IMG/VR virus record: IMGVR_UViG_3300032132_000001
Location: 298,573 to 362,572 of that record
Length of the DNA stretch: 64,000 nucleotides
Direction: 5' to 3' (one strand)
Source of the DNA: a virus
The notes below the pieces were generated by a model. It worked only from the letters and a program-made list of their open reading frames with translations. It was not told where the DNA came from and did no database searches. Every line of letters begins with the position of its first letter. The stretch's first letter is position 1. The translations under genes were made by a program, and so were the position numbers. This document shows positions 1 to 64,000 of the stretch, piece after piece.

Positions 1-629
1 ATAGCGACGCGCACCGTCTCGGCCTTCGCAGCACCAACCAGCCGATGATCGAACTGCATGGGAGATTCCATAGCTGTAGCTAGGACTGTTCCCTGGTAGT
101 CAGCTGTAAAGTCCATCAAGCCGAAGTCTAGGACTTGGAGCCCGTTCTTCACCTTGGCGATGTTCTGGATATCATCCAGAGCTGCCTGGGTTTCGATGAT
201 CACGTGAATTGGAACCACTCTACCGGGGGTCATACCCTGGATCTTGCTGGTCATCTCTAACAGTTGCTGCGCATTGTACACCTTAGGGATGGTGACATAT
301 GCGATCCGATGCCCCACTTCCTTCATCAGGGCACCTACTTCCTTCTTCCACCACTCATTGTGATAGTCGTGGATTCTAACGCCGACTTGATTGAACTGGT
401 TCTTGAAGGAGCTTACCACTTCGATAGCGTCATCGAGGTTTTCTTGCTCTCGGCCCTTTGGGGCGCCATCTTCAAGATCGAAGGTGATGTCAAACACAGG
501 TCCACGGTGGTTCTGCATTTCAAGCGCTTTCCAGGCGAATCGCTTGTTACCGCAGAAGTGTTCGCACACCGGAATGGTCGGTACGACTTTTACGTTGGTG
601 TCTACCAACGCTTCATCTGGATGGATCAT
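1..629 (-). CDS. HpcH/HpaI aldolase / citrate-lyase beta (CitE)-like enzyme. N-terminus at 629; the C-terminus runs off the window start
   Basis: Hand translation of the minus strand from ATG (627-629) gives MIHPDEALVDTNVKVVPTIPV...FDITFDLEDGAPKGRE...HVIIETQAALDD...LDFGLMDFTADYQG with no stop to position 1. The DLEDG, IIET and xFGxxDxxAD motifs are typical of CitE/HpcH (PEP/pyruvate TIM-barrel) enzymes. The start overlaps the upstream stop as ATGA. It is not in the ORF track because it is partial. Confidence 0.55.
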   Translation of the reverse strand, partial: MIHPDEALVDTNVKVVPTIPVCEHFCGNKRFAWKALEMQNHRGPVFDITFDLEDGAPKGREQENLDDAIEVVSSFKNQFNQVGVRIHDYHNEWWKKEVGALMKEVGHRIAYVTIPKVYNAQQLLEMTSKIQGMTPGRVVPIHVIIETQAALDDIQNIAKVKNGLQVLDFGLMDFTADYQGTVLATAMESPMQFDHRLVGAAKAETVRVA

Positions 630-1576
630 TTGGTCTTTAGTCTCCGTGTTAGGGCCTGCATCTGTTGGCTGAGATACACCTGGTTCTGAACATCTTCCAT
701 GTCAATACCGTTATAGAGGCAATGGCTCTTAATGTATTCTCTTAGAGAAGCGGCCCAATAAGGGGGTTCAAACCCTAGGCTTTCTATTTTGTCCGTCTTG
801 AGTCTAGAGTCATCTGGTCTCGCAACGTTGTTCCATTTCTCATCGTACTCTTCTCTGCTGATCTCTGTGACATCCCCTATTGAGCGATGATAGTATTTGG
901 CATAAAAGTGTGCGATTTGTTTGGCGAATTGGAACCTAGAAGCAGACCCGCCATCTACATAGTGGAATGTTCCACGATGACCGTTCCTGATGAGAAACTT
1001 AGTAGCTTCTACCAGATTTCTTGTGTTGGTCGGGTTTCCGATCTGGAAATCTGGTGCAGAGCAGGACCCAGAGATGTTTAGATAGCTCATGATCTTCTGG
1101 ACGAAGTTGTATTTATTTGGGCCGTAGAGCCAGGCGGTCCTTATAATTATATGGTTGTCTGGTAGAATATGCCTAATCTCGTTCTCCCCTGCCAACTTGG
1201 ATTTACCATATTCAGATAGTGGCAAGCAATCGTCTGTTTCTGAATATGGCGCGTCTTCTCCGTCGAACACGAAATCAGTGGAGAAGTGCACCAAAAGAGA
1301 TCTAGATTTCTTGCAAGCTTCGGCAAGATTCCTGGGACCGACCTGGTTTGTCAGCCAGCAATTCCGATCTTTTTCAGCACCGGGCACATCAGTGTATGCA
1401 GAACAATTTAAGACTATCTTTGGGATGCCAAGACCGCTTTCATAAATGGTGAAATCGACGTCCCTTTTTACCGAGACGTCGATCCCTACACTTCTTGATA
1501 TCCCAATTATAGATGGGTCGTCTGCTATGAACTCCTTACCCAGTTGGCCTATGCCAAATAGTAAGGTTTCAGGCAT
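626..1576 (-). CDS. rmlD: dTDP-4-dehydrorhamnose reductase (RmlD)-like NAD(P)-dependent sugar reductase
   Basis: Rossmann LLFGIGQLG N-terminus; HFSTDFVFDG and SEYGKSKLAGE (YxxxK) and IIRTAWLYG motifs match the RmlD family. I moved the start to internal Met55 of the track ORF (ATG overlapping the upstream stop as ATGCCTGA), which removes a 170-nt overlap. Confidence 0.7.
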   Translation of the reverse strand: MPETLLFGIGQLGKEFIADDPSIIGISRSVGIDVSVKRDVDFTIYESGLGIPKIVLNCSAYTDVPGAEKDRNCWLTNQVGPRNLAEACKKSRSLLVHFSTDFVFDGEDAPYSETDDCLPLSEYGKSKLAGENEIRHILPDNHIIIRTAWLYGPNKYNFVQKIMSYLNISGSCSAPDFQIGNPTNTRNLVEATKFLIRNGHRGTFHYVDGGSASRFQFAKQIAHFYAKYYHRSIGDVTEISREEYDEKWNNVARPDDSRLKTDKIESLGFEPPYWAASLREYIKSHCLYNGIDMEDVQNQVYLSQQMQALTRRLKTK

Positions 1577-2534
1577 CCTTGAAGCCTTCGGTCTCGGCTT
1601 GACGAGCCATCGCGTCTGCGTCGTACATCCTCTCGATTTCCTGATACTTCGGAATGTCGCCGAGAAGATGGTGTCCGGGGTACATGTCACCGCGCTTGTT
1701 CTCCAGGCGCAATTGGGCATCTTGCTCCCACTTCGCAAGATCTTTATAATGATCGATCATGCCGTAAGTGCCAGCGTGGATGCCGAACAAGGTGATAAAG
1801 ATGTACTTGTAGCCAATTTCGCCCAATTCCTTGAACGTGAGCGGGTCTTCTTCTTTCGACCATTTGAACGAAGAGGAGTAATTGAATGCGCCAATCATCT
1901 GTGGGTGCCGCTTGCGTACTTCTTCCATGAACTTGATGAGAGGCCCGCGTTTCGGGTCTGGTAGCTCGATCCAAAGCATATCCACACCTTGGTCTGCATA
2001 GGCTATGCCACGATCGATGGCATTTTGCAAGCCTCCACCCTGGGCTCCATAAGCGTCTGTCCGAGCGATGATGATGAAGTCGTCGTCTTTCTTGGCATCT
2101 ACAGCGGCTTTGTACTTCCCTGCCGCTTGGCGTAATGGGATAACCCGCTTTCCAGCGATATGGCCGCACCTTTTTGGTGGCCATTGGTCTTCGATGTGTA
2201 TCCCGGCGACCCCTGCCCGCTCAAATTCCTGGACAGTCATCTGGGTCTGAACAGCATCGCCATACCCAGTATCTGCATCTGAGATGAGCGGGATGTCAGT
2301 GACGGCTGTAATTCGTCTAGCACAATCTACAATCTCGCTGCGTCCATAGAACGCTAGATCTCCCTTGCCATAGTGAGCCAGGCCGAATGAATACCCAGAT
2401 AGGTAGTTCATCTTCATACCTTGAGACTCTGCTATCTTGGCAGTTAGAGGGCTATAACACCCTCCAGCGAAAACGTACGGTTCTTCTGCCAACATTTTGC
2501 GAAATTTAGCTGCCTGGCTCATGGTGCTCCTCAA
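1569..2534 (-). CDS. isocitrate lyase/PEP mutase superfamily enzyme, methylisocitrate-lyase (PrpB)-like
   Basis: ISDADTGYG, HIEDQ and the KRCGH active-site loop. The Cys-containing K[KR]CGH loop is characteristic of ICL/PrpB-type C-C lyases rather than PEP mutase. Length 321 aa. Confidence 0.6.
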   Translation of the reverse strand: MRSTMSQAAKFRKMLAEEPYVFAGGCYSPLTAKIAESQGMKMNYLSGYSFGLAHYGKGDLAFYGRSEIVDCARRITAVTDIPLISDADTGYGDAVQTQMTVQEFERAGVAGIHIEDQWPPKRCGHIAGKRVIPLRQAAGKYKAAVDAKKDDDFIIIARTDAYGAQGGGLQNAIDRGIAYADQGVDMLWIELPDPKRGPLIKFMEEVRKRHPQMIGAFNYSSSFKWSKEEDPLTFKELGEIGYKYIFITLFGIHAGTYGMIDHYKDLAKWEQDAQLRLENKRGDMYPGHHLLGDIPKYQEIERMYDADAMARQAETEGFKDA

Positions 2535-2553
2535 AGTAGGGCAAACATACGGT

Positions 2554-2946
2554 ATGGCTCAGATACGTAGAATTGAACGCATCATAACCGAAGATCCAGA
2601 TGTCCTGTTGGAAAAAGGACCATCCTATAAACGAATTTTGTCTGTACTGAAGCATCATCTAATCTTTGGTGGTGGTGATAGGAAACCAACTAAAAAGGAA
2701 AATGAGTTGGTAGACCTGTTCAACCGTGGCGTATCGATGGAAGAGGTGATCTACGCCATGCTTCAAGATAAGTGTATCGGAAACGTAGGCTCGACGTACC
2801 TGAAGACTATTATTGGTCGCGGCATCCGTGAACTATGGCCCATGGAAGTTAATAATGTCAGGCGACTTATCGGACTGAAACCGGTCAAGGTTGACGTGAA
2901 GAAGGCCGTCAAGAAAGCCGTCAGAAAAGCTCGTACCCCGAACTAG
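2554..2946 (+). CDS. hypothetical protein, member A of the lineage-specific I(T/S)DDPDV family
   Basis: Start set at the internal ATG (MAQIRRIERIITEDPDVLLEKGP...). Shares ITEDPDVL...GSTYLKTIIGRGIRE with 59141-59587, 6556-7179 and 26583-27596. Confidence 0.5.
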   Translation: MAQIRRIERIITEDPDVLLEKGPSYKRILSVLKHHLIFGGGDRKPTKKENELVDLFNRGVSMEEVIYAMLQDKCIGNVGSTYLKTIIGRGIRELWPMEVNNVRRLIGLKPVKVDVKKAVKKAVRKARTPN

Positions 2947-3557
2947 TTGTCTAGGCCGCGCAGATCCGAAGCGGATTCGAAGTAAGACAAGAATCCAAGG
3001 ATGCCAGAGAATTCCGGTGTCGTCCTCATAGATCCTTCACTCACGAGCTTTGGCAGAGACTGGTACGCCGGTAGCAAGATGCTACTCAGCATAATGTAGA
3101 ATGGGACTGTCACCTTAGCTGAAACGAATGGTGTATCTTCTGACAGGACCTTGAACCGCTTCACAGCTTCGGATAGCCACCTACTCTCTGGTTCTATAGC
3201 GCGTTCGTCTCCTACCCACTCCTCAAGAATCCCTTCGATCTTGTCGTGGAACATCTTGGCGAGCTTCGTGCCTCGGGAGAAAGAGGACGGGAAGTCTCTC
3301 TTGGCATGGATGACGATCTTGCGCTTGTGTTCGAAGAGGTCTGCCAGATCAGCGATCGCTTTCTTTGAAGCAACTATGTGCTTCTGCGGATTCTGATTTA
3401 TCATCTCCATATGGATGACAGACAATCTCTTGATCTGATTCTCGTTCTCGTATAGGGACTTGAGCTGCTTCCAAAACGACTTGGCGAACTTGCCAATGTC
3501 GTTATACTTTCCGAACATGTCCCCAAAGAACTTATTTTGCATCGCTTCTAGTTTCAT
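2943..3557 (-). CDS. hypothetical protein (204 aa)
   Basis: Long ORF in a minus-strand co-directional gene array; ATGA-type junctions with neighbours; no recognisable motif. Confidence 0.45.
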   Translation of the reverse strand: MKLEAMQNKFFGDMFGKYNDIGKFAKSFWKQLKSLYENENQIKRLSVIHMEMINQNPQKHIVASKKAIADLADLFEHKRKIVIHAKRDFPSSFSRGTKLAKMFHDKIEGILEEWVGDERAIEPESRWLSEAVKRFKVLSEDTPFVSAKVTVPFYIMLSSILLPAYQSLPKLVSEGSMRTTPEFSGILGFLSYFESASDLRGLDN

Positions 3558-3796
3558 CGTCCTAATATGTCCCCATTTAGGCTTGCGAAACCGTTAACTT
3601 TCGCCTTGATCTTCGATAGTATATTCGCTTCCACGGTACTCTGCCTGGCGCCTTCTGGCTTGATTCTGAAGGGTACAAATCTATTTACTATTTCTACTTC
3701 CTTGAACGTCTTTGGAGCCGGTGGGGGCTTCATGATTCCGTTCGAAGGCGGGTAAGGAGAACGAGGTTTCCTTCTGATCATCACTACCCTTAGCAT
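3554..3796 (-). CDS. hypothetical small protein (80 aa)
   Basis: ORF abutting its neighbours on the same strand; weak support. Confidence 0.25.
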   Translation of the reverse strand: MLRVVMIRRKPRSPYPPSNGIMKPPPAPKTFKEVEIVNRFVPFRIKPEGARQSTVEANILSKIKAKVNGFASLNGDILGR

Positions 3797-4137
3797 CCTC
3801 TATACCCCCGGAAACCGACAGGATTGAAGTCGGCTTTCAAGCAAGCGAGAGTCAATTGTCTCACTGCTGTGCAGCCCGATTTCGATCCGAGCGGTTGAAC
3901 TGTAATTCGATCGATGTCTAATCTATAGTCTGTAATGATCCACCTGCTGCCCACACCCTGAGGAGAACCATTGATTTGGTTCTTCATGATCAGGATCACA
4001 CCTTTCTTGAAACCAGACTCCCGACAAGCCTCGAAATCGCTAGCTTGGCGAACGCTGTACACAAACTCTGGTGCATCAGCTGACTGGACGTCTTCAAACT
4101 GAAAGGTGAAGCTTGTAAATGGTAGTGGATCGGCCAT
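3790..4137 (-). CDS. hypothetical protein (115 aa)
   Basis: ORF in the minus-strand array, small overlap with neighbours. Confidence 0.4.
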   Translation of the reverse strand: MADPLPFTSFTFQFEDVQSADAPEFVYSVRQASDFEACRESGFKKGVILIMKNQINGSPQGVGSRWIITDYRLDIDRITVQPLGSKSGCTAVRQLTLACLKADFNPVGFRGYRGC

Positions 4138-4147
4138 AATTTATATT

Positions 4148-4546
4148 TTATTCTACTTGGGCAAGAATCACCTGAATATCAGATGTAACCCAAATCCCTT
4201 CTTTGGTCATGAAAGCGAGCTGATTTCTGTCTCTGAATATGGTTGGAACATTGTATTTGGAATATGAAGACTCTGGGATTACTGTAACATTTTGATGGGT
4301 TATCTCATAGTTGAGGGTTAGCTTCTTGATCTTGAGCCCTTCTTTTGGTGGTCGCAACCTGCCCCGATGTAGTTCACAATGAACTACACGATAATCTGGT
4401 ACTAGGTATAATTTCTTATCGCAGTAGAACGCCATGGTGTTCTCTTCGAACAGCTTAGGCACCCCACCCATATCGTCAGCCTCAAGGAGCTGCACATTTG
4501 GGTAGGTTAACTGGTATTCCGTAACTAGTCTGTGTAGTTTAATCAT
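4148..4546 (-). CDS. hypothetical protein (132 aa)
   Basis: ORF; first gene of the minus-strand array leaving the divergent region 4547-4763. Confidence 0.45.
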   Translation of the reverse strand: MIKLHRLVTEYQLTYPNVQLLEADDMGGVPKLFEENTMAFYCDKKLYLVPDYRVVHCELHRGRLRPPKEGLKIKKLTLNYEITHQNVTVIPESSYSKYNVPTIFRDRNQLAFMTKEGIWVTSDIQVILAQVE

Positions 4547-4763
4547 ATCGCAAAAATAGACTAAGTTCCTTTTGGGTTCGGGGGAGTCTCGTCAGGTTCG
4601 GGCTCAGCCAATCCCTTTCTAGGACCTTTCTTAGCCTTCGTACGAGGTTCAGTGGTAGGCTTGGTGGTGCTTTGGACCGCCTCACCTATTGGACAAGAAA
4701 GCTGTTCTAACCTCATATCGTATGTTTGATAGTACATAGGTTGGCCAGCGATAGGAGACCAAC
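4547..4763. promoter_or_regulatory. divergent intergenic region (probable promoters for the leftward array 4546 down to 2554 and the rightward array 4764-6351)
   Basis: About 215 nt without a convincing CDS between oppositely oriented gene arrays; an AGGAG SD precedes ATG 4764. The only ORF here (4561-4776 minus) is low-complexity. Confidence 0.35.
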
Positions 4764-5315
4764 ATGCGCAAAGCACTGCTTTTCTTGATCATCCTGGGTG
4801 TAGTAGGATGTCAAGCACCTCAGACCATCATCGTAGCGGCAGACCGTGCACAAGTGCATGCTGTCAAGTACCAGTCCAATATGACCAACATCGTCCTAAA
4901 GACGGTGGACGCATATGAGCGATCTGAGAAGCGAAGGATCAAGGACGACCACTACGACAACCTGCAAGACTTTGCATTGAAGAACGGCGGAAAGCTCTCT
5001 CCGATCTTCGTGAAAGTCCAGACAGAGCTTATGCTCTCCAAGCTGAAAAAGGTTGATCAGCAGGTCTTCAAGGTCAAGTCGGCAATGGTGAAAGCCAAGG
5101 TTGACTTCGACAGATTCATCGAACTTACTCAGCTGACTACGAAGTACCTGAAGTCCTCTGGCATGGAGCCAGAACACATCGCAGCCGTAAGGCAGGTGTT
5201 TGAGACAGCCGCTGAAGACTTCATCGAAGCTAAGCGGATTGAAAATGCTGCCAAGCTACAGGCCGCTCTTGCTGAGCTTGAAGCCATGGAAGCTGAAGGC
5301 GAAGGAGTAGAGTAA
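4764..5315 (+). CDS. putative lipoprotein (183 aa)
   Basis: N-terminus MRKALLFLIILGVVGCQAPQ is a signal peptide with an L-G-V-V-G-C lipobox; the rest is helical and charged; preceded by an AGGAG SD. Confidence 0.55.
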   Translation: MRKALLFLIILGVVGCQAPQTIIVAADRAQVHAVKYQSNMTNIVLKTVDAYERSEKRRIKDDHYDNLQDFALKNGGKLSPIFVKVQTELMLSKLKKVDQQVFKVKSAMVKAKVDFDRFIELTQLTTKYLKSSGMEPEHIAAVRQVFETAAEDFIEAKRIENAAKLQAALAELEAMEAEGEGVE

Positions 5316-5626
5316 TGGCTCTTACACGTGCACAGACCAAGGCTATCAAAGAGAAGTTGAAGGGGCTGGGTTTCGATTCAGACACCCTGAAACAACTGAC
5401 CGATGCAGAGCTGGAGAATTTCTACCAGCAGATGATGAAGACTGTAGTTGAGATCCACATCGAAGTGGACGATTCTCATCTGCTATCTGATGCTGACTAC
5501 CAGCAGATTGTAGAAGATGCGGGTAGTGCCATCAAAGGCGCACGGACATTAAAGGAAGTACTACTTCTGGTAGCTTCCGCCGGCAAGGCGTATCTGAGGT
5601 ATCAAACAGCCGGAATCGCTGGGTAA
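5315..5626 (+). CDS. hypothetical protein (103 aa)
   Basis: ORF start overlaps the upstream stop (TAATG); acidic helical protein. Confidence 0.4.
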   Translation: MALTRAQTKAIKEKLKGLGFDSDTLKQLTDAELENFYQQMMKTVVEIHIEVDDSHLLSDADYQQIVEDAGSAIKGARTLKEVLLLVASAGKAYLRYQTAGIAG

Positions 5627-5643
5627 ACTCATGCGAGGTAGAC

Positions 5644-6351
5644 GTGCCCAAAGCCTTAGATCCAGTCCTCGACCTCTACATGAGAGATGTCGGTAGGTAC
5701 GACCTTCTTAGTAAAGAAGAAGAGCTTGAAACAGCTAATCGCGTAAAAGCTGGGGATAAACAAGCCGCAGAGCATATGGTGAACTGCAATCTGCGGCTTG
5801 TTATCCACATCGCAAAGAAGTACTCCAGGATGGGCTATCCTCTAGACGACCTAATTGCCGCTGGCAATATGGGCCTCATCAAAAGCGTAGGACGATTCGA
5901 CCCAGATAAGGGCTATCGATTCTCGACTTACGCCACCTGGTGGATCAAGCAAACGATTCGGAAGCATCTCAGTGACAAGACGAGGACTATCCGAATCCCA
6001 AGCTACCAGCTCTCCGGTCCAAATGCAGAAGAGGTCAAAGCGAGGACTGCGTGTACCTCTTTTGAAACGCTGATTGGCGTAGATATCGAAGACAGCTACG
6101 AGAAATGCGGCGGCTTCGAAGACGCGCAGATGCTACGTGAGCTGCTGGACAGTCTAGATAAAAGGAAGCGTTTCATCATCGAGATGCGCTACGGCATGCG
6201 CCAAGGGATCGTTTTCACGCTGGATAAAGTGGGCGAAACCTTGAAACTCAGCAGAGAGCGAGTAAGGCAGCTTCAAAAGGAAGCTCTGGTTGAGATGAGG
6301 GAGCTTGCTAGCAAGCTTGCCTGTGTAGGGCCAGGTAAGACTCTAGACTAG
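5644..6351 (+). CDS. RNA polymerase sigma factor, sigma-70 family (regions 2 and 4)
   Basis: DLIAAGNMGLIKSVGRFDPDKGYRFSTYATWWIKQTIRK (region 2.x; FSTYATWWI is near-canonical) and TLDKVGETLKLSRERVRQLQKEAL (region 4.2 HTH). GTG start with a GAGGT SD. Confidence 0.75.
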   Translation: MPKALDPVLDLYMRDVGRYDLLSKEEELETANRVKAGDKQAAEHMVNCNLRLVIHIAKKYSRMGYPLDDLIAAGNMGLIKSVGRFDPDKGYRFSTYATWWIKQTIRKHLSDKTRTIRIPSYQLSGPNAEEVKARTACTSFETLIGVDIEDSYEKCGGFEDAQMLRELLDSLDKRKRFIIEMRYGMRQGIVFTLDKVGETLKLSRERVRQLQKEALVEMRELASKLACVGPGKTLD

Positions 6352-6552
6352 AGCTTTAGCTAGTCCAAGGGCGCTCAACAGGAAGTAGATTATCCTGGTG
6401 TGATTTTTGGAGCGCTCTTCTAGAGTAGCAACATGTTGCTCTAGTGCCCCGATTCTCTTCTCTAACGCACTGCCATTATCATCAGCATCGTTGAGGATAG
6501 CATCAAACTCAGCGAGTTTGGCTTGTACGTTGAGGCCGTCTCCTGTTCCCAT
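6343..6552 (-). CDS. small coiled-coil protein with a C-terminal hydrophobic segment (69 aa)
   Basis: ORF convergent with the sigma gene, overlapping its 3' end by 9 nt; heptad-like LEKRIGALEQHVATLEERS followed by IIYFLLSALGLAKALV. Confidence 0.3.
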   Translation of the reverse strand: MGTGDGLNVQAKLAEFDAILNDADDNGSALEKRIGALEQHVATLEERSKNHTRIIYFLLSALGLAKALV

Positions 6553-6555
6553 AAT

Positions 6556-7179
6556 CTATATTTTATTTATGATATCTGCGACGTTGTAGGTGTCAACATC
6601 ATGGAGCTGATTGGCGCTCAAGAACTTAGCACCACTGAACTCCTTATTATGCTTCAGCCTACCACCAACAATTTTACATAGAACAAATACTACGTCTTCG
6701 TTGTCTTCTTGTTGGATGATCTTTATAGCCTTACACTTGATGCCCATTTCTTCTTGGGCTTCACGGCAGGCGGCTTCTTCTGGGCTTTCTCCCTTCTCGA
6801 TGAAGCCTCCTGGGAAGACCCATTTCCCACATCTGCCGTCGCCACCGCAGGCTGTAGACTTCCCGAGAAGCCACTTACCTTTATGGTGGATCACCGCAAC
6901 AGCAGATTTGGGGATGTTAGGGACATCAGGGTCATCAGTGATCATGGAAGCTATAGCTTCAAGCTTAACCTTTTTCAACTTCTGCCTATTGGTGATCAAC
7001 TCTTCTATCTCGTTCTCATCTAAGGGGGCTGCATAATCTCTTATGATGTCATTGATGCGCTTGGTCAGACCTAAGATTACTGACCTTGCAGAGATATGCC
7101 CTTTTAGCATGACGTGGATAGCTTTCTCAAGCTCTCTATCCACAAGTGGCTTTACTTCTCTCGGAATTCCTCTGGCCAT
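6556..7179 (-). CDS. Nudix hydrolase fused to an I(T/S)DDPDV-family N-terminal domain
   Basis: C-terminal GGFIEKGESPEEAACREAQEEMGI matches the Nudix box GX5EX7REUXEEXGU; N-terminal 100 aa carry ITDDPDV and a segment similar to the C-terminal halves of the other family members. Confidence 0.7.
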   Translation of the reverse strand: MARGIPREVKPLVDRELEKAIHVMLKGHISARSVILGLTKRINDIIRDYAAPLDENEIEELITNRQKLKKVKLEAIASMITDDPDVPNIPKSAVAVIHHKGKWLLGKSTACGGDGRCGKWVFPGGFIEKGESPEEAACREAQEEMGIKCKAIKIIQQEDNEDVVFVLCKIVGGRLKHNKEFSGAKFLSANQLHDVDTYNVADIINKI

Positions 7180-7257
7180 GTCTTATCTTTGATATACAAA
7201 AATAGCATATGAAACTTGCGCAACTGTATAGCTCGGCTCCTGGTTCAAGGCGCCCAT

Positions 7258-7287
7258 TCAAAAACGAGCCTGAGAAACCGAAGCCTC
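7258..7287 (-). terminator. possible rho-independent terminator downstream of the 7364-8197 gene
   Basis: Minus-strand reading GAGGCTTCGGTTTCTCAGGCTC forms an imperfect 6-bp stem (one mismatch) followed by GTTTTTG. Confidence 0.3.
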
Positions 7288-7363
7288 TACCGCCGACAGA
7301 TCCAGAACCGGCAAAGCCACACTGGACTGGTCGATCTATACTAGGTAGGAAGAAGACCTACGC

Positions 7364-8197
7364 CTAGCAGCTGACTTTCCTGAAAGTAACATAGGCACCA
7401 TTGAAATAGAGCGTGTCTGTCGTGGTGCCGCCAGCGCTCGGTTTTAGCGTCATAGTAATCTGCCGGAAATCTGAAACAGGGTTCGGCAGATCATTTAGGA
7501 GGTTGCTAATGCTTATACTAGCGACCGCTCTTGTGGTAGGTGTACCAACTAGTGGCCATTCTGGGCCAAGAGTGAATCCAAAGTTTATTCCGCCACCTTC
7601 AAAATCCCAATCTACAGTGATCGAACCTTCCAAAAACTCTGTGCCTGACTGGCTTAGGACAATCGACAGTCCTGCGTCAGTGGTGTTGAAAGCACCAGAG
7701 AACTTACCACTTGTATCAAGATCAGTAAAGGGAAGACCAGTCGATAGACTTATTGTATCAGAATTTCCTACCGGCCAAGCGATTCTATACATCTCACTGC
7801 CGCCGGTTGATTCTATCCTTGGTGAGGTAGAACCGGTAATAGAAGTGTATCCACTATCTGCTAACTTAGCATTCATTAGTGGAAAATAAACTCTTTGGAA
7901 AGTGCCACCAGCGGCACCGCCCGCCACACCTGTCTGATTTGTATGGTCGATCTGAAGATGATCACCTTTTGATATAATCTCAGATGAACGTAAGCCCGCT
8001 ATGAATCTTGCATCTGCTTGAGAAGAAGGTGTAGCCTTCTCATAGTAGTTTATTATCTTAGTTCTGAGAGCGGTACTGATTCCTAAAAGTCTTGGCTTTC
8101 CCAGTTTGTTCTGATATATTCCATCTACTTTGGTGTCGTCGTCCAGGAACACCGTAATTCCATGGGGTTTGAAAACTACGTCGATTATTTCAGCCAT
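7364..8197 (-). CDS. hypothetical structural-type protein, tandem paralog 1 (277 aa)
   Basis: N-terminus MAEIIDVVFKPHGITVFLDDDTKVDGIY...TGVAGGAAGGTF...RIAWPVGN is clearly similar to 8369-9142; Gly/Thr/Ser-rich like fibre or decoration proteins. Confidence 0.5.
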   Translation of the reverse strand: MAEIIDVVFKPHGITVFLDDDTKVDGIYQNKLGKPRLLGISTALRTKIINYYEKATPSSQADARFIAGLRSSEIISKGDHLQIDHTNQTGVAGGAAGGTFQRVYFPLMNAKLADSGYTSITGSTSPRIESTGGSEMYRIAWPVGNSDTISLSTGLPFTDLDTSGKFSGAFNTTDAGLSIVLSQSGTEFLEGSITVDWDFEGGGINFGFTLGPEWPLVGTPTTRAVASISISNLLNDLPNPVSDFRQITMTLKPSAGGTTTDTLYFNGAYVTFRKVSC

Positions 8198-8393
8198 TGA
8201 CTACATCATCTATCACTTTGTCGATCATTGCTTTCGCTTCTACCTTCTGTTCGGCTGTAAGACCACTTGCGTCTACTGCCGATTTTGCATCAGCAATCAC
8301 TGTGTTCATGTTAGTACCGGTATGATCGGTGGGTGAACCATCGATGTTACAGGTAATCTTATAATCGGTCATATCAATGGTACCTCGACCCAT
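8190..8393 (-). CDS. hypothetical small protein (67 aa)
   Basis: ORF filling the gap between the two paralogs on the same strand. Confidence 0.3.
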   Translation of the reverse strand: MGRGTIDMTDYKITCNIDGSPTDHTGTNMNTVIADAKSAVDASGLTAEQKVEAKAMIDKVIDDVVNG

Positions 8394-9142
8394 GCTGAAT
8401 TTAAGTATACGATATCTGTCGATGAACCGGCAGAAGTAAGAGAGAAGAACACTTGACGTACATCAGTTACTGGCGGAGAACTGAGAGTTCCAATAGACCC
8501 TGCTTGTAGAACTAAGATAGAAGTACTTCCAAGCCATGAAAATAGAGTACTACCAAAGATTCCTCCGCCACCGTCTAGGTCTACAGAAAATGTAACGCTA
8601 CCGCTGACTAACTCTGTTCCATCTTGACTAAGCGCTAAATGTAAAGTAGCGCCCCAGCCTGCCCCTGTGTCATGATCTTCAAATGGTATTCCAGTTGTAA
8701 AAGCAACTCCACCTGTGTTTCCCACTGGCCATGCTATTCTTGTTAGACCACTAGATGTTTCAATACTAGGGGTAGTTGCTCCAGTGATAGAGACTAGACC
8801 AGTAGTAAGCTTTGCATTTTCAAGAGGGAAATAATATCTCCGGACTTCTCCGGTGGCTGCTCCACCTCCAACTCCAGTGACACTAGAGTGATCAACTAGA
8901 GTATGTTCTGCTTCAGTCAGTGATTCATTCGCTCGGATGAAAGCGAGATACCGAATATCTGCTCTCACGCTTGGCGTTGCCCTATTGTAGAAATTTACTA
9001 TTTCAGTACGTTGGGCTGATGTGAACCCTATAATCTGTGGCTTCCCACTCGCACTAGCATAACGCCCTTCGACTTTGGTGTCGTCGTCGAAGTATGCTAC
9101 AATGCTGTGAGATCCAAATACTACATCTATTACGGATGGCAT
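8369..9142 (-). CDS. hypothetical structural-type protein, tandem paralog 2 (257 aa)
   Basis: MPSVIDVVFGSHSIVAYFDDDTKVEGRY...TGVGGGAATGEV...RIAWPVGNTG is a paralog of 7364-8197. Confidence 0.5.
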   Translation of the reverse strand: MPSVIDVVFGSHSIVAYFDDDTKVEGRYASASGKPQIIGFTSAQRTEIVNFYNRATPSVRADIRYLAFIRANESLTEAEHTLVDHSSVTGVGGGAATGEVRRYYFPLENAKLTTGLVSITGATTPSIETSSGLTRIAWPVGNTGGVAFTTGIPFEDHDTGAGWGATLHLALSQDGTELVSGSVTFSVDLDGGGGIFGSTLFSWLGSTSILVLQAGSIGTLSSPPVTDVRQVFFSLTSAGSSTDIVYLNSAWVEVPLI

Positions 9143-9158
9143 AAATTATCTTTGATAG

Positions 9159-9734
9159 CTAGAAGTTGCCTCTTTCATGGCGCAATCCACCTTCCGGTGA
9201 ATGTCCAACAAAGACCAGAACTTTATCCACATGTTGAATATCACGACCTTGGATCCAGCGATTCTTACGTATCATCCCTTTGAAATAGCGCTGATCTTGC
9301 AGCTGGCCCACATTAGCCCATAGAGCTTGGACAAACTCTCTTTTCACTGCGCAGCATGGCGTGGCGTAGCGGAGTCTTGGCCTCTCCGCATTGGCATCCA
9401 TCTTGACCGTAACCATCTTAGCTTTTGGATATTGATGGAAAGCTTCTACGATAGACGTTAGATATTCTGGATGCATAGAATCGTCATCATCGAAGAAGCA
9501 AATCACATCGCCAGAGGCGTATCTGACCCCACGGTTGCGGGCATAAGCCGCACTCTGCCTTTCTCTGTGGACGAAGCACTTTATCCTTGGATCTTCGAAA
9601 GAGTAGGGCTGCGATCCATCGTTGTCTACGATGATGAGAGACCAATCTTGGTGAGTCTGACCTAGGATGGTTTTGATAGTGTTGTCAATACAATGTTGAC
9701 GCTTGAATGTCGGCATGATAATGTCGAACTTCAT
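9159..9734 (-). CDS. family-2 glycosyltransferase (GT-A fold)
   Basis: IIMPTFKRQHCIDNTIKTILGQT...LIIVDNDGS...YARNRGVRYASGDVICFFDDDD matches the GT2 N-terminal pattern with a DXD motif. Confidence 0.7.
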   Translation of the reverse strand: MKFDIIMPTFKRQHCIDNTIKTILGQTHQDWSLIIVDNDGSQPYSFEDPRIKCFVHRERQSAAYARNRGVRYASGDVICFFDDDDSMHPEYLTSIVEAFHQYPKAKMVTVKMDANAERPRLRYATPCCAVKREFVQALWANVGQLQDQRYFKGMIRKNRWIQGRDIQHVDKVLVFVGHSPEGGLRHERGNF

Positions 9735-10114
9735 TCGATTTTCTCCAGGATCTTAGCCCGCAGCTGTACGTACACATCCTGGATAAGTTTTTCATCGAAG
9801 CCGTAGTCGTGCTCGATCACGTACAAATCCCAATCGAGTGACTCAAGACGTGCCTTTTTCTCCCTGTCTCGGCGCTGCCTTTTCAACAGGCGCTTCTTCC
9901 CGCCGATAGCTTTTCTATGGAAGATTCCATTCCATTCGATGGCTATCTTAAGCTCTGGGATGCAAATATCGATCTCAAGAGGCGAAACGATTTCCTTATC
10001 GTTCGGACGTATTATAAGATGAGGGAAGCCTTCGCACAGGAGGTCATACAAATGAGACTCCGACTTGGAGCGGTTTGGGTTCTTAGGCCCACGTTTCCGC
10101 CGCTTCTTATTCAA
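9731..10114 (-). CDS. DUF559/Vsr-like (PD-(D/E)xK) endonuclease-domain protein
   Basis: LEIDICIPELKIAIEWNGIFH ... ESLDWDLYVIEHD resembles the very-short-patch-repair/DUF559 core (hhDFhhPEhKLhIEVDGxxH ... LGhRVLRF); basic N-terminal tail. Confidence 0.5.
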   Translation of the reverse strand: MNKKRRKRGPKNPNRSKSESHLYDLLCEGFPHLIIRPNDKEIVSPLEIDICIPELKIAIEWNGIFHRKAIGGKKRLLKRQRRDREKKARLESLDWDLYVIEHDYGFDEKLIQDVYVQLRAKILEKIE

Positions 10115-10165
10115 CAGAAGGCTTTACGATGATCATATTTATGATATATTTGTCAGGAATGGATA

Positions 10166-10708
10166 GTGACAGAATCTAGACACTGGAAAGCGCAAAGGTG
10201 CGCGATCCTTCTCGATGTACAAAACTTATTCTATGCGACCAAAAACAACTACAGTCGCACAATCGCATATGAGCGATTCTTAGACTGGGCCGCAAGAGGT
10301 CGGTCGCTTGTACGTGCTATAGCGTACACAGTAGAAAAAGCTGATGCAAACCAGGAAAGCTTCAAGCGCTTGCTGTCTGACATTGGCTGTGAACTAAGAT
10401 CTAAGCTGCTGATCGAAAGAAGTGACGGTTCCAGCAAGGGAAACTGGGATGTTGCGATAGCAGTGGATGCGATCCAGATTGCACCAAGCGTGGATGTTGT
10501 GATCCTCGGTACGGGTGATGGCGACTTTGCGTATCTGACTAACGCGCTCAAGTACATGGGAAAGAGAGTTGAAGTCACGTCAGTATCTAACTGCACAGCG
10601 ATGGATCTAATCCAAGCTGCAGATGAATACAGAGAGATACCAGAAGAAGTGATGATGCCAGCTCGGAGTTCTGGGCCTCGATCATATAGTCGCAAAAATA
10701 CTCCATGA
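10166..10708 (+). CDS. NYN-domain (LabA-like, DUF88) putative RNase
   Basis: AILLDVQNL ... GNWDVAIAVDAI ... VVILGTGDGDFAYL are the three conserved acidic motifs of the NYN/LabA domain. GTG start with an AGGAA SD. Confidence 0.6.
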   Translation: MTESRHWKAQRCAILLDVQNLFYATKNNYSRTIAYERFLDWAARGRSLVRAIAYTVEKADANQESFKRLLSDIGCELRSKLLIERSDGSSKGNWDVAIAVDAIQIAPSVDVVILGTGDGDFAYLTNALKYMGKRVEVTSVSNCTAMDLIQAADEYREIPEEVMMPARSSGPRSYSRKNTP

Positions 10709-10927
10709 CGATTATAATCAGACCAAGGAAAGGAACAACATTCCGCTTCCCAAAGAAAGGGAATGTGTTCGGATTAGAGATCAACTTCGACAGCACGAAA
10801 GACTTTAGGACAGATAGGCTAAGAAAAGCCAGGCTATTCAATCAAGGTGTTTCAGTGATTGTGGGCTGTTAATAGGCTCCAATCTTTCACGAACTATTTC
10901 CTAGTACCTAACCTCAGGTAGGACCTC

Positions 10928-11314
10928 ATGTCGCAAGACCTATACATTGATTGCTGTGATTGTGGTGAAGAATTTGTTTTCACCGCTGGTGACCAGGAGT
11001 ATTTCTCTCAGAAGGGTTATGAAGACCCGAAGCGCTGCCAGGGCTGCCGCGCTGCTCGTAAGGGTCGCCGCCCGGATAATTTCGGCAACCGGCGTACCAC
11101 CCCCGACCACGTAGATAGAAGAGACCGTGATCGTGGTAGGTACAACACTGAAGAAGTATTGCTTGACGAGCGCGCCCACTACAAGATCCGTTGCCGTTCC
11201 TGTCGAGAAGAAGCGTTTGTACCCTTCTTCCCGAAAGGCCCGGCTTGCTGCCAGCGATGCCACCACGAACAGAAGACCAGGACCGGCGGCAGAACGGTGG
11301 GCGCGCGTCACTAA
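10928..11314 (+). CDS. double zinc-ribbon protein (probable PF13451-type zinc-ribbon, two copies)
   Basis: CCDCGEEFVFTAGDQEYFSQKGYEDPKRCQGCRAARK fits CxxCGxxFxFxxxEQxFYxxKGxxxPxRCxxCR; a second, degenerate copy is CRSCREEAFVPFFPKGPACCQRCH. Confidence 0.45.
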   Translation: MSQDLYIDCCDCGEEFVFTAGDQEYFSQKGYEDPKRCQGCRAARKGRRPDNFGNRRTTPDHVDRRDRDRGRYNTEEVLLDERAHYKIRCRSCREEAFVPFFPKGPACCQRCHHEQKTRTGGRTVGARH

Positions 11315-11325
11315 GGAGACCGCGC

Positions 11326-11571
11326 ATGGCTATTAGCACCAAGATCAACAAGTCTAAGCACTGGTTGGTAGAGAAGTCCAGAAAGCGTCTTCTCTGCCAC
11401 ATCGAGCAGATGCCGCGCCTACAATTCACCTCTGGCGACATCACCAGCTTCATCGCCGGAAGGACTACCTACGCCGAGGCTTGGCGTCTCATTCGCGAAG
11501 CGGGTTCCGTCCGTCGTGTCGGTGCACCTCGTGGGACCGCGACCCTCTGGCGGAGAGCGAAGCAGCAGTGA
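11326..11571 (+). CDS. hypothetical small basic protein (81 aa)
   Basis: Internal ATG of the track ORF 11191-11571, placed right after the upstream stop with a strong SD (TAAGGAGAC, 7-nt spacer); [21 protein letters not shown]... Confidence 0.4.
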
Positions 11572-12131
11572 AGTTCAAGAAACCATCGCTCTTCAAGCTG
11601 TGCACCAAAGATGAAGCTACGCTATCCTTACCCTCTTGGCCAGTAACTCTGGAAGAGGGTAAGGAGGTCTTGATCCGGCTGCATCAGCATTTCAACCCAG
11701 ATGAGGGAGTAGGTCTGGCTGCCCCTCAGCTTGGAATCCACAAACGGGTATGCATGATCCATATCTCGGATGACAAGTACCCTGGTGGGTTCAAGCTAGA
11801 CTTGGTCAACCCTATAATCAGAAGCACAGCAGGCGAGACCATTCGCCATAAGGAGATGTGCTTCTCGGTTAGTAAGAGAACTCAGTATGCTGTAGCCAGA
11901 CATACTGAGATCACCGTGGAAGATGACCTCAATGGGGCTGTAACAGTCTCTGGTTTTCCAGCGTTCGTGGTCCAACATGAAGTGGACCATCTTAATGGGA
12001 TTACCATTCGTGCTAAGGGTACCAAGGTCGGAATGCGCCCGATAGTACGTAATGACGTCAAGGTTGGGCGAAATGCGCCTTGCCCTTGCGGCAGTGGTAA
12101 GAAACATAAGAAATGCTGCGGAGACCTATAA
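11481..12131 (+). CDS. def: peptide deformylase with a C-terminal SEC-C zinc-binding motif
   Basis: All three PDF motifs are present: [10 protein letters not shown] (GxGLAAxQ), EMCFS (EGCLS equivalent) and QHEVDHLNG (HExxH). C-terminus [14 protein letters not shown] is the SecA-type SEC-C motif. The start is ambiguous (ATG 11481 or in-frame GTG 11568, the latter abutting the upstream stop). Confidence 0.8.
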
Positions 12132-12466
12132 TGGACCAGCAAGCTCTTGGTAACGATGTCTGGGTGAGGGTGCTACCACCTGACGAGAGAACACCTGGTG
12201 GGTTGATCCTGCAAAGTGCAGAGAGCAACATGGGTGAAATCGTCAACATCGGTCCGGAAGTCCACGAGAAGCAGAAGCTCTACAAACCAAGCCAGCGGGT
12301 AGAAGCTGGAGACTTTATCTGGCTTCCTCGCGGCTCAAAGCTCGGAGAGCAGTACAAGGTTGGGAAAGAGATCTATATTCTCCTCCCCTTCACGCACTGC
12401 CGGTCGAAGTTTACTTCCCAGACTTCTTCGACGACCGACGCTCAGCTTTCGGCAACTTCCGCTTAA
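12131..12466 (+). CDS. groES: GroES-like co-chaperonin (cpn10 fold)
   Basis: Start at the internal ATG overlapping the def stop (TAATG). DVWVRVLPPDERTPGGLILQSAESNMGEIVNIGPEVHE...VEAGDFIWLPRGSKLGEQYKVGKEIYIL follows the GroES pattern (V.V....TAGGI.L........G.V.AVG.G......V..GD.V.F.KYGG.E........Y.I). Confidence 0.55.
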   Translation: MDQQALGNDVWVRVLPPDERTPGGLILQSAESNMGEIVNIGPEVHEKQKLYKPSQRVEAGDFIWLPRGSKLGEQYKVGKEIYILLPFTHCRSKFTSQTSSTTDAQLSATSA

Positions 12467-13043
12467 CCATTACCTTGTCGGCGAACCCGTACTTCACTGC
12501 TTCTTGAGCAGTGAAGTACTTGGTGTTCCGGTACATCTCCAAGAACTCTTTCTTGAGCATGCCCGTCCGTTCAAGGTAGATCTTGTGGACTGTCTGCTCC
12601 ACCTTCTTGGAGTGGTCTGCATAGGCTACTAGTTCCTTCGGAGTTCCCCAGAAGGATTCCTGGCCATCGTGTATCATCATGATAGCGTGTGGAGCCATGA
12701 TTCTTATGTCTGCGGCCTGGAAGATGATACTACCCATGCTCATGCAGTAGCCATATGCAGTGATGGTTACTCGGCAAGGGGAATTGCGAATAGCGTCGTA
12801 GACTGCCATGCCATGATAGTAGTCCCCGCCTGGGGAGTTCATAGTGACAGTGATCGGGTCCTTCGACACTGAATTCAGGATTGTGAACGATTTGATTGCC
12901 ATTTCAGCAATCTCGGCAGTCAACTCGTCGTCGTCGTCACTTCCAATGTAGATGTTTCTGTTTTCGACATCTAGATGATAATCGAAATAGCGCTTGATTC
13001 CTGCGTCTCGATCTTTGGGTTGCTTCCCTTCAGTCATCGCCAA
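12411..13043 (-). CDS. ClpP-family serine protease (S14)
   Basis: TVTMNSPGGDYYHGMAVYD...ITAYGYCMSMGSIIF...IMMIHDGQ aligns to the ClpP INSPGG / ICxGxAASMG / MIHQP blocks (Ser and His present). Convergent 56-nt overlap with the groES-like gene. Confidence 0.7.
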   Translation of the reverse strand: MAMTEGKQPKDRDAGIKRYFDYHLDVENRNIYIGSDDDDELTAEIAEMAIKSFTILNSVSKDPITVTMNSPGGDYYHGMAVYDAIRNSPCRVTITAYGYCMSMGSIIFQAADIRIMAPHAIMMIHDGQESFWGTPKELVAYADHSKKVEQTVHKIYLERTGMLKKEFLEMYRNTKYFTAQEAVKYGFADKVMVKRKLPKAERRSSKKSGK

Positions 13044-13750
13044 CTCCTACCACGGAACATTGTTTTACCATCGGTGATCTTAGCTTGCTCAAACTGAGCC
13101 GGCTGATCTCTATCAGTTGTGATGACGGTAAAACCTTGTTGCCAATTAGCCACGCCAGTGATATACTCTGGGCTCAACTCGCATAGGCAACCATTCTCTA
13201 CAGCGGTGACTTCTCCTCTACCATCCCGTTTGTAGTAGATTCCCAGTCGGTGGGTGTGTCCGAAGATTACTGTGCCATACTCTTCGGCCATCGCCTTCGC
13301 GGTGTACCCTGAGTACTTCCGCACAATATGGCCATGGGTGAACATCACGCCGTCGATGTTGACTTTATTCTCGTATGAGATGTTGAAGTCAGACAAGCGT
13401 AGGAGCTGTGGTACTGTCATTGACCTAAGACAGTACAGCTCCGGGGCTCTGGTAAGAAGATACCGCTGAAGGCGGTCTTCGTGGTTCCCCTCTGTAAAGA
13501 AGATCCGCGCACGGGGGGCGGCAGCCCGAACCTGGCCCATGAGGTCGTAAGCTATGTCGATGTCATCTTGCAACTGGAACTGCCGACTTGGTAGTTTCTG
13601 GAAGCGAGAGACCTGGTAGAAGTCTATCATGTCGCCCATAAGCGCGACGACATCAGGTTCAAGATCTTCTACGACCCTAAGGGCGACGCGCCATGCTTCG
13701 GGTGAGTGGTGGGGGACATGGAGATCCCCCAGGGCGATTATAGTCTTCAA
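13034..13750 (-). CDS. calcineurin-like metallophosphoesterase
   Basis: GDLHVPHH, GDMIDF, FTEGNHE, FTHGH and GHTHRLG are the canonical GDxH/GDxxD/GNHE/GH/GHxH motif set. Confidence 0.7.
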   Translation of the reverse strand: MKTIIALGDLHVPHHSPEAWRVALRVVEDLEPDVVALMGDMIDFYQVSRFQKLPSRQFQLQDDIDIAYDLMGQVRAAAPRARIFFTEGNHEDRLQRYLLTRAPELYCLRSMTVPQLLRLSDFNISYENKVNIDGVMFTHGHIVRKYSGYTAKAMAEEYGTVIFGHTHRLGIYYKRDGRGEVTAVENGCLCELSPEYITGVANWQQGFTVITTDRDQPAQFEQAKITDGKTMFRGRSWR

Positions 13751-13763
13751 TGGTACCTCTCCG

Positions 13764-14444
13764 TTAGTCTATGGAGAGAGGTTTTTCGGACACCTCTAAT
13801 ATCCGCGCCCACCGGGATGCGGGGACGTTGACGAACGAGACCTCTTGGCCTACCATGTCTACAGGGCGGAAGTAGCAGATTTCCTTCACGTTCACACGAG
13901 CTGGGACGTCGTTGAACGGGAATAGTAGAGGAATACCAATAACCCGCTGCACCTGATACGCCTCTCCTGGGCGATGGAAGCAGCTGGACTTTCCGTCGAT
14001 CGAGCAGACTTTCTTGCTGCTTGTGAAACCGATGCTGACGAATTTGAATGTCCCTCTCTGGATCCTGCGGATGGCCACTGGGTCCGTGACTTTTACGGTC
14101 ATCTCTAGGTATGCTTGATGGCGCTCATCGTCGTGCTTTACCTTTGTTTTTTGGATTACTCCGACAGCTTTCAGTGGGTCTCCCCAATCGTGTCCGAGCA
14201 ATACGAGGCGACCTTCATAGGTATGGCCATATTCTTTCAGGAGCTGTTCTGGGATGTCGTATCCCTTAGGTAACTTGCCAGCATAAATGGCTGCTAATCT
14301 AACGTAAAGAACATCAGGCGTAGCAGCTCTAGCTCTTGCGGGCCTTGAGCTTGTTTTTTCGACTGGTCCTGGCTTTGTTTGGATCGATGTTGACCCTATT
14401 AGCAGTGACCCTGCGAGCAACAGGACGATTGGTAAGTTTCTCAT
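13764..14444 (-). CDS. secreted hypothetical protein (226 aa)
   Basis: N-terminus MRNLPIVLLLAGSLLIGSTSIQT is a classical signal peptide; mature part has no recognised motif. Confidence 0.5.
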   Translation of the reverse strand: MRNLPIVLLLAGSLLIGSTSIQTKPGPVEKTSSRPARARAATPDVLYVRLAAIYAGKLPKGYDIPEQLLKEYGHTYEGRLVLLGHDWGDPLKAVGVIQKTKVKHDDERHQAYLEMTVKVTDPVAIRRIQRGTFKFVSIGFTSSKKVCSIDGKSSCFHRPGEAYQVQRVIGIPLLFPFNDVPARVNVKEICYFRPVDMVGQEVSFVNVPASRWARILEVSEKPLSID

Positions 14445-14829
14445 GGTTTTCTCCCAAGACTAACAATTTTCCAGCGCACTCTATGAGGTACTCAATCTGA
14501 GGGTCGATCTCAAATCGATCCCGCCTATCGAGCATGAAAGCTTGTTCGGGGTCCCACTGGTTCAACATCCCTGGGTGCAGTTCGTAGATCTGCTCTTGGA
14601 ACCACAAATAGGTCTCTATGATTGCGTTGAACCACGGTGGACTGTCGTCGCGTTCAAGTTCGACGTACATGGCAACCCTTCCACCCGGTTTAGCCAGTTC
14701 TTCTGGGTCTATTAGCAATACAATTTCGTTGAGGCCGCTCTTAGCTGCCCTTATTTCTTTTACGGAAACGAACCGTTTCGTCTTTATTCTGTATGTGTTT
14801 TTCACGGGGTATTTTTGAATAATTATCAA
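14329..14829 (-). CDS. hypothetical protein (166 aa)
   Basis: ORF; its 3' end overlaps the next gene by about 115 nt in another frame, so one of the two boundaries may be wrong. Confidence 0.35.
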   Translation of the reverse strand: MIIIQKYPVKNTYRIKTKRFVSVKEIRAAKSGLNEIVLLIDPEELAKPGGRVAMYVELERDDSPPWFNAIIETYLWFQEQIYELHPGMLNQWDPEQAFMLDRRDRFEIDPQIEYLIECAGKLLVLGENHEKLTNRPVARRVTANRVNIDPNKARTSRKNKLKARKS

Positions 14830-15167
14830 ACATACCCCATGCTAACAATCATCAAAGCCCCAAGGACGGTCCTCAGTCCGAACGATCCGCCATTGCAAAG
14901 AGTGCGGAATCCGAAGATTATAACTATACAGAGCTGCGGCGGTCAAACGAAACAGGTAATGGATACTGGGAAGCCGATCATTCTACCGCAAGATATCCCG
15001 TGCGCGAGCAAGTTCGGACCCAAAACTCTATTACCACCAGGGAGTCGCCAACCCCTAGTAGAAGCTCGACATATAGCCAGGATTGTTATGTTCGTAAATG
15101 GTATGAGTACCTTCAACCACGCGTAAGAATCCGCAAATATAAATAGAGATGTTTTAGAGGCTATCTG
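14830..15167. promoter_or_regulatory. divergent intergenic region upstream of the giant ORF
   Basis: 338 nt between a leftward array and the rightward 15168 array; the only ORF (14815-15126, Pro-rich) is unconvincing. Confidence 0.3.
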
Positions 15168-18100
15168 ATGAAACGACGTCTTATCAAGAACAAGAAGCTT
15201 GGATTCGTGGTCCGAGAGGCCGCTCCAGAAGATCCAGATCCAGAGTTCATCGAACCGGAAGATCTACCGGACGCGCCACGCCAGACTCACCGTGCTGGCG
15301 AGAAGTATATTGACCCTGATAAAAAGGACCCCGGAACCCCCATGGGCAAGGCCCGCAGGGATATTCCAGCAGGTCGGGGCCTACCAGCTGTCAAGAAGGG
15401 AGACCCGATACTATATCCTGGCCCTGGGCCAGAGAGACGGGAAATGGCTGCGCAGATGAAAGCGCAGCAAGAAAGGCGACCACAAGACATTGCAAAGGAA
15501 TTCGATAGCCAGTCTGTAATTGATGACGCCAATATGATCCATGGCCAGACCAAGCTGCGGACGAACCATCTAGCTCATCTAAACAAACTGCTTGACTGGG
15601 AAGGGGCTGAGGACGACACACGGGCTGCTGAAGCTAAGGGCGCGGTAATGCGTGCTATCACCAGGCACTCCGAAGCGCTGGCAAACCCGAAAAACGAAAA
15701 GCAAGAGAGCCTTTCCGACGAGATCGTCAGCAAGCTGAAAATCGCAGCGGCGTCAGCTGACGATCCAGATCTAGAAGGAATGGATCAAATAGAGGCAGAT
15801 GAACTATCTGCCAAGGCTACCAAAGCACTTGAACTAATAAGTGGAGATCTAATCTCGGTCGATGATTCCGAGATGGACGATTTCGAAGATATCCTCCCTG
15901 GCTTGGAGCGCGGTGAAAACGAGACCGACGAAGAGTGGATTGCTAGACTGAACGAACGCTATCGTCCACCGGAAGTAGATGAAGACACATGGCAAGAGTT
16001 CGATGACCTATTCATGGGTAAAGTGGATCCAGAAACTGGAGCACTAGACACTCTAACAAGGCAGGACATCACCTCAATAGAAAAAGCCAATGAGATGTCT
16101 ACCATTCGCGCAAGCGGTGATGGAGATCCGGAGCGTGAAGCCGCAGCGGGAATGAAGACCAGCTTGAAGCCTTACAAGACATTTATGAACAATGTCATGG
16201 CTATCAAGCAGGTAGATGACTACGACAAAAGGCGAGAACTGTTCAACAAGTACGCAACAGGCTTCGTGGCGTACATGAACCGCTATTCAGTCACAAACAT
16301 CGAAGACATTAAGACTGTAAGAGACCATGAGCGGGCTTGGAATAGCGTTGCCAGAAAGATTCTAACTATGGGTGGCGACCCGCGCCACATTAACCTTCTA
16401 GAAGAAGAGAATCGTCTAGACGCTTTCTCTAGAGACCTCATCAACATCGTGTCGTTCTACAGTCAAGAATCTGATGACAAGAATCTTAGTGCTATCTGGG
16501 ACGAGGAAGGCATTCTTCAACGTGTTGAGTACTATGAGGAGAAAGCTGCACCCCTAAGGCAGGCTCACAAAGCTGCAGAAAAGCAGAGAAGAAGTTGGGA
16601 TACTCAGGCTGAGAGAACCAAAGAAGAACTGAGAGGTGTTGGTAAGGAAGACCAAAAAGCCCGAAAGGCTGCAAAAGCCAAAAAGGAAAGAGCCGAGAAG
16701 TTCCAGGAAACTTGGACTGAGAAAGCAGAAGAAGCTAAGTCTAATCTGGATATAGTCCAAAAGCATATCGATTTCTACAGTGGTGCAGCTCAGCGATTCA
16801 CGGAACTCAAGGATCGCCAGCGAAACCAGCAGGAATCTTTTGCGTCTAGTTTGGTTGGTATCTCTAGTAGGCCAGAAGAATATCAGCAACTAATGACAGA
16901 GGTACAAGCTCTAAAGAATAGCGAAGAGCGTATTAAGAGGCAAGGTGGTAGAGCATGGTCAGTGCTTCAGGCAGCAGAGAAGAACTTCCAAGGTGTCCCT
17001 CCCCTTTCTGACAGCATGCTGAACACGCTAGGGCACCGCACTGGCAGCTTTGCAGCAAGGAAGGACCTAGAAGACCAGCTCCTCGCCATTTCGGAGACAG
17101 GACAGCTCTGGAACCCAGAAGATCCGGACTCTGAAGAACAACGGACAAAGCTTGTAGACCAGATTCAATCGTTGGAGAAATATTCAGAACTATTGGCTCT
17201 GCATGCAGAGCTTCTTGATGGAGTCTCTAAGCTAATCCCTCAAGAGTTGGGACTAGATGTAGAAGATCTACAAAGAGAACCTGTTAAGTTCCTGCAAGCT
17301 CTTGCTAGCTTCAAAGAGGCAGCAGACCAATCTGCAGCTGCGGGAGATCCACAGGCAGAAGAGAGATCAGCCCAAGCCGATAGACTTGAACAAGCTTCTA
17401 CCCAATTGGCCAATGTCCGTACTCAGGTAGCTGAAAAAGCAGACATCATGGGTCACATCGACGTGGAGTGGATGGGATCTGGCCTAGACAAAGACGATGA
17501 CGAACTGAAGGGTCACGGCGGTGGAATCGAGCGTCTAGTTGGCATTCTACGTCACATTTTGGAAAATGATGGTCAAGTACCACCAGAAGTTAGAACTGAT
17601 ATGGCCAACCAACATGGCCGACTAAAAGAGAGATTAGAAGGGGAAGTAGAGTCGCTCAAGCGTATCGCAGCGATCCGTGTACGAATGGAGAACTCCAAGT
17701 CGGATCTGGAGGTGTTCAATAGGTCGCTACAAGAGCTACACCAGGAAATCAAGAAGCTTGGAATCGTACGAAAGTACAAGGCGCACGACGAGCTATTGCG
17801 TCTGCTAGAGCAGTCGGAACCAAAATACAACGAAGATAGCTTCCATCAAGCAGTGGAACATTGGAAAAGCTTGGCTGGAGCTTCAAAAGACCGGAAGCGT
17901 CTAAGAAACGTGATGGCTCTCCAGAAGGAGCTTGGGTCCCACGAGCCGGGAAGCGACAGCTGGAAGAACATCTATTCCCAAATCCAGGAAACGATCGACC
18001 AAAGCGGCCTTGGCGACGAAATCATTCCATCAGAAGAAGACGAAGAAGACTCAGAGTTCATGGACGTGCCGGAAGGTATGACCGCCGATGAGCTAGATGA

Positions 18101-21100
18101 CTACGAAGAGGAAAACGCTCCTACTTCTATCAACAAGGCTTTGGGTAAAGCAAAAGGCGACTTCGACCCGGCGTCGTTCAGCAAAGCAATGAAAGAATGG
18201 GACCGTCTGAAACTGTCCCATGATGTCACTTCCGGGAAGGGAGAGGTAGGTGAATTCCTAAACACCTACATGGCTCAATTCAACAAGCCGATGTCCTACC
18301 AGATCATCCCTCTGGGCGCTGGTTATGTTGCGATTATCGACATCAGAATCAAGAAGCTAAAAGATCTATACCATTATCTTGAGCAGATTCGTACTGGGAA
18401 AGATGATCCGGCAGATAAAGAGTCTGAAGATCTTCCTAGCGGCATAAAAGAGCAAACTGCCGCTGCGAAGGCTAAAGAGGAATTCAGAAAGAAGGCTATT
18501 AAATCTGGCGAAATCGACCCGAACGATCCAGAAGAGAATAGAATCGACTCGGCCGACCTGTTCAACGCCCTTGGATCTCATAAGTATAAGGTAGTTGGAT
18601 CGGCCGCTCGCCGCGCTGACACATGGCAGAAGTACGGCACATTCCAGAAGCTGGTAGAGGCGCAAGAAAAGGTCCGCAAGAAAGTTGGTGACCTATTGGA
18701 CCAACTATATGGCATAGGCCAATGGCACAAAGCTCTAAAAGACCCAGAATTGCATTTGCCGCCGGGGCTGTTCCATGCTACTGGGCCAATTCGACCAGAA
18801 GACCTCACCGACAGAGGTGCTAGCCAGGGTGTGCGAGTAGAGACTGCCCCAGAAGACAAGCTGGTCGGTCTCAACACTATGCAGCAACTACATCGAAAGA
18901 GTGAAGGAAAGGCTCTAAAGGCTGAAGCGAGAAGAGCAGAAGCAGAAGAAGAGATCGCTATACTAAGGAATGCTACTCCAAACAGATTAAAGCAGAGTGG
19001 TGTTCACCTTGGGTGGGATAGTAATATTCCATATGAAAAACTCGCTTTCATGTACCAAGATACTGATTCGCCATTTTATTACAAAACTGTGAGGAACCAG
19101 CTCGCTAAACTATCTCTCCAAGGTAGTGGTGGGTCAGTAGATGAAAGGAATCTTCATAGGCGCTTGAGGAAGCTTGAAGGCCGTGCTAAGCATGCAAGAA
19201 AGATGTCTAAGATCGCTCGGTCTAAAGAGAAAGCTTGGAGGAAGCAACTTCTGTTCCTCGGAGCGCTGGCAGATGAACGCCCTGACCTATCTCCAGAATA
19301 TCTCAAAAGAAGAAGAGTGGAGATTGAGCGCAAAATAACTGAGTACAACAGTGAAAGGCGCGCATTCAACGTGAAAGTTCGTGATGTTCGCGAAGAGATC
19401 AAACAGTACAACTCTGCTAGCTGGCAAGATCTGAACACACGAGATAGGAGCAAGACCAAATCAAAGTCTGGAGGTCTGCTTGCGCCAGATGAAGTTCACC
19501 TAGCGTACGGGTTTGTTGAATATGTTACCAATACTATCAAGAAACTGGAAGGGAGAATCACTGCCGCTAATAACTCTTTGATAGGTGCCAACCAGAAGAG
19601 TACGATCGACGCCAAAAAGAAAGCGATGCTGAAGAATGCCATCAACTATCTGCTGGGAGGGCGCGATTCGTCTGGCGAAGAGATCCCGTTACACACAGTA
19701 ACAGAATATGGCCCGGACCAGAACAAGACGGTAATGTTCAACCCGGTGGTGGAGATGTATGGCTTGCGCCCATATGCCGGTAAGGGCGAGTATATGCCAC
19801 ATATCCCTCACAGGTACATGAGCGAAGAAGAAATAGACAACCGCACAATGTACTCTGCGTTGGATGCTTGCATCGATCAGCTGGCTACGATCGTTTCCGA
19901 TGTCGTACTCTACCTGATGGGTCACGGCAAGCTAATGGTTCGTGGTCATGGGTTTGCCACCGAACGTGGTTGGGCTTTCCTTCTTGCTGGTGTAGTCCAA
20001 CCATCAGCTGGCAAAGCAGGCCCAGGAAAAGCAACCGCCCTACAGAGAATTGGTCGCGACCATCTCTACTCAGTACAACTAGAAACCGAAGCGCGGGCCC
20101 TCTGGAGAGAAGGCGACGTAGACAATATCGAGATCCTATCTAAGCTCTTGAATGCTCACAGATTGAGCCGACCAAAGGGCTTTGAAGATGCGAATCTTCA
20201 ATCATTCCACCTAGCAGAGCATCTTGATAACTTCGTCGCCGATGAAGAAGGCGAAGAAGCTGAAGTAGATCAAGAGGGAATAAGGCAGCTAGCTGGAGAC
20301 GTAAGCTACAGTACAATCAAGGGTGTGATCTCTTCCTACGATAGAGTCCTGAAGAATGCTAATGAAGCTAAGGAAGCTGCGGCTGCCAGAATAGAAGAAG
20401 CACTCGAAGAAAGTGGAGAAACTCTTGAAGGGGATGAATTAGAAGATGCTATCGAAGAAGAGTGGAAGAAAGATGGGTACGGGTCCGCTATTCGATCTCT
20501 TAATTTCTACTCTAGGCTCAACGATGGTTTCAGTGAAGATGAAGCCAAAGAAATGGCAGATCGCGCTGACGGACCGAACAATCCGAGTGTCATTCAAAGG
20601 CGTCTAGAGCAAGCTGGAACGATGGAAGAGGAGCATCTTAGAAGAGTAACTTTCGCTAAGGAAGCTATCAGGCGAGCGGTGGCGGGTGCTGGATCGGTTT
20701 CTCCGCGCCTTCTCCGAAAGATCTACACTTCTGGTACCGGAGTCCTCAAATCGGTACTAGACGATTTCAAGGATGAACAATCAGCTGGCGCGAGCATCGG
20801 CGAAAGACGAGAGAAGATCAGCCATGCGATCGCTATGAATGATACTCGCGCATCTCGGATGGATGGCAATGTAGAGATGATAACTCCAAATATGGAGGCA
20901 GCCCAGGAGGCAGGAGATGAAGCGCTAATCAAGCACTATGCTTCATATATTGAAGCATGGGAAGATCACGCCGTCGAACTGCGAAATGAAATCGCTGAAC
21001 TTCAAGTACAAGATAGAGAGCTTGCTAAAAAGGGAGAAGATCTACCAGGCAAGGAACTCAACATAGATGGAATTAAGCACACGCTCAATTGGCATCGCGC

Positions 21101-23156
21101 TAAGATGCACGATGCTAGGAAAATGGACGAGCGCAGACGTGCTGAAGAAGGGCGGCTAACTAAGCTCTATCAAAACGCCAAGATGGCTCAAGAAAGAGTA
21201 GACGCGGAAGACCTCCAGATAATGATGACCGGCGGTGAAGAAGGATGGCTAGATGTTGGTCTGCTTGCACAAGAACTTGGTCTTAAAGGATCGCAAGCCA
21301 AGCGCATCAGCCAATTGGTAAATGGAGCTAGGAAAAGGACCGCTGCCGGAATCAAGAAATTGGGTAAGCCGGCGGCGATTCTAGCTAGTGGGATGGAAGA
21401 AGCGCAAAAAATCGCTGTTGGCCAAAGATATGCGCTAAACCAGAAGATCAGAGAACTACTAGAGGACTGGATCGAAGCTAAGAAGATCCCTTCTGAACTT
21501 CCATCTCGACACCGTACTGATAAGACGGACAGTACTCTTGGAAGATTCGACCAACGCGCTAAAGAATTCAACTCACCGGACATGCGCGGTGTTGGAGCAG
21601 GAAAAGTAAGAGCAGCCGATAAAGCAAGCAGCAGCGCATTGGTACTTGCAAGAGAGCTATACAGTTCTATTGGAAGCCAGCCAACTACCATAGATGAGAT
21701 TGAAGGGATCCTACAGTCTGGCCTTCAGGACAGCCGTAAGAATTTGGCCCTCTCCCGGAGGCTGTTACAAAGTTCAGAAGAAGAGCTGAAAGAAGCAATT
21801 ACTCAAAATAAAGAGCGGGAGAGATTTACCAAGTTCACGATGGACACCTTAACTAGACTGGCAGCTCACGAAGAGTTGAACCAGAAAGAAGGTGTAGAAG
21901 TGCCTCTGTTCGACGAATCTGGTCGTGTAAACATGGATATCACCGACTGGGTTCGTAATTGGGATTGGAAAGATGTCCAGAGACGAATTTCTGTAAGTGG
22001 CACCTTCCAAGAGTCGATGTCAGAAAAAGAGTTGGAAGAGTATCGTCAAAAGAGAGCAGAAGCTGCCGCTCGCGAGACCGAAGAACAACAAGCGAAATGG
22101 AATAAAGCGAAAGCCTGGCAACCATCGGACGAGCCAATCCGAGGAGAGCGTGGTACTGCTGGGATGGGCCATAGCAAGAGGGATGACCAACTTGCAAGAG
22201 AGGTGTCGGTCCCTCTTGGTAGCGTAGGACATGCAGAACTTATTGGCAACAAGTGGGAAGCTCTAACTGGTGTACGAGTCGTCGAGATTGACGAATATGG
22301 AGATAAGGAAGAGTCAGAAGAGGTAACAGCTGAACTCACCGGAATGATGGGTGGCAGAAGGAAAATCAGGATCAGAGCAAGCGGACAAGCCGACCCAGAT
22401 GCCGACTATAGGGTAGTGGGGCTCGCCGGCAAGAGGACTATTTCCCTGGACAAAGAAGTTGCGATTAAGATCACGCCTCCGCTTCCAGCGGAGACCATCG
22501 GTAAGGGTGACCTAGTTGTAATTGAAGGGGTAGACGACGCACCGTACATCAACGGCCTGAAAGGCCACATCCGGACTGTCGATTCCAAGCGTAAGCTGGT
22601 GGTAGTGGACCTATTCAAGAATGCTGTAGTCGAAGATAAATCGGTAATACTACAGTTCAAGGAAGTCTATCCTTACTATATCCAGGAAGGCTCCCGAAGG
22701 TTCAGCACGGCACCGACAGTGAGTATAACAAACCTCATTCAAGAAATCTTCGGTAGAAAGAGGATTCTAGAAAAAGCAGAGTGGAACCTGATTCCACTCT
22801 CTCTGCGAGACGGTCTTAGCATCTGCCTCACCGAAGCGATCACTTCTGACAACTGGGAAGCAGCTGAGAGAGCTACTAACCGCTTCATCCAAGATGTAGT
22901 TGTAAGCGAATCGGTGAGCGACAAGATCACCAACAAACTGAAGGTAGCATGGGGTAAGAAGTACTCACCGAAGATCTGGCGGATGGAGATCGACAAGTCT
23001 CGTAAGAGCCGAGGGTTGGCAACTCACAGGGAAAAGCTAGCCGCAAACGGTGGCTCTTCGACTACTCGATCTATCGCAGACCAGTGGATGAAAGGTCGCT
23101 CGGGAATGTCCGAAAACCAGATGGACAAAATTCTCGACACGATGCGCGATGACTAA
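15168..23156 (+). CDS. giant highly charged protein (2662 aa), probably an alpha-helical/coiled-coil structural or ejected virion protein
   Basis: Single uninterrupted ATG-initiated ORF of 7989 nt; E/K/R/D/A/Q-rich with long heptad-like stretches; I found no Walker, polymerase or protease motifs; several antisense ORFs inside are composition artefacts. Confidence 0.7.
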   Translation: MKRRLIKNKKLGFVVREAAPEDPDPEFIEPEDLPDAPRQTHRAGEKYIDPDKKDPGTPMGKARRDIPAGRGLPAVKKGDPILYPGPGPERREMAAQMKAQQERRPQDIAKEFDSQSVIDDANMIHGQTKLRTNHLAHLNKLLDWEGAEDDTRAAEAKGAVMRAITRHSEALANPKNEKQESLSDEIVSKLKIAAASADDPDLEGMDQIEADELSAKATKALELISGDLISVDDSEMDDFEDILPGLERGENETDEEWIARLNERYRPPEVDEDTWQEFDDLFMGKVDPETGALDTLTRQDITSIEKANEMSTIRASGDGDPEREAAAGMKTSLKPYKTFMNNVMAIKQVDDYDKRRELFNKYATGFVAYMNRYSVTNIEDIKTVRDHERAWNSVARKILTMGGDPRHINLLEEENRLDAFSRDLINIVSFYSQESDDKNLSAIWDEEGILQRVEYYEEKAAPLRQAHKAAEKQRRSWDTQAERTKEELRGVGKEDQKARKAAKAKKERAEKFQETWTEKAEEAKSNLDIVQKHIDFYSGAAQRFTELKDRQRNQQESFASSLVGISSRPEEYQQLMTEVQALKNSEERIKRQGGRAWSVLQAAEKNFQGVPPLSDSMLNTLGHRTGSFAARKDLEDQLLAISETGQLWNPEDPDSEEQRTKLVDQIQSLEKYSELLALHAELLDGVSKLIPQELGLDVEDLQREPVKFLQALASFKEAADQSAAAGDPQAEERSAQADRLEQASTQLANVRTQVAEKADIMGHIDVEWMGSGLDKDDDELKGHGGGIERLVGILRHILENDGQVPPEVRTDMANQHGRLKERLEGEVESLKRIAAIRVRMENSKSDLEVFNRSLQELHQEIKKLGIVRKYKAHDELLRLLEQSEPKYNEDSFHQAVEHWKSLAGASKDRKRLRNVMALQKELGSHEPGSDSWKNIYSQIQETIDQSGLGDEIIPSEEDEEDSEFMDVPEGMTADELDDYEEENAPTSINKALGKAKGDFDPASFSKAMKEWDRLKLSHDVTSGKGEVGEFLNTYMAQFNKPMSYQIIPLGAGYVAIIDIRIKKLKDLYHYLEQIRTGKDDPADKESEDLPSGIKEQTAAAKAKEEFRKKAIKSGEIDPNDPEENRIDSADLFNALGSHKYKVVGSAARRADTWQKYGTFQKLVEAQEKVRKKVGDLLDQLYGIGQWHKALKDPELHLPPGLFHATGPIRPEDLTDRGASQGVRVETAPEDKLVGLNTMQQLHRKSEGKALKAEARRAEAEEEIAILRNATPNRLKQSGVHLGWDSNIPYEKLAFMYQDTDSPFYYKTVRNQLAKLSLQGSGGSVDERNLHRRLRKLEGRAKHARKMSKIARSKEKAWRKQLLFLGALADERPDLSPEYLKRRRVEIERKITEYNSERRAFNVKVRDVREEIKQYNSASWQDLNTRDRSKTKSKSGGLLAPDEVHLAYGFVEYVTNTIKKLEGRITAANNSLIGANQKSTIDAKKKAMLKNAINYLLGGRDSSGEEIPLHTVTEYGPDQNKTVMFNPVVEMYGLRPYAGKGEYMPHIPHRYMSEEEIDNRTMYSALDACIDQLATIVSDVVLYLMGHGKLMVRGHGFATERGWAFLLAGVVQPSAGKAGPGKATALQRIGRDHLYSVQLETEARALWREGDVDNIEILSKLLNAHRLSRPKGFEDANLQSFHLAEHLDNFVADEEGEEAEVDQEGIRQLAGDVSYSTIKGVISSYDRVLKNANEAKEAAAARIEEALEESGETLEGDELEDAIEEEWKKDGYGSAIRSLNFYSRLNDGFSEDEAKEMADRADGPNNPSVIQRRLEQAGTMEEEHLRRVTFAKEAIRRAVAGAGSVSPRLLRKIYTSGTGVLKSVLDDFKDEQSAGASIGERREKISHAIAMNDTRASRMDGNVEMITPNMEAAQEAGDEALIKHYASYIEAWEDHAVELRNEIAELQVQDRELAKKGEDLPGKELNIDGIKHTLNWHRAKMHDARKMDERRRAEEGRLTKLYQNAKMAQERVDAEDLQIMMTGGEEGWLDVGLLAQELGLKGSQAKRISQLVNGARKRTAAGIKKLGKPAAILASGMEEAQKIAVGQRYALNQKIRELLEDWIEAKKIPSELPSRHRTDKTDSTLGRFDQRAKEFNSPDMRGVGAGKVRAADKASSSALVLARELYSSIGSQPTTIDEIEGILQSGLQDSRKNLALSRRLLQSSEEELKEAITQNKERERFTKFTMDTLTRLAAHEELNQKEGVEVPLFDESGRVNMDITDWVRNWDWKDVQRRISVSGTFQESMSEKELEEYRQKRAEAAARETEEQQAKWNKAKAWQPSDEPIRGERGTAGMGHSKRDDQLAREVSVPLGSVGHAELIGNKWEALTGVRVVEIDEYGDKEESEEVTAELTGMMGGRRKIRIRASGQADPDADYRVVGLAGKRTISLDKEVAIKITPPLPAETIGKGDLVVIEGVDDAPYINGLKGHIRTVDSKRKLVVVDLFKNAVVEDKSVILQFKEVYPYYIQEGSRRFSTAPTVSITNLIQEIFGRKRILEKAEWNLIPLSLRDGLSICLTEAITSDNWEAAERATNRFIQDVVVSESVSDKITNKLKVAWGKKYSPKIWRMEIDKSRKSRGLATHREKLAANGGSSTTRSIADQWMKGRSGMSENQMDKILDTMRDD

Positions 23157-25285
23157 TGCTCATTTTCACCACCGGAAGGATCAAGAGGGTTCTTAGCGAA
23201 GCGGACATTTCCGTAAAGTCTGGTAGCCAAAGAGGTTCGACCGAACCAGGCTCCCCGACGTCCCTCAGACTAGAAGCAGACCTAATTTTTTCAGGTCAAG
23301 AGTATACACGCCTGAAGCAAGAATTCCAATCAGAGCATGAGTCGGAATTCGATGATATCAGGATGAAGCTTGAGGAAATGCTGGGTCAGCCCTATGGTGA
23401 TCCTCCTCGCTCTCTTTCCAAGACTCAGGTTAGAAATCTGCTGTCGGCGCTAAGAGATGTTCACCAAGGGAGCTACAAAGACTGGCGCAAAAAGTACAAG
23501 GATGAACCCCCGAAAGAGAAGCACTATACGGACCGCCCACGGCGAGGAAAGATCAAGAAAGACAGCGACAGAATAGTATATGAGCTAGATTCTTCTGATC
23601 AATTGCAAGAGATTGTACTATTCCTCAACAAGATGGCAAGTGACCCAGATAGAATCCTGAATCTGCAGAACATGCTGAAGCAAGTATATGGCACTGAAAC
23701 TTATCCTTCAAGCGTCTTCTTCCGACAGCTAGAAGATCAAGTAAACGCAGGAGATCAAGAAGTTGTAGATCAATCGTTCCCAGAGGACGAAATAGAAGCT
23801 TTGTCGATGGGTCAATGGGTACTCCTCAAGTCTCTTGTAAACAGGAGGAGATTTATAAAGTCATTGAAAGTGTTCGATAGACGATACAATGATAGAGATA
23901 AGACAAGCAAAGAATCGCGCTCTGCTCTTCGCAAATATGCAGGTGCGATCCGCGACTTAGCTGGTAGAGTTAGTGCCTCTGTAGTGCCAACTAAGACCGT
24001 CCAATTCAGCATAATACCAGATGCTGAAACTGGACACTTCATCGTGCGGAAGTTCATCAATTCCGGCGGCGAAACAAGTACAATAGACACCACCGAAGGC
24101 CCAAGCGGCCCGATTGTGGCTCGTCACCAAAAAGGTGATCCCAATTGTGCTACTGCGATAGTTAGAGCCCAAGCCTCTACTTACAAAAAGCAAGGGTACG
24201 AAAGAAAGAAGGAAGAATACAGGGAAGATGATGAGGTCCATGAGCTTCTCAAGAAGACTTCCAAACTATTCGGATCGGGTTTCGATCAGTTCGTTGTAGA
24301 CCAACACCAGAAGAAGCTCGCTGACAAAATAAAAGAAGAGTTCGCTCCAATGAGCGAGCCTTGGCAGTTAGTCTTCCTAGGCGAACATGGAGACCAAATC
24401 GGTCGATTCAAGGCTTTGTACGGTAGAGCTGAAGATAGAGTATATGCTATCAAGGCTGAGTCGTCTGTCGCTTTGGGAAACAAGTTCGCAGAGCTACTAG
24501 AGAAAGAGCTAAGAGGACAAGATTTTAGCATAGCCAGATTGGCAGATCCTCTCCCCAACAGCAGACCGAATGGATTTGTATTCCAAACGTCGCTAGATGG
24601 AATTACCGATGTGGCTGCCGGATTAGACAGGCTGGATGATGAAGAACAGCCTGATATCGAAATCTTCCTACCTGGCATCAAGCATATGATTGCCACTGTA
24701 GTGCAAGATATGCTATATGACTACGAAGACACTCATGGGCCAAGCGAAGAACCTATCCCAGAGTATGAAGCTCTCCAGATGGATGATAGGACTAGGAAGA
24801 TATTCAGGAAATGGTTCAGTAAAAGACAAAGACCATTCGCTATCGATCACAATATGATAAAAATCGAAGGTGGCGAGATTGTTGCCCCTATCGGTGCGAA
24901 TCCGCAACCAGAGAAGGAAGTAGATCCGGAACTTGCTAATAATCCGGAAGTGCAAGATCTAATGGCGATCTTGCGTGGAGAAAAGAAGGGCGAGATCCAA
25001 GATTTCGGCCAGTGGGAACTCCACCGGATGTTCAAAGACCTACAAGATGCATCTACAGATCAAGAGGGAAACCCTATCAACTGGGCTAAAGTTGCACAAG
25101 ACTTGGGTCTAAGGAAAAAGACCCGAGATGAGTTAGAGAAAGAAGTCCAGAAGACAATGGACATCGGGAGATCTGGCCCACGACCGGAATATGTATCAAA
25201 GCCTGAGGAAGAACTGGAAGATCTCCCAGAATCTAAGATAATCGATGTGATCGCCGATCACACCCCGGAACATCCATCATGGTAG
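23156..25285 (+). CDS. large acidic hypothetical protein (709 aa)
   Basis: Start overlaps the stop of the giant gene (TAATG); D/E/K-rich. Confidence 0.6.
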   Translation: MLIFTTGRIKRVLSEADISVKSGSQRGSTEPGSPTSLRLEADLIFSGQEYTRLKQEFQSEHESEFDDIRMKLEEMLGQPYGDPPRSLSKTQVRNLLSALRDVHQGSYKDWRKKYKDEPPKEKHYTDRPRRGKIKKDSDRIVYELDSSDQLQEIVLFLNKMASDPDRILNLQNMLKQVYGTETYPSSVFFRQLEDQVNAGDQEVVDQSFPEDEIEALSMGQWVLLKSLVNRRRFIKSLKVFDRRYNDRDKTSKESRSALRKYAGAIRDLAGRVSASVVPTKTVQFSIIPDAETGHFIVRKFINSGGETSTIDTTEGPSGPIVARHQKGDPNCATAIVRAQASTYKKQGYERKKEEYREDDEVHELLKKTSKLFGSGFDQFVVDQHQKKLADKIKEEFAPMSEPWQLVFLGEHGDQIGRFKALYGRAEDRVYAIKAESSVALGNKFAELLEKELRGQDFSIARLADPLPNSRPNGFVFQTSLDGITDVAAGLDRLDDEEQPDIEIFLPGIKHMIATVVQDMLYDYEDTHGPSEEPIPEYEALQMDDRTRKIFRKWFSKRQRPFAIDHNMIKIEGGEIVAPIGANPQPEKEVDPELANNPEVQDLMAILRGEKKGEIQDFGQWELHRMFKDLQDASTDQEGNPINWAKVAQDLGLRKKTRDELEKEVQKTMDIGRSGPRPEYVSKPEEELEDLPESKIIDVIADHTPEHPSW

Positions 25286-25704
25286 AATTTGGACTAACGA
25301 GACATGTTTTAGTCACAGTGGTGAATAGCGCTGCTGGGCTGAATCAATATCCTACCACTCTTGATAGTCAGTCAGACGATCCTGAGACTTTTGTTTATCT
25401 GTCTGCTCAGCGTGCCCTGCGAAGCACCAATAAGAACAAATACAGAGATCAAGATATAATCAAGGAAGCGTTCGACCCGCAGCAGGTACCAACAGTTGTA
25501 CAAGCTTTCGGATTGGTAGGTGCGAATTTCAACGAATACACTGCCTTCAAGAGATCTAATCTAGACAACCCAGTCGGCCGAAACGAGCCCGTAAGGCTGA
25601 ACGAAGAAGTAGTATTGATAAGGAACGAGCTGCTCCCTATCCTGCGCGAGATCATAGCCCAAAGTATTTCAAGGCATAGGATCATACCAGCGAGGAAATC
25701 ATGA
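25279..25704 (+). CDS. hypothetical protein (141 aa)
   Basis: ORF with a 7-nt overlap upstream and an ATGA-type overlap downstream. Confidence 0.4.
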   Translation: MVEFGLTRHVLVTVVNSAAGLNQYPTTLDSQSDDPETFVYLSAQRALRSTNKNKYRDQDIIKEAFDPQQVPTVVQAFGLVGANFNEYTAFKRSNLDNPVGRNEPVRLNEEVVLIRNELLPILREIIAQSISRHRIIPARKS

Positions 25705-25940
25705 ATATATGGGACAAAGTTGGGATCTGGATCGTTATTTTCTCTCTCATTTTCGTCTGCCTCTACCAGCAACATCAGATAGTTGGATTGACAAGCAGAG
25801 AAGAAATGAGAGAGAAACAAATCATTCAAGCTTTTGAGATGATGCAGAAGAAGATAGAAAGTATCGAAGTAATCCAGTTCGACTTCGATTACGAAGAAGA
25901 GGAAGAAGATCCTATGATGCCCAAAGACGCCTGGTACTAG
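25701..25940 (+). CDS. small membrane protein (79 aa) with one TM helix and an acidic C-tail
   Basis: WDKVGIWIVIFSLIFVCLY hydrophobic segment followed by a charged tail ending EEEEEDPMMPKDAWY; the topology is holin-like but no lysis neighbours were seen. Confidence 0.4.
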   Translation: MNIWDKVGIWIVIFSLIFVCLYQQHQIVGLTSREEMREKQIIQAFEMMQKKIESIEVIQFDFDYEEEEEDPMMPKDAWY

Positions 25941-25954
25941 TCCAAAAATAGGTT

Positions 25955-26623
25955 ATGAAGCTCAAATCTTCAGTCCAACGCCGGGCTACCATAACTGAAT
26001 CACGGAAGCCCTATAGCGCCTCTTCTCTCGGTTTTGCGTACGACGCTCTAGAACCGTACATTGACGCCGAAACCATGAAGATCCACTACTCCAAGCATTA
26101 TATTGGATATTTGGAGAATCTCAACAAGGCGATGAAAGGTGTACCTACCAAGAATCGCAAGACAGTAAAAGCTCTACTTGAGAACTTTAGTAGCCTACCG
26201 AAGACTCTCAGTGACACCCGGAAAGAGACCATCAAGTTCAACGCGGGCGGAGTGGACAACCACAACGTCTTCTGGGCCAACATCGCCCCCGGAGGTGCCG
26301 TACGACCTCACGGAGAGCTTCTTTCAGCTATCACCGCCAGTTACGGCACTCTGAAAAAGTTCAAACAGCGTTTCTCAGAGCAGGCAGGAGACCATAGAGG
26401 CAGTGGTTGGTGCTGGCTGGTGAAGAAGAGTGGCGGGTTAGGAATCGTATTGACCACCGACCAGCACAGTCCCAGATTGAGTGGATGGGACCCGATTTTG
26501 GGTCTAGACGTCTGGGAACACGCCTACTATCTAAAGTACAAGAACGATCGAAAGAAGTATATCGATAATTTCTGGAAGATTGTTAACTGGAGCGACGTCG
26601 CTTCGCGATTCGCTGTAGCCTAG
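25955..26623 (+). CDS. sodB: Fe/Mn superoxide dismutase with an approximately 20-aa N-terminal extension
   Basis: AYDALEPYID...KIHYSKHY (compare SodB EYHYGKHH), NHNVFWANIAP, and the DVWEHAYYLKY Fe/Mn-SOD signature; metal ligands His/His/Asp/His appear conserved. Confidence 0.8.
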   Translation: MKLKSSVQRRATITESRKPYSASSLGFAYDALEPYIDAETMKIHYSKHYIGYLENLNKAMKGVPTKNRKTVKALLENFSSLPKTLSDTRKETIKFNAGGVDNHNVFWANIAPGGAVRPHGELLSAITASYGTLKKFKQRFSEQAGDHRGSGWCWLVKKSGGLGIVLTTDQHSPRLSGWDPILGLDVWEHAYYLKYKNDRKKYIDNFWKIVNWSDVASRFAVA

Positions 26624-27596
26624 CTTCCGACAGCATTTCTAGTTTCCGGCGCTTCGATTCTGGCTGGAAAGTAGCCCCAGTTCCGTAAGGCCCTGCTGTT
26701 CTAGCTTCACCCGCATCGGGCTGGAAGGTAGCTCCAGTACCAGGTTCTCCTGTGCCTGCACGCGCTGTCTGAGACCCCTCTTCTCCAGCAGGGCTTTTCA
26801 AGTTGATCACAAGTGAGACCATTCCGGTCTTTGGGTTCTTCCGTACTCCAACTGCGTTTGGCGGCATCCCCAGTTTGCGGGCTACCTTATCTCTTGCTGT
26901 CTGGGCGAACCCAGTGGGAGACGAAACACGCTGAAGGTGGAGGGCTCTCTTTTTCAGCTCTGGAGAAGCGAATTCTCCACCCTGAGCTGGCGCACCAGAC
27001 TTAGCCCTTGCTTGGCTTTTCTTCGCTAGAGTCCGCTTTGCCATAGCGGCTGTACCAGGTTCTGGTCTCAGTGCCTGAGATTGGAATCCCTTTTTGGCCA
27101 GGCGTGCTCTCGCTGCCGATTTCGCGTCTTTAGGAGCAGCTGGTGGTGCTGCTGGTAACACTGGCAGCGCATCTGCTTGAGACTTGTATCCTTTTTGAGC
27201 TAGTCGGGCTCTTGCCGCCTTTCCTTGTGCGGGGCTCATCCCTCTCTTACCCAGCTTATAAGGCATCTCAGACAGGATTCCCAGACCTACCAAACCTTGA
27301 GAGAGTAAACCAGGATGGATATCTTTATCGTTGACGATTGCTTCCATGATGTCATAGAAGCCGAGATCGTCTATATGGCTCTCAGCTAGTGTTTTCTTTG
27401 GGCATTCGTTGGCGAGATCGTAAAACTTCTTAGCCGTCTCAGCCCACCTTTCGAGGGTGGCACCCTCTTTGATCATCCTGTCGAGGCGGAAGACAAGCTC
27501 TTTTGCCTCATTTTTCATCATGTCCATCGGATCCCGATAAACTACAGCAGGATCATCGGAAATCAACGATGCGATGTGGTCTATGTCGTAGTCCAT
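26583..27596 (-). CDS. I(S)DDPAV-family N-domain protein with a basic Ala/Lys/Pro-rich tandem-repeat tail (337 aa)
   Basis: N-terminus MDYDIDHIASLISDDPAVVYRDP...; tail has repeats ARARLAQKGYKSQADAL / ARARLAKKGFQSQAL and GTGATFQPDAGEARTAGPYGTGATFQPESK. Convergent 41-nt overlap with sod. Confidence 0.5.
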   Translation of the reverse strand: MDYDIDHIASLISDDPAVVYRDPMDMMKNEAKELVFRLDRMIKEGATLERWAETAKKFYDLANECPKKTLAESHIDDLGFYDIMEAIVNDKDIHPGLLSQGLVGLGILSEMPYKLGKRGMSPAQGKAARARLAQKGYKSQADALPVLPAAPPAAPKDAKSAARARLAKKGFQSQALRPEPGTAAMAKRTLAKKSQARAKSGAPAQGGEFASPELKKRALHLQRVSSPTGFAQTARDKVARKLGMPPNAVGVRKNPKTGMVSLVINLKSPAGEEGSQTARAGTGEPGTGATFQPDAGEARTAGPYGTGATFQPESKRRKLEMLSEARLQRIAKRRRSS

Positions 27597-27660
27597 CTTA
27601 TCTCCTCAAGTACTTTAGATTTGCTCTGCTATTTCGTATATAATCTCCAAAGGAGGCTCT

Positions 27661-28638
27661 ATGAACATAGACTTGCACAGACATGCCGGCGGATCCATAA
27701 CGCCGGAAACAGTATGGGAAATCATTCAAAGCGACAAGAAGATGGGAAACCTGGCCGAGTCGCTAGATGATCTATACCGAATGATGACATTCAAGGATGA
27801 TGAGAAACGAAATTTCCACCACTTCTTGAAGAAATTCAACGTCCAGAATCACATAATGTGGAATGAAGCTGCGATCGACCTGACGATGAAACAAATCATC
27901 GGAGACATGCGCAAGGAAGAGTTGGAGTACTGCGAATTGCGCTTCTCTATCGACAAATACCTAAGTTACATCCCCTGGGACGAACACGAAGCTTGCCTTT
28001 TCGTTCTCCAGCGAATAGACTATTGGGCCAAGGAATTCAAGGTCAAGGTAGGGCCGGTACTCTCTATCAAGTACGAAGCATCGTACGTGACACAAAAGCG
28101 GCTCAGCAAACTGGTAAACCACTGGCGCATCGCAGAACAGCTCGTCGGCCTGGACCTGGTAGGCAACGAAGCGATGGCCAATCGGAAGAGGCTCCGGGAC
28201 ATCTATCGATATTGGAGAGCTTGCGGGAAGGGTCTTCTCGCCCATGCGGGCGAGAGTCAAGGGGTAGAAAACGTCAGAATGGCGATCCAAGACCTCAAAG
28301 TCAACAGGATCGCCCACGGCATCAGGATCGTAGATGACCCAGAGCTGATGGCACTAGCCAAGGATAACGGTATAGCGTTTGATGTGGCTATAACTTCTAA
28401 TGCCATGACTGGCGTAGTAAAAGGTGGGATTGGTCATCATCCCATTCGTAAGATGTACGAAGAAGGGCTAATTATCACCATCGGTACAGATGATCCAGTT
28501 ACCTTCTGTACCAGCTTGCCCCAAGAATACGACCTAGCCACAATGCACATTGGCCGGTCTCACCACCCCTCTACGGTGAAGCACAAGCTTATGAAAGCTT
28601 CTGTGGAGCATGCTCTAGTACCGTTATCTCAAACATAG
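27661..28638 (+). CDS. adenosine/AMP-deaminase-family metal-dependent hydrolase
   Basis: IDLHRHAGGSITPETVWEI (compare ADA VELHVHLDGAIKPETIL), LAHAGESQG (HAGE) and TIGTDDPVTF (SLNTDDP) motifs. Confidence 0.65.
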   Translation: MNIDLHRHAGGSITPETVWEIIQSDKKMGNLAESLDDLYRMMTFKDDEKRNFHHFLKKFNVQNHIMWNEAAIDLTMKQIIGDMRKEELEYCELRFSIDKYLSYIPWDEHEACLFVLQRIDYWAKEFKVKVGPVLSIKYEASYVTQKRLSKLVNHWRIAEQLVGLDLVGNEAMANRKRLRDIYRYWRACGKGLLAHAGESQGVENVRMAIQDLKVNRIAHGIRIVDDPELMALAKDNGIAFDVAITSNAMTGVVKGGIGHHPIRKMYEEGLIITIGTDDPVTFCTSLPQEYDLATMHIGRSHHPSTVKHKLMKASVEHALVPLSQT

Positions 28639-28643
28639 AGTAC

Positions 28644-29723
28644 ATGCGCCTAGAGCTATTATGTGAAAAAGAAGATCCTTGGTATGACCCAAAAAGTGGT
28701 AGGTCATTTCCAAGGAAGAGGAAGGGTGCCGACTACGTAGGCACTCATGGTCTCCGGACTATGACCCCTCCGAAGCCCGCTGGACCGCCAGGCACACCCA
28801 CTACTGCAATGCCTACCTTACACCTGACTTACCCAGACGCTAAGGAGGACAAACAGCCGTGGATCCTATATCTAGGCACTCATAGAAGTAAGCGTCACCC
28901 AAGTAAAAACAAGAATAATCCCGAAAAAGATGTAACATATGTGATGGGTATCAAGCTCAACAAGATGCTTAGAGACCCATCCTACTCGCGCTTGCTTGGC
29001 ATCATTCGAAATAGAATCCCAGATATAACTAAGCAATCTACATCTCAAGGCCGTGCTAGAAGGATTAGGGAGATCTTCAGAGCGTTTGATAGGTCCGGTT
29101 CAGACACGATGTTCAAAGGTGTTTACCGCACTTACGTGCAAGAACCTGGCTTGATTACCAAAAAGCACGGTGGCATTACAGCTTCAACTCCTGGTGAACC
29201 ATTCACCTATATGTCTATCGATCAGGTTGCCCAACAGTGGGGGTCTGATGAAGACCGAGATGAAACCATCGGGAAGATGCAGAAGCTCAAGGATCTTGAG
29301 CGTAAGATCTACGATCTCCATGGTAAGATGAATAGAGCTGACAAGCACGGGATGCCTACTGACAAATTCCAGAAGCTCCTCGACCTCCACACTGCCGATT
29401 ATCAAGAGTTAGGTGACGAGCTAGAAGCTGGTAGAGAAGAATTTGCTACCACAATGCCACAGCAACAGGCTGATATACCAGGCATCACTCCAGATCGTGG
29501 CTTGCCAGATCCGAAAGCGGTGGTGCGCCCGAAAGATCAGCGGAAAGCGATCAAACCCGGAGAAGGCATTCCCACTCTGCAACAAGATATTGAGAGAGCG
29601 AAAGAGTCTGCAGCCGCTGTTGGCACGCTTTCCTCGCCCCAAAAGGCGGCCCAAGCGCACTACGACCCGTCCTTGAACGACCCTGACTACGAAGATCTGG
29701 CTGACCAAGCCGACAAGATGTAG
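28644..29723 (+). CDS. hypothetical protein (359 aa)
   Basis: ORF; N-terminus with Pro-rich and basic low-complexity; no motif recognised. Confidence 0.45.
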   Translation: MRLELLCEKEDPWYDPKSGRSFPRKRKGADYVGTHGLRTMTPPKPAGPPGTPTTAMPTLHLTYPDAKEDKQPWILYLGTHRSKRHPSKNKNNPEKDVTYVMGIKLNKMLRDPSYSRLLGIIRNRIPDITKQSTSQGRARRIREIFRAFDRSGSDTMFKGVYRTYVQEPGLITKKHGGITASTPGEPFTYMSIDQVAQQWGSDEDRDETIGKMQKLKDLERKIYDLHGKMNRADKHGMPTDKFQKLLDLHTADYQELGDELEAGREEFATTMPQQQADIPGITPDRGLPDPKAVVRPKDQRKAIKPGEGIPTLQQDIERAKESAAAVGTLSSPQKAAQAHYDPSLNDPDYEDLADQADKM

Positions 29724-30379
29724 TGAATAATTTAGAATGGAAAGAGTTCTTCGAAGAATATAAAGAACTCAAGAGCAACGACCAAGCGGCGATACTAGGT
29801 TGTTCTTCCTCTCTTATCCGGAAGAGGAAGCGCCAACTTGGGTTGAACATGTCGCGCTCAGAAATGATGCAGGACTATAAATCACCCCAAAAAGCTGATT
29901 CTTATCCCAAAATAGGACCAGAAATTTGGGATAACCGTGATTGGTTCTATGAGCACTATGTTGTAAAGGGGCTGGGGAAGCGGACTATCGCCAGGATCAT
30001 CGATCGATCCAAGGAAATAGTGTTCCGACGCTTAGAAAGATATGGGATCCCCGATGCCCATCACGAACACAAGGTCACCAACCCATGCTGCGACGAAGAA
30101 TGGCTGGTTCGCCACTATTGCAGACGTAGAGATTACCTGAAGTGGTGTGAGGAGAACGGGCGCGACCCTCTTCCGGATGGTGGGATGGGCCTCCCGATCT
30201 ATCCTTGTGCTGAAATCGCAGGCGTAAGTAGGTATACCATCTACAACTGGCTCAGCAAGTTTGGCATCTACATTAGAGCCAACACTGAAGCAGTTTCGCT
30301 AGCCTTCTATTACAAATATTGTGATGCTGAAAGCGACGTGGAAAGCAGAACGCCTCAAGATCCTAAAATATCTGGATGA
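29723..30379 (+). CDS. hypothetical protein with three helix-turn-helix-like segments (218 aa)
   Basis: QAAILGCSSSLIRKRKRQLGL, GKRTIARIIDRSKEIVFRRLERYGI and AEIAGVSRYTIYNWLSKFGI each look like HTH units; candidate DNA-binding regulator or small terminase-like protein. Confidence 0.4.
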   Translation: MNNLEWKEFFEEYKELKSNDQAAILGCSSSLIRKRKRQLGLNMSRSEMMQDYKSPQKADSYPKIGPEIWDNRDWFYEHYVVKGLGKRTIARIIDRSKEIVFRRLERYGIPDAHHEHKVTNPCCDEEWLVRHYCRRRDYLKWCEENGRDPLPDGGMGLPIYPCAEIAGVSRYTIYNWLSKFGIYIRANTEAVSLAFYYKYCDAESDVESRTPQDPKISG

Positions 30380-31499
30380 TTGCAACGTCGTAGTAGACCA
30401 CACCCATAAAATAAAGGGTGCTGGTGAATACTTCTTTGTTAATTTCCAATCTGGCATAAAAGAATGTTGGATAGCGGGTGAGGGTGTCCATTTCGACACT
30501 GGCAAACCCTGGAAATACCCATATAGATACAATATGCCGATAGGTGATTGTCTAAACAGCATAGAAATTCCCATTTATATGGAGCACGAAACAAGAGACC
30601 TGATCAGAATCGATAGTCCTATGTTCACCATTCAGTACTCAGATATGGTGAAGGCTGGGTTCTGTCCGACTAGGATCAAGATCCATGAGCTTATATGTGA
30701 TCTGACTCTTGAAGGGTGGCGTGAACTTGAGTACCCTTTGGATATCCTGGACAAGGAATTCCAAGAACTAAAAGAAAGCAATGTAGAGAAATACCAATTC
30801 ACCCCTAATCGCTTGGTGAAGATAGCTTCCGGGGCCGTTCGGGGAAAGCGGCTATATTCGCATTTCTTTCCCTGGGGGAAATTGAGCGACGGCAATCGGC
30901 CTCCTCTCACGGTCTCGTGGGCCCACAGCTTGTTCATGTATCGTGCGATGCGATATTTGGTGTCGCGCAAGAAGAACATCAACAGGACTAACATCGTAGA
31001 CCGTCTGCAAGGGTTGCCCAGCATAAGATCTGGCCCCCGTATTCCAAATTGCAACTTCTGGAGAGCCGTGCTCCGGAGGTTCGCACCTTCAGCGAAGACA
31101 GTTTTCGATTACGAGCCGGCCTGGGGAGAGAAAGCTCTTGCTGCTGCGTGTGAAGGCTTAGACTATGGCTGGAACTGGGATAGCTATAAGCACAGTGGCT
31201 GCATGGAAGCTTTGTGCGACTTTGTCAACATCGACTTTTTAGACGTAGAGCCTGAAACTGCTGATGTAAGCATATTGAGCAGCTACACTCCGCTGGACGA
31301 GAAATCTGCTGTTGATAGGCTCAGCTCGCCATGGAAACAGGCAATTATAATCATCCAGAGAGAAGCGGCTGAAGCGATTGAGAAAAAGATGCCGCCCTCC
31401 AGAAAGCTATTCTTCGCCCCGCATCAAGCTTGGGTTTCTTACAAACCCGATTACATATTCCATTATGATACAAATATACAAAAACGGAGGTTGCCATGA
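30321..31499 (+). CDS. hypothetical protein (392 aa)
   Basis: ORF overlapping the previous gene by 59 nt in another frame; no motif recognised. Confidence 0.45.
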   Translation: MMLKATWKAERLKILKYLDDCNVVVDHTHKIKGAGEYFFVNFQSGIKECWIAGEGVHFDTGKPWKYPYRYNMPIGDCLNSIEIPIYMEHETRDLIRIDSPMFTIQYSDMVKAGFCPTRIKIHELICDLTLEGWRELEYPLDILDKEFQELKESNVEKYQFTPNRLVKIASGAVRGKRLYSHFFPWGKLSDGNRPPLTVSWAHSLFMYRAMRYLVSRKKNINRTNIVDRLQGLPSIRSGPRIPNCNFWRAVLRRFAPSAKTVFDYEPAWGEKALAAACEGLDYGWNWDSYKHSGCMEALCDFVNIDFLDVEPETADVSILSSYTPLDEKSAVDRLSSPWKQAIIIIQREAAEAIEKKMPPSRKLFFAPHQAWVSYKPDYIFHYDTNIQKRRLP

Positions 31500-31768
31500 T
31501 ACTAACAGCAATTGACATCGAGAGAAAGCTAGCTGTCGTCAACGGTTTTGTTGAGATTCCAGATGGCCAGCGCACTCTCCGCACTAAGCTAACCCCAGAG
31601 GACGTTCTCGCTCTGATTCCCGGCACTCGGCGTGTTCGCATTGGCCTTGCACCGGCACGGATTCACGACCAGGAATGGATCGTGTTTCCAACATACGACC
31701 GCTTCGCAGACGCTCAGCCACCAGCAGACTGGTTCCAGATCCTGAGGGATGCAGCTGAAGCAGCATAA
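31496..31768 (+). CDS. hypothetical small protein (90 aa)
   Basis: ATGA overlap with the upstream gene; strong SD (GGAGG) 5 nt before the ATG. Confidence 0.4.
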   Translation: MILTAIDIERKLAVVNGFVEIPDGQRTLRTKLTPEDVLALIPGTRRVRIGLAPARIHDQEWIVFPTYDRFADAQPPADWFQILRDAAEAA

Positions 31769-31781
31769 GTACATAGTATGA

Positions 31782-32789
31782 ATGGAAAAGAAAGCCTTAA
31801 TCACCGGAATAACTGGCCAAGATGGTAGTTATCTAGCAGAATTTCTACTAGATCGTGACTATGAAGTCCATGGAATTATAAGACGATCTAGTCATTTCAA
31901 TACTCAAAGAATAGACCACATCTTCGATAGGTTGCACCTATATCATGGAGACCTTTCAGACGGTCTTTCTCTTAGCGAAGTCATCAAGGGTGTGCAACCC
32001 GATGAGATCTACCATCTTGGTGCACAGTCTCATGTGAAGGTAAGCTTTGAGATTCCAGAATATACAGCCAATATCGATGCGCTTGGTACGCTGCGACTGT
32101 TAGAGGCTGTCCGTCATCATGCGCCTAAGGCGAAAGTGTACAATGCCGCTTCAAGCGAGATGTTTGGAAGCTCACCTCCACCGCAAAACGAAGAAACTAT
32201 TCTAAATCCTCAGAGCCCTTACGCCTGCGCTAAGGTATTCTCATACAATCTAATGCGGAATTATCGTACAGCATATAACATGTTCCTATCTAATGGTATT
32301 CTCTTCAACCACGAAAGCCCAAGGCGCGGCGAGACTTTCGTTACACGGAAGATTACCAGAGCAGCCTCTAGAATCTCATATCGACTACAAGATAAGCTAT
32401 TTCTAGGAAATATGGACTCGAAACGAGATTGGGGCCACGCCAAAGATTATGTGTATGGAATGTGGTTGATGCTGCAGCACGATGAGCCTGATGATTTCGT
32501 GCTTTCAATGAATGAGAGTTACTCAGTACGGCAGTTCGCAGAAGAAGCGTTCTCCTACATAGACAAAGATTACCGCGATTACATTGAGATAGACCCAAAA
32601 TACTTCAGGCCGTCTGAAGTAGACGCTCTCCATGGCGACTCATCTAAAGCGAGAAAGGTCCTTGGGTGGTATCCTTCGTTCACATTCCAAAGCTTAGTGC
32701 ACGACATGATGCAGAACGATTTGAAAATAGCTTGGGAAGAAAGAGAGATGAAGAAGGTTGCCCTTAGGCGAGAGCGAGAGTTAGAATGA
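31782..32789 (+). CDS. gmd: GDP-mannose 4,6-dehydratase
   Basis: [54 protein letters not shown] and YACAKV (YxxxK) match GMD throughout its length. Confidence 0.85.
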
Positions 32790-33010
32790 CAGTAAAAGAC
32801 GATATTCTCAGTATGCGTCACCCAGGGGTAGGGTATAACCCTACTAGGTTCGTAGAACTGTATGGCGCCGAGATGGTTCCAATGTCCCGGGTTGAGCCTG
32901 ACCCGAATACTTTTAGGAGCGAGTATTATTACAATACTCGGCAGAATGCGCTATACCGCAAGTTACCCACAGATGACAGTAAAGTGGTCTGGAAGCGCAT
33001 TGGTGGATAA
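32786..33010 (+). CDS. hypothetical small protein (74 aa)
   Basis: ORF with an ATGA overlap to gmd. Confidence 0.3.
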
Positions 33011-33057
33011 CATCAAATATATACAAAGCACTTTCGTGCAATTATAAGGGACTATCA

Positions 33058-35844
33058 ATGGCACAGTTCAAGATTCCGGAAAAGTCCAGCCTTACGGACA
33101 AGCAGACTGTTCAAGTCTCTGGTCCGGACGGCGTAGTAACGACCTATCAGTTTGACAGTGAAACCTGCACGCTCTATAGCCAGGCTTCACCTGTAATCAT
33201 TCCGCCTTTCCATGGCCAAACTCACATCGCAGAAGATGCGGTCCCGATTGTCACGACAGACACTCAGGGCCATATGTCCCCATCTGACAAGGCGAAACTA
33301 GATGCTATTACTCAAACTAGGGTTGGCGTTCTCGGCTTTGCAGGTTCTGGCCTTCCTGACGACGGGGGATTTCTTCAAGGTGATATCATCCTTGCGACGG
33401 GCTCTGACCTCCTCAACATCGAAAGAGTAGGGAACGTCGTAAGATTCACTCTGAATACTACACAGCAATTCTGCGGTTGCGAAGAATGCGCCCAGATCTT
33501 CTGGATCCAAGATGAGTCCGATCCAGCTCAGATTAGACCACCATCATGCGCCGGTAAGCTTCCAGGAACGAACGTATACAACGAAATGAAGGTATATCTC
33601 CTACCGGAGAATACCATCCTGGACCCATCTAACCCGGTACCGACACTAAACCAAAAGAGCTTCTTCCCAGCGATGACCTTCACCAGGTTCCCTGGGTTGA
33701 CTCCAGACCTTGCTCAATTCCACCTCGTTCTCCAGCGAAACACCAACACTACCACTAGGGTAGGCTGGAGCATGACACCGGGCACTTCCGGCAAGGTAGA
33801 AACAATCTGGTGGACCGGACTAGATGACGACGGTGAGCAAATCACCTTCGAACTAGAGCCGAACAGCGAATCCAACTTGCTTGGCATGCTGCTCTACAAG
33901 GGTCACAGCCTGACTCGTCAGATGGCGGTGGTTACCAGCTATACCTCCACCATCCTATCAACCAACCAATATCTGTGCCGCTTCTGGGACGTGAATAATG
34001 CCGGCCCGGTAGGTGATGAGTTCACAGCAACCAACGTATGGCAGTACAACAACCCAACCAACTCTGCAACATCGCTAGTCAACCCTCGCACACTCGTTTT
34101 GGACTCCTCTGTCAACCTGCTGCCTGTCGGCACGCTTGTTCAGATTTGGGAGTACCAGATTGGTGAAATCAACGGGGAGCGCCTAGTACGTCGCTTCTTC
34201 AACCTAGAACCACAACTAAGCCCAGAGACGATCTGGACCCTTGGCGGTGCGATCAAGTTTGGAGATCTGTTGACAGCTCGTCGTGAAGTAAGCCCAATGG
34301 ACCCAAGTGAGAAGGTTGCTTTCGAAGAGGAAGTGAGCGATATCCGTCTCATCGAGCGTTCAGAATGGGGTATCACCGGTTTTGAGGATCCGCTCCTATT
34401 GAGCGACGATGGTGAAGGTACGGACACCACGGTTGGTGTTCTCCAAACGGACGCCCTGACCGCGTTCAGTCTGGTAAAGGATACCGATTTCGCGGTTCCC
34501 AACCTCACTCTCACCGGAAACGGTCCTACAGGTGGTCCAATTGCTGGAGCGCTAGTAGGACGGACTTTGGTTTTCTCATCTGGTGCACATATCGGTGAAC
34601 AATTCGAGATCCTATTCAACTCGGAAGTTGATTATGTGATCTTCGGAGAAGCGCCTGACCTGGTTATTGGCGATACTTTCTTCGTGATCTCGGAAGTCCC
34701 AACGAGTGAACCGTCTGGTATCCCGATCAACAACCAGTTCGTTGCAAACATCGACCCGGATCTTCCGGGGTTGAGGGTGGAGACGTCAGACCCGTCTTGC
34801 GACAGTGAGCGTCCGGTCTACATCTGGCACAGAGGTAACCACAAGAACCTCTACGTGAAAGCGCTGGTAGGAATGCCATCGTCAAGCACGTTCCCTCCGA
34901 TGGACATACTACTAAGAGCGCCTGGTGACAGCTACGATGACACTTACCTAAATGTGATCCGCCGTGGTATTCTTACTACTGGTCGGTTTGCAGGAAGGAA
35001 CTACATCATCGTGAAGGGCGTCCACTGGAAGGATCTGCCGCCTGAGGGCACCCTGCGGATTCTGACAGGTCTTGCAAGGAATGAAATCTGGACTTACTTC
35101 GATAAAGTTGCATTCTACCTCGCTGATGACGATGCTGTCCAGTTGATTGGTGATGCACTGGTCCCCTTCTTATTCGACGAAGACTTCGAAGCGGGAACGG
35201 CTGCTCCTGACATCACCCAGGGTCTTGTAACTACCCCGGGCAGTACTACTGTGGCAGAGCTTCTTCACGAGGACTACAACGCGGCAGCGCTCCGCTTGGA
35301 GTTCTCAGTGAACGACAACAGCGAAGGTGAGAGCGTCCAGCTCCAGGTGCGGGGTGGTCTATTGGATATGGCCGAGCCTTATGAGTTCGACAGATCCGTA
35401 GATCCGGTTGATGAGTACGTTAGAGGTTTCCAACCAGGGAACTTCGCAGTAAGTGCGCTGATGACCCAGCAAGGGTTCATCGACATTGGCACTGAAACCC
35501 CGGAAGCAGAACCGGTCGGATTCAAGGTGTACAGAGGTGGATTCTCGGCGGGAACTGCCGAAGAACCATCCGAGTTCTGGAACACCCTAGAGATCATGTA
35601 TCGGGACGATCAGCTTTGGGTATGGTGGAATAACCTCTTGGTACCACCAGATCCGACGCTCTCAGCACAACTGCCAACACCAGTTGCTGTCACAACGCCG
35701 TATTTCCAGATCCAGTCGCCAATCTCGCTGGGCAAGGTGGTCCTAAGGCTGTGGCCTGGTACCACGTTCCGTGAGATGGAAATCCGCGATCAAGCTCTGG
35801 CCTTCAACGAGTTCGTCCACGGCCAGCTGGAATTGTCCACCTAA
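33058..35844 (+). CDS. large structural protein, probable tail-fibre/receptor-binding protein (928 aa)
   Basis: N-terminal region TDTQGHMSPSDKAKLDAITQ matches the GxMSxxDKxKLDxI motif that recurs in N-terminal parts of phage tail-fibre proteins; the rest is Thr/Gly/Asn-rich, beta-type composition; AAGGGA SD. Confidence 0.5.
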   Translation: MAQFKIPEKSSLTDKQTVQVSGPDGVVTTYQFDSETCTLYSQASPVIIPPFHGQTHIAEDAVPIVTTDTQGHMSPSDKAKLDAITQTRVGVLGFAGSGLPDDGGFLQGDIILATGSDLLNIERVGNVVRFTLNTTQQFCGCEECAQIFWIQDESDPAQIRPPSCAGKLPGTNVYNEMKVYLLPENTILDPSNPVPTLNQKSFFPAMTFTRFPGLTPDLAQFHLVLQRNTNTTTRVGWSMTPGTSGKVETIWWTGLDDDGEQITFELEPNSESNLLGMLLYKGHSLTRQMAVVTSYTSTILSTNQYLCRFWDVNNAGPVGDEFTATNVWQYNNPTNSATSLVNPRTLVLDSSVNLLPVGTLVQIWEYQIGEINGERLVRRFFNLEPQLSPETIWTLGGAIKFGDLLTARREVSPMDPSEKVAFEEEVSDIRLIERSEWGITGFEDPLLLSDDGEGTDTTVGVLQTDALTAFSLVKDTDFAVPNLTLTGNGPTGGPIAGALVGRTLVFSSGAHIGEQFEILFNSEVDYVIFGEAPDLVIGDTFFVISEVPTSEPSGIPINNQFVANIDPDLPGLRVETSDPSCDSERPVYIWHRGNHKNLYVKALVGMPSSSTFPPMDILLRAPGDSYDDTYLNVIRRGILTTGRFAGRNYIIVKGVHWKDLPPEGTLRILTGLARNEIWTYFDKVAFYLADDDAVQLIGDALVPFLFDEDFEAGTAAPDITQGLVTTPGSTTVAELLHEDYNAAALRLEFSVNDNSEGESVQLQVRGGLLDMAEPYEFDRSVDPVDEYVRGFQPGNFAVSALMTQQGFIDIGTETPEAEPVGFKVYRGGFSAGTAEEPSEFWNTLEIMYRDDQLWVWWNNLLVPPDPTLSAQLPTPVAVTTPYFQIQSPISLGKVVLRLWPGTTFREMEIRDQALAFNEFVHGQLELST

Positions 35845-35902
35845 ACGGTATTTCAATGACGCTATGACGCACTTTCTCTAGCACTAAAGCCGCAGTACCC
35901 AT

Positions 35903-35927
35903 GGATCACGTGATCCTAGGCTTTTTT
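35903..35927 (+). terminator. rho-independent terminator candidate after the 928-aa gene
   Basis: GGATCACGTGATCC palindrome (GGATC stem, ACGT loop) followed by TAGGCTTTTTTACT; then the strong SD GAGGAGG before ATG 35945. Confidence 0.45.
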
Positions 35928-35944
35928 ACTATGAGGAGGGCGAC

Positions 35945-36625
35945 ATGCCTATCATCATCGAAATCCGTGCCGGCGAAGGCGGCAAGGACTCCAAGCTTTT
36001 CATCCACGATCTAGCGTCAGCATATATCAAGTATGCTAACAACCTAGGTCTCAAATCTGACCTGATCTATACCTCGGAGAGCCAAGTATCTCTGAAGGTA
36101 AACGGAGACGCTGAACAGCACTTCCAGCACGAATCTGGTAAGCACTGTGTCCAGCGCGTGCCCCCGACTGAGAATAAGGGGCGCTCTCACACCTCCACGA
36201 TCACGGTAGCAGTCCTCCCGATCTTAGAGCACGTCCATGTAGACGTACCAGATAGGGACATCGAGATAAAGACGCAAGGTGGTTCTGGGCCAGGCGGTCA
36301 ACATCAGAACAAGACTGATTCTGCTGTTCGCGCCACCCACAAGCCGACCAACATCCGAGTCTTTATCAACGGGAAGGATCAACACTCCAATCGCCGGAAG
36401 GCGATCCAAATACTCAAATCCAGGATTGCTGCTCTAGAGCAGCAAAAGGTGGACGAAGAGCATAATGGAGAGCGGTTAGGTCAGATCGGTTTCGGAGGTC
36501 GCAGTAACAAGATTAGGACTTACAACTTCATAAAGAGTAGAGTTGTAGACCACCGACTGAAGACTAAGACTACACAGATCAAGAAAGTAATGAAGGGAAG
36601 GTTTGACCTGATACTGCAAACATAA
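35945..36625 (+). CDS. prfH: PrfH-like class-I peptide chain release factor of RF1 type, lacking domain 1 (226 aa)
   Basis: Aligns to RF1 domains 2-4: EIRAGEGG, CVQRVPPTENKGRSHTSTITVAVLP (RF1 RVQRVPATESQGRIHTSAxTVAV; the PxT tripeptide is PPT), GGSGPGGQHQNKTDSAVRATH (GGQ motif) and RSNKIRTYNFIKSRVVDHR (RTYNFPQGRVTDHR). About 110 N-terminal residues (domain 1) are absent, which is the architecture of RF-H. Confidence 0.75.
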   Translation: MPIIIEIRAGEGGKDSKLFIHDLASAYIKYANNLGLKSDLIYTSESQVSLKVNGDAEQHFQHESGKHCVQRVPPTENKGRSHTSTITVAVLPILEHVHVDVPDRDIEIKTQGGSGPGGQHQNKTDSAVRATHKPTNIRVFINGKDQHSNRRKAIQILKSRIAALEQQKVDEEHNGERLGQIGFGGRSNKIRTYNFIKSRVVDHRLKTKTTQIKKVMKGRFDLILQT

Positions 36626-36631
36626 AGTAGC

Positions 36632-37147
36632 ATGCGACTACTTACACTGAGTGAAGATCAGGGCGCCTACAAGATTGATGGTGCCCGGACGCTCCCCGAC
36701 CGGAAGAAGATCCAGAAGCTGGACAAAGCATTGTACGGCCGCCAGGGTTTCCGTCCTAAGATCATTCACACTGCAATTATGGCAGTAGATCGCGGCCAGG
36801 TTGTGGGCTATGTTGTGCTGAAGCCAAATAGTACCACTCTTTACTGGCTGCGATCTGGTATACACCCAGATTACGAAGATTCCAACCTGGCCAGAGAGCT
36901 ATGGGCATATATCCAAAATATCATGCCTCCGCTTGGGTTCAAAGAGATCACTGCTAGAACATCAGACGAGAATAAGAGCGCCCTATTTAGTAAGATCTTG
37001 GGTGAGCCTGTTGGAAACATCCAGTTCAAGCACAAGAAGGTAGACAAGTTCAGGGCATGCTTGGAGAAGCAGGAAGAAATGCCCGCCACCGAGCAACGGG
37101 CACAAAAGAGGACAGCCTCACGGGCAGGAGCACGATACTCATCATGA
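36632..37147 (+). CDS. hypothetical protein (171 aa)
   Basis: ORF immediately after prfH-like; faint acyl-CoA N-acyltransferase-like pattern (QVVGYVVL...ELWAYI), not secure. Confidence 0.35.
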   Translation: MRLLTLSEDQGAYKIDGARTLPDRKKIQKLDKALYGRQGFRPKIIHTAIMAVDRGQVVGYVVLKPNSTTLYWLRSGIHPDYEDSNLARELWAYIQNIMPPLGFKEITARTSDENKSALFSKILGEPVGNIQFKHKKVDKFRACLEKQEEMPATEQRAQKRTASRAGARYSS

Positions 37148-37635
37148 AATCGTTCGAAGATCGCCTGAATAAAGCTCTTGCCGAAATGCAATATAAATCC
37201 CCAACTTCCTCCCATTCTCGAAAGCAGATGGGGTTGGGTAGGGCGGCCATCACCCCTGAAGCTTCCCAGACTCTTGGTGGGCATAAACCTCAGAAGCCCA
37301 GCAAGAAAAAGAAGAAAAAAGCTAAAAAGATCGATGAAGGTTATTGTTACGATATGAGGGGTAAGTTGTCTGGGAACCTCATCTGCCACGACAACTCGAC
37401 GACGATACCAAAAGGGTCCGAGATCAGAATCGTAGACCCAGCACATTCTCTACCCGACATTGAATATGATGGGTCAATATATAGCGTAGACGAAGCCGCC
37501 TTGTTCAAGGTCTTCAAGCCAGAAGACAGTTTTCACAACCGTTTGTGTAAGGCTCTCTGTGGTATGAAAGACGGGAGCCCTCTAGATAGGCGATTCACCA
37601 TCGTTGAACCAGATATACTGGCAACGATATCTTGA
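37144..37635 (+). CDS. hypothetical protein, SFEDRLN family member 1 (163 aa)
   Basis: Internal ATG overlapping the upstream stop (ATGA); N-terminus MKSFEDRLNKALAEM is shared with 39631-40179 (MSFEDRLNEVIAEL); poly-Lys stretch KKKKKKAKK. Confidence 0.45.
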   Translation: MKSFEDRLNKALAEMQYKSPTSSHSRKQMGLGRAAITPEASQTLGGHKPQKPSKKKKKKAKKIDEGYCYDMRGKLSGNLICHDNSTTIPKGSEIRIVDPAHSLPDIEYDGSIYSVDEAALFKVFKPEDSFHNRLCKALCGMKDGSPLDRRFTIVEPDILATIS

Positions 37636-37677
37636 TGTCGTAGTATTTTGACACTAAGTCCTAAAGAGGAGGCCCGT

Positions 37678-38502
37678 ATGAAAGAGGTCGATCTAGTACT
37701 TAGTGGTAGCTCAACGAAATATCCTTGTCATGTAGGGTTTATCAAAGGGATTCAAGAGCTAGAATTTGACGTCCGTCGTTTAGCACTAAATTCTGGTGGG
37801 TCGATGATCGGCGGTTTTTATGCTGCTGGGATGTCGATGGACGAAATGATGGATATGACGTACCGCACTGATATATGCGGTTTCCTAAATAAGGGATTCT
37901 TAGCCATTAGGCGGCTTAGTAATCATGGCTATCTAAGTAACGGCTGGAGATTCTACCGATTCCTCAAAAAGAAGACGGGGAAGAAAAAGCTCCGCGACAT
38001 CGATATTCCAATCTTCATTATGGCATCTAATTTCTCCAAATATGAACTTCACGTTTTCACCCAAGAGACAGATCCGGACGTCCTCCTGGCAGATGCAATC
38101 TATATGAGTTGTACAATGCCCGGAGCGTTCATGCCTATCGTTCGTGATGGGGACTCCTACCGAGATGGTGGGATCCACAAAGACTTCCCATGGGATATCT
38201 GGACCGATTGCCCTAGGACTAGGATTGGCCACCTGATCGCCTTCTCTCATAAAATGATTGTAGACCAGCGCAGTTGGTCAGGGTTTATGGAGTTAGCCGC
38301 TTACGGGGCTAATGTTTCCTTTAAGAACGTAAAGGAATCTCTGGATAAGGGACCTAAAGAGCCTGATGGCTATATTGTAGAGAGCTACGGCATGTGTCTG
38401 CCGGCATTCCGTCTGGCCATAAATAAAGACCAGAGGATGGCAATGATCCAGGAAGGGTATCACAATACCATGTCCAAACTTTCTGACATTGACGTAAAGT
38501 AG
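37678..38502 (+). CDS. patatin-like phospholipase
   Basis: Start at the ATG with a strong SD (AGAGGAGG). MKEVDLVLSGSSTKYPCHVGFIKG (oxyanion/Gly-rich), NSGGSMIGG (GxSxG nucleophile) and YRDGGI (catalytic DGG). Confidence 0.6.
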   Translation: MKEVDLVLSGSSTKYPCHVGFIKGIQELEFDVRRLALNSGGSMIGGFYAAGMSMDEMMDMTYRTDICGFLNKGFLAIRRLSNHGYLSNGWRFYRFLKKKTGKKKLRDIDIPIFIMASNFSKYELHVFTQETDPDVLLADAIYMSCTMPGAFMPIVRDGDSYRDGGIHKDFPWDIWTDCPRTRIGHLIAFSHKMIVDQRSWSGFMELAAYGANVSFKNVKESLDKGPKEPDGYIVESYGMCLPAFRLAINKDQRMAMIQEGYHNTMSKLSDIDVK

Positions 38503-38548
38503 TTCCAAACTAAAAATAGTGTAACTCTCTTGGATTCAAGGATATATC

Positions 38549-39622
38549 ATGAAAAATAGGCAAATACTACATGTCCCCTCGGATAGAGTGAAGGGAAAGG
38601 ACTATAGGGGAGAAGTAGAATTTATCATAAAAGATCGAAACGGAACCATAATTGATAGACACATCGAACCTAACATTGTCAAGATCTTCTCCAAGGAAAT
38701 GCTCGCCCACACCCTTCCATTTAGTAAGGTATGGGACCCAGACGCCAATACAGGCTTAGGGGATTGGATCGCTAGCACTCTAGATCCAGATGAGGATTTC
38801 GCAGCTAAGTATATCCTATTTGGTGCGTCTTTCGACGACGATGGCGTACCACTAGACGCAAATGATCCAAGATACTACACGGCTGATGATGTGACCGGCG
38901 GGGTGATCCCAATCAGGTTAGGGCCTGGTGCCGACTACGACGGTGGCCTAATTAACGCCATCCCGATTGCAGAACCTGATCGTCCGTTGAAGAGGATTGA
39001 AAGCCAGAGCTTCGAACCAACATATCAGCCTTCAGGTAGCCCATTCCTTCAGGCTGATGTTCGGGCAATGAATAACATCCTGGTCCTTGAGACTACACTA
39101 AGGTCAGCTGAATATAACGGCTTTGGTCTGACAGACAGCGACTTCTTTACGATCACTGAGGTCGCTCTAGCTGGTGGTAGAGAAATCGGGGCCGTAGGAG
39201 CCTGCGAGTGCACTCCTAGAGAGCTGTTCCTTGAAGGCATTGCTGGTACAGATGGGCTAGACTCCGCCATCCCAGTGATCATGTCTGGTGGTGACACCGT
39301 TTCCATCGATCCAAGCATTATGGACGTGGATCAAGTCAAGGAAGGTGACCAGATTATGCTAGTCTCAGAGACTAGCGACATCAAGAATCTCGACAAGCTA
39401 GATCAGATTTCGCCCTTCTACCTCGTGTTGAGCAAAGCTCCAACCGGGCGAGACATCGTACTTGATCGTGTTCCGGTCGATTCTGATCAGAACCCGCTCA
39501 CCGGAACAAATGGAATGTTCCGCGACACTCTCCGAATCTTCAGCCATCGTATCCTTCTTACTCCAGTGAAGAAATCCGGTGACTTCGAAATCATCACCAG
39601 ATGGCGGATCATCTTCAACTAA
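38549..39622 (+). CDS. hypothetical structural-type protein (357 aa)
   Basis: ORF; Asp/Gly/Thr-rich, no motif recognised. Confidence 0.45.
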   Translation: MKNRQILHVPSDRVKGKDYRGEVEFIIKDRNGTIIDRHIEPNIVKIFSKEMLAHTLPFSKVWDPDANTGLGDWIASTLDPDEDFAAKYILFGASFDDDGVPLDANDPRYYTADDVTGGVIPIRLGPGADYDGGLINAIPIAEPDRPLKRIESQSFEPTYQPSGSPFLQADVRAMNNILVLETTLRSAEYNGFGLTDSDFFTITEVALAGGREIGAVGACECTPRELFLEGIAGTDGLDSAIPVIMSGGDTVSIDPSIMDVDQVKEGDQIMLVSETSDIKNLDKLDQISPFYLVLSKAPTGRDIVLDRVPVDSDQNPLTGTNGMFRDTLRIFSHRILLTPVKKSGDFEIITRWRIIFN

Positions 39623-39630
39623 GGTACGAC

Positions 39631-40179
39631 ATGAGCTTCGAAGACAGACTAAATGAGGTAATAGCAGAGTTAGAAGACCCTAGCGGGGAACAGGCAATCC
39701 GTGCAGCGGAAAAGCGAGCGGAACAGCTGGAAGCTGGGTATACGGATAAAGGTAAGGTTCCACCAAATATGCTACCTATCCGAAAACGGGCAACTCAAGA
39801 TGCTATTAAACGCGCCCAAGAACAACAGAAGAATATGCAAATAATGCAACAGGCCAAAGATGCCCTTGAACAAGCACAAGGCGATACTTCTGGGGTAGAA
39901 GACCAACTAGAACAAGGTGAAGAAACTGGTGATGCTATCAGTAAAGAAGTCGAATCATACCTAATAGCACACTCTATGGACGACCAAATAAACCAAGAAG
40001 CTGGTGGGCTCAAGAACGTCACCGGTAACATAAGTGGTAAGGGGCTTGGTAGTTCTGTCGGGACCCAGAGAAAGGCGAACCGACCGAGAATGGCTGCATC
40101 ACTAGAACGGGATTCTAGCCTAACTGAAGCTAAAATCCAATCTGCAGTAAGTGAGTACTTCGAAAATGCTTACGACTGA
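39631..40179 (+). CDS. hypothetical protein, SFEDRLN family member 2 (182 aa)
   Basis: Start at the internal ATG just after the upstream stop, with an AAGGT SD; MSFEDRLNEVIAELEDP...; Gln/Glu-rich. Confidence 0.45.
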   Translation: MSFEDRLNEVIAELEDPSGEQAIRAAEKRAEQLEAGYTDKGKVPPNMLPIRKRATQDAIKRAQEQQKNMQIMQQAKDALEQAQGDTSGVEDQLEQGEETGDAISKEVESYLIAHSMDDQINQEAGGLKNVTGNISGKGLGSSVGTQRKANRPRMAASLERDSSLTEAKIQSAVSEYFENAYD

Positions 40180-40221
40180 TATCTTCAAAAATACGAGTAA
40201 CCAAATAAGACGAGAGCAACC

Positions 40222-41964
40222 ATGCCTACAGTAAGCCCATCGTTGATTCCTTGCATCTCTCCTGGTAGTCTGTTTGAGAGATTGACGACGGATGATACGC
40301 TCAACATTCGGTGGTTGGTAGCAGACGATCCAGTCTTCTATGAAACGCTTAACCGCCCATCAGTAGACCTAGCGGTCCGTCAGCTAATCATCGCCAAGAC
40401 TCTAGATGCAGTGAATCTGCGTCTGGGTCATCAGGCTCTATTCCCATTCCTCATTCCTGCTCTTGTCGCTTCTGGCACGTCACTATTCAACCTCCCATCA
40501 TCTTGGATTTGGGATATGCACGTTTCACTTCCAAAGAAGTGGGAAAATGTGCGCCTGGCCAAGATCAAGAGAGTAAGTGGTGATAATGGTTCTACCGGCC
40601 CCGACTATACAGGTACTCTACGTCTAGTATTCACAGCCCAGCAGGTTTGGTCATCTGTAGAAGTCTCTACTTTCCAAGCTGATTATAGAATCGATAGCGA
40701 TCTAACATATCAGATATTCCAGATTGATATCCCAACATCGATCGAAGAAACTGTAGCTCTGAACCCTGGCGAATCCGAGACTATTGCAGGATTCGTGTAC
40801 TTCAGAACTCTAGACAGAGACGATGAAGAAGTTCAGACATTCCTGAACGCTATGGCCCCACCGGTCGCTGGAACTGACGGAGACTCGGACGGGGAATACG
40901 ACATCCCGGAAGTCTACGAAATCGTAGACACGCCAGCCGGTGGTTCTGGGGTGGGCGATGACTACAGCCTGTCGGCTACAAGCCATGGTACAGGTCTACT
41001 AGTCGCAAGCGCGACCAACCCAATCCCAGCGCTAGATTCGGATGCGGCCACCTGGCTCGCTGCATTCAACTATCCGTTTGGGGAAGTTGCCACTAGATCT
41101 TCCACATCGCCTGCTGGGATCACTATTCCGGCAGCGCTGTTCAAAGAGTTCAATATCATTGCCCCTTCATCAGATGAGCCGACAGGAGATGTCAGCGGAG
41201 CATTCAACCCAGTCTGGATCAACAGGATCCGGAGAGACGACGCGGGCTCCGATACTATCACCATGTTCTTCGCGACGTTCAACGTCTCCACAGCACCCAC
41301 CACGGTACCTGTAGAGTTCGCGAGCCTGACGCTAGAACGTGGATGGGAAACTGACCGCATTGCATCTATCGATCCTGTGGCTAACCTTCTAGGTGCTACT
41401 GGCACAGATGTAGATAACTTCCTCCAGGAATTCGGTCGAGGCCACGTAGTCTTGTCCAACCTGTGGGACGGTACCACGTCGGTGGTAGATGAGTTCTTCG
41501 ACAGCTTCATCGGCATTCTAGATGAGCCACCGGACGCCGTTTTCGTCAAGGAAGCTACCCGTCTTTCTTCTTACGCTGTCAGCCGGGTCCCACGTTACAC
41601 ACCAACTGCGGGACAAGCGGAGGCCCTTCTCGGCTCCAGAGCGGGTACAAGCGACCCAGATTCCAGCAACCGGTATGTGGTAGAGGCTGATCAGGGTGCG
41701 GGAGATGAGGTAGACTTCGCTACCAGCACCGAGCTGGCCGAAGACAAGCGTGAAAATCCGGACATCGAGAGGTTCGGTTGTACGGGCGCTCTTACCCACA
41801 GAGCGGTCAAGCTCATCATCGACGCATCTGGCACCAGCCACGACTATGACACTGATATCTTACCGCGCCTGAGAATCCTTCTTGGACGCGATCCGCAGTT
41901 TGGAGACTTCTGGTGGGATGGTACCCGCCTCAAGTTCTACAACGGAAACGCCTGGATCGGTTAA
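40222..41964 (+). CDS. hypothetical structural-type protein (580 aa)
   Basis: ORF; acidic, Thr/Ser/Gly-rich; no motif recognised. Confidence 0.5.
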   Translation: MPTVSPSLIPCISPGSLFERLTTDDTLNIRWLVADDPVFYETLNRPSVDLAVRQLIIAKTLDAVNLRLGHQALFPFLIPALVASGTSLFNLPSSWIWDMHVSLPKKWENVRLAKIKRVSGDNGSTGPDYTGTLRLVFTAQQVWSSVEVSTFQADYRIDSDLTYQIFQIDIPTSIEETVALNPGESETIAGFVYFRTLDRDDEEVQTFLNAMAPPVAGTDGDSDGEYDIPEVYEIVDTPAGGSGVGDDYSLSATSHGTGLLVASATNPIPALDSDAATWLAAFNYPFGEVATRSSTSPAGITIPAALFKEFNIIAPSSDEPTGDVSGAFNPVWINRIRRDDAGSDTITMFFATFNVSTAPTTVPVEFASLTLERGWETDRIASIDPVANLLGATGTDVDNFLQEFGRGHVVLSNLWDGTTSVVDEFFDSFIGILDEPPDAVFVKEATRLSSYAVSRVPRYTPTAGQAEALLGSRAGTSDPDSSNRYVVEADQGAGDEVDFATSTELAEDKRENPDIERFGCTGALTHRAVKLIIDASGTSHDYDTDILPRLRILLGRDPQFGDFWWDGTRLKFYNGNAWIG

Positions 41965-42239
41965 TGGATATCACGTCGGCATATCTCGCTCTGAAAGACG
42001 CAGAAAACGTCAAGATCATCAAGGAAGGCGACGGCTATATCATCGACAACGGTGAGGGCCTGAGATTCCGGACTAAATCTTTCGACGACGTGAAGCGTCT
42101 CCAGCAGAAGCTAAATGAGCACAGATCTAAGATGCTCAGCCATCACGCTTCCCTCTTGCACAAGAAGATCACTCAGATCCAAAAAGGGCAAGAGGAGAAA
42201 GACGAGAATCCGAGCGTTACCTATCGGAATCTTGGATAG
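41964..42239 (+). CDS. hypothetical small protein (91 aa)
   Basis: Internal ATG (MDITSAYLALKDAENVKII...) overlapping the upstream stop as TAATG; the track's longer form would overlap by 52 nt. Confidence 0.35.
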   Translation: MDITSAYLALKDAENVKIIKEGDGYIIDNGEGLRFRTKSFDDVKRLQQKLNEHRSKMLSHHASLLHKKITQIQKGQEEKDENPSVTYRNLG

Positions 42240-42265
42240 CTTCTAGATAGCGCCTGTGGGTAAGG

Positions 42266-42273
42266 TGTATAAT
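42266..42273 (+). promoter_or_regulatory. candidate extended -10 promoter element (TGTATAAT) in the AT-rich 42240-42514 gap
   Basis: TGTATAAT exactly matches the TGnTATAAT consensus; it lies in the longest AT-rich non-coding stretch of the window, 240 nt upstream of the 42515 gene and the following fibre-gene array. Confidence 0.3.
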
Positions 42274-42514
42274 GCAATCTTCGACGTTCAAGTCGGATAG
42301 TTTGCATTTCTTCGGAAGCTCAGTGTGAGAATAAGACCAATAGAACCACGGACAGGTCTTACATCTTTCTCTTAATTCTGATCTTATTTTATCATTATCA
42401 TAGGAATTATTTCTCACAATATATATTTTATTCAGAAAATATGCCACTTTGTAGTAGTGGGCTCAAATGTAGATAAAGCAGACGGACTTCAAACAATCAT
42501 ACGGAGCCTTTACA

Positions 42515-42913
42515 ATGGAAATGCTGATTGGCATCATCCAAATCGTCCTCGATTTCCTCGCAGATCAGGGTCTTGAAGGTCAGGAGCAGATCCTGGCTCT
42601 AGTGGGTATCAGCATGGGGTCGGGCGCGGCCCTGCTTCACCCAACCATTGCCCTTCTCCGAAATCTGTTCCTAGGCGGTAAGCGTGCCGTCCAGTGGCCA
42701 GGTGAACAGGTTCGTGCGCGTCGTCTGCGCAAGTTCCAGGAAGAGAAAGAGAAGCGGGATCTCAAGAAGCTCGTCAAGAAGATGGCGGGCAAGCTGGACA
42801 GGCAAGAGAAGACTCTGGCTTCTCTGAAGAGCGACGTCTACGAAGACGACTCCTGCGAGTTGGTCCTTGCAGATCTCGACGATTGCGACCTGGAAGAGCT
42901 AGATCTCGACTAG
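42515..42913 (+). CDS. hypothetical protein (132 aa)
   Basis: ORF; hydrophobic/Gly-rich N-half, basic middle (RARRLRKFQEEKEKRDLKKLVKK), acidic C-terminus. Confidence 0.45.
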   Translation: MEMLIGIIQIVLDFLADQGLEGQEQILALVGISMGSGAALLHPTIALLRNLFLGGKRAVQWPGEQVRARRLRKFQEEKEKRDLKKLVKKMAGKLDRQEKTLASLKSDVYEDDSCELVLADLDDCDLEELDLD

Positions 42914-42941
42914 TATCGCTCCCAGCAACACTAAATTCTCG

Positions 42942-42978
42942 ACTGCCCCGTACACCTTGTTGCGGGGCAGTTGTGTAT
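42942..42978 (+). terminator. rho-independent terminator candidate
   Basis: ACTGCCCCG - 12-nt loop - CGGGGCAGT, a perfect 9-bp GC-rich inverted repeat, followed by TGTGTAT; sits between stop 42913 and start 43013. Confidence 0.5.
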
Positions 42979-43012
42979 CCAAACATACTGTAGTCAACTA
43001 TGAGATAATTTA

Positions 43013-45256
43013 ATGGCCAATCTTCCAACTGCTCCCTTCGACGGTCAGATATTTATAGATGCATTCCGTGTGAAGTGGCAGTTCGATGGTGATTCCCACT
43101 GCTGGCGTCGCATCGGAGTGGAGCCAGATATCCCGGTAGCTACTCAGGCAATGGAAGGATTACTATCCGCTCAGCTCCAGCAAGTCCTAAATGGCATTCC
43201 GCCGAAGGGTGGCCACTTTGGGATCGTCGCTCGACCGCTGCCAACCCTTAATACTCAAAAGAAAGTCCTGTTCCGGGACGCAGTGAAGATCTCATTCACG
43301 ACTGCTGCCGGCTCATCTGTCCGATCTAATAATGCATTCGAAGTAGACCAAATGAAGCCGAGCGAGAATCGCAATCGGCTTCTCATCTTCACCTCTGGCC
43401 CTCTCAATGGTGAAGTATATCTAATCTTCGATAACACCGACCGCGATTATCTCCTACATGGTAATGCTAGTGGTTCGCGGCCGGGAGATCGGTTCGACAT
43501 TGTAGAACTAGATTCGTTCAACCCAAGTGGTACAATCTCAGGTGAGATCGAGCTTGTAAGTGAGTCTATCGACATCACTTGTGTTGATACAAATGGCGAT
43601 CCGGTAGATCTAGTCAACGGTAAGCAGTGCTTTTTCTGCGAGACGAGTGATGAAGAAGAATCTCTGCCGGGTTTTGATTTCCGCGTGTCGGAGAACTTCA
43701 TCCAGCAGTTCTGTGCGGTTATTCCAGGTTGTGAGGGGCCGAGAGGGGACACAGGCGGCACGGGCGACGACGGTACACCTGGAACTGGAGATGGGCCGCA
43801 AGGGGAACAGGGTGAGGCCGGGTTGGACGCTCCAGCAGATCCGGCTGAGTTTACCGGTATCAAGGTCGTCGATATTGCCGATATCTTCGATACTGCCGTC
43901 GTCAGCATGGAGCTTGACGCCACCAATAATAAACTGAACATCATCAAAGCCAAGATCAAGACGCCCGATGTAGACAGCCCAGCAGACCAGCTGATTACTA
44001 CCCCGATCGACAGAACCCTCAATTTCGTAGATGATGCTTTCGGCTACGAGCTGCTCTTCCCTTCCCTCGACCCTATTGGTGAGGGAGATGTGGCTCTTGC
44101 ATACTTCCCCCTCGGTAAAGGCCCGGCGATTACTGATGGTATCGTCACCGGAAACGCAACCCAAATTGGCAAGACCCAACTGTCGGTGATGCTCAATCGG
44201 ATTATAGCTTTCTACCGTGAGAAGTTAGAAGAGCTATCAGATGAGTACGACTTACAGTTGAAAGAGGTGATCGAAGAGAAGGACACCGCTGCTCGCACAA
44301 TCTTAGCTGATCTGGCGCGAGAACTTGCAGAATGTGAGTGGTCTACTCCCCTCCAATTCTGCCTGGGTATCCAACCAAACTGCTTCAACCCAAATGAGAA
44401 CTTGGGCAGTTTCCCCTTCCCTCTAGCCGAGGTATTGGGTGGGCCGCTTTTCAAGGACGCAACTGCGACCGATATGGGGTTCCTCCAGATTCGCCCTGGT
44501 CAGCAGCTTCCGATCCCATCCCCGAAAGATACACCCACCGCTACACTACAGACAGACACCGCCTATCTGATCCAATACTTAGATGGCACATTCCAAACTG
44601 ATAGTGGGTTCGCTGTTGGTGACACCACCGGGAATGGCACCAAGCTGGTTATTACAGCTTCGGCAGATTCGGGCGATCAGACAATCGACTTCCCAGTACC
44701 AACCGGGAGCTTCAACGTAAACTCGGAAGATTCTGTGATCGAGGCGTACAAAGCGTCAGAGATCCAAGATATGAGCGTTTGGGTACAGTTCCCGCTTGAA
44801 TGTCCAATCTCTACCGCGACAATCACTCTCACATCGGAAGTTGGGGAGGATATTACTGCGACCGGAGTGATCAACATCAGATTGCTTCAGATCAGTCGTA
44901 AGCCAGTAGAGTCGTCTGGTCAAGAATCTCTGACGGGCGGGCCAGCTGGAGAGATCACTATCCAAATTCTCACTCCCCCTGTGGAGTGTGGCAACTTCTT
45001 CATTGAAGTTGCCGGGGATGGAACCGTCTTTGGTGGTGGTGAGAGTGTCCAAGGGGCACAAATATTAACTGAGAATGGCGCCAATATCCCTGGAAACGTA
45101 AACCCAAACAGCGCTTCTAACGGATTCCTTCAAGTTGTAGATTTCGGCCAATTGGACATCGGCGCAGCCGGCGCTGCTGTGATCAGCATAAATATAGGTG
45201 GTGGGCCGGTATCGTTCGTCGATGCATCACCAATCACAATAGGCACTGAACCATAA
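43013..45256 (+). CDS. fibre-like protein with a short collagen-like G-X-Y run (747 aa), paralog 1
   Basis: GPRGDTGGTGDDGTPGTGDGPQGEQGEAG is a run of G-X-Y triplets; N-terminus PFDGQIFIDAFRVKWQFDGDSHCWRRIGVE parallels the N-terminus of 45256-48927. Confidence 0.6.
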   Translation: MANLPTAPFDGQIFIDAFRVKWQFDGDSHCWRRIGVEPDIPVATQAMEGLLSAQLQQVLNGIPPKGGHFGIVARPLPTLNTQKKVLFRDAVKISFTTAAGSSVRSNNAFEVDQMKPSENRNRLLIFTSGPLNGEVYLIFDNTDRDYLLHGNASGSRPGDRFDIVELDSFNPSGTISGEIELVSESIDITCVDTNGDPVDLVNGKQCFFCETSDEEESLPGFDFRVSENFIQQFCAVIPGCEGPRGDTGGTGDDGTPGTGDGPQGEQGEAGLDAPADPAEFTGIKVVDIADIFDTAVVSMELDATNNKLNIIKAKIKTPDVDSPADQLITTPIDRTLNFVDDAFGYELLFPSLDPIGEGDVALAYFPLGKGPAITDGIVTGNATQIGKTQLSVMLNRIIAFYREKLEELSDEYDLQLKEVIEEKDTAARTILADLARELAECEWSTPLQFCLGIQPNCFNPNENLGSFPFPLAEVLGGPLFKDATATDMGFLQIRPGQQLPIPSPKDTPTATLQTDTAYLIQYLDGTFQTDSGFAVGDTTGNGTKLVITASADSGDQTIDFPVPTGSFNVNSEDSVIEAYKASEIQDMSVWVQFPLECPISTATITLTSEVGEDITATGVINIRLLQISRKPVESSGQESLTGGPAGEITIQILTPPVECGNFFIEVAGDGTVFGGGESVQGAQILTENGANIPGNVNPNSASNGFLQVVDFGQLDIGAAGAAVISINIGGGPVSFVDASPITIGTEP

Positions 45257-48200
45257 TGGCAACTCTTACGTTCCCGTCAGATCCACAGGATGGAATGATA
45301 TTCGAGGCTGCACCTGGTCTCTTCTTCCAATACAATGCTGGTAGTAACTGCTGGGTGCGCATCGACGGTGTAGAATCCCTGGGCCTTGCCACACCGATTA
45401 CTGATGGCCTTATGGCCCCCGAGGATCTCCAGAAGCTAAACGATCTGCTAATCCCACCACCACAAAGCACCTTGAAAGGTGAGGATTGTGGCATTGTTTT
45501 CAACCAGGGCAAGATCAGACTAACATCAACAGACAAATCAGTAGACATTGACCACGCTCTAGAAGTGCTGACCAAGATAGACGGCGTGACGATCAGTGAT
45601 GAGCTTCCTTGGAAGATTCATCAAAATACAGCTGGGTACAACTTCAACCTTAACCTGTTGCAATTCATCGAGCGGCTTGAGGAAGAAAGCGGACTAACCA
45701 AGATCCAGCTGAAGGGAAAGGACGGCCGGAAGGGAGCGCAGGGCGAAGATGGTATTGATATGCTCGACACCGGCCCAGTCGGTGAACCGGGAGAAGATGG
45801 CGCACCTTCCATCTTTGGTGGTACGCTCCTACCAGAAGTCTTAGACGTCGATGTTCCAAACGACCTAAAGAACCGTGCCATAGTCGATGTCCAGACAGAA
45901 GAAAGCGACGACGGCAATTTCCTAGTCATCACACGAGCTAACATCGGTGACCCAAGCTCATGCATTGAGCTTCTAGATGCCCAACCTTTTATTAGCCCAT
46001 GGCTCCTAGTAATCGATGAGAATGAGCCAACCCTGGTGCGGAAACTGGCCCAGTTGGACGACTGTACTCTCCCCTGTGTAATATGTAACACATCACTGCA
46101 CCATCTTTACATCCAGCCGCTGATCAATGCGATCAACAACAGGTACGTTGAGCTTGCTATAAAACTCCGGAAAGAGAAAGAGCGCCTATTCGTCGTCTGG
46201 ATGAACGCTCTCATTTCTCTGTTCAACGAACAGAAGGCCAGCCTATGCTGCGCTCTTGAAAACTGTACTACCAGAAAACGAAACACAGAAGACCGTCGTT
46301 ACATCGAACGCCAACGAATCCAAGCGTCTCACTCTAACCACAACCTCATTATCGATGGGGACGAGGATAGGGTAACAGTAGACATGAACGTTGGCCGAGA
46401 TTGCCCAGGCCCAGAGCCACCGGACTGTGAGATCATCAATGATTGTGATCAGGTCACAAATCCAGATGGCGGTCAACTAGAGAGGATTGCTGGAGATGGC
46501 GATACTCCATGGATCTATAGGTCATACCAAAGCGGAGCGCCAGCGGACTATTTCCAGCCGGGCTTCTCTGAGGCTGGATTCTCAGTAGGTGTCAGTCCGT
46601 TTGGGTCGGTGAACTTTGGAGGTAGAGTCTCACAAATTAGGGCTTCCCCATTCACGCCTGGTGGTCCTATTAGATCTTCGTTCGTTTACACAGCCGACTT
46701 GGTGATTAGGTATCGGTTCACGCTGTCGGGGATTGACGACGATGTAAGAATGATCCTAAACTGGAGCCATGTAGACGATAGCATGCATCTTTTCCTAAAT
46801 GGACAAGCTGTCATGCAGCAGGCTCAAGAGATCTTCCCCAACGGCGGGAATGTAGACTTCACCCAGGGTGCTGGTGGAGCGGCGAACTATGTAGAAGGTC
46901 GTGGGGCTGTAAGCCATACGGAGTCGATCCCTTCCGGATTGTTCGTTTCCGGCGAGAACCTTTTGGTGATTCGCGCAAGGGACACGCTTGGGCAACACGC
47001 GATTCTTGAAGGTCTAACCCTACAAATCGCCGGCCCGCAGAAGTCCTGCACGATGGCCGTAAGATCTGATACATTCCAGAAGATTGTGCTTTCCAAATCG
47101 ATAGGAGATCCAACCTCATTCGAATTGGCTAGCCCCGGCGATGGCTTATTCCTCACCGATGAGATCGAGAAGCTGACAGTCAGCGTGAAGTCCACCCAAG
47201 AAGATATTGATTTCAAATTGGCCTTGAGAGACACAGATGGTCTCACTTATATCTGGCCGGCTCAGGGCAATACAGTATTGGATGAATATGAGACGCTCGA
47301 ATTTCCATTGTCTGATATGTCAGGGATCACGGCTGGCGGTCGCGGCACGCTAGTAAAGCCTTCGACTTCAATAGCAATCAACCAACTACTGATCGAACTG
47401 AACAATCAGAGCGATGTCGAACCAACTATATTCTTCGACACAATCGACATTCATCAAGTAGATGGTACGATTACATCTCTCGCGGCGTTTGGCTGGGCTG
47501 ATACTCTAGCGCTCAAGCAAGCGTGGAACACCGAGTGCCGTGCAGATCCTATTGGCGCGTTGTGCGACAATGGGATCGTATCTATCACCCTCGACCCTAG
47601 ATTCCACACCAGTTCTGATCGGGGGATAAAGCTCAACATACCAAAGGGCAACTATAAAGCGGTAGTAGCTGGCTGCTGCGCTGAGGTGGCCCCTGGTGCG
47701 TTTAGTGGTAGATTCGGCATTTCCTCATCCCCTGGTGAATCTCCAATTGAGACCACCGCTCCTAATTTGGGTGTCGGCACGTTTGCTCAAGCTCAAGACA
47801 AGTATCTTGGCTTGGCGGTGCCGTTCACACATGAGGGCGGAGAAATCACCACTTGGGTCATCGATGCTAATGCAGTAGCGACCGACAATGCTGGGTCGAT
47901 AACCCTCGATATCTTCCCAACGCTATGTGATGAGCTAGTAGATCCAACTGCTGGTGGTGAAGATTCGATCCTAGTATATGCCAACACCATCGCTGCTGCG
48001 AACCTCATTGGATTCATCACAGCGTTCGGTGGCACACTCCCGGCGATTGACAACTACAACCGGGAAGGCGGCTCTGATGATGCGGGTCCTTCGATCATGG
48101 AAGGACCCGAAGCAGCCAACGGTGAATCTCACATCTGGTTCTACAACAGTGTAGACGGACTATCAGCGTTCATCGTGAACGGTGGGCCAGATTCCAACTC

Positions 48201-48927
48201 CGCTGCGATGGACTTTAGAACAGTTGGGAATAACGCTGCCCAGTCGTTGATCGTAGCGGATGACCCAGGCGAAGTCTCGACCGAGCTTGCCACAGTAAGT
48301 GAAAGCGCCTTCAAGGCTGAATGGGAGTATGGCCCCGATGGTGACGGTGCAGTGGTCGGCTACTTCGAAGAACAAAATTGGGTATTCGAAGTCAGCCCGC
48401 TGAACCTCGGCAATGCTTCCAGGCTGGTCGCCAAGTCCAGCAATGGCACAGATGTAGAGCTTGCAATATCCACAGACGGCTTGGGCACTACACTGGCAGC
48501 CGACAAGATCTTGTTCACTAGGATCGCCAATGGCTGCCTAATGCACTATAAACAGGTAGAGTGGCTAGAAAGAGGTCACCGGACTGGAGCTTCGTGCAGC
48601 GCGGTGGTCACAGTAGAAGGAGTTACCTATATCGTGGTGAAGCGGTCGATTGGCATCGACAAGACTTGCGGTGGTGGCGAGACCCTCTCCAACCAATGCG
48701 TGTCCACCTTCCTTGCTACGGGCGCAGGTCACCCGGCCATCGCTTGGCCGACTTTCAACAAGAGAGAATTCCTCGGCCTTCCAACATCTGGATTCCAAGG
48801 GTTCGTGGAAGACGAAGATCTTTCGAGCCAGATCCTTGCGAAACTCCAGACGGGGGATTTCGAAGAGCCAGTGAACGGGGACCCAGTATCTAACATCCCG
48901 TTCGTAATCTTCCCATCGGGACTGTAA
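45256..48927 (+). CDS. large fibre-like protein with short collagen-like G-X-Y runs (1223 aa), paralog 2
   Basis: TAATG overlap with the previous gene; N-terminus DPQDGMIFEAAPGLFFQYNAGSNCWVRIDGVE; GKDGRKGAQGEDGID and GPVGEPGEDGAPS triplet runs. Confidence 0.6.
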   Translation: MATLTFPSDPQDGMIFEAAPGLFFQYNAGSNCWVRIDGVESLGLATPITDGLMAPEDLQKLNDLLIPPPQSTLKGEDCGIVFNQGKIRLTSTDKSVDIDHALEVLTKIDGVTISDELPWKIHQNTAGYNFNLNLLQFIERLEEESGLTKIQLKGKDGRKGAQGEDGIDMLDTGPVGEPGEDGAPSIFGGTLLPEVLDVDVPNDLKNRAIVDVQTEESDDGNFLVITRANIGDPSSCIELLDAQPFISPWLLVIDENEPTLVRKLAQLDDCTLPCVICNTSLHHLYIQPLINAINNRYVELAIKLRKEKERLFVVWMNALISLFNEQKASLCCALENCTTRKRNTEDRRYIERQRIQASHSNHNLIIDGDEDRVTVDMNVGRDCPGPEPPDCEIINDCDQVTNPDGGQLERIAGDGDTPWIYRSYQSGAPADYFQPGFSEAGFSVGVSPFGSVNFGGRVSQIRASPFTPGGPIRSSFVYTADLVIRYRFTLSGIDDDVRMILNWSHVDDSMHLFLNGQAVMQQAQEIFPNGGNVDFTQGAGGAANYVEGRGAVSHTESIPSGLFVSGENLLVIRARDTLGQHAILEGLTLQIAGPQKSCTMAVRSDTFQKIVLSKSIGDPTSFELASPGDGLFLTDEIEKLTVSVKSTQEDIDFKLALRDTDGLTYIWPAQGNTVLDEYETLEFPLSDMSGITAGGRGTLVKPSTSIAINQLLIELNNQSDVEPTIFFDTIDIHQVDGTITSLAAFGWADTLALKQAWNTECRADPIGALCDNGIVSITLDPRFHTSSDRGIKLNIPKGNYKAVVAGCCAEVAPGAFSGRFGISSSPGESPIETTAPNLGVGTFAQAQDKYLGLAVPFTHEGGEITTWVIDANAVATDNAGSITLDIFPTLCDELVDPTAGGEDSILVYANTIAAANLIGFITAFGGTLPAIDNYNREGGSDDAGPSIMEGPEAANGESHIWFYNSVDGLSAFIVNGGPDSNSAAMDFRTVGNNAAQSLIVADDPGEVSTELATVSESAFKAEWEYGPDGDGAVVGYFEEQNWVFEVSPLNLGNASRLVAKSSNGTDVELAISTDGLGTTLAADKILFTRIANGCLMHYKQVEWLERGHRTGASCSAVVTVEGVTYIVVKRSIGIDKTCGGGETLSNQCVSTFLATGAGHPAIAWPTFNKREFLGLPTSGFQGFVEDEDLSSQILAKLQTGDFEEPVNGDPVSNIPFVIFPSGL

Positions 48928-49112
48928 TGAGCCATGAATATAGCCACTTCTTCCGGATGATGGACCAGATGGAAGCAGAGAATAAGCAGCTGAAAGAAAT
49001 GTTAGAACACGCAATGAGGACCATCACCGAGAAGTGGTCCGAACAATATCCTGATTGCACCCCAGAAATGCGGCAATGGTACCAAAATAGGAAGAATGAA
49101 AGTAAACACTAG
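48927..49112 (+). CDS. hypothetical small protein (61 aa)
   Basis: ORF with an ATGA overlap upstream. Confidence 0.3.
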   Translation: MSHEYSHFFRMMDQMEAENKQLKEMLEHAMRTITEKWSEQYPDCTPEMRQWYQNRKNESKH

Positions 49113-49674
49113 TCAATTCTGCGCCATGGCCCGGTCTGAGGACTGGCAAGAGTGGCTCCGAAGCACCGATCTAGAACTCTTCCAGCTTCTGGACGACACC
49201 CTCAAAAAGCGTAAAGGGTGCAAGACCACAAAAGAAGCGATGATGAAGATCTATAAGCAGGTGTACCAGAAAGGCCACGGAGAGGCTTTCGAGACTTTCA
49301 TAGGCCGTCGATACCCATGGATGGCCTCTGGAGGCACGAAAAGGCAAGAGAAGGCCCCTTCTGAGGCAAGACGGCCCAAGACCATCGCAGACTTGGCCCC
49401 GAAGAACACACATCTGGTATTCAAATCCTATCGACCCAACCTTCTCACATTCCCACAGAAGTGCATAATTGTCGATAACCCGTCAGTATTACAACATCGT
49501 GTCCAAGAATTCTTGGAAGACAAAGTTGGGGCTGACTATATCATTATCGACGATCACGCTTACGTTGAGTACTTCCATCACAAGTATTCCGATGTGGTTG
49601 GGAAAGTCACAGCTGAATCCAGAGATATACACTGCTACAGGATGAAACTGGCGCAAGGTGAAAAGCTGGGCTGA
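49096..49674 (+). CDS. hypothetical protein (192 aa)
   Basis: ORF in a co-directional array. Confidence 0.4.
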   Translation: MKVNTSQFCAMARSEDWQEWLRSTDLELFQLLDDTLKKRKGCKTTKEAMMKIYKQVYQKGHGEAFETFIGRRYPWMASGGTKRQEKAPSEARRPKTIADLAPKNTHLVFKSYRPNLLTFPQKCIIVDNPSVLQHRVQEFLEDKVGADYIIIDDHAYVEYFHHKYSDVVGKVTAESRDIHCYRMKLAQGEKLG

Positions 49675-50020
49675 GAGACGCTGGATTGTGAGGGGCGAGA
49701 TGCTTGAATCTGGGGAGATGATCACAATTCCCCAAGAGCACGCCTCCGATTTCCGTATAGTAAAAACCAACAATCCGTATAATGTATTCCGTATGTTCCA
49801 GAATGGCCGGTTCAAAGAACTGTACATCTTCGGCCTAGATCTAGAGCTAGAAGAACCAAAGGATCTGGTGGTTATTTCCGGAATGGTCAAAGAGATGGTC
49901 CGGAATTGCAAATCTGTCTATTACTGTACAGACTATGAAGTCCCACCAGAGTGGGCACCCACTATGGCCATGATCCATGTTATCACCATAGATGAAGGCA
50001 TAGAGCTAGTACAAAAATAG
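49658..50020 (+). CDS. hypothetical protein (120 aa)
   Basis: ORF in a co-directional array. Confidence 0.4.
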   Translation: MKSWAERRWIVRGEMLESGEMITIPQEHASDFRIVKTNNPYNVFRMFQNGRFKELYIFGLDLELEEPKDLVVISGMVKEMVRNCKSVYYCTDYEVPPEWAPTMAMIHVITIDEGIELVQK

Positions 50021-50037
50021 TAAAAGGAGATCTACAT

Positions 50038-50352
50038 ATGCGTCTAAACAGTTACGGAAAGAAGTTGCTTGGCGAGTCGATTGCGAAGCATGGCGAGCTA
50101 GGTACTATGATTTTCTACGAACAGGCTGCTCGATTAGATGGCATCCTGCGCGGAAAGCCAATCTTCGAAATGGCTGCTTCTAGTGGCGGAGTCGCCGCTG
50201 AGGGCGGAGACGATGACGACGTAGAAGGCAATCCTGACGACGTAGAAGACTCGGTGCTGATTGGCGACGTCGAGAAAGAAAGTATCTATCGTGAGATGGA
50301 TGAGCTGTTCCAATTCGATGAGAAATCACTCAGAGTTAAGGAAGGGGAATAG
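50038..50352 (+). CDS. hypothetical acidic protein (104 aa)
   Basis: ORF; Asp/Glu-rich segment GGDDDDVEGNPDDVEDS; AAAGGAGA SD. Confidence 0.4.
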   Translation: MRLNSYGKKLLGESIAKHGELGTMIFYEQAARLDGILRGKPIFEMAASSGGVAAEGGDDDDVEGNPDDVEDSVLIGDVEKESIYREMDELFQFDEKSLRVKEGE

Positions 50353-51362
50353 TGCGAGTACTCTACTGCACTCCCAACGGCGGTGCGTTTAGCTACATCA
50401 CTCAGTCTATTATCCGCTGCTTGAAGGCAGCTGGGATCCCAACCGAAAGATGGGATGGCAAGAATAGGCAACAGATTGAGCGACTACAACCTACCGTTTA
50501 CATGGGTTGTTCTGGGCACCCTCAGAACTACCCGGAGTGGGCTAGGAAGAAGTACGGCACCAAGATCGGTATCCATGTAAATCCGTATTGCACCGACAAG
50601 ATGCCAAAAGTGCACGGTGTTGACATCATGGAGCCTGGTCGGGCTCTCAACTGGACCATCAAACAGGACCCAGACTTTGTCTACTGTTACGCCGATGGGA
50701 AACAGATCGATAGATGGTACCACATGTGGGCCGATCGACACCACTTCCGCATCGTACCGATGGAAAATGCGGGTGATCCGCTTCTCTATCACCCTACAGA
50801 ACCAGATGAAAGATTTACCTTCGATATCGGCTTTCTTGGGGGTTACTGGGGATATAAAGCACACAACCTCGACAAATACATCGTGCCGCTCCAAAAGAGG
50901 TACAATTGCGGAGTCTTTGGCTGGGGAGGATGGGGGTCGGGATCCCGACGAATTTCAGACACCGAGGGGAACAAGCTATTTTCCTCGTGCAAGATCTGCC
51001 CCGCTGTCTCCGAGCCCCACACGACGGACTACGGAATCGACATCCCAGAACGATTGTTCAAAGTGCCACTATCCGGTGGATTCACCATCAGCGACCCGGT
51101 GTACGACATCGAACGAATCACAAAAGATGTCATCCCACTAGCCAAAACTCAGGGTCAATGGTTCGAACTCATCGACCACTATCTGAAGAACCCAGATAAG
51201 CGGAAGAAAGAAGCTAAGGAACAGCGCAAGTATATCCTTGAGAACCACACCTACTTCGACCGCATGGCTAACCTATTCGAAATGATCGGACACCCCGGAG
51301 CTGCAAAGAAGCTCCTCGATTACAAGAATGGGATAATCGCCAAAGATAAAACATGCGTCTAA
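50352..51362 (+). CDS. glycosyltransferase, GT-B fold (CgeB/GT1-like C-terminal domain)
   Basis: C-terminal half (ERLFKVPLSGGFTISDP...ELIDHYLKNPDKRKKEAKEQRKYILENHTYFDRMANLFEMIG) resembles the conserved C-terminus of CgeB/GT1-family enzymes; no other motif. Confidence 0.45.
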   Translation: MRVLYCTPNGGAFSYITQSIIRCLKAAGIPTERWDGKNRQQIERLQPTVYMGCSGHPQNYPEWARKKYGTKIGIHVNPYCTDKMPKVHGVDIMEPGRALNWTIKQDPDFVYCYADGKQIDRWYHMWADRHHFRIVPMENAGDPLLYHPTEPDERFTFDIGFLGGYWGYKAHNLDKYIVPLQKRYNCGVFGWGGWGSGSRRISDTEGNKLFSSCKICPAVSEPHTTDYGIDIPERLFKVPLSGGFTISDPVYDIERITKDVIPLAKTQGQWFELIDHYLKNPDKRKKEAKEQRKYILENHTYFDRMANLFEMIGHPGAAKKLLDYKNGIIAKDKTCV

Positions 51363-51760
51363 ACAAACTACACCGAGATGATCAGCGGGTATTCACGGAA
51401 TATATCCATAAGCTGAGAAGGGCGCTGAATGGGCCCTCGGTCCTCTCCGAGCAGAAGATCACCATCACCATCGACACAGATGAAGGGAAGCCACAGCAGG
51501 TAGTTTCCCCCATCTCTGCTCCACAGCCTCAGATAGTCAACCCTACGATTAAGGTGTCTGAACAAGCAAAAACCGAGTTCGCTAAGAAGATAGTCGAACT
51601 TGGAAACTTTGAAGATCCTATGTGGGTAGAACAACTTGTCAACGGCATGAAACAAGTTGGCGTACAAGGTCTAAATCCTATTCAGAACAGAGATCGACCA
51701 GTAACTAGGGGTGAGATGAAAAAACTCATCGAAATCCTAGTTGGACTGGTCGGGAAATGA
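51353..51760 (+). CDS. hypothetical protein (135 aa)
   Basis: ORF in the array. Confidence 0.4.
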   Translation: MRLNKLHRDDQRVFTEYIHKLRRALNGPSVLSEQKITITIDTDEGKPQQVVSPISAPQPQIVNPTIKVSEQAKTEFAKKIVELGNFEDPMWVEQLVNGMKQVGVQGLNPIQNRDRPVTRGEMKKLIEILVGLVGK

Positions 51761-51978
51761 CAGATAACTACGACTATCTGAACCCCAAAGCTGCTGAGCG
51801 AGCAAAGCTCGATAAGTTTTCTAGAATCAACCAGACTTTGGCTAAAATTGCAATAGCTCGTTCTCTCCATCCCCACCAGCAACTAGATAAAGCGTGGGAA
51901 ATAATTAGAGAGCTAATCACGGACAACCTCACTTTGGATCATAGGTTGTCTGAACTGGAGAAAAAGATCGATGGCTAA
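51757..51978 (+). CDS. hypothetical small protein (73 aa)
   Basis: ATGA overlap upstream; helical. Confidence 0.35.
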   Translation: MTDNYDYLNPKAAERAKLDKFSRINQTLAKIAIARSLHPHQQLDKAWEIIRELITDNLTLDHRLSELEKKIDG

Positions 51979-52576
51979 GAAGAATTGGCTAGTAGTATTC
52001 CCGATCGATCGTCCTCCTAAGCCAGGGGTCACTGTCACCGACTTCGTAATGCGAGGAGGGGGTGGTACTATCACCTTCTCTGACAATGTGACGTATGAAT
52101 GGTTCTGGAAATTCGATCAAGATCCTTCCATTCCGGCTGGTGGTCGCATGAAGATCACCCTAGATGGCCCTCGCGCATCTTTGGTATATCAAACCATTGT
52201 AGATCAGACAGTCTGTAACTTCTACGACTGGTTGCTCCAATGTACTGACCTTGCTAGCAGGATAGCTCAGCTTGAATTATCAGCTGGTTTGGCTAAAGAA
52301 GTGCGATTTTTCGCAGCAGATTGGGCTGCTGGCACTCCTAACGAGGTGCATATTATTCCCGTTGGGGCTCCGGGTGCGGGCCAGCGCGGTCCACATGAGC
52401 TTCCAGTCACTGGGAAAGCATATGCGATCACCGTCCAAGAAGATAGTGGAGCTACATTAACTCTTGGTGTAGATGTGGGCTATAGAATAGACCTATCTAC
52501 AGGCGATGTGTTCCTCACAAAAACTGGTCTAGCGGCTGATTTTGATGGGAGAGTGATAATCACAGCTTCAGCCTAA
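51971..52576 (+). CDS. structural-type protein, MA(K)xFY...GFAGE paralog family member 1 (201 aa)
   Basis: C-terminal region AAGTPNEVHIIPVGAPGAGQRGPHELPV...TKTGLAADFDGRVIITASA parallels 52627-53301 (AAGTANRIDVIQTGAAGAGEVGPHGLAI...SKTGLGADFAGRVIVAGTP). Confidence 0.5.
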   Translation: MAKKNWLVVFPIDRPPKPGVTVTDFVMRGGGGTITFSDNVTYEWFWKFDQDPSIPAGGRMKITLDGPRASLVYQTIVDQTVCNFYDWLLQCTDLASRIAQLELSAGLAKEVRFFAADWAAGTPNEVHIIPVGAPGAGQRGPHELPVTGKAYAITVQEDSGATLTLGVDVGYRIDLSTGDVFLTKTGLAADFDGRVIITASA

Positions 52577-52626
52577 TTATAATCCTCCTCTAAGCAAATC
52601 TATTATAGACCCTATGGAGGAGACCA

Positions 52627-53301
52627 ATGGCTAAGTCATTTTACGAAACAATTATCTGCAGCGGTGGATTCGCTGGAGAGGTGTTCGATGTAGCCGCTGG
52701 TGGCGCGAACACTGATGTAATTGACGTTCTACTAAGTGTTGGTGACGGTATTCTCACTGAGAACGCACCAATTAACATGATCTCCACTGGCGCCCTAGGT
52801 GCCGCTAGAGATCTAGATATTACAGGTATTGAGCAAGACGGTAGAATCTTCTATCTGTCAGCTCGTAACTCTGATATCACTACCAACGACCTGACTGTCA
52901 CAGCTACGACAGACATCAACGGCGGTGGCGCTACTCTCACGATTTCGGTAGCGACCGACTACTTGTTCGTTCATGAGTCTGGTGGCACCTGGCGTGCGTA
53001 CATCCAGTCGCAGACCGCTGCTTCTGGCATTTTCCGCACAACTTTCGCTGCTGCTGTTTGGGCTGCCGGTACTGCTAACCGCATTGACGTCATCCAGACT
53101 GGTGCTGCCGGTGCTGGTGAGGTTGGCCCACATGGGCTCGCTATTGCTTCTAGCTATCTAGTCCAGGTCTACCGTGATTCTGATGATGAGCTGGTAGATG
53201 TTGGTATCGTGGCTGACGGTGGTACTGGCGACATCACTCTAAGCAAGACCGGTCTTGGTGCAGACTTCGCTGGTCGCGTAATCGTGGCAGGTACTCCGTA
53301 A
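52627..53301 (+). CDS. structural-type protein, paralog family member 2 (224 aa)
   Basis: N-terminus MAKSFYETIICSGGFAGEVFDV is shared with 53490 (MAAKDFYQVIAAKAGFAGEYEAL); the C-terminus is shared with 51971. Confidence 0.5.
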   Translation: MAKSFYETIICSGGFAGEVFDVAAGGANTDVIDVLLSVGDGILTENAPINMISTGALGAARDLDITGIEQDGRIFYLSARNSDITTNDLTVTATTDINGGGATLTISVATDYLFVHESGGTWRAYIQSQTAASGIFRTTFAAAVWAAGTANRIDVIQTGAAGAGEVGPHGLAIASSYLVQVYRDSDDELVDVGIVADGGTGDITLSKTGLGADFAGRVIVAGTP

Positions 53302-53480
53302 TGTCTGATATCCACGATCTACACAAAAAGCTGGTTGATGAAGCTAAGGAGCTTGCCAACAAGCAGAAAGAGCTTGAGCGCAAGGTCAAACAAGCTCGCG
53401 ATCTCAAAAAAGCCAATGCGGAGCGTCGAGAGAGCATTGCTAAGCTCGAAATGGAGCTTAGTGAACTCCTGGACGATTAA
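53301..53480 (+). CDS. small coiled-coil protein (59 aa)
   Basis: Not in the ORF track (below the 60-aa cut-off); ATG overlaps the upstream stop (TAATG); MSDIHDLHKKLVDEAKELANKQKELERKVKQARDLKKANAERRESIAKLEMELSELLDD. Confidence 0.35.
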   Translation: MSDIHDLHKKLVDEAKELANKQKELERKVKQARDLKKANAERRESIAKLEMELSELLDD

Positions 53481-53489
53481 AGATATGGT

Positions 53490-54296
53490 ATGGCCGCAAA
53501 AGACTTCTACCAAGTCATTGCAGCGAAGGCAGGTTTCGCTGGCGAATATGAGGCGCTTACAGAAGCAGAGATAGCTGCAGCTGCAGGTGCAGCTTATTCT
53601 CCTCCAGAAGAGGGCGTTTTCAGAGTAGTAGCAAGCCGAGTTGTACAGCTACTCTGTGACGCCCCAGTCTTTGTAAAGACCTTCCAGACCTCTGCAGCTG
53701 AGGTCAGAGTACCTTCTGGTACAGTTGGATCTGCGAACGACGCCAGCGACGGTCGCATTTTCCTCATAGGGAATGATTCTACTGCTACTGGTACACTTAC
53801 CGTAGCAGATCAGGCCGGCACCGCTCTCCAGACTCTAAACCCAGGCGACCTGATCTGGGTGGTCCATGGTGATAGTGACACCTGGACTGCTTCAGATCCG
53901 ATCGCTGGTACCGATGGATTTGGCGGCACTTTCCGCTATACTCACCACCAAGGCGTGCCCGGCGGCGGTACAAGATATCTAAGAACCGGTCAGAGTGTCC
54001 CTTGTTCTAATGCCGGTGACAGATTGATTGCTGATATCCGTATCACTGGAATATCGGTAAGGACTGATATTTCAGATGGCTCTAGAGATTATGATGTTGA
54101 GATTGTTACTAGCCCATCCGGCACTCCTGCAGTCATTGCCACACTTGCCTTGCCTTCCGGGTCTAACTCTGAGGGCACCAGTTCTTTGAGCGTCTTCGTT
54201 TCAGCACCCACCGAGATAGGAGCAAGATTGGTTAGAACTTCTGGGGGCGGATCATCGTCGTTTAACTCTATCAATGTCAACGTGCAGGTTGGATAA
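53490..54296 (+). CDS. structural-type protein, paralog family member 3 (268 aa)
   Basis: Shared N-terminal MAxxFY..I....GFAGE; Gly/Thr/Ser/Ala-rich. Confidence 0.5.
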   Translation: MAAKDFYQVIAAKAGFAGEYEALTEAEIAAAAGAAYSPPEEGVFRVVASRVVQLLCDAPVFVKTFQTSAAEVRVPSGTVGSANDASDGRIFLIGNDSTATGTLTVADQAGTALQTLNPGDLIWVVHGDSDTWTASDPIAGTDGFGGTFRYTHHQGVPGGGTRYLRTGQSVPCSNAGDRLIADIRITGISVRTDISDGSRDYDVEIVTSPSGTPAVIATLALPSGSNSEGTSSLSVFVSAPTEIGARLVRTSGGGSSSFNSINVNVQVG

Positions 54297-55136
54297 ATGG
54301 CTACTCTAGTCATCAAAACCAACGCTTCTGAAACCAACCCAATCACAGTCCCAGATATGGGAATTGTGATCCCTGGGTCTGGTGGAAGCGATACTTTGAT
54401 ACGATTGGGCGATCTTGAAGATGCTAGAATATCACAGGATCTGCGTGATCTTGCGACAGACGACGCTTTTGGGGCAGGCTCAAGCACTCTCATCTTAAAT
54501 GATGGTGCTGTAGATATTGCGCAAGCTGATACGGGCTCATTCCTTGATTTTATCAATGTAAGCACCCAAAATAACAGCGCTGCGTCTGACCCTGGTGTTT
54601 CGGACGATGCAACTAAGGGATATAAAATCAATTCGCTGTGGACTAACACCTCCACTAAAGATGTCTTCCGCTGTACAGACCCTGCAACAGGCGCAGCGAC
54701 CTGGAAAAAGGCGGCAAGTGGCGACAGTGGCCCTGGTCACTCTCATGATAGGCAAGAATTCAAGACAAGCACCGAAGTTTCGAGAGATGCAACAGTTTAC
54801 GACGATATTCCATTTACACTTATAACAACCAATAATAGTGAAGATATGACATATATCATCACATTCACTGCTGAAGCTAAAGGGAGCAGCTCCTCCAAAG
54901 ACATTTATATCAGGATATTGGTAGATGGGGTAGTGGTTACAGAAAGCGAGAGAGTGCTAAGACCACAATCTGGAAACAAATTCTTCACTCTAGCGACAAG
55001 TGCAGTTTCACCGACTGTCGGAGATGGAAAGATTGTCAAGATTCAGTGGAGATCTGGAACAGCCAACCAGGTTTTCTCCATCCGTGCGCGAAGCCTCATC
55101 ATCGATGGCATCACAACTGCGGCGGTTACCTCATAA
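54297..55136 (+). CDS. structural-type hypothetical protein (279 aa)
   Basis: ORF abutting its neighbours (ATG one nt after the upstream stop); Ser/Thr/Asp-rich. Confidence 0.5.
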   Translation: MATLVIKTNASETNPITVPDMGIVIPGSGGSDTLIRLGDLEDARISQDLRDLATDDAFGAGSSTLILNDGAVDIAQADTGSFLDFINVSTQNNSAASDPGVSDDATKGYKINSLWTNTSTKDVFRCTDPATGAATWKKAASGDSGPGHSHDRQEFKTSTEVSRDATVYDDIPFTLITTNNSEDMTYIITFTAEAKGSSSSKDIYIRILVDGVVVTESERVLRPQSGNKFFTLATSAVSPTVGDGKIVKIQWRSGTANQVFSIRARSLIIDGITTAAVTS

Positions 55137-55810
55137 TGGCTACTGAATTCACCTATTCAATCTCGGCAGATATGCCTGACGGAGCTGTAGACAACACGGC
55201 TCTGATGGGTGAGATATCTGCCTCTAGCATTGTCCCAGCCCTAAAATATATTAGTATAGATGGCGACGAGCTAAAGATTGTATTCGCAACAGATCTTTCT
55301 GCTGGTGAAGAAACCATCTTAGATGGAGACACTACAGGGCCAGCTGGAGGGCTGTTGGCCGCGCATAATAAAGATATGCGCATCCTGTCGGAGCCAACGA
55401 AGTCAATAGCTAGAAGGATAACATCAAAAGATTCAAGTTCCTTAACATATTCTACTTACTGTTCGTTGCGTATAGATGATTTGATGGAAGGAACATATAA
55501 AGTGTCTTGGTACGCCGAGTTTGGAGGAAGGAATGCCAACGCCGTATATCATTTTAGAGTACACTATCCTCAAGGTCCTACAGATCTAAGTGAGGTCAGC
55601 ATAAGACCAGGACTGGCCAATACGCTTACACCAATGTCTGGTTGGTATATTCTTGAAAACTTATCAAGAGATGTTATGGAGATATGCATACAAATGAAAG
55701 TGGACGATAACAAGACTTCCGGGTTTATGCAAAACGCGAGAGTTATAGTAGAACCGGTAGATATAATTGACGATTCGGACAATCCCGCGATTGTTTCTAT
55801 CCCGAGGTAA
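55136..55810 (+). CDS. structural-type hypothetical protein (224 aa), paralog of 55813-56946
   Basis: Internal ATG overlapping the upstream stop (TAATG); MATEFTYSISADMPDGAVDNTALMGEISASSIVPAL is similar to MAETAYQYSVSDFSSGVDAGTLSDEIRSSGIVTAL. Confidence 0.5.
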   Translation: MATEFTYSISADMPDGAVDNTALMGEISASSIVPALKYISIDGDELKIVFATDLSAGEETILDGDTTGPAGGLLAAHNKDMRILSEPTKSIARRITSKDSSSLTYSTYCSLRIDDLMEGTYKVSWYAEFGGRNANAVYHFRVHYPQGPTDLSEVSIRPGLANTLTPMSGWYILENLSRDVMEICIQMKVDDNKTSGFMQNARVIVEPVDIIDDSDNPAIVSIPR

Positions 55811-55812
55811 CC

Positions 55813-56946
55813 ATGGCTGAAACTGCTTACCAATACTCAGTTAGCGATTTCTCCAGCGGAGTAGATGCCGGCACTCTGTCAGATGAGATTCGTTCTTCCG
55901 GTATTGTTACTGCTCTTGATAGAGTAGATATTATTTCATCTGATGTTTTTGTGGTCTTCAAGGCCGCTCTTTCTGATCAAGACTTAACAACTCTAGATGG
56001 GAACGCTACTTCTATCGGTGGCCTAATTGCTGCACACCAAGGCACGCCAGTAGAGATATCACAAAATGTCAACATTTCAAACAGCTTTATCGATGTTCAC
56101 CCCCTAAAAGCTGCAGATACAGATGGTGTTGGTAGAGCTTACGCTTTTTCTCCGAGCTTCACAGACAAATGCACATGGTGGTATAAATCTCTATATGTAG
56201 ATCATGAGATAGTTGCCACAGCGGATGGGGTGGAAGACACATTCAGCCTCGCCAACGGGTATGTTATTGATCTTATTCATGGCAAGATCACTGAGGAAGA
56301 ACTCATCGCAGTACCTGAACAAGGCATCAGCGATGAGCCCACACAGTGGGACCCAGTGGTAAAGGTCGATGGTGTTGTACAACAACGCGTGCCGGCGTTC
56401 CAAGAAACAACACCTAGCCCAACAGATGGTGATGATTACTATATCGCATATGATACAGGTGAGATTATCTTCTTAGCAGCACCAACCAACGGCGCCGAGA
56501 TCACCTGTTCTTATTTCTATAGTCCACTTTCTCCCGGTAGCAGTTTCATGGAATACAAGCCGCCGGTTGGATACCAATGGCTTGTCGACTATGCAGAAGT
56601 CCAGTTCTCAGAAGATGTATCAATGAACGATGAGGTGCATTTCACAGTGGTTGTGGAGCACCCACTCTTTGGTGACATCATTGCTGCACCTCCTTCTGTA
56701 TACAAAACTGCCGGTAACTTGCTCGACTACTCTTTCGGATCCCACCCGCTGGTGCCGCCATTTGGTGGGCCTATCAGGGGTACCCAGAAGAGCACCATCA
56801 TCTTGAGATGGGAATATATCTCATCTATTACCATTAAGTCGTCCCTGCTACTGAAGATTCGGATTTCGTTGAAAGATGACGTTCCGTTCGCTGGCGAGCG
56901 CGCAACCTTTACCCTCTACGCGAGAGAGACTCTTGAAACAGCTTGA
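55813..56946 (+). CDS. structural-type hypothetical protein (377 aa)
   Basis: Paralogous N-terminus to 55136-55810; Asp/Thr/Val-rich. Confidence 0.5.
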   Translation: MAETAYQYSVSDFSSGVDAGTLSDEIRSSGIVTALDRVDIISSDVFVVFKAALSDQDLTTLDGNATSIGGLIAAHQGTPVEISQNVNISNSFIDVHPLKAADTDGVGRAYAFSPSFTDKCTWWYKSLYVDHEIVATADGVEDTFSLANGYVIDLIHGKITEEELIAVPEQGISDEPTQWDPVVKVDGVVQQRVPAFQETTPSPTDGDDYYIAYDTGEIIFLAAPTNGAEITCSYFYSPLSPGSSFMEYKPPVGYQWLVDYAEVQFSEDVSMNDEVHFTVVVEHPLFGDIIAAPPSVYKTAGNLLDYSFGSHPLVPPFGGPIRGTQKSTIILRWEYISSITIKSSLLLKIRISLKDDVPFAGERATFTLYARETLETA

Positions 56947-57735
56947 TCTGGTATTTTCTGGCTCTGGAGCACGGTTTCCCGCCTTCGTAGGTGCCCTACA
57001 GGCCATCGAGGACGCTGGATGGTCCGTGAGGCGTTTCGTGGGGTCTTCCGGTGGCGCCTTGGTAGGCGGGATGCACAAGGCTGGTATCTCGGTCAACGAC
57101 GTGGCCGAGATCATGTTCGAAACAGACTTCACTAAATTCGCCAACATCTCCCGCTGGCAGGTTGCTCTCATGATCCTTCTTTGTAGGGATTATTTGAACA
57201 ACGGTGAGAAGCTGGAAAAGAAGTTGGACCAATACCTACAGGGTATGACGATGGACGAGACAGAGGATCTCTGGATCGTCACCACCGACATGTGCAACGG
57301 TAAGGTCAAGATCTTCGACAAGAGTGATGTCGGTTTCCCAGTGGCCCGCGCTATCCGCGCAAGCGTTAGCATTCCAGTCGTCTGGAACCCCGTGAAGTAC
57401 AAAGACGGAGAGCTTTACGACGGCGGCATTCGCTACAACTTCCCAGTTGACTTCTTCGACGAAGATAAGGGCATCCCGGTGGTGGGCGTGCGAATGACTC
57501 AGAAATTCTCTGGTGTCAAGAAGAGTGGCATCGTACAAAAGATTAAATCTATTGCACATAATATGATCGATGCTCAAGAAGATGAGACCACAGAAGATTC
57601 GAAGGCCGAGCTAATCGTAGAGCTGGAAGATTTCGGAATCGGCTCTACTGATTTCGACATCTCAAGAGAGCAGAAGACGGATCTTATGGTCCAGAGCTAC
57701 TCAACCATGCAGGACGCTTTGGAACAGCTCGACTG

Positions 57736-57736
<1 letters not shown>
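56933..57736 (+). CDS. patatin-like phospholipase (second copy), probable TTG start
   Basis: LDLVFSGSGARFPAFVGAL, GSSGGALVGG (GxSxG) and LYDGGI (DGG). An in-frame TTG at 56933 gives (M)KQLDLVFSGSG, mirroring MKEVDLVLSGSS of the first copy, and cuts the 71-nt overlap of the track's ATG form (56876) to 14 nt. Confidence 0.55.
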
Positions 57737-59587
<1,851 letters not shown>

Positions 59588-59590
59588 ATT

Positions 59591-59779
59591 TTATCTTTGG
59601 CGAGGCGGTTTGTGGCCCCCGTAGTCTCGCTTGAAATGGGGATCCCCATGGCCGTACTCTACCGGGTCATCTTGGTCTACAGACATTCTGCATTCTGTGC
59701 AGATCCTGTGTAGACCCCGGTGAGTTAGGACTTCCTTCATCTCACCGCAGAAGTGACACTTTCGCTTCTCTAATTTCAC
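59591..59779 (-). CDS. small zinc-ribbon protein (62 aa)
   Basis: CHFCGEMKEV...RICTEC pair of CxxC motifs. I took the start from an in-frame GTG that overlaps the upstream stop (GTGA); the track's longer ATG form would overlap the glycosyltransferase gene by 124 nt. Confidence 0.35.
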   Translation of the reverse strand: MKLEKRKCHFCGEMKEVLTHRGLHRICTECRMSVDQDDPVEYGHGDPHFKRDYGGHKPPRQR

Positions 59780-60525
59780 GGGATCAGAGCCAGATTGTAG
59801 TAGGGATGATCTCTCATCCAATCTGGCATTTCGGTCTTGTCGAACGCCATCGGAGTCCAGATATCCTTGCAGGTGGGGTGCATATCCTTCATATCGCAAC
59901 CTGGTTTCCAGCGCTTGAAGCGATCAAACCAGTCCTTCCGCCATTCACCCTTGTGTCCGTGGATGTCAATCTTGTACTTGATATGCTTCACTTCCCTAGC
60001 ATATCCGAAATGGTAAATTGGACTCTTACCGTTCGGTAAATACTTGATTTCTTTTGTGGCTCCGATGCAACGGATCCGGTCTGGAACCATTCCATCTCTG
60101 CATACCCAGTCGAAACTGCGCCAGAAGTGAACCATATGAGACTTGCAGAGCTTGGCTGGGTCGGCCTTCGCCGCTGCGATAGACTCCCGTAACCCCTTCG
60201 GTTGCCACACCTCGTCAGCATCCACCACAATGATCATATCAGCATTTCGGCGCTTGGCAATGGCGTACGCTTCTTGCCGATGCATCCCTTCGTGTTTCCA
60301 CTTCCCTTCGACCCACTTGATCTTGTTACCGGGATCGCCAAAGCGGTAAAGAGAATCACGGACAGCTTTCTTGGAGTCCGGGTTCACCAGCTTGGTACCG
60401 TGACCGTGAGATGGTTGGTCAGAATATACTACCCAACATTCGTCTACGAACGGATATACTGACTTGATCGCCCAACCAAGATAGTCAGATCCATAGTGGC
60501 AGCAGGTGAACGAGATGATTTTCAT
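59776..60525 (-). CDS. glycosyltransferase, GT-A-like
   Basis: MKIISFTCCHYGSDYLGWAIKSVYPFVDECWVV...MIIVVDADEVW: N-terminal beta-alpha-beta pattern with a DxD-type VDADE motif. Confidence 0.5.
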   Translation of the reverse strand: MKIISFTCCHYGSDYLGWAIKSVYPFVDECWVVYSDQPSHGHGTKLVNPDSKKAVRDSLYRFGDPGNKIKWVEGKWKHEGMHRQEAYAIAKRRNADMIIVVDADEVWQPKGLRESIAAAKADPAKLCKSHMVHFWRSFDWVCRDGMVPDRIRCIGATKEIKYLPNGKSPIYHFGYAREVKHIKYKIDIHGHKGEWRKDWFDRFKRWKPGCDMKDMHPTCKDIWTPMAFDKTEMPDWMRDHPYYNLALIP

Positions 60526-61232
60526 TACTTTCCCCAGGTTGCGAACAGCTCCGGACCTTCCACTGTGCAGTGGTACCCTTCACGCTTCAAAAGCTCTGCG
60601 ATCTTTTCAGGGTTATAGCCATACTGCGCTGTGTTGGGTCGGCTGTATTCGCATAAGATAGTTGGGTGGCATTCTCGGATGATTCTCATAGCGCCCTTCA
60701 GCACATTGAGTTCCCCACCCTCCGTGTCGATCTTCATTAACTTAGGTTTGATATTTCGCCTGGCGCAGAAAGCGTCAACCGTTACCACATGGACCTGCAC
60801 TGGCTCTGTCTCTTTATGATTAGCTGGTCTTCCGCCAAGCATTGAAAGAGCAGCACAACTATCATGGATCACTTCGTGGAAAGTAGTTTTCTCTTCTTTC
60901 GCACCTACAGCGAATGGGAGAGCGATGGTCTTCTTTTCTAGTTCGTTCAACTTGACATTCTTACAAAGCTGATCGTACGTCCTTCGCGTTGGTTCAAAAG
61001 AGAAGATCCTCATATTATGAAACTTGCTGAGGAGCGCGTAAGACCCGGTACAAGCACCAATATCCAAAACCACCGGGTTCTCGTGTTTCATCGCCTCGTT
61101 TAGGAACCATCGGATCACACCAGGTTCCCTTGCGTGCGGCCCGCCTTCCGGCTCAAAAGAACCGCGAAGCTTGAGGCACGCTTTGGTGATTGTAGCTTCT
61201 AGTCCGTCAAAATACCGCGCAGTTACTGTCAT
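60525..61232 (-). CDS. FkbM-family SAM-dependent methyltransferase
   Basis: VVLDIGACTGSYALL (DIGAN.G.Y), IFSFEPTRRTYDQLCKNVKLN (FEP block) and NVLKGA match the Methyltransf_21/FkbM pattern. Confidence 0.65.
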   Translation of the reverse strand: MTVTARYFDGLEATITKACLKLRGSFEPEGGPHAREPGVIRWFLNEAMKHENPVVLDIGACTGSYALLSKFHNMRIFSFEPTRRTYDQLCKNVKLNELEKKTIALPFAVGAKEEKTTFHEVIHDSCAALSMLGGRPANHKETEPVQVHVVTVDAFCARRNIKPKLMKIDTEGGELNVLKGAMRIIRECHPTILCEYSRPNTAQYGYNPEKIAELLKREGYHCTVEGPELFATWGK

Positions 61233-61277
61233 GGGTGACCTCGTGATTTTCGTTTATATATCTATCAAACATAACGT

Positions 61278-61835
61278 ATGACATATGACGAAGCGATCTC
61301 TCAACTTCGCAAGTTCAAGAAGGTAATTGTTACCGGGCCACAGAGGTCTGGTACTACCATAGCTGGCAAGATGATCGCAGGTGATCTATCTTACCGGTAT
61401 GTGGATGAGGGTTTCCACTCTGTCGGATCTAATATCGGACTCCTGACAAACTTCCTCTCTGACAAAGAGAAGATTGTAGTCCAATGTCCGATTCTCGCTT
61501 TCCAAGCACACAATATGCCCCCTGGTTGGGCAGTTGTGTTTATGCGCCGAAACGTAGATGATATCCACCGCTCGCAAAAGCGCATCAACTGGGAATGGGA
61601 CGAAGCTGAGAAGAAGCAGTACAAGAAACTGTTCGCCGAAGAAAGACCGGGAGTCAATATTGACTTTAATCGGCGCATCTCAGCTATCAAGTATATCTTC
61701 TGGGACAGCTACCAGAAATCTAGAGTGAAGAACAAGTTCGAAATTGCATACGAGTCTCTATCCACTCACCCGATGTGGTTGAGCAAGGATCAGCGAAAAG
61801 GATTCGGTGCCAAGCAGACTGAGCTTAAGGGATGA
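61278..61835 (+). CDS. sulfotransferase-like P-loop protein
   Basis: KVIVTGPQRSGTTIAGKMIA resembles the 5'-PSB PAPS-binding loop (PKSGTT/PRSGTT) of sulfotransferases; weak but consistent with the neighbouring APS kinase. Confidence 0.45.
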   Translation: MTYDEAISQLRKFKKVIVTGPQRSGTTIAGKMIAGDLSYRYVDEGFHSVGSNIGLLTNFLSDKEKIVVQCPILAFQAHNMPPGWAVVFMRRNVDDIHRSQKRINWEWDEAEKKQYKKLFAEERPGVNIDFNRRISAIKYIFWDSYQKSRVKNKFEIAYESLSTHPMWLSKDQRKGFGAKQTELKG

Positions 61836-62481
61836 TCCATCCTATACCAGCCCGCATCGGGCCGGGGGCTTCTGCTTTTCCGCACACATATATCTTGCCG
61901 CTCTTGCTCTCTCGGTCTGCCTCGTCGTAGAACTGCTTCACTCCTTCACAGCCACGCAACCCACTCGTACCGTGGAACGCGAAGACTTGAGTGAGGGGGA
62001 GGTAGATTTCTTGGCACTTTTTCATGGATTCGTATGATCTGTCGGCGTCGATAAAGACTAGATCGAATTTGTTTCCCTGTCGAACCATCCACCTTTGGGC
62101 GATGTCGTGGTCCAGCTTCGATTTGCAGTAGTGATCTTTCAAGTGCCAAGGTTCAGGCTCTTTTACGTCGATCACATAGGTATTCCACTTCATCATGTTC
62201 CGAAGGAAGCGGTAAAGCCCTCCAGAGCCCGTTCCAACTTCTAGTATCTTGTGTTCGCTTCCTGGGGCGAACCCCATGTCATAGAGGCGTAGAATAAATG
62301 CTGCGAGTTCTGCCGGGTTCTGTTGAATATCCCATCCTCGACCAGTAGGCCCATAGGATTCATCAACTCCGCAGAACTCGATCTTCTCTTTTAGCGATTG
62401 GTACGTATCCATGTTACCCTCGTATTTGATCGCTTTATATACGGAGAACGCTATGAGACTAAAGGACAAGAGAACAATCAT
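61825..62481 (-). CDS. class-I SAM-dependent methyltransferase, CmcI/TylF-like
   Basis: ILEVGTGSGGLYRFL (motif I), VIDVKE and FIDADRSYESM resemble the CmcI / macrocin-O-methyltransferase family. Confidence 0.5.
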   Translation of the reverse strand: MIVLLSFSLIAFSVYKAIKYEGNMDTYQSLKEKIEFCGVDESYGPTGRGWDIQQNPAELAAFILRLYDMGFAPGSEHKILEVGTGSGGLYRFLRNMMKWNTYVIDVKEPEPWHLKDHYCKSKLDHDIAQRWMVRQGNKFDLVFIDADRSYESMKKCQEIYLPLTQVFAFHGTSGLRGCEGVKQFYDEADRESKSGKIYVCGKAEAPGPMRAGIGWIIP

Positions 62482-63412
62482 TACCGGAGGGAGTGGATTC
62501 CTTGGTGTTCATCTGCGACAAGCTCTTATAGATCATGGGGTAACTAGTTTTACCTGTCTCAATAGTAAATCCTATGATCTTCGCCATAGGGAAGAGATCT
62601 ATAGGATGATGCTTGACCACGAGCCAGAAGTGGTAATCCACATGGCTGCAATTTGTGGTGGCATCGGGGCCAACATGAAGGAACCCGGCAGGTTCTTCTA
62701 CGAGAACGCTGTCATGAACCTCAATATGATGGAAGTAGCTAGGTTGCGTGGCGTGAAAAAGTACGTCGCCATTGGATCGATTTGTGCATTCCCGAAACAC
62801 TGTCCGGTCCCGTTCAAGGAAGAGGACATCTGGAACGGGTACCCTGAAGAGACAAATGCGCCCTACGGTATCGCTAAGAAGCTCCAACTAGTCCAGGCGC
62901 AAGCATATAGAGAGCAATATGGCTTCAATGCGATCTACCTCTCCCCAGTCAACCTATATGGCCCACACGACAACTTCGACCTACAGACATCACACGTTAT
63001 TCCTGCTATCATTCGCAAGTGCGTTAGGGCCAAAAGAGGTCTAGATGATAAGGTTGTCCTATGGGGCGATGGTAGGTGCACAAGAGAGTTTCTTTACGCT
63101 CCCGACTGCGCACAGGCAATCTTAATGGCTACAGAGAAGTACGACGGAAGTGAACCGATTAACATCGGTACTGGCGGAGAAATTGACATCTACACCTTGG
63201 CAATCACCATAGCTGGAGTTGTGGGTTATGAGGGTGAGATCGAATGGGATAAGTCATATCCCAACGGTCAACCAAGGAGATGTCTAGACGTTACTAAAGC
63301 GGAGCAGTATTTCGATTTTGTGGCACCCACCGCGCTCATGGACGGACTACAAGAGACCGTCGATTGGTATTTGAGCTTGGTGGATAGCGGCATGGTTGCA
63401 TTACCACTCTAA
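62453..63412 (+). CDS. fcl: GDP-L-fucose synthase (GDP-4-keto-6-deoxy-D-mannose 3,5-epimerase/4-reductase)
   Basis: Start at the internal ATG ([18 protein letters not shown]). [34 protein letters not shown] and [22 protein letters not shown] closely follow E. coli Fcl ([23 protein letters not shown]). Confidence 0.8.
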   Translation: [319 protein letters not shown]

Positions 63413-63431
63413 AAGTACATAGTCTGAGAAC

Positions 63432-63641
63432 TTGGAGGTCACCATGAGTGACAACGAACTAGACGGAACGTTGCTAGGCGAGCTTGAGGAGATTGTCCTT
63501 TCATGCAAGGAAGACTATCTGAAAGCGACAAAAAGCGGGGTAAAGCTCGCGGGTCGAAGAGTAAGAAAGAAGATGATGGAAGTGAAGCGCCTCTACAAGG
63601 ACATCCGGGACGAGATCAGCGAAAAGACGGGCAAGAAGTAA
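63432..63641 (+). CDS. hypothetical small acidic/basic protein (69 aa)
   Basis: ORF with a GGAGG SD. Confidence 0.35.
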   Translation: MEVTMSDNELDGTLLGELEEIVLSCKEDYLKATKSGVKLAGRRVRKKMMEVKRLYKDIRDEISEKTGKK

Positions 63642-63709
63642 AAGTAGGCTTCACCTGCCCTCGCTGCGGCAAGGACGATATCCGATCCAAGAGTGGCCTC
63701 ACACTTCAC

Positions 63710-64000
63710 ATGAAGAAGTGTGAGGTCAAGGAACAGGCCGAGGTCGAAGAGACCAAAGACAGTGAATACTGTCTTGTAAATGGCCGTCGCCTTGAGACTC
63801 ACAAAAAGAACGTGTTCCAGCTTATCTTGGAAGACTTCTTTGAGACGGATACCAATGTATTCCCTGCGGTCAAGGAGTACTTCGTCACGAGCGGTGAGGC
63901 GATAGCCAAGATCGAGAGACTTGAAAAGGACGCCTGGAAATTGGCCGGGGATGCTCGCCGATTGAAAGGTCTACTCGTCAAAGCCCGCGCTGAGGCGAAG
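63710..64000 (+). CDS. hypothetical protein, 3'-partial (runs off the window)
   Basis: Open frame to the window end from ATG 63710. The same frame upstream encodes FTCPRCGKD...C without any canonical start, so the true start is unresolved. Confidence 0.25.
   Translation, partial: MKKCEVKEQAEVEETKDSEYCLVNGRRLETHKKNVFQLILEDFFETDTNVFPAVKEYFVTSGEAIAKIERLEKDAWKLAGDARRLKGLLVKARAEAK

What the first reader, a model, noticed from the sequence alone, without database searches (positions are those of the whole stretch)
1..2534. Two PEP/pyruvate TIM-barrel C-C lyases (CitE/HpcH-like and PrpB-like with KRCGH) chained by ATGA overlaps to rmlD
Three leftward genes are translationally coupled (ATGCCTGA and ATGA junctions): a methylisocitrate-lyase-like enzyme with the Cys-containing KRCGH loop (so a lyase, not a PEP phosphomutase), an RmlD-type NAD(P)H sugar reductase, and a CitE/HpcH-type aldolase. 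A pair of distinct PK-TIM-barrel C-C lyases wrapped around a nucleotide-sugar reductase is not a standard operon in organic-acid metabolism or in rhamnose synthesis. It could build an unusual acidic or branched sugar substituent (which fits the glycan-tailoring theme elsewhere in the window), or rewire host TCA/methylcitrate flux.
Basis: partly seen in the sequence, partly recalled or inferred. Interest (0 to 1): 0.6.

Follow-up and report, generated by a model that had tools for sequence, protein, structure and literature searches.

The report
Huge-phage glyoxylate-bypass pair plus sugar reductase
The three overlapping genes are real, but the two "lyases" are best read as a phage-carried isocitrate lyase and a malyl-CoA-lyase-like partner, a compact glyoxylate-bypass pair that recurs in several huge phages; the rhamnose-type reductase between them is an insertion seen only in this phage.

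Summary
Observation confirmed. Three minus-strand genes (2522-1569, 1576-626, 629-<1) overlap by ATGCCTGA and ATGA. They lie in a huge phage (contig at least 397 kb).

Interpretation partly supported.
- Gene 1 is not PrpB-like. It belongs to a compact (~320 aa) isocitrate-lyase family found in Rokubacteria and Halobacteriales. It keeps KRCGH and the ICL succinate-site motifs (NYSSSFKW, ITLFGIH) that PrpB lacks.
- Gene 3 (full length 328 aa, recovered) belongs to the uncharacterised CitE clade of PDB 3QQW/3R4I. It keeps all five catalytic residues of malyl-CoA lyase and malate synthase. Its nearest characterised folds are malyl-CoA lyases.
- The ICL and CitE-like genes co-occur in four phage lineages: adjacent, one gene apart, or 5 kb apart. 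Each forms a virus-specific clade.
- The RmlD-type gene occurs only here. It looks like a sound nucleotide-sugar 4-ketoreductase, one of several scattered glycan genes in this genome (Gmd, Fcl-like, glycosyltransferases).

Best reading: a glyoxylate-bypass auxiliary module, ICL making glyoxylate and the CitE-like enzyme condensing it with acetyl-CoA. A 2025 preprint already reports ICL/"malate synthase" pairs in huge phages, so this is a variant of a known kind and has no biochemical test. A glycan-building role is not excluded.

The parts
1569..2522 (-). Gene A: compact (short-type) isocitrate lyase, 317 aa, ICL/PEPM superfamily, catalytic loop K117-R118-C119-G120-H121
   Evidence: Pfam PEP_mutase and ICL. 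Below every NCBIfam equivalog cut-off. About 50% identity to a large ~323-aa family named 'isocitrate lyase' by its sources. ICL-type residues are kept (Y40, S42, G43, H109, R154, E186, N214, S216, S218, T244), whereas PrpB differs at the C-terminal motifs (MtICL residue list from PMC9026967). Part of a viral clade inside the short-ICL family.
626..1576 (-). Gene B: RmlD-type NAD(P)H-dependent nucleotide-sugar 4-ketoreductase homologue, 316 aa. It has a GxGxxG motif instead of GxxGxxG and a ~30-aa extra C-terminal helix. Found only in this phage among the pair-bearing contigs.
   Evidence: RmlD_sub_bind E=1e-55. TIGR01214 scores 185 bits, below the 224 cut-off. Best homologues are only 35-40% identical. 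T100/Y123/K127, W149 and R253-P254 are conserved. AF2 pLDDT 91.5; TM 0.91 and rmsd 1.5 A to RmlD 1VL0. No relative was found in L003, L005, L094 or L132, nor in 160 prokaryotic loci.
1..629 (-). Gene C (N-terminal 209 of 328 codons; the remainder lies left of the window): CitE/HpcH-superfamily CoA-ester C-C lyase of the PDB 3QQW/3R4I clade, malyl-CoA-lyase-like
   Evidence: Full length from L001:11894-12880. 3QQW E=3e-90, 3R4I E=5e-72, malyl-CoA lyase 4L9Y E=1e-11. Catalytic residues D51, R85, E146, D173 and D293 align with Asp42, Arg76, Glu141, Asp168 and Asp299 of R. sphaeroides MCL (with PMC3832036). AF2 pLDDT 92.9; after 3QQW/3R4I the next Foldseek hits are malyl-CoA lyases. Viral clade supported 100/100.
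1569..1576 (-). ATGCCTGA junction: start of gene B overlaps the stop of gene A (8 nt)
   Evidence: Read directly from the sequence.
626..629 (-). ATGA junction: start of gene C overlaps the stop of gene B (4 nt)
   Evidence: Read directly from the sequence.
2526..2531 (-). GAGGAG Shine-Dalgarno sequence, with a 4-nt spacer (2525-2522+1) before the ATG of gene A. Only 31 bp separate gene A from the divergent gene that starts at 2554.
   Evidence: Sequence; gene calls on L001.

Best explanation
The locus is an auxiliary metabolic module of a huge phage, with a lineage-specific insertion.

- Gene A is a compact isocitrate lyase. It would split isocitrate into succinate and glyoxylate.
- Gene C is a virus-specific branch of an uncharacterised CitE-family clade, built like a malyl-CoA lyase or malate synthase. 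It would condense that glyoxylate with acetyl-CoA to (S)-malyl-CoA. Malate would follow by the enzyme's own hydrolysis or by a host thioesterase.
- Together they form a two-enzyme glyoxylate bypass. This would spare carbon from the CO2-releasing TCA steps and feed C4 acids to biosynthesis during infection. The pairing of a short ICL with a CitE-superfamily enzyme resembles what I recall of the haloarchaeal ace genes (not checked here).
- Gene B, wedged between them and translationally coupled, is an intact RmlD-type nucleotide-sugar 4-ketoreductase. It most likely serves the phage's separate, scattered glycan-tailoring toolkit rather than the organic-acid chemistry.

Shown here: the gene structures, family placement, conserved catalytic residues, folds, recurrence of the ICL/CitE-like pair in other phages, and the absence of RmlD there. 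Inferred: substrates, reaction direction, hydrolysis to malate and physiological role.
For: 1. ICL identity. The N-terminal half resembles all superfamily members, but the C-terminal half matches only ICL models. Alignment A1 shows ICL motifs SGY / KRCGH / ARTD / WxE / NYSSSFKW / ITLFGIH. PrpB has GGG / ITEFGST / YPLSAFR at the discriminating positions. The residues correspond to MtICL Tyr89, His180, Lys189-His193, Arg228, Glu285, Asn313, Ser315, Ser317 and Thr347. The family has 447 genome hits, including Halobacteriales. Malate synthase is adjacent in L002, L021 and L081.

2. Gene C. All five catalytic residues shared by malyl-CoA lyases and malate synthases are kept. The lid residue is Asp, not the Glu of the thioesterase clade. 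The nearest characterised folds are malyl-CoA lyases (TM 0.72-0.76), ahead of CitE and citramalyl-CoA lyases. In 80 metagenomic loci its bacterial relatives lie directly after mesaconyl-CoA hydratase in 65. A canonical PrpB follows directly in 39 of 40 loci with an ICL/PEPM-superfamily neighbour (8 read and confirmed as PrpB; the 40th, L132, is a short ICL upstream). This fits beta-methylmalyl-CoA cleavage to propionyl-CoA plus glyoxylate, that is, a glyoxylate-handling enzyme.

3. The pair is the conserved unit. ICL and the CitE-like gene co-occur in this phage, L003 (5 kb apart), L005 (one unrelated gene between), L094 (adjacent) and L132 (an 81-aa ORF between). Viral ICLs are monophyletic (70/100) and viral CitE-likes are too (100/100). 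In 80 prokaryotic short-ICL loci no CitE-superfamily gene lies within 8 kb.

4. Precedent. An aceBA operon was reported in a marine T4-like viral genome (PMC5332604). [quoted passage not shown]

5. RmlD as a separate function. It is absent from the other pair-bearing contigs. Its triad and fold are intact. The window also encodes Gmd (463 bits, above the 415 cut-off), an Fcl-like synthase, APS kinase, an FkbM methyltransferase and glycosyltransferases, all scattered rather than clustered.
Against: - No enzyme of either the short-ICL family or the 3QQW clade was assayed here, and I found no published assay for the 3QQW clade.
- Malate synthase adjacency is rare for the short ICL (3 of 81 prokaryotic loci). 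Its commonest neighbour is a LysR-type regulator (from a noisy ORF caller).
- I did not verify that the genetically proven H. volcanii ICL belongs to this family.
- The glyoxylate-site Trp93 of canonical ICL is Tyr here.
- The bacterial context of gene C's relatives points to beta-methylmalyl-CoA/propionyl-CoA chemistry and methylcitrate-cycle coupling, not to malate synthesis.
- No thioesterase was seen near the phage genes.
- In L094/L132 the pair is embedded among five glycosyltransferase genes. Here it brackets a sugar reductase with translational coupling. Both favour a glycan role.
- Whether the preprint's 'malate synthase' is this CitE-like family could not be checked.
Confidence: 0.5

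Rival explanations
1. Glycan-building trio. The ICL-like and CitE-like enzymes supply or attach an acidic C2-C4 unit (glyoxylate-, malyl- or succinyl-derived) to a nucleotide sugar or glycan, and the RmlD-type reductase prepares the sugar.
For: In L094/L132 the pair sits inside a run of GT4, GT2, GT2, a methyltransferase, GT1-like and GT4 genes, with a glutamine-synthetase-like gene in L094. In this window the pair brackets an intact sugar-nucleotide reductase with overlapping start and stop codons. The phage is rich in glycan genes.
Against: The RmlD gene is absent from every other pair-bearing contig. L005 and L003 show no glycan genes around the pair; the neighbours there are ThyX, MazG, patatin, NYN and TROVE. 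The glycan genes of this phage are scattered, so adjacency to one of them carries little weight. Both enzymes keep the complete active sites of free-acid and CoA-ester lyases. To my knowledge no glycan pathway uses an ICL.
Confidence: 0.12
2. Propionate / C5-dicarboxylate route rather than a glyoxylate bypass. Gene C acts as a beta-methylmalyl-CoA or citramalyl-CoA lyase, as its bacterial relatives probably do. Gene A acts as a methylisocitrate lyase or bifunctional ICL/MICL. Together they process propionyl-CoA or mesaconate-type carbon in the infected cell.
For: Bacterial members of gene C's clade are flanked by mesaconyl-CoA hydratase (65 of 80 loci) and PrpB (39 of 80 loci by similarity, 8 of them read and confirmed). 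A Pseudomonas locus adds a family-III CoA transferase and methylaspartate ammonia-lyase. Gene A's best NCBIfam score is to PrpB (179 bits).
Against: The phages carry no mesaconyl-CoA hydratase, PrpC or PrpD near the pair. Gene A has ICL-type residues, not PrpB-type, at the succinate/methyl pocket, and it is below the PrpB cut-off (179 against 354 bits). The viral CitE-like clade is well separated from the bacterial clade and has its own fixed substitutions, for example Glu instead of His next to catalytic Asp293.
Confidence: 0.15
3. The neighbours are unrelated. The three genes are independent auxiliary genes that merely sit together in a variable region, and ICL alone carries the metabolic effect (for example succinate or glyoxylate production).
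For: The preprint finds ICL in 98 huge phages but 'malate synthase' in only 22. In L003 the two genes are 5 kb apart. Gene order in this genome does not follow pathways.
Against: All five viral contigs found with this ICL clade also carry the CitE-like gene. The two gene trees have similar topologies. In prokaryotes the two families are not neighbours, so the viral association is specific.
Confidence: 0.1
4. The three genes are a recent host-derived fragment, or a decaying one, with no phage function.
For: All three have cellular homologues. The RmlD-type gene is divergent at its N-terminus.
Against: Identity to any cellular homologue is at most 53%, 50% and 40% respectively. Codon usage and GC content match the phage. 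There are no flanking repeats. The ORFs are intact with conserved catalytic residues and confident folds. Both lyases form virus-specific clades.
Confidence: 0.02

Closest known systems
Virus-encoded glyoxylate shunt genes: the aceBA operon in a marine T4-like environmental viral genome (PMC5332604), and ICL plus 'malate synthase' pairs in huge phages (bioRxiv 10.1101/2025.02.27.640493)
   Same: A phage carries an isocitrate lyase next to, or one gene away from, a glyoxylate-condensing enzyme. The genomes are huge. The same auxiliary-metabolism logic is proposed.
   Different: The ICL here is the compact ~320-aa type, not AceA. The partner gives no match to the malate synthase Pfam model and belongs to the CitE/3QQW clade. 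Whether the preprint's 'malate synthase' is this same family could not be checked. An RmlD-type gene is inserted here.
Haloarchaeal glyoxylate cycle genes (Haloferax volcanii aceA/aceB; HaloMS structure 3OYZ)
   Same: As I recall it, a short ICL is paired with a CitE-superfamily enzyme instead of malate synthase A/G. The short-ICL family found here includes Halobacteriales members at 47-49% identity. The viral ICL clade branches next to them in the NJ tree.
   Different: Gene C is not HaloMS. It belongs to the 3QQW/3R4I clade (328 aa). No CitE-superfamily gene was found beside the haloarchaeal short ICLs sampled. That H. volcanii AceA itself belongs to this short family rests on my memory and was not tested.
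Malyl-CoA lyase (Mcl1) plus malyl-CoA thioesterase (Mcl2) route of Rhodobacter; trifunctional malyl-CoA lyases of Chloroflexus and Roseiflexus (4L9Y, 4L80, 6KIN)
   Same: Same fold with a C-terminal lid and the same five catalytic residues. These are the nearest characterised structural neighbours. The chemistry links glyoxylate with acetyl- or propionyl-CoA.
   Different: Only about 17-23% identity. Far below the NCBIfam equivalog cut-off (52 against 500 bits). No thioesterase partner was seen in the phage.
Bacterial mesaconyl-CoA hydratase / 3QQW-type lyase / PrpB gene cluster (uncharacterised; PDB 3QQW Reut_B4148 and 3R4I Bxe_B2899)
   Same: Gene C belongs to this family (46-50% identity; E=3e-90 to 3QQW). 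The bacterial members also pair a CitE-like lyase with an ICL/PEPM-superfamily lyase.
   Different: The bacterial partner is a canonical PrpB placed downstream, together with a hydratase. The phage partner is an ICL-type enzyme placed upstream, with no hydratase. The viral proteins form a separate clade.
dTDP-4-dehydrorhamnose reductase RmlD (1VL0, 3SC6, 1KBZ)
   Same: Same fold (TM 0.91, rmsd 1.5 A). Thr/Tyr/Lys triad present. Conserved Trp149 and Arg253-Pro254.
   Different: Only 35-40% identity. Below the TIGR01214 cut-off. GxGxxG replaces GxxGxxG. It has an extra C-terminal helix. No rmlA, rmlB or rmlC was found in the ~84 kb inspected. The sugar substrate is unknown.

Membership tests
Isocitrate lyase (ICL, EC 4.1.3.1) | Catalytic loop K-[KR]-C-G-H with the general-acid Cys | tested here: met
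   K117-R118-C119-G120-H121, invariant in alignments A1 and A2.
Isocitrate lyase (ICL, EC 4.1.3.1) | Succinate-site residues Asn313/Ser315/Ser317/Thr347 (MtICL numbering; motifs NxSxSFxW and ITL) | tested here: met
   N214, S216, S218 (NYSSSFKW) and T244 (ITLFGIH). PrpB has ITEFGST and YPLSAF at these positions. Residue list from PMC9026967.
Isocitrate lyase (ICL, EC 4.1.3.1) | Glyoxylate/Mg site (Tyr89, Ser91, Gly92, Trp93, His180, Arg228, Glu285) | tested here: inconclusive
   Y40, S42, G43, H109, R154 and E186 are kept, but Trp93 is Tyr44 in the whole short family.
Isocitrate lyase (ICL, EC 4.1.3.1) | Score above the curated NCBIfam equivalog cut-off | tested here: not met
   TIGR01346 scores 122 against 276 bits; NF011645 scores 129 against 562 bits. 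The short family lacks the AceA N-terminus and two insertions.
Isocitrate lyase (ICL, EC 4.1.3.1) | Isocitrate cleavage activity | not testable with these tools
   Needs an enzyme assay.
Methylisocitrate lyase PrpB | Equivalog score and PrpB-type C-terminal half (ANITEFGxTP, YPLSAFRA) | tested here: not met
   TIGR02317 scores 179 against 354 bits, and the match covers only residues 4-186. The C-terminal motifs are ICL-type.
PEP mutase / phosphonate enzymes | Equivalog score; loop without the catalytic Cys | tested here: not met
   TIGR02320 scores 97 against 320 bits; TIGR02321 scores 92 against 374 bits. The Cys119 loop is present. That PEP mutases lack the loop Cys is from general knowledge.
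Malate synthase A/G (AceB/GlcB) | Match to the malate synthase TIM-barrel model PF01274 | tested here: not met
   Gene C matches only PF03328 HpcH_HpaI. tblastn with Salmonella AceB and with the L002 malate synthase finds nothing beside CitE-like genes.
Malyl-CoA lyase / CitE-like superfamily | Asp42, Arg76, Glu141, Asp168 and lid Asp299 (R. sphaeroides numbering) | tested here: met
   D51, R85, E146, D173 and D293, invariant in A3 and A5. Definition from PMC3832036.
Malyl-CoA lyase / CitE-like superfamily | TIM barrel with a swapped C-terminal lid; closest characterised fold | tested here: met
   AF2 pLDDT 92.9. Foldseek: 3QQW/3R4I first, then malyl-CoA lyases at TM 0.72-0.76. The trimer and lid swap themselves were not modelled.
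Malyl-CoA lyase / CitE-like superfamily | Equivalog-level sequence membership (for example NF041626) | tested here: not met
   52.5 against 500 bits.
Citrate lyase beta subunit CitE | Equivalog score and partner genes citD/citF | tested here: not met
   No TIGR01588 hit for the phage protein. No citD- or citF-like genes among the called genes in the ~84 kb inspected.
dTDP-4-dehydrorhamnose reductase RmlD | SDR Thr/Tyr/Lys triad and RmlD fold | tested here: met
   T100, Y123 and K127 are invariant. TM 0.91 to 1VL0.
dTDP-4-dehydrorhamnose reductase RmlD | Equivalog score; N-terminal GxxGxxG | tested here: not met
   TIGR01214 scores 185 against 224 bits, and the profile match starts at residue 52. 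The motif is F7-G8-I9-G10-Q11-L12-G13.
dTDP-4-dehydrorhamnose reductase RmlD | Genomic company of rmlA/rmlB/rmlC | tested here: not met
   None in the window or its 10-kb flanks. Only Gmd and an Fcl-like gene (the GDP-sugar route) are present. The rest of the 397-kb genome was not seen.

The most novel reading that the evidence does not exclude
The three translationally coupled genes work as one pathway that decorates a phage or host glycan with an organic-acid unit. ICL and the CitE-like enzyme would make a glyoxylate- or malyl-CoA-derived donor, and the RmlD-type reductase would prepare the acceptor sugar. This would explain why the pair sits inside a glycosyltransferase cluster in the marine relatives L094/L132. 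It would be the first use of an isocitrate lyase in glycan biosynthesis.
Probability: 0.08. Interest if true: 0.8.

Novelty: new variant of a known kind. Interest (0 to 1): 0.4.

Why it matters
Virus-encoded glyoxylate-shunt genes have been noted only in surveys, and nobody has shown that they work.

This locus gives a concrete, compact and testable version. It pairs a 317-aa ICL with a 328-aa CitE-family enzyme, and each belongs to a virus-specific clade kept together across several huge-phage lineages.

If the CitE-like enzyme does condense glyoxylate with acetyl-CoA, huge phages carry a bypass that resembles, as I recall them, the haloarchaeal ace genes. It might also account for some of the huge phages reported with an ICL but no recognised malate synthase; I could not test that.

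As a by-product, the strongly conserved bacterial arrangement (mesaconyl-CoA hydratase, 3QQW-type lyase, PrpB) gives a functional lead for two orphan structural-genomics entries, 3QQW and 3R4I.

Against this, the general idea is already published. Nothing here overturns known biochemistry. The role of the RmlD-type gene is probably mundane.

Tried and rejected
- DNA search of 8 kb against GenBank phages found no match.
- Single-protein scans of IMG/VR for genes A and C found nothing. Profile scans found one contig.
- PHROGs gave no hit for genes A and C.
- I first concluded that the close relative L003 lacks the CitE-like gene. tblastn later showed it at the contig end, so I withdrew that conclusion.
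- The 248-aa gene between ICL and the CitE-like gene in L005 is not an RmlD relative. It has only a weak trypsin-like hit.
- Neighbourhood clustering around prokaryotic short ICLs with a home-made ORF caller was noisy in high-GC genomes. It gave only a LysR regulator as a recurrent neighbour. I replaced it with targeted tblastn and HMM searches.
- Haloplanus ICL neighbours are an ABC transporter and AzlD, not a malate synthase.
- PEP-mutase/phosphonate reading: rejected on scores and the Cys loop.
- CitE proper: rejected.
- Recent host fragment: rejected.
- The promoter and terminator scan was uninformative.
- The preprint's supplementary tables as held did not contain the ICL/malate synthase list.
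- The afdb50 fold library was unavailable. BFVD gave no true match.
- A first phylogeny script timed out and I rewrote it.

Full report
**What is there**

The left end of the window carries three minus-strand genes.
- Gene A runs from ATG 2522 to TGA 1569 (317 aa). A GAGGAG ribosome-binding site lies at 2531-2526.
- Gene B runs from ATG 1576 to TGA 626 (316 aa).
- Gene C starts at ATG 629 and runs off the window at base 1.

An exact-protein look-up places the window on contigs of 177 kb and 397 kb from metagenomes. Their genes are typical of huge phages:
- sigma-70, NUDIX, ClpP, Cpn10 and peptide deformylase;
- TROVE/Ro60, a tail protein, and ORFs of 2662 and 1223 aa.

No GenBank phage is similar at the DNA level.

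The missing part of gene C was recovered from L001:11894-12880, giving 328 aa. GC content and codon usage of the three genes match the rest of the phage. No flanking repeats were found. The three genes are therefore old residents of the genome, not a fresh host fragment.

**Gene A is an isocitrate-lyase-type enzyme, not a PrpB**

Pfam and NCBIfam place it in the ICL/PEPM superfamily, below every equivalog cut-off. The N-terminal half scores best with PrpB. The C-terminal half (residues about 160-265) matches only ICL models.

About 50% identical homologues form a very large family of ~323-aa proteins that their sources name 'isocitrate lyase'. A genome scan found 447 members. They occur mainly in Rokubacteria/Methylomirabilota, but also in Binatia, Dehalococcoidia and Halobacteriales archaea.

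I aligned the protein with Salmonella AceA and a PrpB.
- The short family lacks AceA's first ~45 residues and two insertions.
- It keeps Y40/S42/G43, H109/E111, K117-R118-C119-G120-H121, R154 and E186.
- Decisively, it keeps N214/S216/S218 (NYSSSFKW; AceA has NCSPSFNW) and T244 (ITLFGIH; AceA has ITLAGIH).
- These are the MtICL residues Tyr89, His180, Lys189-His193, Arg228, Glu285, Asn313, Ser315, Ser317 and Thr347 that bind isocitrate and succinate (PMC9026967).
- PrpB differs at exactly the last two motifs (ITEFGST, YPLSAFRA).
- One difference from canonical ICL is that Trp93 is Tyr in the whole short family.

Malate synthase lies beside the short ICL in three bacterial loci (L002, L021, L081). 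This is uncommon. A LysR-type regulator is the most frequent neighbour, although that result came from a noisy ORF caller.

**Gene C is a malyl-CoA-lyase-like member of an orphan CitE clade**

The full protein matches two structural-genomics entries of unknown function. These are 3QQW (Reut_B4148, E=3e-90) and 3R4I (Bxe_B2899, E=5e-72). It matches R. sphaeroides malyl-CoA lyase only distantly (E=1e-11).

The HMMER alignment to 4L9Y can be read with the residue definitions of Zarzycki and Kerfeld (PMC3832036). All five residues shared by malyl-CoA lyases, CitE-like enzymes and malate synthases are present:
- D51 = Asp42
- R85 = Arg76
- E146 = Glu141
- D173 = Asp168
- D293 = lid Asp299

The lid residue is Asp, not the Glu of the thioesterase clade.

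An AlphaFold model (pLDDT 92.9) hits 3QQW and 3R4I first. Malyl-CoA lyases of Roseiflexus, Rhodobacter, Chloroflexus and Methylobacterium come next (TM 0.72-0.76). They rank ahead of M. tuberculosis CitE and citramalyl-CoA lyases. The model has no real counterpart among BFVD viral structures.

The protein is not a malate synthase A/G; it matches only PF03328. It is not citrate lyase beta either.

**What the bacterial relatives of gene C do**

I examined 80 metagenomic loci of the family.
- In 65 loci a mesaconyl-CoA hydratase homologue is present, in most cases lying 12-60 bp upstream.
- In 40 loci an ICL/PEPM-superfamily gene lies beside the lyase.
- In 39 of these it lies 12-156 bp downstream and shows PrpB-level similarity. 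The eight I read in full are canonical PrpB (KRCGHRPNK, ANITEFGSTP).
- The fortieth locus is L132, the marine phage relative, where a short ICL (49% identical) lies upstream instead.

A Pseudomonas locus adds a family-III CoA transferase, and methylaspartate ammonia-lyase lies nearby.

The simplest reading is inferred, not shown. Under it the clade cleaves beta-methylmalyl-CoA into glyoxylate and propionyl-CoA, and the propionyl-CoA enters the methylcitrate cycle. The characterised malyl-CoA lyases named bi- and tri-functional in PMC3832036 also interconvert malyl-CoA with glyoxylate and acetyl-CoA. Glyoxylate is thus the metabolite that links gene C's family with an ICL.

**The conserved unit in phages is ICL plus the CitE-like gene, without RmlD**

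Profile scans and look-ups found the two genes together in four further viral or virus-like contigs.

| Contig | ICL identity to window | CitE-like identity to window | Arrangement |
|---|---|---|---|
| L003/L004 (close relative) | 76% | 56% | About 5 kb apart, with TROVE and other genes between |
| L005 | 55% | 49% | One unrelated 248-aa gene between; neighbours ThyX, MazG, patatin, NYN |
| L094 (IMG/VR, 192 kb) | 46% | 46% | Directly adjacent |
| L132 (about 90% relative of L094) | 49% | 46% | An 81-aa ORF between |

None of these contigs has an RmlD relative. Neither do any of the 160 prokaryotic loci examined.

In neighbour-joining trees the viral ICLs form one clade inside the short-ICL family (70/100; family 94/100). 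That clade branches next to the haloarchaeal sequences. The viral CitE-likes, together with one unassigned 1.5-kb contig protein, form a clade with 100/100 support, apart from all bacterial members. They carry fixed differences, such as Glu in place of His next to catalytic Asp293.

In 80 prokaryotic short-ICL loci no CitE-superfamily ORF lies within 8 kb. The association is therefore specific to these phages and old. The two genes appear to have been inherited together while their spacing and the intervening gene changed.

**Gene B**

The RmlD-type protein is an orphan. Its best homologues are ordinary RmlDs at 35-40% identity. It scores 185 bits against the TIGR01214 cut-off of 224, and the profile match begins at residue 52.

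It nevertheless looks functional.
- The Thr100/Tyr123/Lys127 triad, Trp149 and Arg253-Pro254 are invariant in the alignments.
- The nucleotide-binding motif is GxGxxG (G8-I-G10-Q-L-G13, with Phe at the usual first Gly).
- The AlphaFold model is confident through the Rossmann part (pLDDT 88-94).
- The model superposes on C. acetobutylicum RmlD at TM 0.91 and rmsd 1.5 A. It has an extra, less confident C-terminal helix at 293-315.

The window also encodes other glycan-related genes, scattered over 60 kb rather than clustered:
- a bona fide GDP-mannose 4,6-dehydratase (31782-32789; 463 bits against a cut-off of 415);
- a GDP-fucose-synthase-like SDR (62453-63412);
- an APS kinase and an FkbM methyltransferase;
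- at least two glycosyltransferases.

No rmlA, rmlB or rmlC was seen in the ~84 kb inspected.

I therefore read gene B as one more nucleotide-sugar tailoring enzyme that happens to be inserted into the ICL/CitE-like pair in this lineage. Its substrate is unknown. Translational coupling by overlapping codons is, in my experience, routine in tightly packed phage genomes and does not on its own show shared function.

**Most likely mechanism**

ICL would produce glyoxylate and succinate from isocitrate. The CitE-like enzyme would condense glyoxylate with acetyl-CoA to malyl-CoA. Malate would form by intrinsic hydrolysis, as I recall for the haloarchaeal CitE-superfamily malate synthase, or by a host thioesterase.

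This amounts to a glyoxylate bypass that conserves carbon for C4 and biosynthetic precursors during infection. Only family placement, residues, folds and co-inheritance are shown here. Substrates, direction and physiology are inferred. I give this reading about 0.5.

The rivals are:
- a role in propionyl-CoA/C5-acid metabolism, mirroring the bacterial relatives (0.15);
- a glycan-building role (0.12), supported by the glycosyltransferase-rich setting of the pair in L094/L132 and by the RmlD insertion here;
- independent functions for the three genes (0.1);
- a host-derived remnant (0.02).

**Comparison with what is known**

Phage glyoxylate-shunt genes are not new as an idea.
- aceAB reads were noted in ocean viromes (PMC4053976).
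- An aceBA operon was described in a 179-kb marine T4-like genome (PMC5332604).
- A 2025 preprint on huge phages reports 98 ICL and 22 'malate synthase' genes. [quoted passage not shown] That pattern fits what I see.

I could not establish whether that preprint's 'malate synthase' is the CitE-like family described here. If it is, this locus is simply another member. If it is not, the CitE-like enzyme may be the unrecognised second step in ICL-only huge phages.

Relative to canonical aceBA, this is a variant. It has a short ICL and a partner from the 3QQW CitE clade instead of AceB. As I recall them, the nearest cellular parallel is the haloarchaeal ace genes, but I did not verify that H. volcanii AceA (shown genetically to be required for growth on acetate, PMC7746861) belongs to the short family.

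**Verdict**

The locus is a new variant of a known kind of phage auxiliary metabolism. It is untested biochemically and of moderate interest (0.4).

Noticed in passing
window 31782-32789 (+) and 62453-63412 (+): A true GDP-mannose 4,6-dehydratase (TIGR01472, 463 bits against a cut-off of 415) and a GDP-L-fucose-synthase-like SDR (263 bits, below cut-off) lie 30 kb apart. The phage appears to encode a GDP-6-deoxyhexose route in scattered genes.
   Followed up: partly
window 58566-59144 (+), 60525-61232 (-), 9159-9734 (-), 50352-51362 (+): Adenylyl-sulfate (APS) kinase, an FkbM-family methyltransferase, a GT2 and a GT1-like glycosyltransferase. Together they form a glycan or sulfation toolkit dispersed through the window.
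   Followed up: partly
L001:20265-20337 (-), about 8 kb left of the window; window 35945-36625 (+): An amber-suppressor-type tRNA (anticodon CUA; Rfam tRNA 65 bits; ARAGORN calls it 'Pyl') lies in the same phage that encodes a short PCRF/RF-1-like protein (226 aa). This hints at manipulation of UAG decoding. The long ORFs in the window read through normally with the standard code.
   Followed up: no
L001:15013-16650 (-) with L001:17211-17282 and 17401-17475 (-): A TROVE/Ro60 homologue (also present in relative L003) is followed by a ~950-bp gene-free gap. The gap holds two tRNA-like elements called by ARAGORN, one with a 4-base anticodon, neither reaching Rfam's tRNA threshold. This could be a Y-RNA-like partner of the phage Ro60.
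   Followed up: no
L096-L175 (metagenomic loci), e.g. L104:6940-10009: The bacterial gene order mesaconyl-CoA hydratase, 3QQW-type CitE-like lyase, canonical PrpB is strongly conserved. The hydratase is present in 65 of 80 loci and a PrpB-like gene in 39 of 80 (8 read and confirmed). This is a functional lead (beta-methylmalyl-CoA lyase feeding the methylcitrate cycle) for the orphan PDB entries 3QQW and 3R4I.
   Followed up: partly
L094:386-12696 and L132:657-8993: In two marine huge-phage contigs the ICL/CitE-like pair sits in a same-strand run of GT4, GT2, GT2, methyltransferase, GT1-like and GT4 genes. L094 additionally has a glutamine-synthetase-like gene that L132 lacks.
   Followed up: partly
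window 25955-26623 (+), 27661-28638 (+), 37648-38502 (+) and 57038-57736 (+): Further auxiliary genes are present: Fe/Mn superoxide dismutase, adenosine deaminase and two patatin-like phospholipases.
   Followed up: no
window 15168-23156 (+), 23156-25285 (+), 33058-35844 (+), 45256-48927 (+): Very large ORFs (2662, 709, 928 and 1223 aa) have no Pfam family on record. They are presumably structural or injected proteins of the huge phage.
   Followed up: no
window 2523-2553: Only 31 bp separate the start of the ICL gene from the divergent gene starting at 2554. Neither transcript can have a conventional intergenic sigma-70 promoter there, and the consensus scan found none.
   Followed up: no
window 5644-6351 (+), 11568-12131 (+), 12131-12466 (+), 12411-13043 (-): A sigma-70 family factor is present, together with a cluster of peptide deformylase (carrying a SEC-C motif), a Cpn10-like protein and ClpP. 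The phage carries proteostasis and transcription genes near the metabolic module.
   Followed up: no

What the first reader, a model, noticed from the sequence alone, without database searches (positions are those of the whole stretch)
2554..2946. Lineage-specific paralog family sharing an I(T/S)DDPDV motif: four members scattered among the auxiliary genes
Members: A 2554-2946 (ITEDPDVLLEKGP), B 59141-59587 ([13 protein letters not shown]), C 6556-7179 (ITDDPDVPN, fused to Nudix) and D 26583-27596 (ISDDPAVVYRDP). Besides the motif they share a second block (GSTYLKTIIGRGIRE / [16 protein letters not shown] / ISARSVILGLTKRINDIIRD). All four sit beside or inside auxiliary-metabolism loci (the PK-TIM/rmlD cluster, sod/ADA, cysC/GT), not the structural arrays. 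I do not recognise the domain. Four paralogs in 64 kb, each with a different C-terminal module (none, none, Nudix, basic repeats), suggests a targeting or adaptor domain that delivers different activities to one common partner.
Basis: seen in the sequence. Interest (0 to 1): 0.65.

Follow-up and report, generated by a model that had tools for sequence, protein, structure and literature searches.

The report
Portable capsid-address tag on phage proteins
The four genes are not one protein family: they share a roughly 15-residue peptide tag that many uncultivated large phages put at the start of unrelated proteins, and it most likely directs them into the virus head for delivery into the host, like the capsid-targeting sequence of phage T4.

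Summary
The motif is real. It occurs four times in the window, against 0 expected, and it is conserved as peptide, not as DNA. Only A and B are homologous proteins.

The tag is not specific to this lineage. DNA-pattern scans found 172 distinct tagged ORFs in well over 100 viral and metagenomic contigs. At least 80% carry it at the extreme N-terminus, a few at the C-terminus, at both ends or in tandem. Once the tag is masked, the proteins are unrelated.

No N-terminal copy turned up among the 22 matches in 596 Gb of cellular genomes, and no paper in the library mentions the motif.

Five of six tagged IMG/VR contigs of at least 100 kb encode a T4 gp21-type prohead protease. Tagged genes sit beside the portal, protease, scaffold-like and gp23-type capsid genes in several lineages.

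The core Φ-x-x-Φ-I-x-E matches the four functional positions of the T4 capsid-targeting sequence. "LITE" is identical to the N-terminus of T4 Alt. "[IL]TE" is also conserved in the capsid-protein propeptide of this clade and is the T4 gp23 cleavage site.

Best reading (confidence about 0.6): a capsid-targeting propeptide cleaved by the prohead protease. Packaging and cleavage are untested, and the head genes of the source phage were not visible.

The parts
2554..2946 (+). Gene A, 130 aa, basic (pI 10.1). It carries an N-terminal tag followed by the A/B helical core domain with the block GSTYLKTIIGRGIRELWP.
   Evidence: ORF. Homologous to B. Rare family: 5 clusters in 5.8 billion proteins. Syntenic ortholog at 81% identity in L270.
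2572..2604 (+). Tag core of A: IERIITEDPDV (residues 7-17). Glu stands at the putative P1 position (ITE|D).
   Evidence: 26 bits against the tag HMM.
59141..59587 (-). Gene B, 148 aa, paralog of A. It carries an N-terminal tag followed by the A/B core domain (residues 44-138).
   Evidence: The core alone, without the tag, has a homolog about 0.7 kb downstream of the gp23-type capsid gene of a 408-kb contig (L195 13903-14412).
59540..59572 (-). Tag core of B: [11 protein letters not shown] (residues 6-16). Asp stands at the putative P1 position.
6556..7179 (-). Gene C, 207 aa. It has an N-terminal segment of about 70 aa, an internal tag, and a Nudix hydrolase domain (nt 6604-6900).
   Evidence: Pfam NUDIX 2e-17 at residues 94-192. 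The ortholog in L270 has the canonical FIASLITEDPDV and a conserved upstream RQKLRTVKLE, so the tag is truly internal. Seven Nudix homologs in other tag-bearing loci start about 22 aa before the domain and lack the tag.
6922..6954 (-). Tag core of C: IASMITDDPDV (residues 76-86), lying between the N-terminal segment and the Nudix domain.
26583..27596 (-). Gene D, 337 aa, pI 9.95. It has an N-terminal tag, a helical acidic region, and Lys/Arg/Ala-rich repeats (about residues 121-260, nt 26817-27236) with a basic C-terminus. No Pfam or PHROG family matches.
27543..27575 (-). Tag core of D: IASLISDDPAV (residues 8-18), the most divergent copy.
   Evidence: 22 bits.

Best explanation
The shared element is a portable peptide tag. 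Its consensus is M-x(1-6)-[DN]-P-K-[DQ]-I-A-[RK]-[LM]-I-T-E-D-P-D-[VIE]-Φ-N-E, followed by an acidic linker. It most likely acts as a capsid-targeting propeptide of the T4 type.

Proposed mechanism:

1. Inferred by analogy. The short helix (DIAKLIT) docks the newly made protein onto the scaffolding core while the prohead assembles, so unrelated cargo is enclosed.

2. Inferred from sequence. The gp21-type (Peptidase_S77) prohead protease cuts after I-T-E, and perhaps again after Φ-N-E. This detaches the cargo from the core, which is then degraded.

3. Inferred. The cargo stays in the head with the DNA and enters the host at infection, where it acts early.

In this window the cargo would be two small helical proteins (A, B), a Nudix hydrolase (C) and a basic, repeat-rich protein resembling an internal head protein (D).

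By the T4 rule that Asp at P1 allows targeting but blocks cleavage, A (ITE) would be processed. B, C and D (ITD/ISD) might be packaged uncleaved.

Shown here: the tag exists, is selected at the peptide level, is modular, is overwhelmingly N-terminal, was not found N-terminally in cellular genomes, and co-occurs with T4-type head genes.

Not shown here: binding, cleavage or packaging.
For: 1. Modularity. With the tag masked, tagged proteins show no BLASTP similarity apart from orthologs and the A/B pair. Their domains include Nudix, an AAA_33 kinase, cREC_REC, a C39 plus M14-like peptidase, a rubrerythrin/EncFtn-like fold and a weak PARP/Tpt1-like fold.

2. Peptide-level selection. Third codon positions vary freely across 31 DNA versions (for the window).

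3. Position. Of 172 distinct tagged ORFs, 161 have a start codon within about 15 codons upstream of the tag. Independently of start-codon calls, the nearest upstream in-frame stop is a median of 10 codons away, against 144 codons downstream, and 83% of tags lie in the first quarter of the ORF. Flanks that the search pattern did not force are also conserved: D-P at -4/-3 and N-E at +12/+13.

4. Phage specificity. The 22 matches in 596 Gb of cellular genomes are all non-N-terminal: some lie inside unrelated proteins, several lie in short ORF fragments of 28-107 aa that may not be genes, and one recurs in a PVC protein family.

5. Head context. In one lineage the gene order is terminase, Portal_T4 (8e-67), a 1025-aa acidic protein, a TAGGED 93-aa protein, Peptidase_S77 (9e-18), a coiled-coil scaffold-like protein, Gp23 capsid protein (1e-79). 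That is the slot held by prohead-core genes 67 and 68 in T4. Tagged genes also abut the gp23-type capsid gene in L002, L122 and L031, and the protease gene in L027.

6. Clade restriction. Five of six tag-bearing IMG/VR contigs of at least 100 kb carry this S77 protease clade.

7. Match to the T4 sequence. The IPII/IPIII targeting sequence is MKTYQEFIAE. Targeting depends on residues 4 and 7, processing on residues 8 and 10 (PMC9026906). The tag's I-A-K-L-I-T-E places its conserved I, L/M, I and E at exactly those spacings. T4 Alt starts MELITELFDED.

8. Cleavage site. 53 capsid proteins of the clade conserve RRP-[IL]-T-E-[ED]-x-D in their N-terminal propeptide. T4 gp23 loses its first 65 residues, so it is cut after F-L-T-E65 (sequence; PMC9958956). 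The protease N-termini of the clade read Φ-x-E-D.

9. T4-like genome habits. Tagged genes form tandem hypervariable arrays (9-15 per contig). Some proteins carry the tag at both termini (P0008), as in T4 Alt, where both ends are propeptides.

10. Link to the source phage. The B core has a homolog next to the capsid gene of a 408-kb contig, and the gene neighbouring B has homologs next to the capsid gene in L243 and L262.
Against: There is no proteomic, structural or biochemical evidence.

The tag HMM does not detect any T4 targeting sequence. The link to T4 is a short pattern plus context, not demonstrable homology, and Φ-x-x-Φ-I-x-E is a low-information pattern.

Only about 81 kb of the 397-kb source genome could be read. 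It contains no S77 protease, Gp23 capsid protein or T4 portal. The only protease seen is ClpP-like.

Three of the four window copies have Asp instead of Glu at the putative cleavage position.

In the window the tagged genes lie among auxiliary metabolic genes, not head genes.

In a sample centred on the protease, only 7 of 79 loci have a tag within 10 kb. The nearest GenBank relative by capsid protein (LR756511, 595 kb) has none within 20 kb of that gene.

Conservation continues 6-7 residues beyond the putative cut (DPDV-Φ-NE), which a simple cleavage site does not explain.

Most tagged proteins are acidic (median pI 4.7), unlike the basic internal proteins of T4.
Confidence: 0.6

Rival explanations
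1. The tag is a docking peptide for a different common partner that has nothing to do with the capsid. Candidates are a phage or host hub such as RNA polymerase or the phage sigma factor, the ribosome, a chaperonin, a Clp-type machine, or a phage-built intracellular compartment. The tag would recruit diverse enzymes to that partner during infection.
For: The tag is modular, helical and followed by an acidic linker, like many short linear motifs. It works at the N-terminus, internally and at the C-terminus. Several cargos are cytosolic-type enzymes that act on RNA or nucleotides: Nudix, an AAA_33 kinase, cREC_REC and a Tpt1/PARP-like fold. In the window the tagged genes sit among auxiliary genes and near a sigma factor, Cpn10 and ClpP.
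Against: It does not explain why tagged genes recur inside head-morphogenesis modules. It does not explain the restriction to contigs with a gp21-type protease. It does not explain the identity of the core with the conserved [IL]TE of the capsid-protein propeptide. No candidate partner gene was found that is conserved next to the arrays.
Confidence: 0.2
2. The tag is an N-terminal regulatory peptide that controls protein amount rather than location. It could be a degron recognised by a host or phage protease. It could also be an acidic, proline-containing nascent peptide that destabilises the translating ribosome and makes expression conditional.
For: The tag is at the very start of the protein and is followed by a D/E/P-rich stretch. 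The source genome encodes a ClpP-like protease. The idea of ribosome destabilisation by N-terminal D/E/P-rich sequences is recalled from my own knowledge and was not tested here.
Against: The strictly conserved hydrophobic positions (I, L/M, I) and the C-terminal and internal copies do not fit a purely nascent-chain effect. The head-module context and the match to the capsid-protein propeptide remain unexplained.
Confidence: 0.08
3. The conservation acts on nucleic acid. The shared 5' ends would be a translation-initiation or RNA element, or a recombination cassette that shuffles gene starts, and the peptide would be a by-product.
For: The tag includes the start of the gene. Tagged genes form tandem arrays. 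One gene carries two tandem copies, the second beginning with its own Met codon (L006 499-1029), which looks like a duplication of a gene start.
Against: Synonymous positions are close to randomised: Ala uses 4 codons, Ile 3, Thr 4, Pro 4, and Asp GAT/GAC is split 16/15. This holds even among copies within one genome. The four window copies differ at nearly every third position. C-terminal and internal copies exist.
Confidence: 0.04
4. One reading: A, B, C and D are four paralogs of one lineage-specific protein domain, each with a different C-terminal module.
For: A and B are true paralogs. All four share the motif.
Against: C and D show no similarity beyond about 13 residues. The second block in C is at chance level and is not collinear with the A/B block. 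The same tag sits on more than 100 unrelated proteins elsewhere. The A/B core also exists without the tag.
Confidence: 0.03

Closest known systems
Capsid targeting sequence (CTS) of phage T4 internal proteins IPII and IPIII (MKTYQEFIAE)
   Same: It is a peptide of about 10 residues at the extreme N-terminus, portable to unrelated proteins. It has hydrophobic residues at i and i+3, then I-x-E. It is removed by the gp21 prohead protease after the Glu. It sits on fast-evolving accessory proteins encoded away from the head genes (PMC9026906; sequences). The tag's conserved I, L/M, I and E fall at the same spacings as CTS residues 4, 7, 8 and 10.
   Different: There is no detectable sequence homology. 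The tag is longer (about 18-20 conserved residues, including D-P before and D-P-D-Φ-Φ-N-E after). It is far more conserved across divergent phages and is used on many more proteins per genome (9-15 against a handful). It also occurs at C-termini, internally and in tandem. Its function is untested.
N-terminal propeptide of T4 Alt (MELITELFDED...), the packaged ADP-ribosyltransferase
   Same: It shares the identical tetrapeptide L-I-T-E near the N-terminus, followed by Φ-x-E-D (LFDED in Alt, VFNED in the tag consensus). Alt is a packaged enzyme and both of its termini are propeptides. P0008 carries the tag at both termini, and one tagged protein is weakly ART/Tpt1-like.
   Different: The tag has DPD inserted after LITE and a conserved D-P-K-D-I-A in front of it. 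The rest of the tagged proteins is unrelated to Alt.
Maturation cleavage site of the T4-type major capsid protein (gp23, cut after L-T-E65) and the gp21 (Peptidase_S77) cleavage logo
   Same: 53 gp23-type capsid proteins of the clade that carries the tag conserve [IL]-T-E-[ED]-x-D in the propeptide. The tag reads I-T-E-D-P-D. T4 gp23 loses its first 65 residues, ending in L-T-E.
   Different: In the capsid protein the site lies about 30-45 residues into a long propeptide, not directly after a docking helix. Cleavage at this site in the environmental clade is inferred, not shown.
Propeptides of the inner-body and ejection proteins of giant phages phiKZ, 201phi2-1 and SPN3US
   Same: Large phages pack many proteins into the head and process them after a Glu with a gp21-related protease. 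Their propeptides may hold several cleavage sites (PMC9026906; PMC5694885 and PMC10052503, listed).
   Different: No common, strongly conserved address peptide is mentioned in the passages read here. Their cleavage logos have very few determinants apart from the Glu.
Cargo-loading peptides of encapsulins and encapsulation peptides of bacterial microcompartments
   Same: They are short terminal peptides joined by flexible linkers that load unrelated enzymes into a protein shell, which is HK97-fold in encapsulins. A rubrerythrin/EncFtn-like protein here carries the tag at its C-terminus, where I recall encapsulated ferritins carrying theirs.
   Different: Their consensus sequences are different, as recalled and not tested here. 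No encapsulin or microcompartment shell gene appears in the precomputed Pfam lists for about 81 kb of the source genome. The shell here would be the infectious capsid.

Membership tests
T4-type capsid targeting sequence / prohead-protease propeptide | A short peptide at the extreme N-terminus of the precursor | tested here: met
   A, B and D carry the tag within residues 6-18. 161 of 172 tagged ORFs have a start codon within about 15 codons upstream of the tag. The upstream in-frame stop is a median of 10 codons away. C is an exception (residues 76-86).
T4-type capsid targeting sequence / prohead-protease propeptide | Pattern Φ-x-x-Φ-[IL]-x-E with Glu at P1 (T4 CTS residues 4, 7, 8, 10; gp21 cuts after Glu) | tested here: inconclusive
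   The family consensus fits: I 99%, L/M/F 88%, I 98%, E 91% (the pattern scan forced some of these columns). In the window only A has Glu. B, C and D have Asp, which in T4 IPIII blocks processing but not targeting.
T4-type capsid targeting sequence / prohead-protease propeptide | Portable: attached to otherwise unrelated proteins | tested here: met
   With the tag masked, all-against-all BLASTP finds only orthologs and the A/B pair. Pfam content is diverse. The A/B core and the Nudix domain also exist without the tag.
T4-type capsid targeting sequence / prohead-protease propeptide | The genome encodes a gp21-type (Peptidase_S77) prohead protease and a T4-type head (Gp23 capsid protein, gp20 portal) | tested here: inconclusive
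   Met for other tag-bearing contigs: 5 of 6 contigs of at least 100 kb, with Pfam hits of 9e-18, 1e-79 and 8e-67.
T4-type capsid targeting sequence / prohead-protease propeptide | Sequence homology to the T4 CTS | tested here: not met
   The tag HMM gives no hit on T4 IPII, IPIII, Alt, gp67, gp68, gp21 or gp22. The best hit in 62 kb of T4 is an unrelated out-of-frame ORF at 10 bits. The resemblance is one of pattern and function only.
T4-type capsid targeting sequence / prohead-protease propeptide | The peptide is sufficient for incorporation into proheads and is cleaved off by the prohead protease | not testable with these tools
   This needs virion proteomics or fusion-protein packaging assays.
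   A against B: 6e-15. A or B against C or D: nothing beyond about 13 residues. Tag-free comparisons score at shuffle level.
Nudix hydrolase (gene C only) | Nudix fold with the Nudix box | tested here: met
   PF00293, 2.1e-17, 63.8 bits against a cut-off of 21.1, residues 94-192. The sequence reads GGFIEKGESPEEAACREAQEEMG.
Encapsulin cargo-loading peptide / microcompartment encapsulation peptide | A dedicated shell gene (encapsulin or BMC-H/P) in the same genome and the family's own peptide consensus | tested here: not met
   No such Pfam family appears in the precomputed lists covering about 81 kb of the source genome. The tag is mostly N-terminal. Its consensus is unlike the G-S-L-type encapsulin peptide, which I recall from memory and did not search.

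The most novel reading that the evidence does not exclude
The tag is a general cargo-loading label. It would let a large clade of uncultivated T4-headed phages (contigs of roughly 80-400 kb) pack a dozen or more unrelated enzymes per genome into the capsid and inject them. Candidate cargo includes a Nudix hydrolase, a PNK-like kinase, cREC, an ART/Tpt1-like protein, a ferritin-like protein, peptidases and zinc-ribbon proteins. The label works from the N-terminus, the C-terminus or an internal linker, which is more like an encapsulin loading peptide than the strictly N-terminal T4 CTS. If so, the injected early-acting proteome of these phages can be read directly from sequence. It would be much larger and more enzymatic than in any studied phage, and the tag would be a ready-made tool for loading foreign proteins into phage heads.
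Probability: 0.35. Interest if true: 0.8.

Novelty: new variant of a known kind. Interest (0 to 1): 0.66.

Why it matters
If the tag is a capsid address label, a simple sequence search would identify the proteins that a whole clade of uncultivated large phages carries in the virion and delivers with its DNA. That class includes anti-restriction and host-takeover effectors such as IPI* and Alt in T4, and it is otherwise visible only through virion proteomics of cultured phages.

It would turn more than a hundred hypothetical proteins into candidates for injected effectors. The RNA- and nucleotide-acting enzymes among them could counter host immunity.

It would extend the T4 targeting principle, so far documented mainly in T4 and close relatives, to distant environmental phages with a far better conserved signal.

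It would also offer a short tag for engineering protein delivery by phage heads.

For genome annotation, the lesson is that a shared motif does not make a paralog family.

Tried and rejected
- **Pfam and PHROGs on A, B and D.** No family matched.
- **AlphaFold2 of B with its 5-sequence alignment.** The model had pLDDT 45 and pTM 0.27. It was all-helical and unusable for fold search, so no fold search was run.
- **Profile of the A/B family against PDB sequences.** The only hit was a weak match to the N-terminal domain of RNA 2'-phosphotransferase (E = 0.1), which is not significant. My impression that the A/B block is a LuxR/sigma-region-4 type helix-turn-helix is unsupported by any tool and is dropped.
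- **The search for homologous proteins with the tag.** A 44-aa alignment gave 22 candidates and none scored, because the word index does not suit a short motif.
- **The search of protein representatives with a window-only tag profile.** Only 6 proteins had E <= 0.001, three of them the window's own. It did yield P0008 (tag at both ends) and P0010 (two tags).
- **tblastn of a 22-aa consensus tag against 50,697 GenBank phage records.** No match at E <= 10. A short query has low power, so this is only weak evidence of absence.
- **megablast of 20 kb of the window against GenBank phages.** No match.
- **Literature search for the motif strings.** Nothing relevant. The CTS-related searches found no description of this motif.
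- **Finding the source phage's prohead protease among homologs listed with contig length 397,419.** It was not among the 120 listed of 3,440 hits. An apparent link, in which P0056 and P0004 both come from a contig of 8,263 bp, was a coincidence, since L269 has no protease.
- **LR756511 (595 kb), the closest GenBank capsid-protein relative.** No tag within 20 kb of the capsid gene.
- **Walking along the 397-kb contig.** This was impossible, because only proteins encoded in the window can be looked up.
- **DNA-level explanation.** Rejected from codon usage.
Full report
**1. The observation**

The four ORFs exist as described.
- A is at 2554-2946(+), 130 aa.
- B is at 59141-59587(-), 148 aa.
- C is at 6556-7179(-), 207 aa, with a Nudix domain at residues 94-192 (PF00293, 2e-17).
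- D is at 26583-27596(-), 337 aa. It is basic (pI 9.95) with Lys/Arg/Ala-rich repeats.

The heptapeptide I[TS][DE]DP[DA]V occurs four times in the six-frame translation and only in these ORFs. A degenerate DNA pattern gives 4 matches against 0.00 expected.

**2. Not a paralog family**

A and B are homologous along their length (BLASTP 6e-15). They belong to a very rare family of 5 clusters in 5.8 billion proteins.

C and D align with A or B only over about 13 residues. With the tag removed, every comparison except A against B scores at shuffle level.

The "second block" is genuine for A and B. The C segment is a chance match, since 93-118 of 500 shuffles reach its score. It also lies on the wrong side of the motif.

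The tag is N-terminal in A, B and D and internal in C. The ortholog of C in a syntenic contig (L270) has the canonical FIASLITEDPDV and a conserved upstream RQKLRTVKLE, so the internal position is real.

Two further tagged genes of the same genome lie just outside the window:
- a 262-aa protein with an N-terminal tag (L001 3072-3860);
- a 79-aa protein with the tag near its C-terminus (L019 5577-5816).

**3. The tag elsewhere**

Back-translated DNA patterns gave these results:
- 17 and then 44 stretches in IMG/VR;
- 22 isolated matches in 596 Gb of bacterial and archaeal genomes.

None of those 22 is N-terminal. Some lie inside unrelated proteins, several lie in short ORF fragments of 28-107 aa, and one recurs in a PVC protein family.

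Pooling all viral and metagenomic loci (1.24 Mb), an HMM of the tag finds 172 distinct tagged ORFs at 18 bits or more. Of these, 161 have a start codon within about 15 codons upstream of the tag, 3 carry it at the C-terminus and 7 internally.

A measure that does not depend on start-codon calls agrees. The nearest upstream in-frame stop is a median of 10 codons away, against 144 codons to the downstream stop. 83% of tags lie in the first quarter of their ORF.

The consensus is M-x-[IV]-[DN]-P-K-[DQ]-I-A-[RK]-[LM]-I-T-E-D-P-D-[VIE]-Φ-N-E, followed by about 20 acidic residues. The flanks, which the search pattern did not force, are conserved too.

Third codon positions are close to random across 31 DNA versions. 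With the tag masked, tagged proteins are mutually unrelated apart from orthologs and the A/B pair.

Their recognisable domains are diverse:
- Nudix;
- an AAA_33 kinase, cREC_REC, a C39 plus M14-like peptidase, and a rubrerythrin/EncFtn-like protein with the tag at its C-terminus;
- a weak PARP/Tpt1-like fold.

Most have no family. They are short (median 152 aa) and acidic (median pI 4.7).

Tags come in tandem gene arrays, with 9, 10 and 15 tagged ORFs on three contigs. They also occur:
- twice in one protein;
- at both ends of one protein (P0008);
- as a conserved 30-aa tag-only mini-ORF.

No paper in the library contains the motif. A 22-aa consensus found nothing in GenBank phages, though that test has low power.

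**4. Context that points to the head**

I clustered all ORFs of the tag-bearing loci, which showed recurrent neighbours.

In one lineage (L021, L033, L046, L120, L137) the gene order is:
1. a T4-like terminase (weak hit);
2. Portal_T4 (8e-67);
3. a 1025-aa acidic protein;
4. a tagged 93-aa protein;
5. Peptidase_S77, the T4 gp21 prohead protease family (9e-18);
6. a coiled-coil protein that resembles a scaffold;
7. the Gp23 major capsid protein (1e-79).

In T4 the slot between portal gene 20 and protease gene 21 holds the prohead-core genes 67 and 68.

Tagged genes also abut the gp23-type capsid gene in L002, L122 and L031, and the protease gene in L027. In a second lineage they lie in a module with a head-tail adaptor.

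A search with the protease returned 80 loci. It shows that 5 of the 6 tag-bearing IMG/VR contigs of at least 100 kb carry this protease clade: the contigs of 146, 157, 157, 100 and 354 kb.

The association is not universal in the other direction. Only 7 of 79 protease-centred loci have a tag within 10 kb. The closest GenBank relative by capsid protein, the 595-kb LR756511, has none near that gene.

**5. Comparison with T4**

The N-termini read from the T4 RefSeq record are:
- IPII and IPIII: MKTYQEFIAE;
- Alt: MELITELFDED;
- gp67: MEGLIEA;
- gp68: MLLIPET;
- gp21: MNEPQLLIET;
- gp22: MLKEQLIAEA.

According to PMC9026906:
- The first 10 residues of IPIII suffice for packaging.
- Targeting depends mainly on residues 4 and 7, and processing on residues 8 and 10.
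- Asp at position 10 blocks processing but not targeting.
- Alt is processed at both termini.

PMC9958956 lists the core proteins. It states that gp21 removes small N-terminal peptides from IPI-III and Alt, and the first 65 residues of gp23. From the sequence, that cut falls after F-L-T-E65.

The tag's I-A-K-L-I-T-E puts its four most conserved residues at the spacings of CTS residues 4, 7, 8 and 10. "LITE" is identical to Alt, and "VFNED" echoes Alt's "LFDED".

An alignment of 53 distinct gp23-type capsid proteins from the protease-centred loci shows a conserved RRP-[IL]-T-E-[ED]-x-D in the N-terminal propeptide. The proteases themselves begin with ...Φ-x-E-D....

So the tripeptide that is the known cleavage site in T4 gp23 is conserved in the capsid propeptide of this clade and in the tag.

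The tag HMM does not detect any T4 CTS. The relationship is therefore one of pattern, context and presumed mechanism. It is not demonstrable homology.

**6. Link to the source phage**

Only about 81 kb of the 397-kb genome could be read: the window plus flanks L001, L019, L020 and L188. This stretch has no S77 protease, Gp23 capsid protein or T4 portal.

Its one protease is ClpP-like. PHROGs labels it "head maturation protease", but it sits with Cpn10 and peptide deformylase.

Indirect links exist:
- The B core (residues 44-138) has a tag-less homolog about 0.7 kb downstream of the gp23-type capsid gene of a 408-kb contig.
- The gene next to B (59776-60525) has homologs beside the capsid gene in L243 and L262.
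- Several other window genes have homologs in loci centred on the protease gene.

**7. Interpretation**

The best-supported reading is a capsid-targeting propeptide.
- A short helix docks cargo to the prohead core.
- The gp21-type protease cuts after ITE, and possibly after Φ-N-E.
- The cargo is retained with the DNA and injected.

For the window this makes A, B, the Nudix enzyme C and the basic protein D candidate head-internal or ejected proteins. A (ITE) would be cleavable. B, C and D (ITD/ISD) might be targeted but left uncleaved, if the T4 rule holds.

Binding, cleavage and packaging are all inferred, so I give this 0.6.

The main rival, at 0.2, is a docking motif for another hub. It fits the enzyme-like cargos and the flexible position of the tag, but not the head context or the match to the capsid propeptide.

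Regulatory-peptide, nucleic-acid-level and paralog-family readings are weak or refuted.

**8. Novelty**

The principle, a CTS, is known. This motif, its strong conservation, its breadth, its use on a dozen or more proteins per genome, and its occurrence at C-termini and in linkers were not found in the searched literature or domain libraries. I class it as a new variant of a known kind. Interest is moderately high because it would make the packaged proteome of an uncultivated phage clade predictable from sequence.

Noticed in passing
window 63444-63641 (+): A 65-aa ORF (MSDNELDGTLLGELEEIVLSCKEDYLKATKSGVKLAGRRVRKKMMEVKRLYKDIRDEISEKTGKK) is annotated in the precomputed table as PF07432 Hc1, the chlamydial histone H1-like protein. 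This is unusual in a phage and may hint at a PVC-group host.
   Followed up: partly
window 35945-36625 (+): A 226-aa protein has PCRF and RF-1 domains, so the phage encodes a short peptide-chain release-factor-like protein. The standard code reads the window well, and I did not examine whether this protein relates to stop-codon usage.
   Followed up: no
window 11568-13043: This cluster holds peptide deformylase with a SEC-C motif, a weak Cpn10 and a ClpP-like protease. PHROGs calls the protease 'head maturation protease' (phrog_94, 6e-49) and Pfam calls it CLP_protease. It is unclear whether this is the prohead protease or a protein-quality-control set.
   Followed up: partly
L019 3320-4957 (about 2.5-4.1 kb upstream of the window start): A 545-aa TROVE (Ro60-like) protein is encoded in the same phage genome. 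Nearby lies a QSregVF_b protein, and an NYN-domain protein lies at window 10166-10708.
   Followed up: no
window 15168-23156 (+), 23156-25285 (+), 33058-35844 (+): Very large ORFs of 2662, 709 and 928 aa have no Pfam hit on record. The 709-aa and 928-aa ORFs also have no PHROG hit, and the 2662-aa ORF was not scanned against PHROGs. They are presumably structural.
   Followed up: partly
L137 5620-8694, with homologs in about 50 loci (L194-L265): A very acidic protein of about 1000 aa is conserved directly between the Portal_T4 and Peptidase_S77 genes of this phage clade. It begins ...MDSRKFLGALNDSAQAKV... and has no family annotation. It is a candidate giant core or scaffold protein and a possible receptor for the tag.
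   Followed up: partly
L024 6393-6488; L036 565-660; L042 4084-4179; L048 8633-8728: A conserved 30-aa mini-ORF (MNPEEIARLITEDPDLNVDIRDNNWWVITV) consists of little more than the tag. It lies in a structural module next to a gene resembling a head-tail adaptor.
   Followed up: partly
L006 5333-5722: A rubrerythrin/EncFtn-like protein (PF02915, 2.6e-7; EncFtn-like, 0.0045) carries the tag at its C-terminus. As I recall, that is where encapsulated ferritins carry their loading peptide. A homolog (L049 3675-4175) sits in a structural gene module.
   Followed up: partly
L058, L067, L068, L070 (genomes of Akkermansiaceae, Verrucomicrobiaceae and Planctomycetaceae): Large PVC-bacterial proteins contain ...ESEMIARIITDDPDDLMPP... 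internally. The segment resembles the planctomycete cytochrome-type domain I know as PSCyt1, but I did not check this with Pfam. I take the resemblance to the tag as chance.
   Followed up: partly
window 2554-2946 and 59141-59587 (A/B core): A profile of the A/B family gives one weak match, to the N-terminal domain of RNA 2'-phosphotransferase Tpt1 (PDB 8tfz, E = 0.1). It is not significant. It is worth noting because other tagged proteins are RNA-end-processing types (AAA_33 kinase, cREC, Tpt1/PARP-like).
   Followed up: partly
window 37648-38502 and 56876-57736: One phage segment holds two patatin-like phospholipase genes.
   Followed up: no
L040 3878-5554: A 552-codon open frame contains three tag-like segments, with the extended form ...ITEDPDE[IV]NPLD[DN]... 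and Cys-rich segments that look like zinc ribbons. It is either several fused cassettes or genes read through. This contig (IMGVR_UViG_3300045738_002037) uses a longer tag variant.
   Followed up: no

Follow-up and report, generated by a model that had tools for sequence, protein, structure and literature searches.

Peptide deformylase (PDF) works on nascent chains at the exit tunnel, and methionine aminopeptidase (MetAP) is the next enzyme after it in the pathway. In marine viromes, few auxiliary genes are as abundant as those for viral PDFs. Examples are the enzymes of Vp16 and cyanophage S-SSM7 and the marine type 4 PDFs, all of which are phage-encoded and have a conserved catalytic core. 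Viral PDFs have been described as being without a ribosome-binding C-terminus (PMC5591237), which left open how nascent chains are reached. A second point of comparison is the metal-binding domain of SecA, which in isolation co-sediments with 70S ribosomes, crosslinks to uL23, and binds SecB (PMC6620043). The MetAPs of many bacteria carry a SecA-like domain (bioRxiv 10.1101/613315). Besides SecB, the SecA knuckle also binds iron and membranes. Phage genes for GroES-type co-chaperonins, ClpP-type proteases, and phosphoesterases are known kinds. The comparators used below are T4 gp31 and PHROG 3188 for the co-chaperonin, and head-maturation proteases (NF045542; PHROG 94, 2976, and 133) and cellular ClpP (TIGR00493) for the protease.

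The locus described here lies in a 64-kb stretch of DNA (the window) from a phage-like genome of approximately 396 kb, most likely that of a huge phage, an identity that rests on gene content. Gene strands and junctions read from the sequence place the interval at the meeting point of two convergent operons (Table 1). The plus-strand operon runs in the order NYN gene, 55-aa ORF, treble-clef zinc protein, ORF81, PDF::SEC-C, and GroES-like gene; the minus-strand operon runs from ORF166 through an assemblin-fold protease with a signal-like N-terminus and the phosphoesterase to the ClpP-like gene. Pfam and PHROG bear out the four domain calls of the original prediction, namely a PDF with a SEC-C tail, a Cpn10/GroES protein, a ClpP-family protein, and a calcineurin-like phosphoesterase. 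That prediction placed all four in a single proteostasis cassette; the genes are instead split between two transcription units, and the interval comprises the converging ends of two operons, not a single protein-handling unit. The explanation that we favor as a whole, with slightly better than even confidence, combines a docked PDF, a GroES-like protein that caps GroEL, and a head-type protease.

Table 1. Coordinates of features at the two converging operon ends, numbered from the first nucleotide of the window.
Feature	Coordinates	Strand	Evidence or remark
NYN-domain gene, predicted RNase	10166..10708	+	Pfam NYN 109.5 bits
Treble-clef zinc protein (zf_Tbcl)	10928..11314	+	Pfam PF13451 54.7 bits
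81-aa ORF (ORF81)	11326..11571	+	Sequence, gene call, homologues in four relatives
def, PDF with C-terminal SecA-type SEC-C, 187 aa	11568..12131	+	Pfam PF01327 and PF02810
SEC-C / SecA metal-binding-domain segment of PDF	12069..12122	+	Pfam SEC-C 35.2 bits (cut-off 20.4)
GroES/Cpn10-like protein, 111 aa	12131..12466	+	Pfam Cpn10, PHROG 3188, lineage profile
ClpP-family serine protease, 208 aa	12411..13037	-	Pfam CLP_protease 112.8 bits
Inverted repeat, perfect 13-bp hairpin	12489..12519	n/a	Inside the clpP coding sequence
Calcineurin-like metallophosphoesterase, 238 aa	13034..13750	-	Pfam Metallophos, PHROG 221
226-aa protein, signal-peptide-like N-terminus, assemblin / HK97-gp4 / T4-gp21-type fold	13764..14444	-	His85, Ser137
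166-aa ORF (ORF166)	14329..14829	-	Homologues in L003, L004, L089

The interval was compared with three related metagenomic contigs (L003, L004, and L089), making four genomes with the window. The NYN gene is the first recognizable gene of the plus-strand operon, and its position matches in all three contigs. The zf_Tbcl gene, a member of the same operon, is conserved in L003, L004, L005, and L089. A search for a family match to ORF81 returned none, and profile searches likewise gave no family match for ORF166, the first gene of the minus-strand operon, which shares 116 nt with the start of the 226-aa gene. The hairpin begins 23 nt past the groES stop and is probably the terminator of the plus-strand operon; in L003 it is kept via a paired T>C / A>G change, and L004 has a different strong hairpin at the same location.

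The PDF gene most likely starts at GTG 11568 rather than at position 11481, as originally predicted, because this codon overlaps the TGA stop of ORF81, is preceded by a GGAGAG motif, and is the start called by an independent gene caller. The ORF spanning 11481-12131 scores 90.2 bits against Pep_deformylase (Pfam cut-off 22.8) and matches PHROG 2890, ‘peptide deformylase’, at 3.9e-20. Motif I (VGLAAPQ) and motif III with its metal ligands are present, and residues Q54, E96, C98, H137, E138, and H141 do not vary among the 30 PDF::SEC-C proteins compared. Judged from these alignments, the enzyme retains all metal and catalytic residues. An AF2 model (pLDDT 92.8) contains no C-terminal alpha-3 helix, the ribosome-binding element of type 1B enzymes, after residue 150; beyond residue 154, it shows a short linker followed by a zinc knuckle. 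The window PDF thus shares with the described viral enzymes the absence of the alpha-3 helix (PMC5591237 for the latter, the AF2 model for the former). However, the described viral PDFs end early, whereas the window PDF and a large virus-only set add a SecA-type knuckle, and motif II reads EMCFS in the lineage of the window.

The tail has the CXCX8C(C/H) ligand pattern with the conserved Ser and matches the solved SecA zinc-domain peptides 1SX0, 1TM6, and 1OZB as well as the C-terminus of YchJ (9L6B). Its likeness to the SecA domain extends to CXCX8CC ligand spacing, a basic surface, and identity with E. coli SecA at 17 of 21 residues. As in SecA, YecA, YchJ, and MetAP, the domain follows a flexible linker and is placed at the protein terminus. 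It differs from the SecA domain in that the conserved aromatic Tyr (KKYK) is His, and from SecA-like domains in being joined to a PDF. The original suggestion that the tail tethers the enzyme to the ribosome or SecB fits the published SecA-domain data (PMC6620043; 10.1101/613315), and a ribosome tether would be the likeliest of its roles. The SEC-C knuckle would dock PDF close to where the polypeptide leaves host ribosomes, as in SecA, and the docked enzyme could then deformylate phage nascent chains efficiently during mass phage protein synthesis.

The tail might instead link PDF with SecB or with the Sec pathway and membrane, or serve as a metal or redox switch, a reading that we regard as doubtful but worth weighing. 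In its favor, the residues that contact SecB stay conserved even where a SecA-like domain belongs to another protein (PMC6620043; 10.1101/613315), and the SecA domain binds iron, with azide disrupting membrane binding by SecA (10.1101/613315). The C-terminal cysteines of YchJ are also published as a redox switch that mediates ROS-dependent dimerization, and the genome encodes an Fe/Mn superoxide dismutase. However, the nascent chains on which PDF acts are found at the exit tunnel, and SEC-C replaces exactly the ribosome-binding helix in the AF2 model. MetAP, which carries the SecA-like domain in many bacteria, binds ribosomes.

The distribution of the fusion was surveyed with a DNA pattern for the HExDH...N.PC.CG junction. 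The pattern returned 72 viral matches, 64 of which have PDF motifs I and II and are bona fide. In the 596 Gb of prokaryotic GTDB genomes, it returned 8 matches, none of which is a PDF. PDF::SEC-C is the real and unusual fusion that the original prediction took it to be, and it is recurrent and virus-restricted within this census. The tail is present at 21 of the 80 best IMG/VR PDF loci. In a rough NJ tree built from the catalytic domain, the PDFs with a tail fall into a small number of large clades, and there are 7 state changes across the 187 tips. No description of the fusion was found in the searchable literature.

The GroES-like protein scores 25.6 bits against Cpn10 (PF00166; Pfam cut-off 21.1) and matches PHROG 3188, ‘co-chaperonin GroES’, at 2.1e-8. 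The GroES call also stands up to a profile search: with a profile built from four lineage homologues, all 18 PDB chains retrieved are Cpn10/GroES, with E. coli GroES at 1.1e-5. The NCBIfam GroES equivalog cut-off is not reached (15.9 vs 136 bits). The groES ATG overlaps the def stop in the TAATG at 12129-12133, as first noted, and from this junction the two genes are read as translationally coupled; they are neighbors in all four related genomes. At its other end, a Ser/Thr-rich C-terminal tail overlaps the 3′ end of clpP by 56 nt (12411-12466), the convergent overlap reported earlier; this tail is missing from L004 and L089.

Like T4 gp31 and PHROG 3188, the window protein is a small phage Cpn10-fold protein with no GroEL gene seen nearby, that is, in the 64 kb examined of the ~396-kb genome. 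As in phage GroES-type co-chaperonins, the mobile loop keeps its hydrophobic tripeptide: GGLIL lines up with GGIVL, the GroEL-binding segment of E. coli GroES, in a loop that is 3 residues shorter. The loop is degenerate in L004. In length and loop, the protein is nearer to cellular GroES than to T4 gp31, and it differs from phage co-chaperonins in its non-conserved Ser/Thr tail overlapping clpP and in the position of its gene directly behind a PDF gene. The protein most likely caps host GroEL, as T4 gp31 does, and would in this way fold large phage proteins.

On the opposite strand, the ClpP-like ORF spans 12411-13043, and the gene most likely starts at ATG 13037, which overlaps the phosphoesterase stop in an ATGA; this coupling is conserved in L003, L004, and L089. 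The phosphoesterase scores 34.5 bits against Metallophos (PF00149; Pfam cut-off 21.5) and matches PHROG 221 at 1.8e-46, with five metal-binding blocks present (GDLH, GDMID, GNHE, HGH, and GHTH). Upstream of it in the same operon lies the 226-aa gene, whose product has the assemblin / HK97 gp4 / T4 gp21 fold with conserved His and Ser. This protein has no Pfam match and scores 18.1 against TIGR01543 (cut-off 59); Peptidase_S78 is matched by 6 of 32 relatives.

The best profile matches of the ClpP-like protein are to head-maturation proteases. It scores 169 bits (5.9e-49) against PHROG 94, ‘head maturation protease’, and 121.1 against NF045542, the NCBIfam model for ClpP-related head maturation proteases, with a margin of approximately 1 bit over the cut-off of 120. 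All models of ATP-dependent ClpP are missed (61.7 vs 308.6, 89.3 vs 228, and 87.7 vs 249). The protein resembles cellular ClpP in aligning with it end to end, the N-terminal region and handle included, and in keeping Ser97 and His122. However, the triad Asp171 position is Thr in the window protein and in L003, and the ClpX/ClpA IGF-pocket positions Tyr60, Tyr62, and Leu114 are occupied by Thr, Thr, and Ala and are variable in the family. Among 82 homologues, Ser and His are invariant and the triad Asp is found in 75. No AAA+ partner or unfoldase gene is annotated in the 64-kb window. These features suggest that the product is most likely an ATPase-independent protease of the head-maturation type, not one engaged in ClpXP-style quality control, and its substrate would be a capsid protein.

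The stand-alone length of approximately 200 aa and the invariant Ser-His pair are further likenesses to head-maturation proteases, as is the genomic setting of its relatives. Of 80 viral relatives, 28 have a terminase, portal, or major head gene no more than 8 kb away, in arrays such as ClpP-TerL-677aa-490aa-160aa-335aa or portal...ClpP...MCP (L090 and L092); the other 52 have no recognized head or packaging gene within this distance. The window gene differs from head-maturation proteases in its coupling to a metallophosphoesterase, its position beside an exported assemblin-fold protease, the Thr in place of the triad Asp, and the absence of a recognizable head gene in the window.

The original prediction had read the four genes as one proteostasis unit in which the ClpP-like protein would act on nascent or misfolded cytoplasmic proteins rather than on capsids. 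The four genes are indeed adjacent in the four related genomes, the ClpP-like protein keeps the full ClpP length with its handle, no structural gene is recognizable nearby, and a ClpP-like gene is found no more than a few kb away at 2 of the 72 other viral PDF::SEC-C loci. We nevertheless consider a single unit unlikely. The ClpP-like gene belongs to the opposite operon, with the probable hairpin terminator between the two, and its translational coupling is with the phosphoesterase rather than with def or groES. The gene order of the interval is repeated in L003, L004, and L089, with PDF identities to the window of 74% (L003) and 58% (L004) and a ClpP-like identity of 59% (L089). The flanks are also collinear, so the shared order is part of a synteny across the whole flanking region, which reflects shared descent and is not evidence of coupling. 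Elsewhere, GroES is found at none of the 72 other viral PDF::SEC-C loci, a ClpP-like gene is absent from 70 of them, and of the 80 best PDF loci, only 2 have a GroES within 6.5 kb. The four-gene arrangement is specific to this lineage, where it is collinear with its flanks, and does not recur at other PDF::SEC-C loci; the adjacency seen here is lineage-level synteny. The head-maturation scores, the lost triad Asp, the unconserved docking pocket, and the lack of an unfoldase gene in the window also count against a role in cytoplasmic quality control. The reading that we prefer remains that of two operons, one ending in PDF::SEC-C and GroES and the other in a head-type protease.

The activity of the PDF itself also has to be considered, given its unusual motif II. 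EMCFS replaces EGCLS, with the Glu and the Cys ligand kept, Gly changed to Met, and Leu to Phe, and the substitutions are common to the two closest relatives of the window PDF. The protein might be a degenerate or repurposed enzyme, a poor catalyst that binds ribosomes or formylated N-termini and serves, for instance, to shield or sequester these. Some PDFs lose part or all of their activity when motif I or II is substituted, and the activity of type 3 enzymes is lowered (PMC12690207); the window PDF does not reach the NCBIfam equivalog cut-off of TIGR00079 (85.3 vs 103.95 bits). However, such substitutions are not always fatal, and the exact motifs are not needed for activity in all PDFs (PMC12690207). 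The metal ligands, catalytic Glu, and Gln are all invariant, the core is modeled at high confidence, and the rest of the PDF::SEC-C family has the canonical EGCLS. A degenerate or repurposed enzyme is accordingly quite improbable.

It is very improbable that the sequence is a non-viral one, such as a bacterial chromosome or megaplasmid with cellular housekeeping paralogues: although no capsid, portal, or terminase gene is recognizable anywhere in the 64-kb window and many metabolic genes are present (superoxide dismutase, epimerases, thymidylate kinase, and a release-factor-like gene), most of its ORFs are without homologues, it contains HNH endonucleases, a phage-type sigma factor, and two capsid-maturation-type protease families but no tRNA or ribosomal genes, two independent assemblies are nearly equal in length (397,419 and 395,473 bp), IMG/VR viral contigs carry the closest relatives of its PDF and ClpP-like protein, and PDF::SEC-C is absent from the prokaryotic genomes searched.

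Our analysis allows a broader proposal, which we offer tentatively, as possible rather than probable. PDF::SEC-C may represent a virus-only class of PDF in which the C-terminal helix has been replaced by a SecA knuckle, in parallel to the bacterial MetAP-knuckle fusions. The enzyme would be an exit-tunnel-docked phage deformylase in competition for nascent chains with SecA, SecB, or processing factors of the host, and in the present lineage it would be co-expressed with a GroES-type module for maturing nascent phage proteins. If this is true, phages, many of them huge, have an exit-tunnel-docked deformylase of their own. A large, virus-restricted subfamily with a domain that in SecA binds ribosomes near the exit tunnel makes the question of how viral PDFs reach nascent chains directly testable by experiment, and ribosome docking by the PDF tail would broaden the view of SecA-like knuckles as general ribosome-docking modules for enzymes that act on nascent chains.

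The plus-strand def gene encodes a peptide deformylase (PDF) that ends in a SecA-type metal-binding knuckle (PDF::SEC-C), matching Pfam Pep_deformylase with 90.2 bits and SEC-C with 35.2 bits at its last 18 residues. Translation most likely starts at a GTG that is preceded by GGAGAG and overlaps the TGA stop of ORF81, the 81-aa ORF upstream; the gene caller of the public assembly also picks this start, which gives a protein of 187 aa. All of 30 PDF::SEC-C proteins compared share Q54, E96, C98, H137, E138 and H141, a set made up of the residues that bind the metal, the catalytic Glu and the Gln of motif I. Motif II in the window's lineage reads EMCFS rather than EGCLS, and the protein scores under the NCBIfam equivalog cut-off. 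Changes in motif I or II may reduce activity, yet they are not invariably fatal (PMC12690207). In the AlphaFold2 model (pLDDT 92.8), the PDF core stops at about residue 154 and is followed by a lower-confidence linker and the knuckle; the alpha-3 helix is absent from this model. The 21-residue tail can be aligned with three SecA zinc-domain peptides of known structure (1SX0, 1TM6 and 1OZB, where 1OZB is a complex with SecB) and also with the C-terminus of YchJ.

Searches of several collections place this fusion in viruses. A tblastn search with the PDF returned only distant phage PDFs, none of which covered the tail. In a collection of 5.8 billion proteins, most of the best 120 matches have both Pfam domains, although this search prefers shared short words and is thus biased toward the tail. 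The contigs bearing these matches reach 545 kb, and just one named cluster member is attributed to a bacterial MAG. The original prediction had asked whether homologues carry the knuckle; it is present at 21 of the 80 best IMG/VR PDF loci, and the remaining PDFs include some that end in a basic helix or in extensions of other kinds. We also searched IMG/VR and GTDB in the same way with a DNA pattern (HExDH, a 14-24-codon spacer, N-x-P-C-x-C-G), which allows a single codon, CAT, for the first His and a restricted spacer length, so that it yields a sample and would miss the window's own gene. The 72 matches in IMG/VR include 68 in-frame ORFs, and 64 of the 72 show PDF motifs I and II; contigs longer than 100 kb carry 18 of the matches, and contigs longer than 200 kb carry 10. 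The GTDB species representatives, 596 Gb of genome sequence, gave eight matches, all in MAGs; just two of these are in-frame, and they do not encode PDFs. In a rough neighbour-joining tree built from the catalytic domain, the PDFs with the tail group into a few large clades, and there are seven parsimony changes over 187 tips, which suggests that the tail is inherited stably rather than arising by sporadic fusion. A full-text literature search pairing "peptide deformylase" with "SEC-C" found no relevant paper, and the main papers on viral or accessory PDFs describe viral PDFs as being without the ribosome-interacting C-terminus and mention no such tail. Separately, some 40 further viral PDFs, each about 211 aa long (L025-L086 among the IMG/VR loci; for example, L025 6035-6670), have in common another conserved C-terminal extension, which finishes with NDKIVMKSPxGExVEVKYKKANxYFLQGYEIV. 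Viral PDF tails are thus of several alternative kinds and not just truncations.

The genes around the PDF form two convergent operons, listed in the table. The ORF listing together with Pfam and PHROG profiles bears out the four domain calls originally made from sequence (PDF with SEC-C, GroES-like, ClpP-like and phosphoesterase), and both the TAATG coupling of def to groES and the convergent overlap of groES and clpP are read directly from the DNA. The phosphoesterase matches Pfam Metallophos and PHROG 221 (1.8e-46). As a single query against the PDB, it gave nothing significant, the methionine aminopeptidase lines at E ~0.6 being noise. The clpP start is most likely an ATG that forms an ATGA overlap with the phosphoesterase stop. 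The hairpin beyond groES is probably the terminator of the plus-strand operon, set inside the convergent gene. L003, a related metagenomic contig, keeps it through a compensatory synonymous pair (T>C and A>G), and the related contig L004 carries another strong hairpin in its place. Scans for promoters performed no better on the real sequence than on shuffled sequence. At the opposite end of the minus-strand operon, the two overlapping ORFs are both conserved in relatives, and gene callers' solutions for them differ between contigs.

Features of the locus and selected further genes (window positions)
Feature	Position	Strand	Remarks
NYN	10166-10708	+	first in plus-strand order
55-aa ORF		+	between NYN and zf_Tbcl
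zf_Tbcl	10928-11314	+	
ORF81 (81 aa)	11326-11571	+	between zf_Tbcl and PDF::SEC-C
PDF::SEC-C	11481-12131	+	probable start 11568; Pep_deformylase and SEC-C
TAATG	12129-12133	+	shared by def stop and groES start
GroES-like	12131-12466	+	Cpn10; last in plus-strand order; 56-nt convergent overlap with clpP frame
Hairpin	12489-12519		perfect, 13 bp; 23 nt past groES stop, within 3' coding part of clpP, where it codes for YFTAQEAVKY
ClpP-like	12411-13043	-	probable start 13037; CLP_protease; last in minus-strand order
Phosphoesterase	13034-13750	-	Metallophos and PHROG 221
226-aa ORF	13764-14444	-	between ORF166 and phosphoesterase
ORF166/226-aa overlap	14329-14444	-	116 nt, different frames
ORF166 (166 aa)	14329-14829	-	first in minus-strand order
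2,662-aa ORF	15168-23156	+	acidic, Glu/Lys-rich orphan
709-aa ORF	23156-25285	+	directly after 2,662-aa gene
Release-factor-like, class I (226 aa)	35945-36625	+	short; partial PCRF and RF-1 domains (97 and 80 bits)

Profile searches uphold the assignment of the GroES-like protein. It scores 25.6 bits against Cpn10 (gathering score 21.1) and matches PHROG 3188, "co-chaperonin GroES", at 2.1e-8; a profile built from the four lineage members alone matched 18 PDB chains, all 18 of them co-chaperonins. The protein as a single PDB query gave nothing significant. Its GGLIL aligns with the mobile-loop GGIVL of E. coli GroES, whose mobile loop is three residues longer. L004 and L089, another related contig, lack the Ser/Thr tail whose coding sequence runs into clpP, so the groES/clpP overlap is incidental. 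No GroEL gene was found in the 64-kb window. The T4 protein gp31 is a GroES-type analogue whose partner is host GroEL, and by analogy the GroES-like protein probably works with the host GroEL as well.

The ClpP-like protein was originally suggested to belong to a folding unit instead of being a prohead-type enzyme, and here the evidence favors head maturation. It scores 112.8 bits against Pfam CLP_protease and narrowly passes the NCBIfam model "head maturation protease, ClpP-related" (121.1 versus a cut-off of 120), whereas its scores for all ATP-dependent ClpP models in NCBIfam are far under their cut-offs. Its best PHROG matches (94, 2976, 133 and 1684) are all annotated "head maturation protease". 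Ser97 and His122 are invariant among 82 homologues, and 75 of them have Asp171, which is replaced by Thr in the window and in L003; the positions that form the ClpX/ClpA docking pocket show no conservation in this set. Among the 80 closest IMG/VR relatives, a large terminase lies within 8 kb in 21 (often ClpP, TerL, 677 aa, 490 aa, 160 aa, 335 aa), a Phage_portal-type gene occurs in five and a PHROG 752 major head protein in four, the union of terminase, portal and major head genes being 28 of 80. In L090, an IMG/VR locus, the ClpP-like gene follows a portal gene at a distance of 8 kb and precedes a major head gene by 6 kb, and a T5 A1-like phosphoesterase ("DNA transfer protein") lies 1.3 kb away. 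Full-length alignment with genuine ClpP, handle included, points away from the head-maturation type. Sequence comparison and gene context taken together make a prohead-type role likelier than one of the ClpXP type. The context in the window's lineage is nonetheless atypical, with the phosphoesterase coupling, a neighboring protease that looks exported and no visible head gene nearby. In L004 (3234-4307, minus strand), the ClpP-like ORF is 357 aa long, since about 150 aa that are rich in Cys and resemble an HNH endonuclease are joined in frame to its N-terminal end.

The 226-aa ORF has the assemblin/T4 gp21/HK97 gp4 protease fold. It is not called by the Logan gene caller on the window's contig, but the JGI call on L003 has a 221-aa homologue. 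It is retained in L003 and L004 and missing from L089; its cluster representatives number about 80. H85, S137, E201 and S203 are invariant in the family, and of 32 relatives, six match Peptidase_S78 and six DUF2213; as a single PDB query, the protein gave nothing significant. In some relatives, the domain is embedded in proteins of 400-1,180 aa. In 27 of the 32 family members, the N-terminus has a basic residue and then a run of 12 or more strongly hydrophobic residues, and a lipobox-like motif is present in four. The protein looks like an enzyme of the capsid-protease fold that is exported or anchored in the membrane, an unexpected trait in a prohead protease. That it is the true prohead protease, freeing ClpP for another role, was rejected as the simplest reading because of this signal-peptide-like N-terminus and the missing gene in L089.

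The full arrangement is also found in L003 (PDF 74% identical), L004 (PDF 58% identical) and L089 (ClpP 59% identical). Collinearity in these contigs extends to the flanking genes for glycosyltransferase, NUDIX and the giant protein. The four-gene synteny is therefore to be expected from common descent and carries no specific information on whether the genes are functionally coupled. Beyond the lineage, the association breaks up. At the 80 best IMG/VR PDF loci, a GroES gene lies within 6.5 kb of the PDF in two (L007 and L014) and a ClpP-like gene nearby in one; the fetched flanks of 72 further viral PDF::SEC-C loci contain GroES in none and a ClpP-like gene in two. A general PDF-GroES pair was rejected, L007 and L014 being its only instances within 6.5 kb outside the lineage. 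A general ClpP-phosphoesterase module was likewise rejected, with just six of 85 loci: the four lineage members and two unrelated viral contigs, L090 (10001-13513) and L108, in which a ClpP-like gene is close to a metallophosphoesterase. Because these two are unrelated, the pairing may exceed lineage synteny. The idea of a single proteostasis cassette has partial support for def with groES and is not supported for clpP and the phosphoesterase, which belong to a second, convergent operon.

The window is contained in a 176,964-bp contig of SRR9663116 in the Logan assembly collection, and the same PDF is also found on assemblies of 397,419 and 395,473 bp. Megablast against 50,697 phage records found no near match for the 15 kb around the locus. 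Genes near it encode NUDIX, glycosyltransferases, HNH endonucleases, adenosine deaminase, epimerases, APS kinase, thymidylate kinase and dUTPase, as well as the short release-factor-like protein, an additional translation-related gene of the genome. Nearby genes also include some unusual for a phage, encoding Fe/Mn superoxide dismutase, the Hc1 histone-like protein, a sigma-70-type factor and two patatin-like phospholipases (sites including 25955-26623, ~63.4-63.7 kb and 5644-6351); another, for PEP mutase, lies directly upstream of the window (L002 1-392). Chlamydia is the best-known source of the Hc1 family. Orphan ORFs are numerous, including the one of 2,662 aa, whose counterpart is 2,242 aa in L089 and truncated in L003. 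The adjacent 709-aa ORF, searched as a possible portal, matched only itself among 5.8 billion proteins and had no Pfam match. These two genes, divergent from the ClpP operon, could be structural. No capsid, portal or terminase was recognizable in the 64-kb window (PHROGs on 38 large ORFs; precomputed Pfam for all called genes), and the window holds no tRNA. On the basis of gene content, the genome is read as that of a huge phage.

A possible function for the tail follows from analogy. The C-terminal helix of E. coli PDF inserts between uL22 and uL32 beside the exit tunnel, as summarized in PMC12690207. A SUMO-fused SecA metal-binding domain shows cysteine-dependent co-sedimentation with 70S ribosomes, and this domain crosslinks to uL23, SecB being a further binding partner (PMC6620043). 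A SecA-like domain is also found on the methionine aminopeptidases of many bacteria (Cranford-Smith et al., 10.1101/613315), and methionine aminopeptidase acts next after PDF in the pathway. As an alternative, the tail could serve a partner or role other than the ribosome: the SecA metal-binding domain also has SecB, iron and membranes among its binding partners, and in YchJ the cysteines at the C-terminus serve as a redox switch. The simplest reading is that the knuckle would take over from the lost helix as the ribosome dock. PDF::SEC-C is a variant that draws on known kinds of protein, viral PDFs and enzymes of nascent chains that carry SecA-like knuckles. This virus-restricted fusion is the part of the locus worth pursuing, and the mechanism proposed for it is directly testable.
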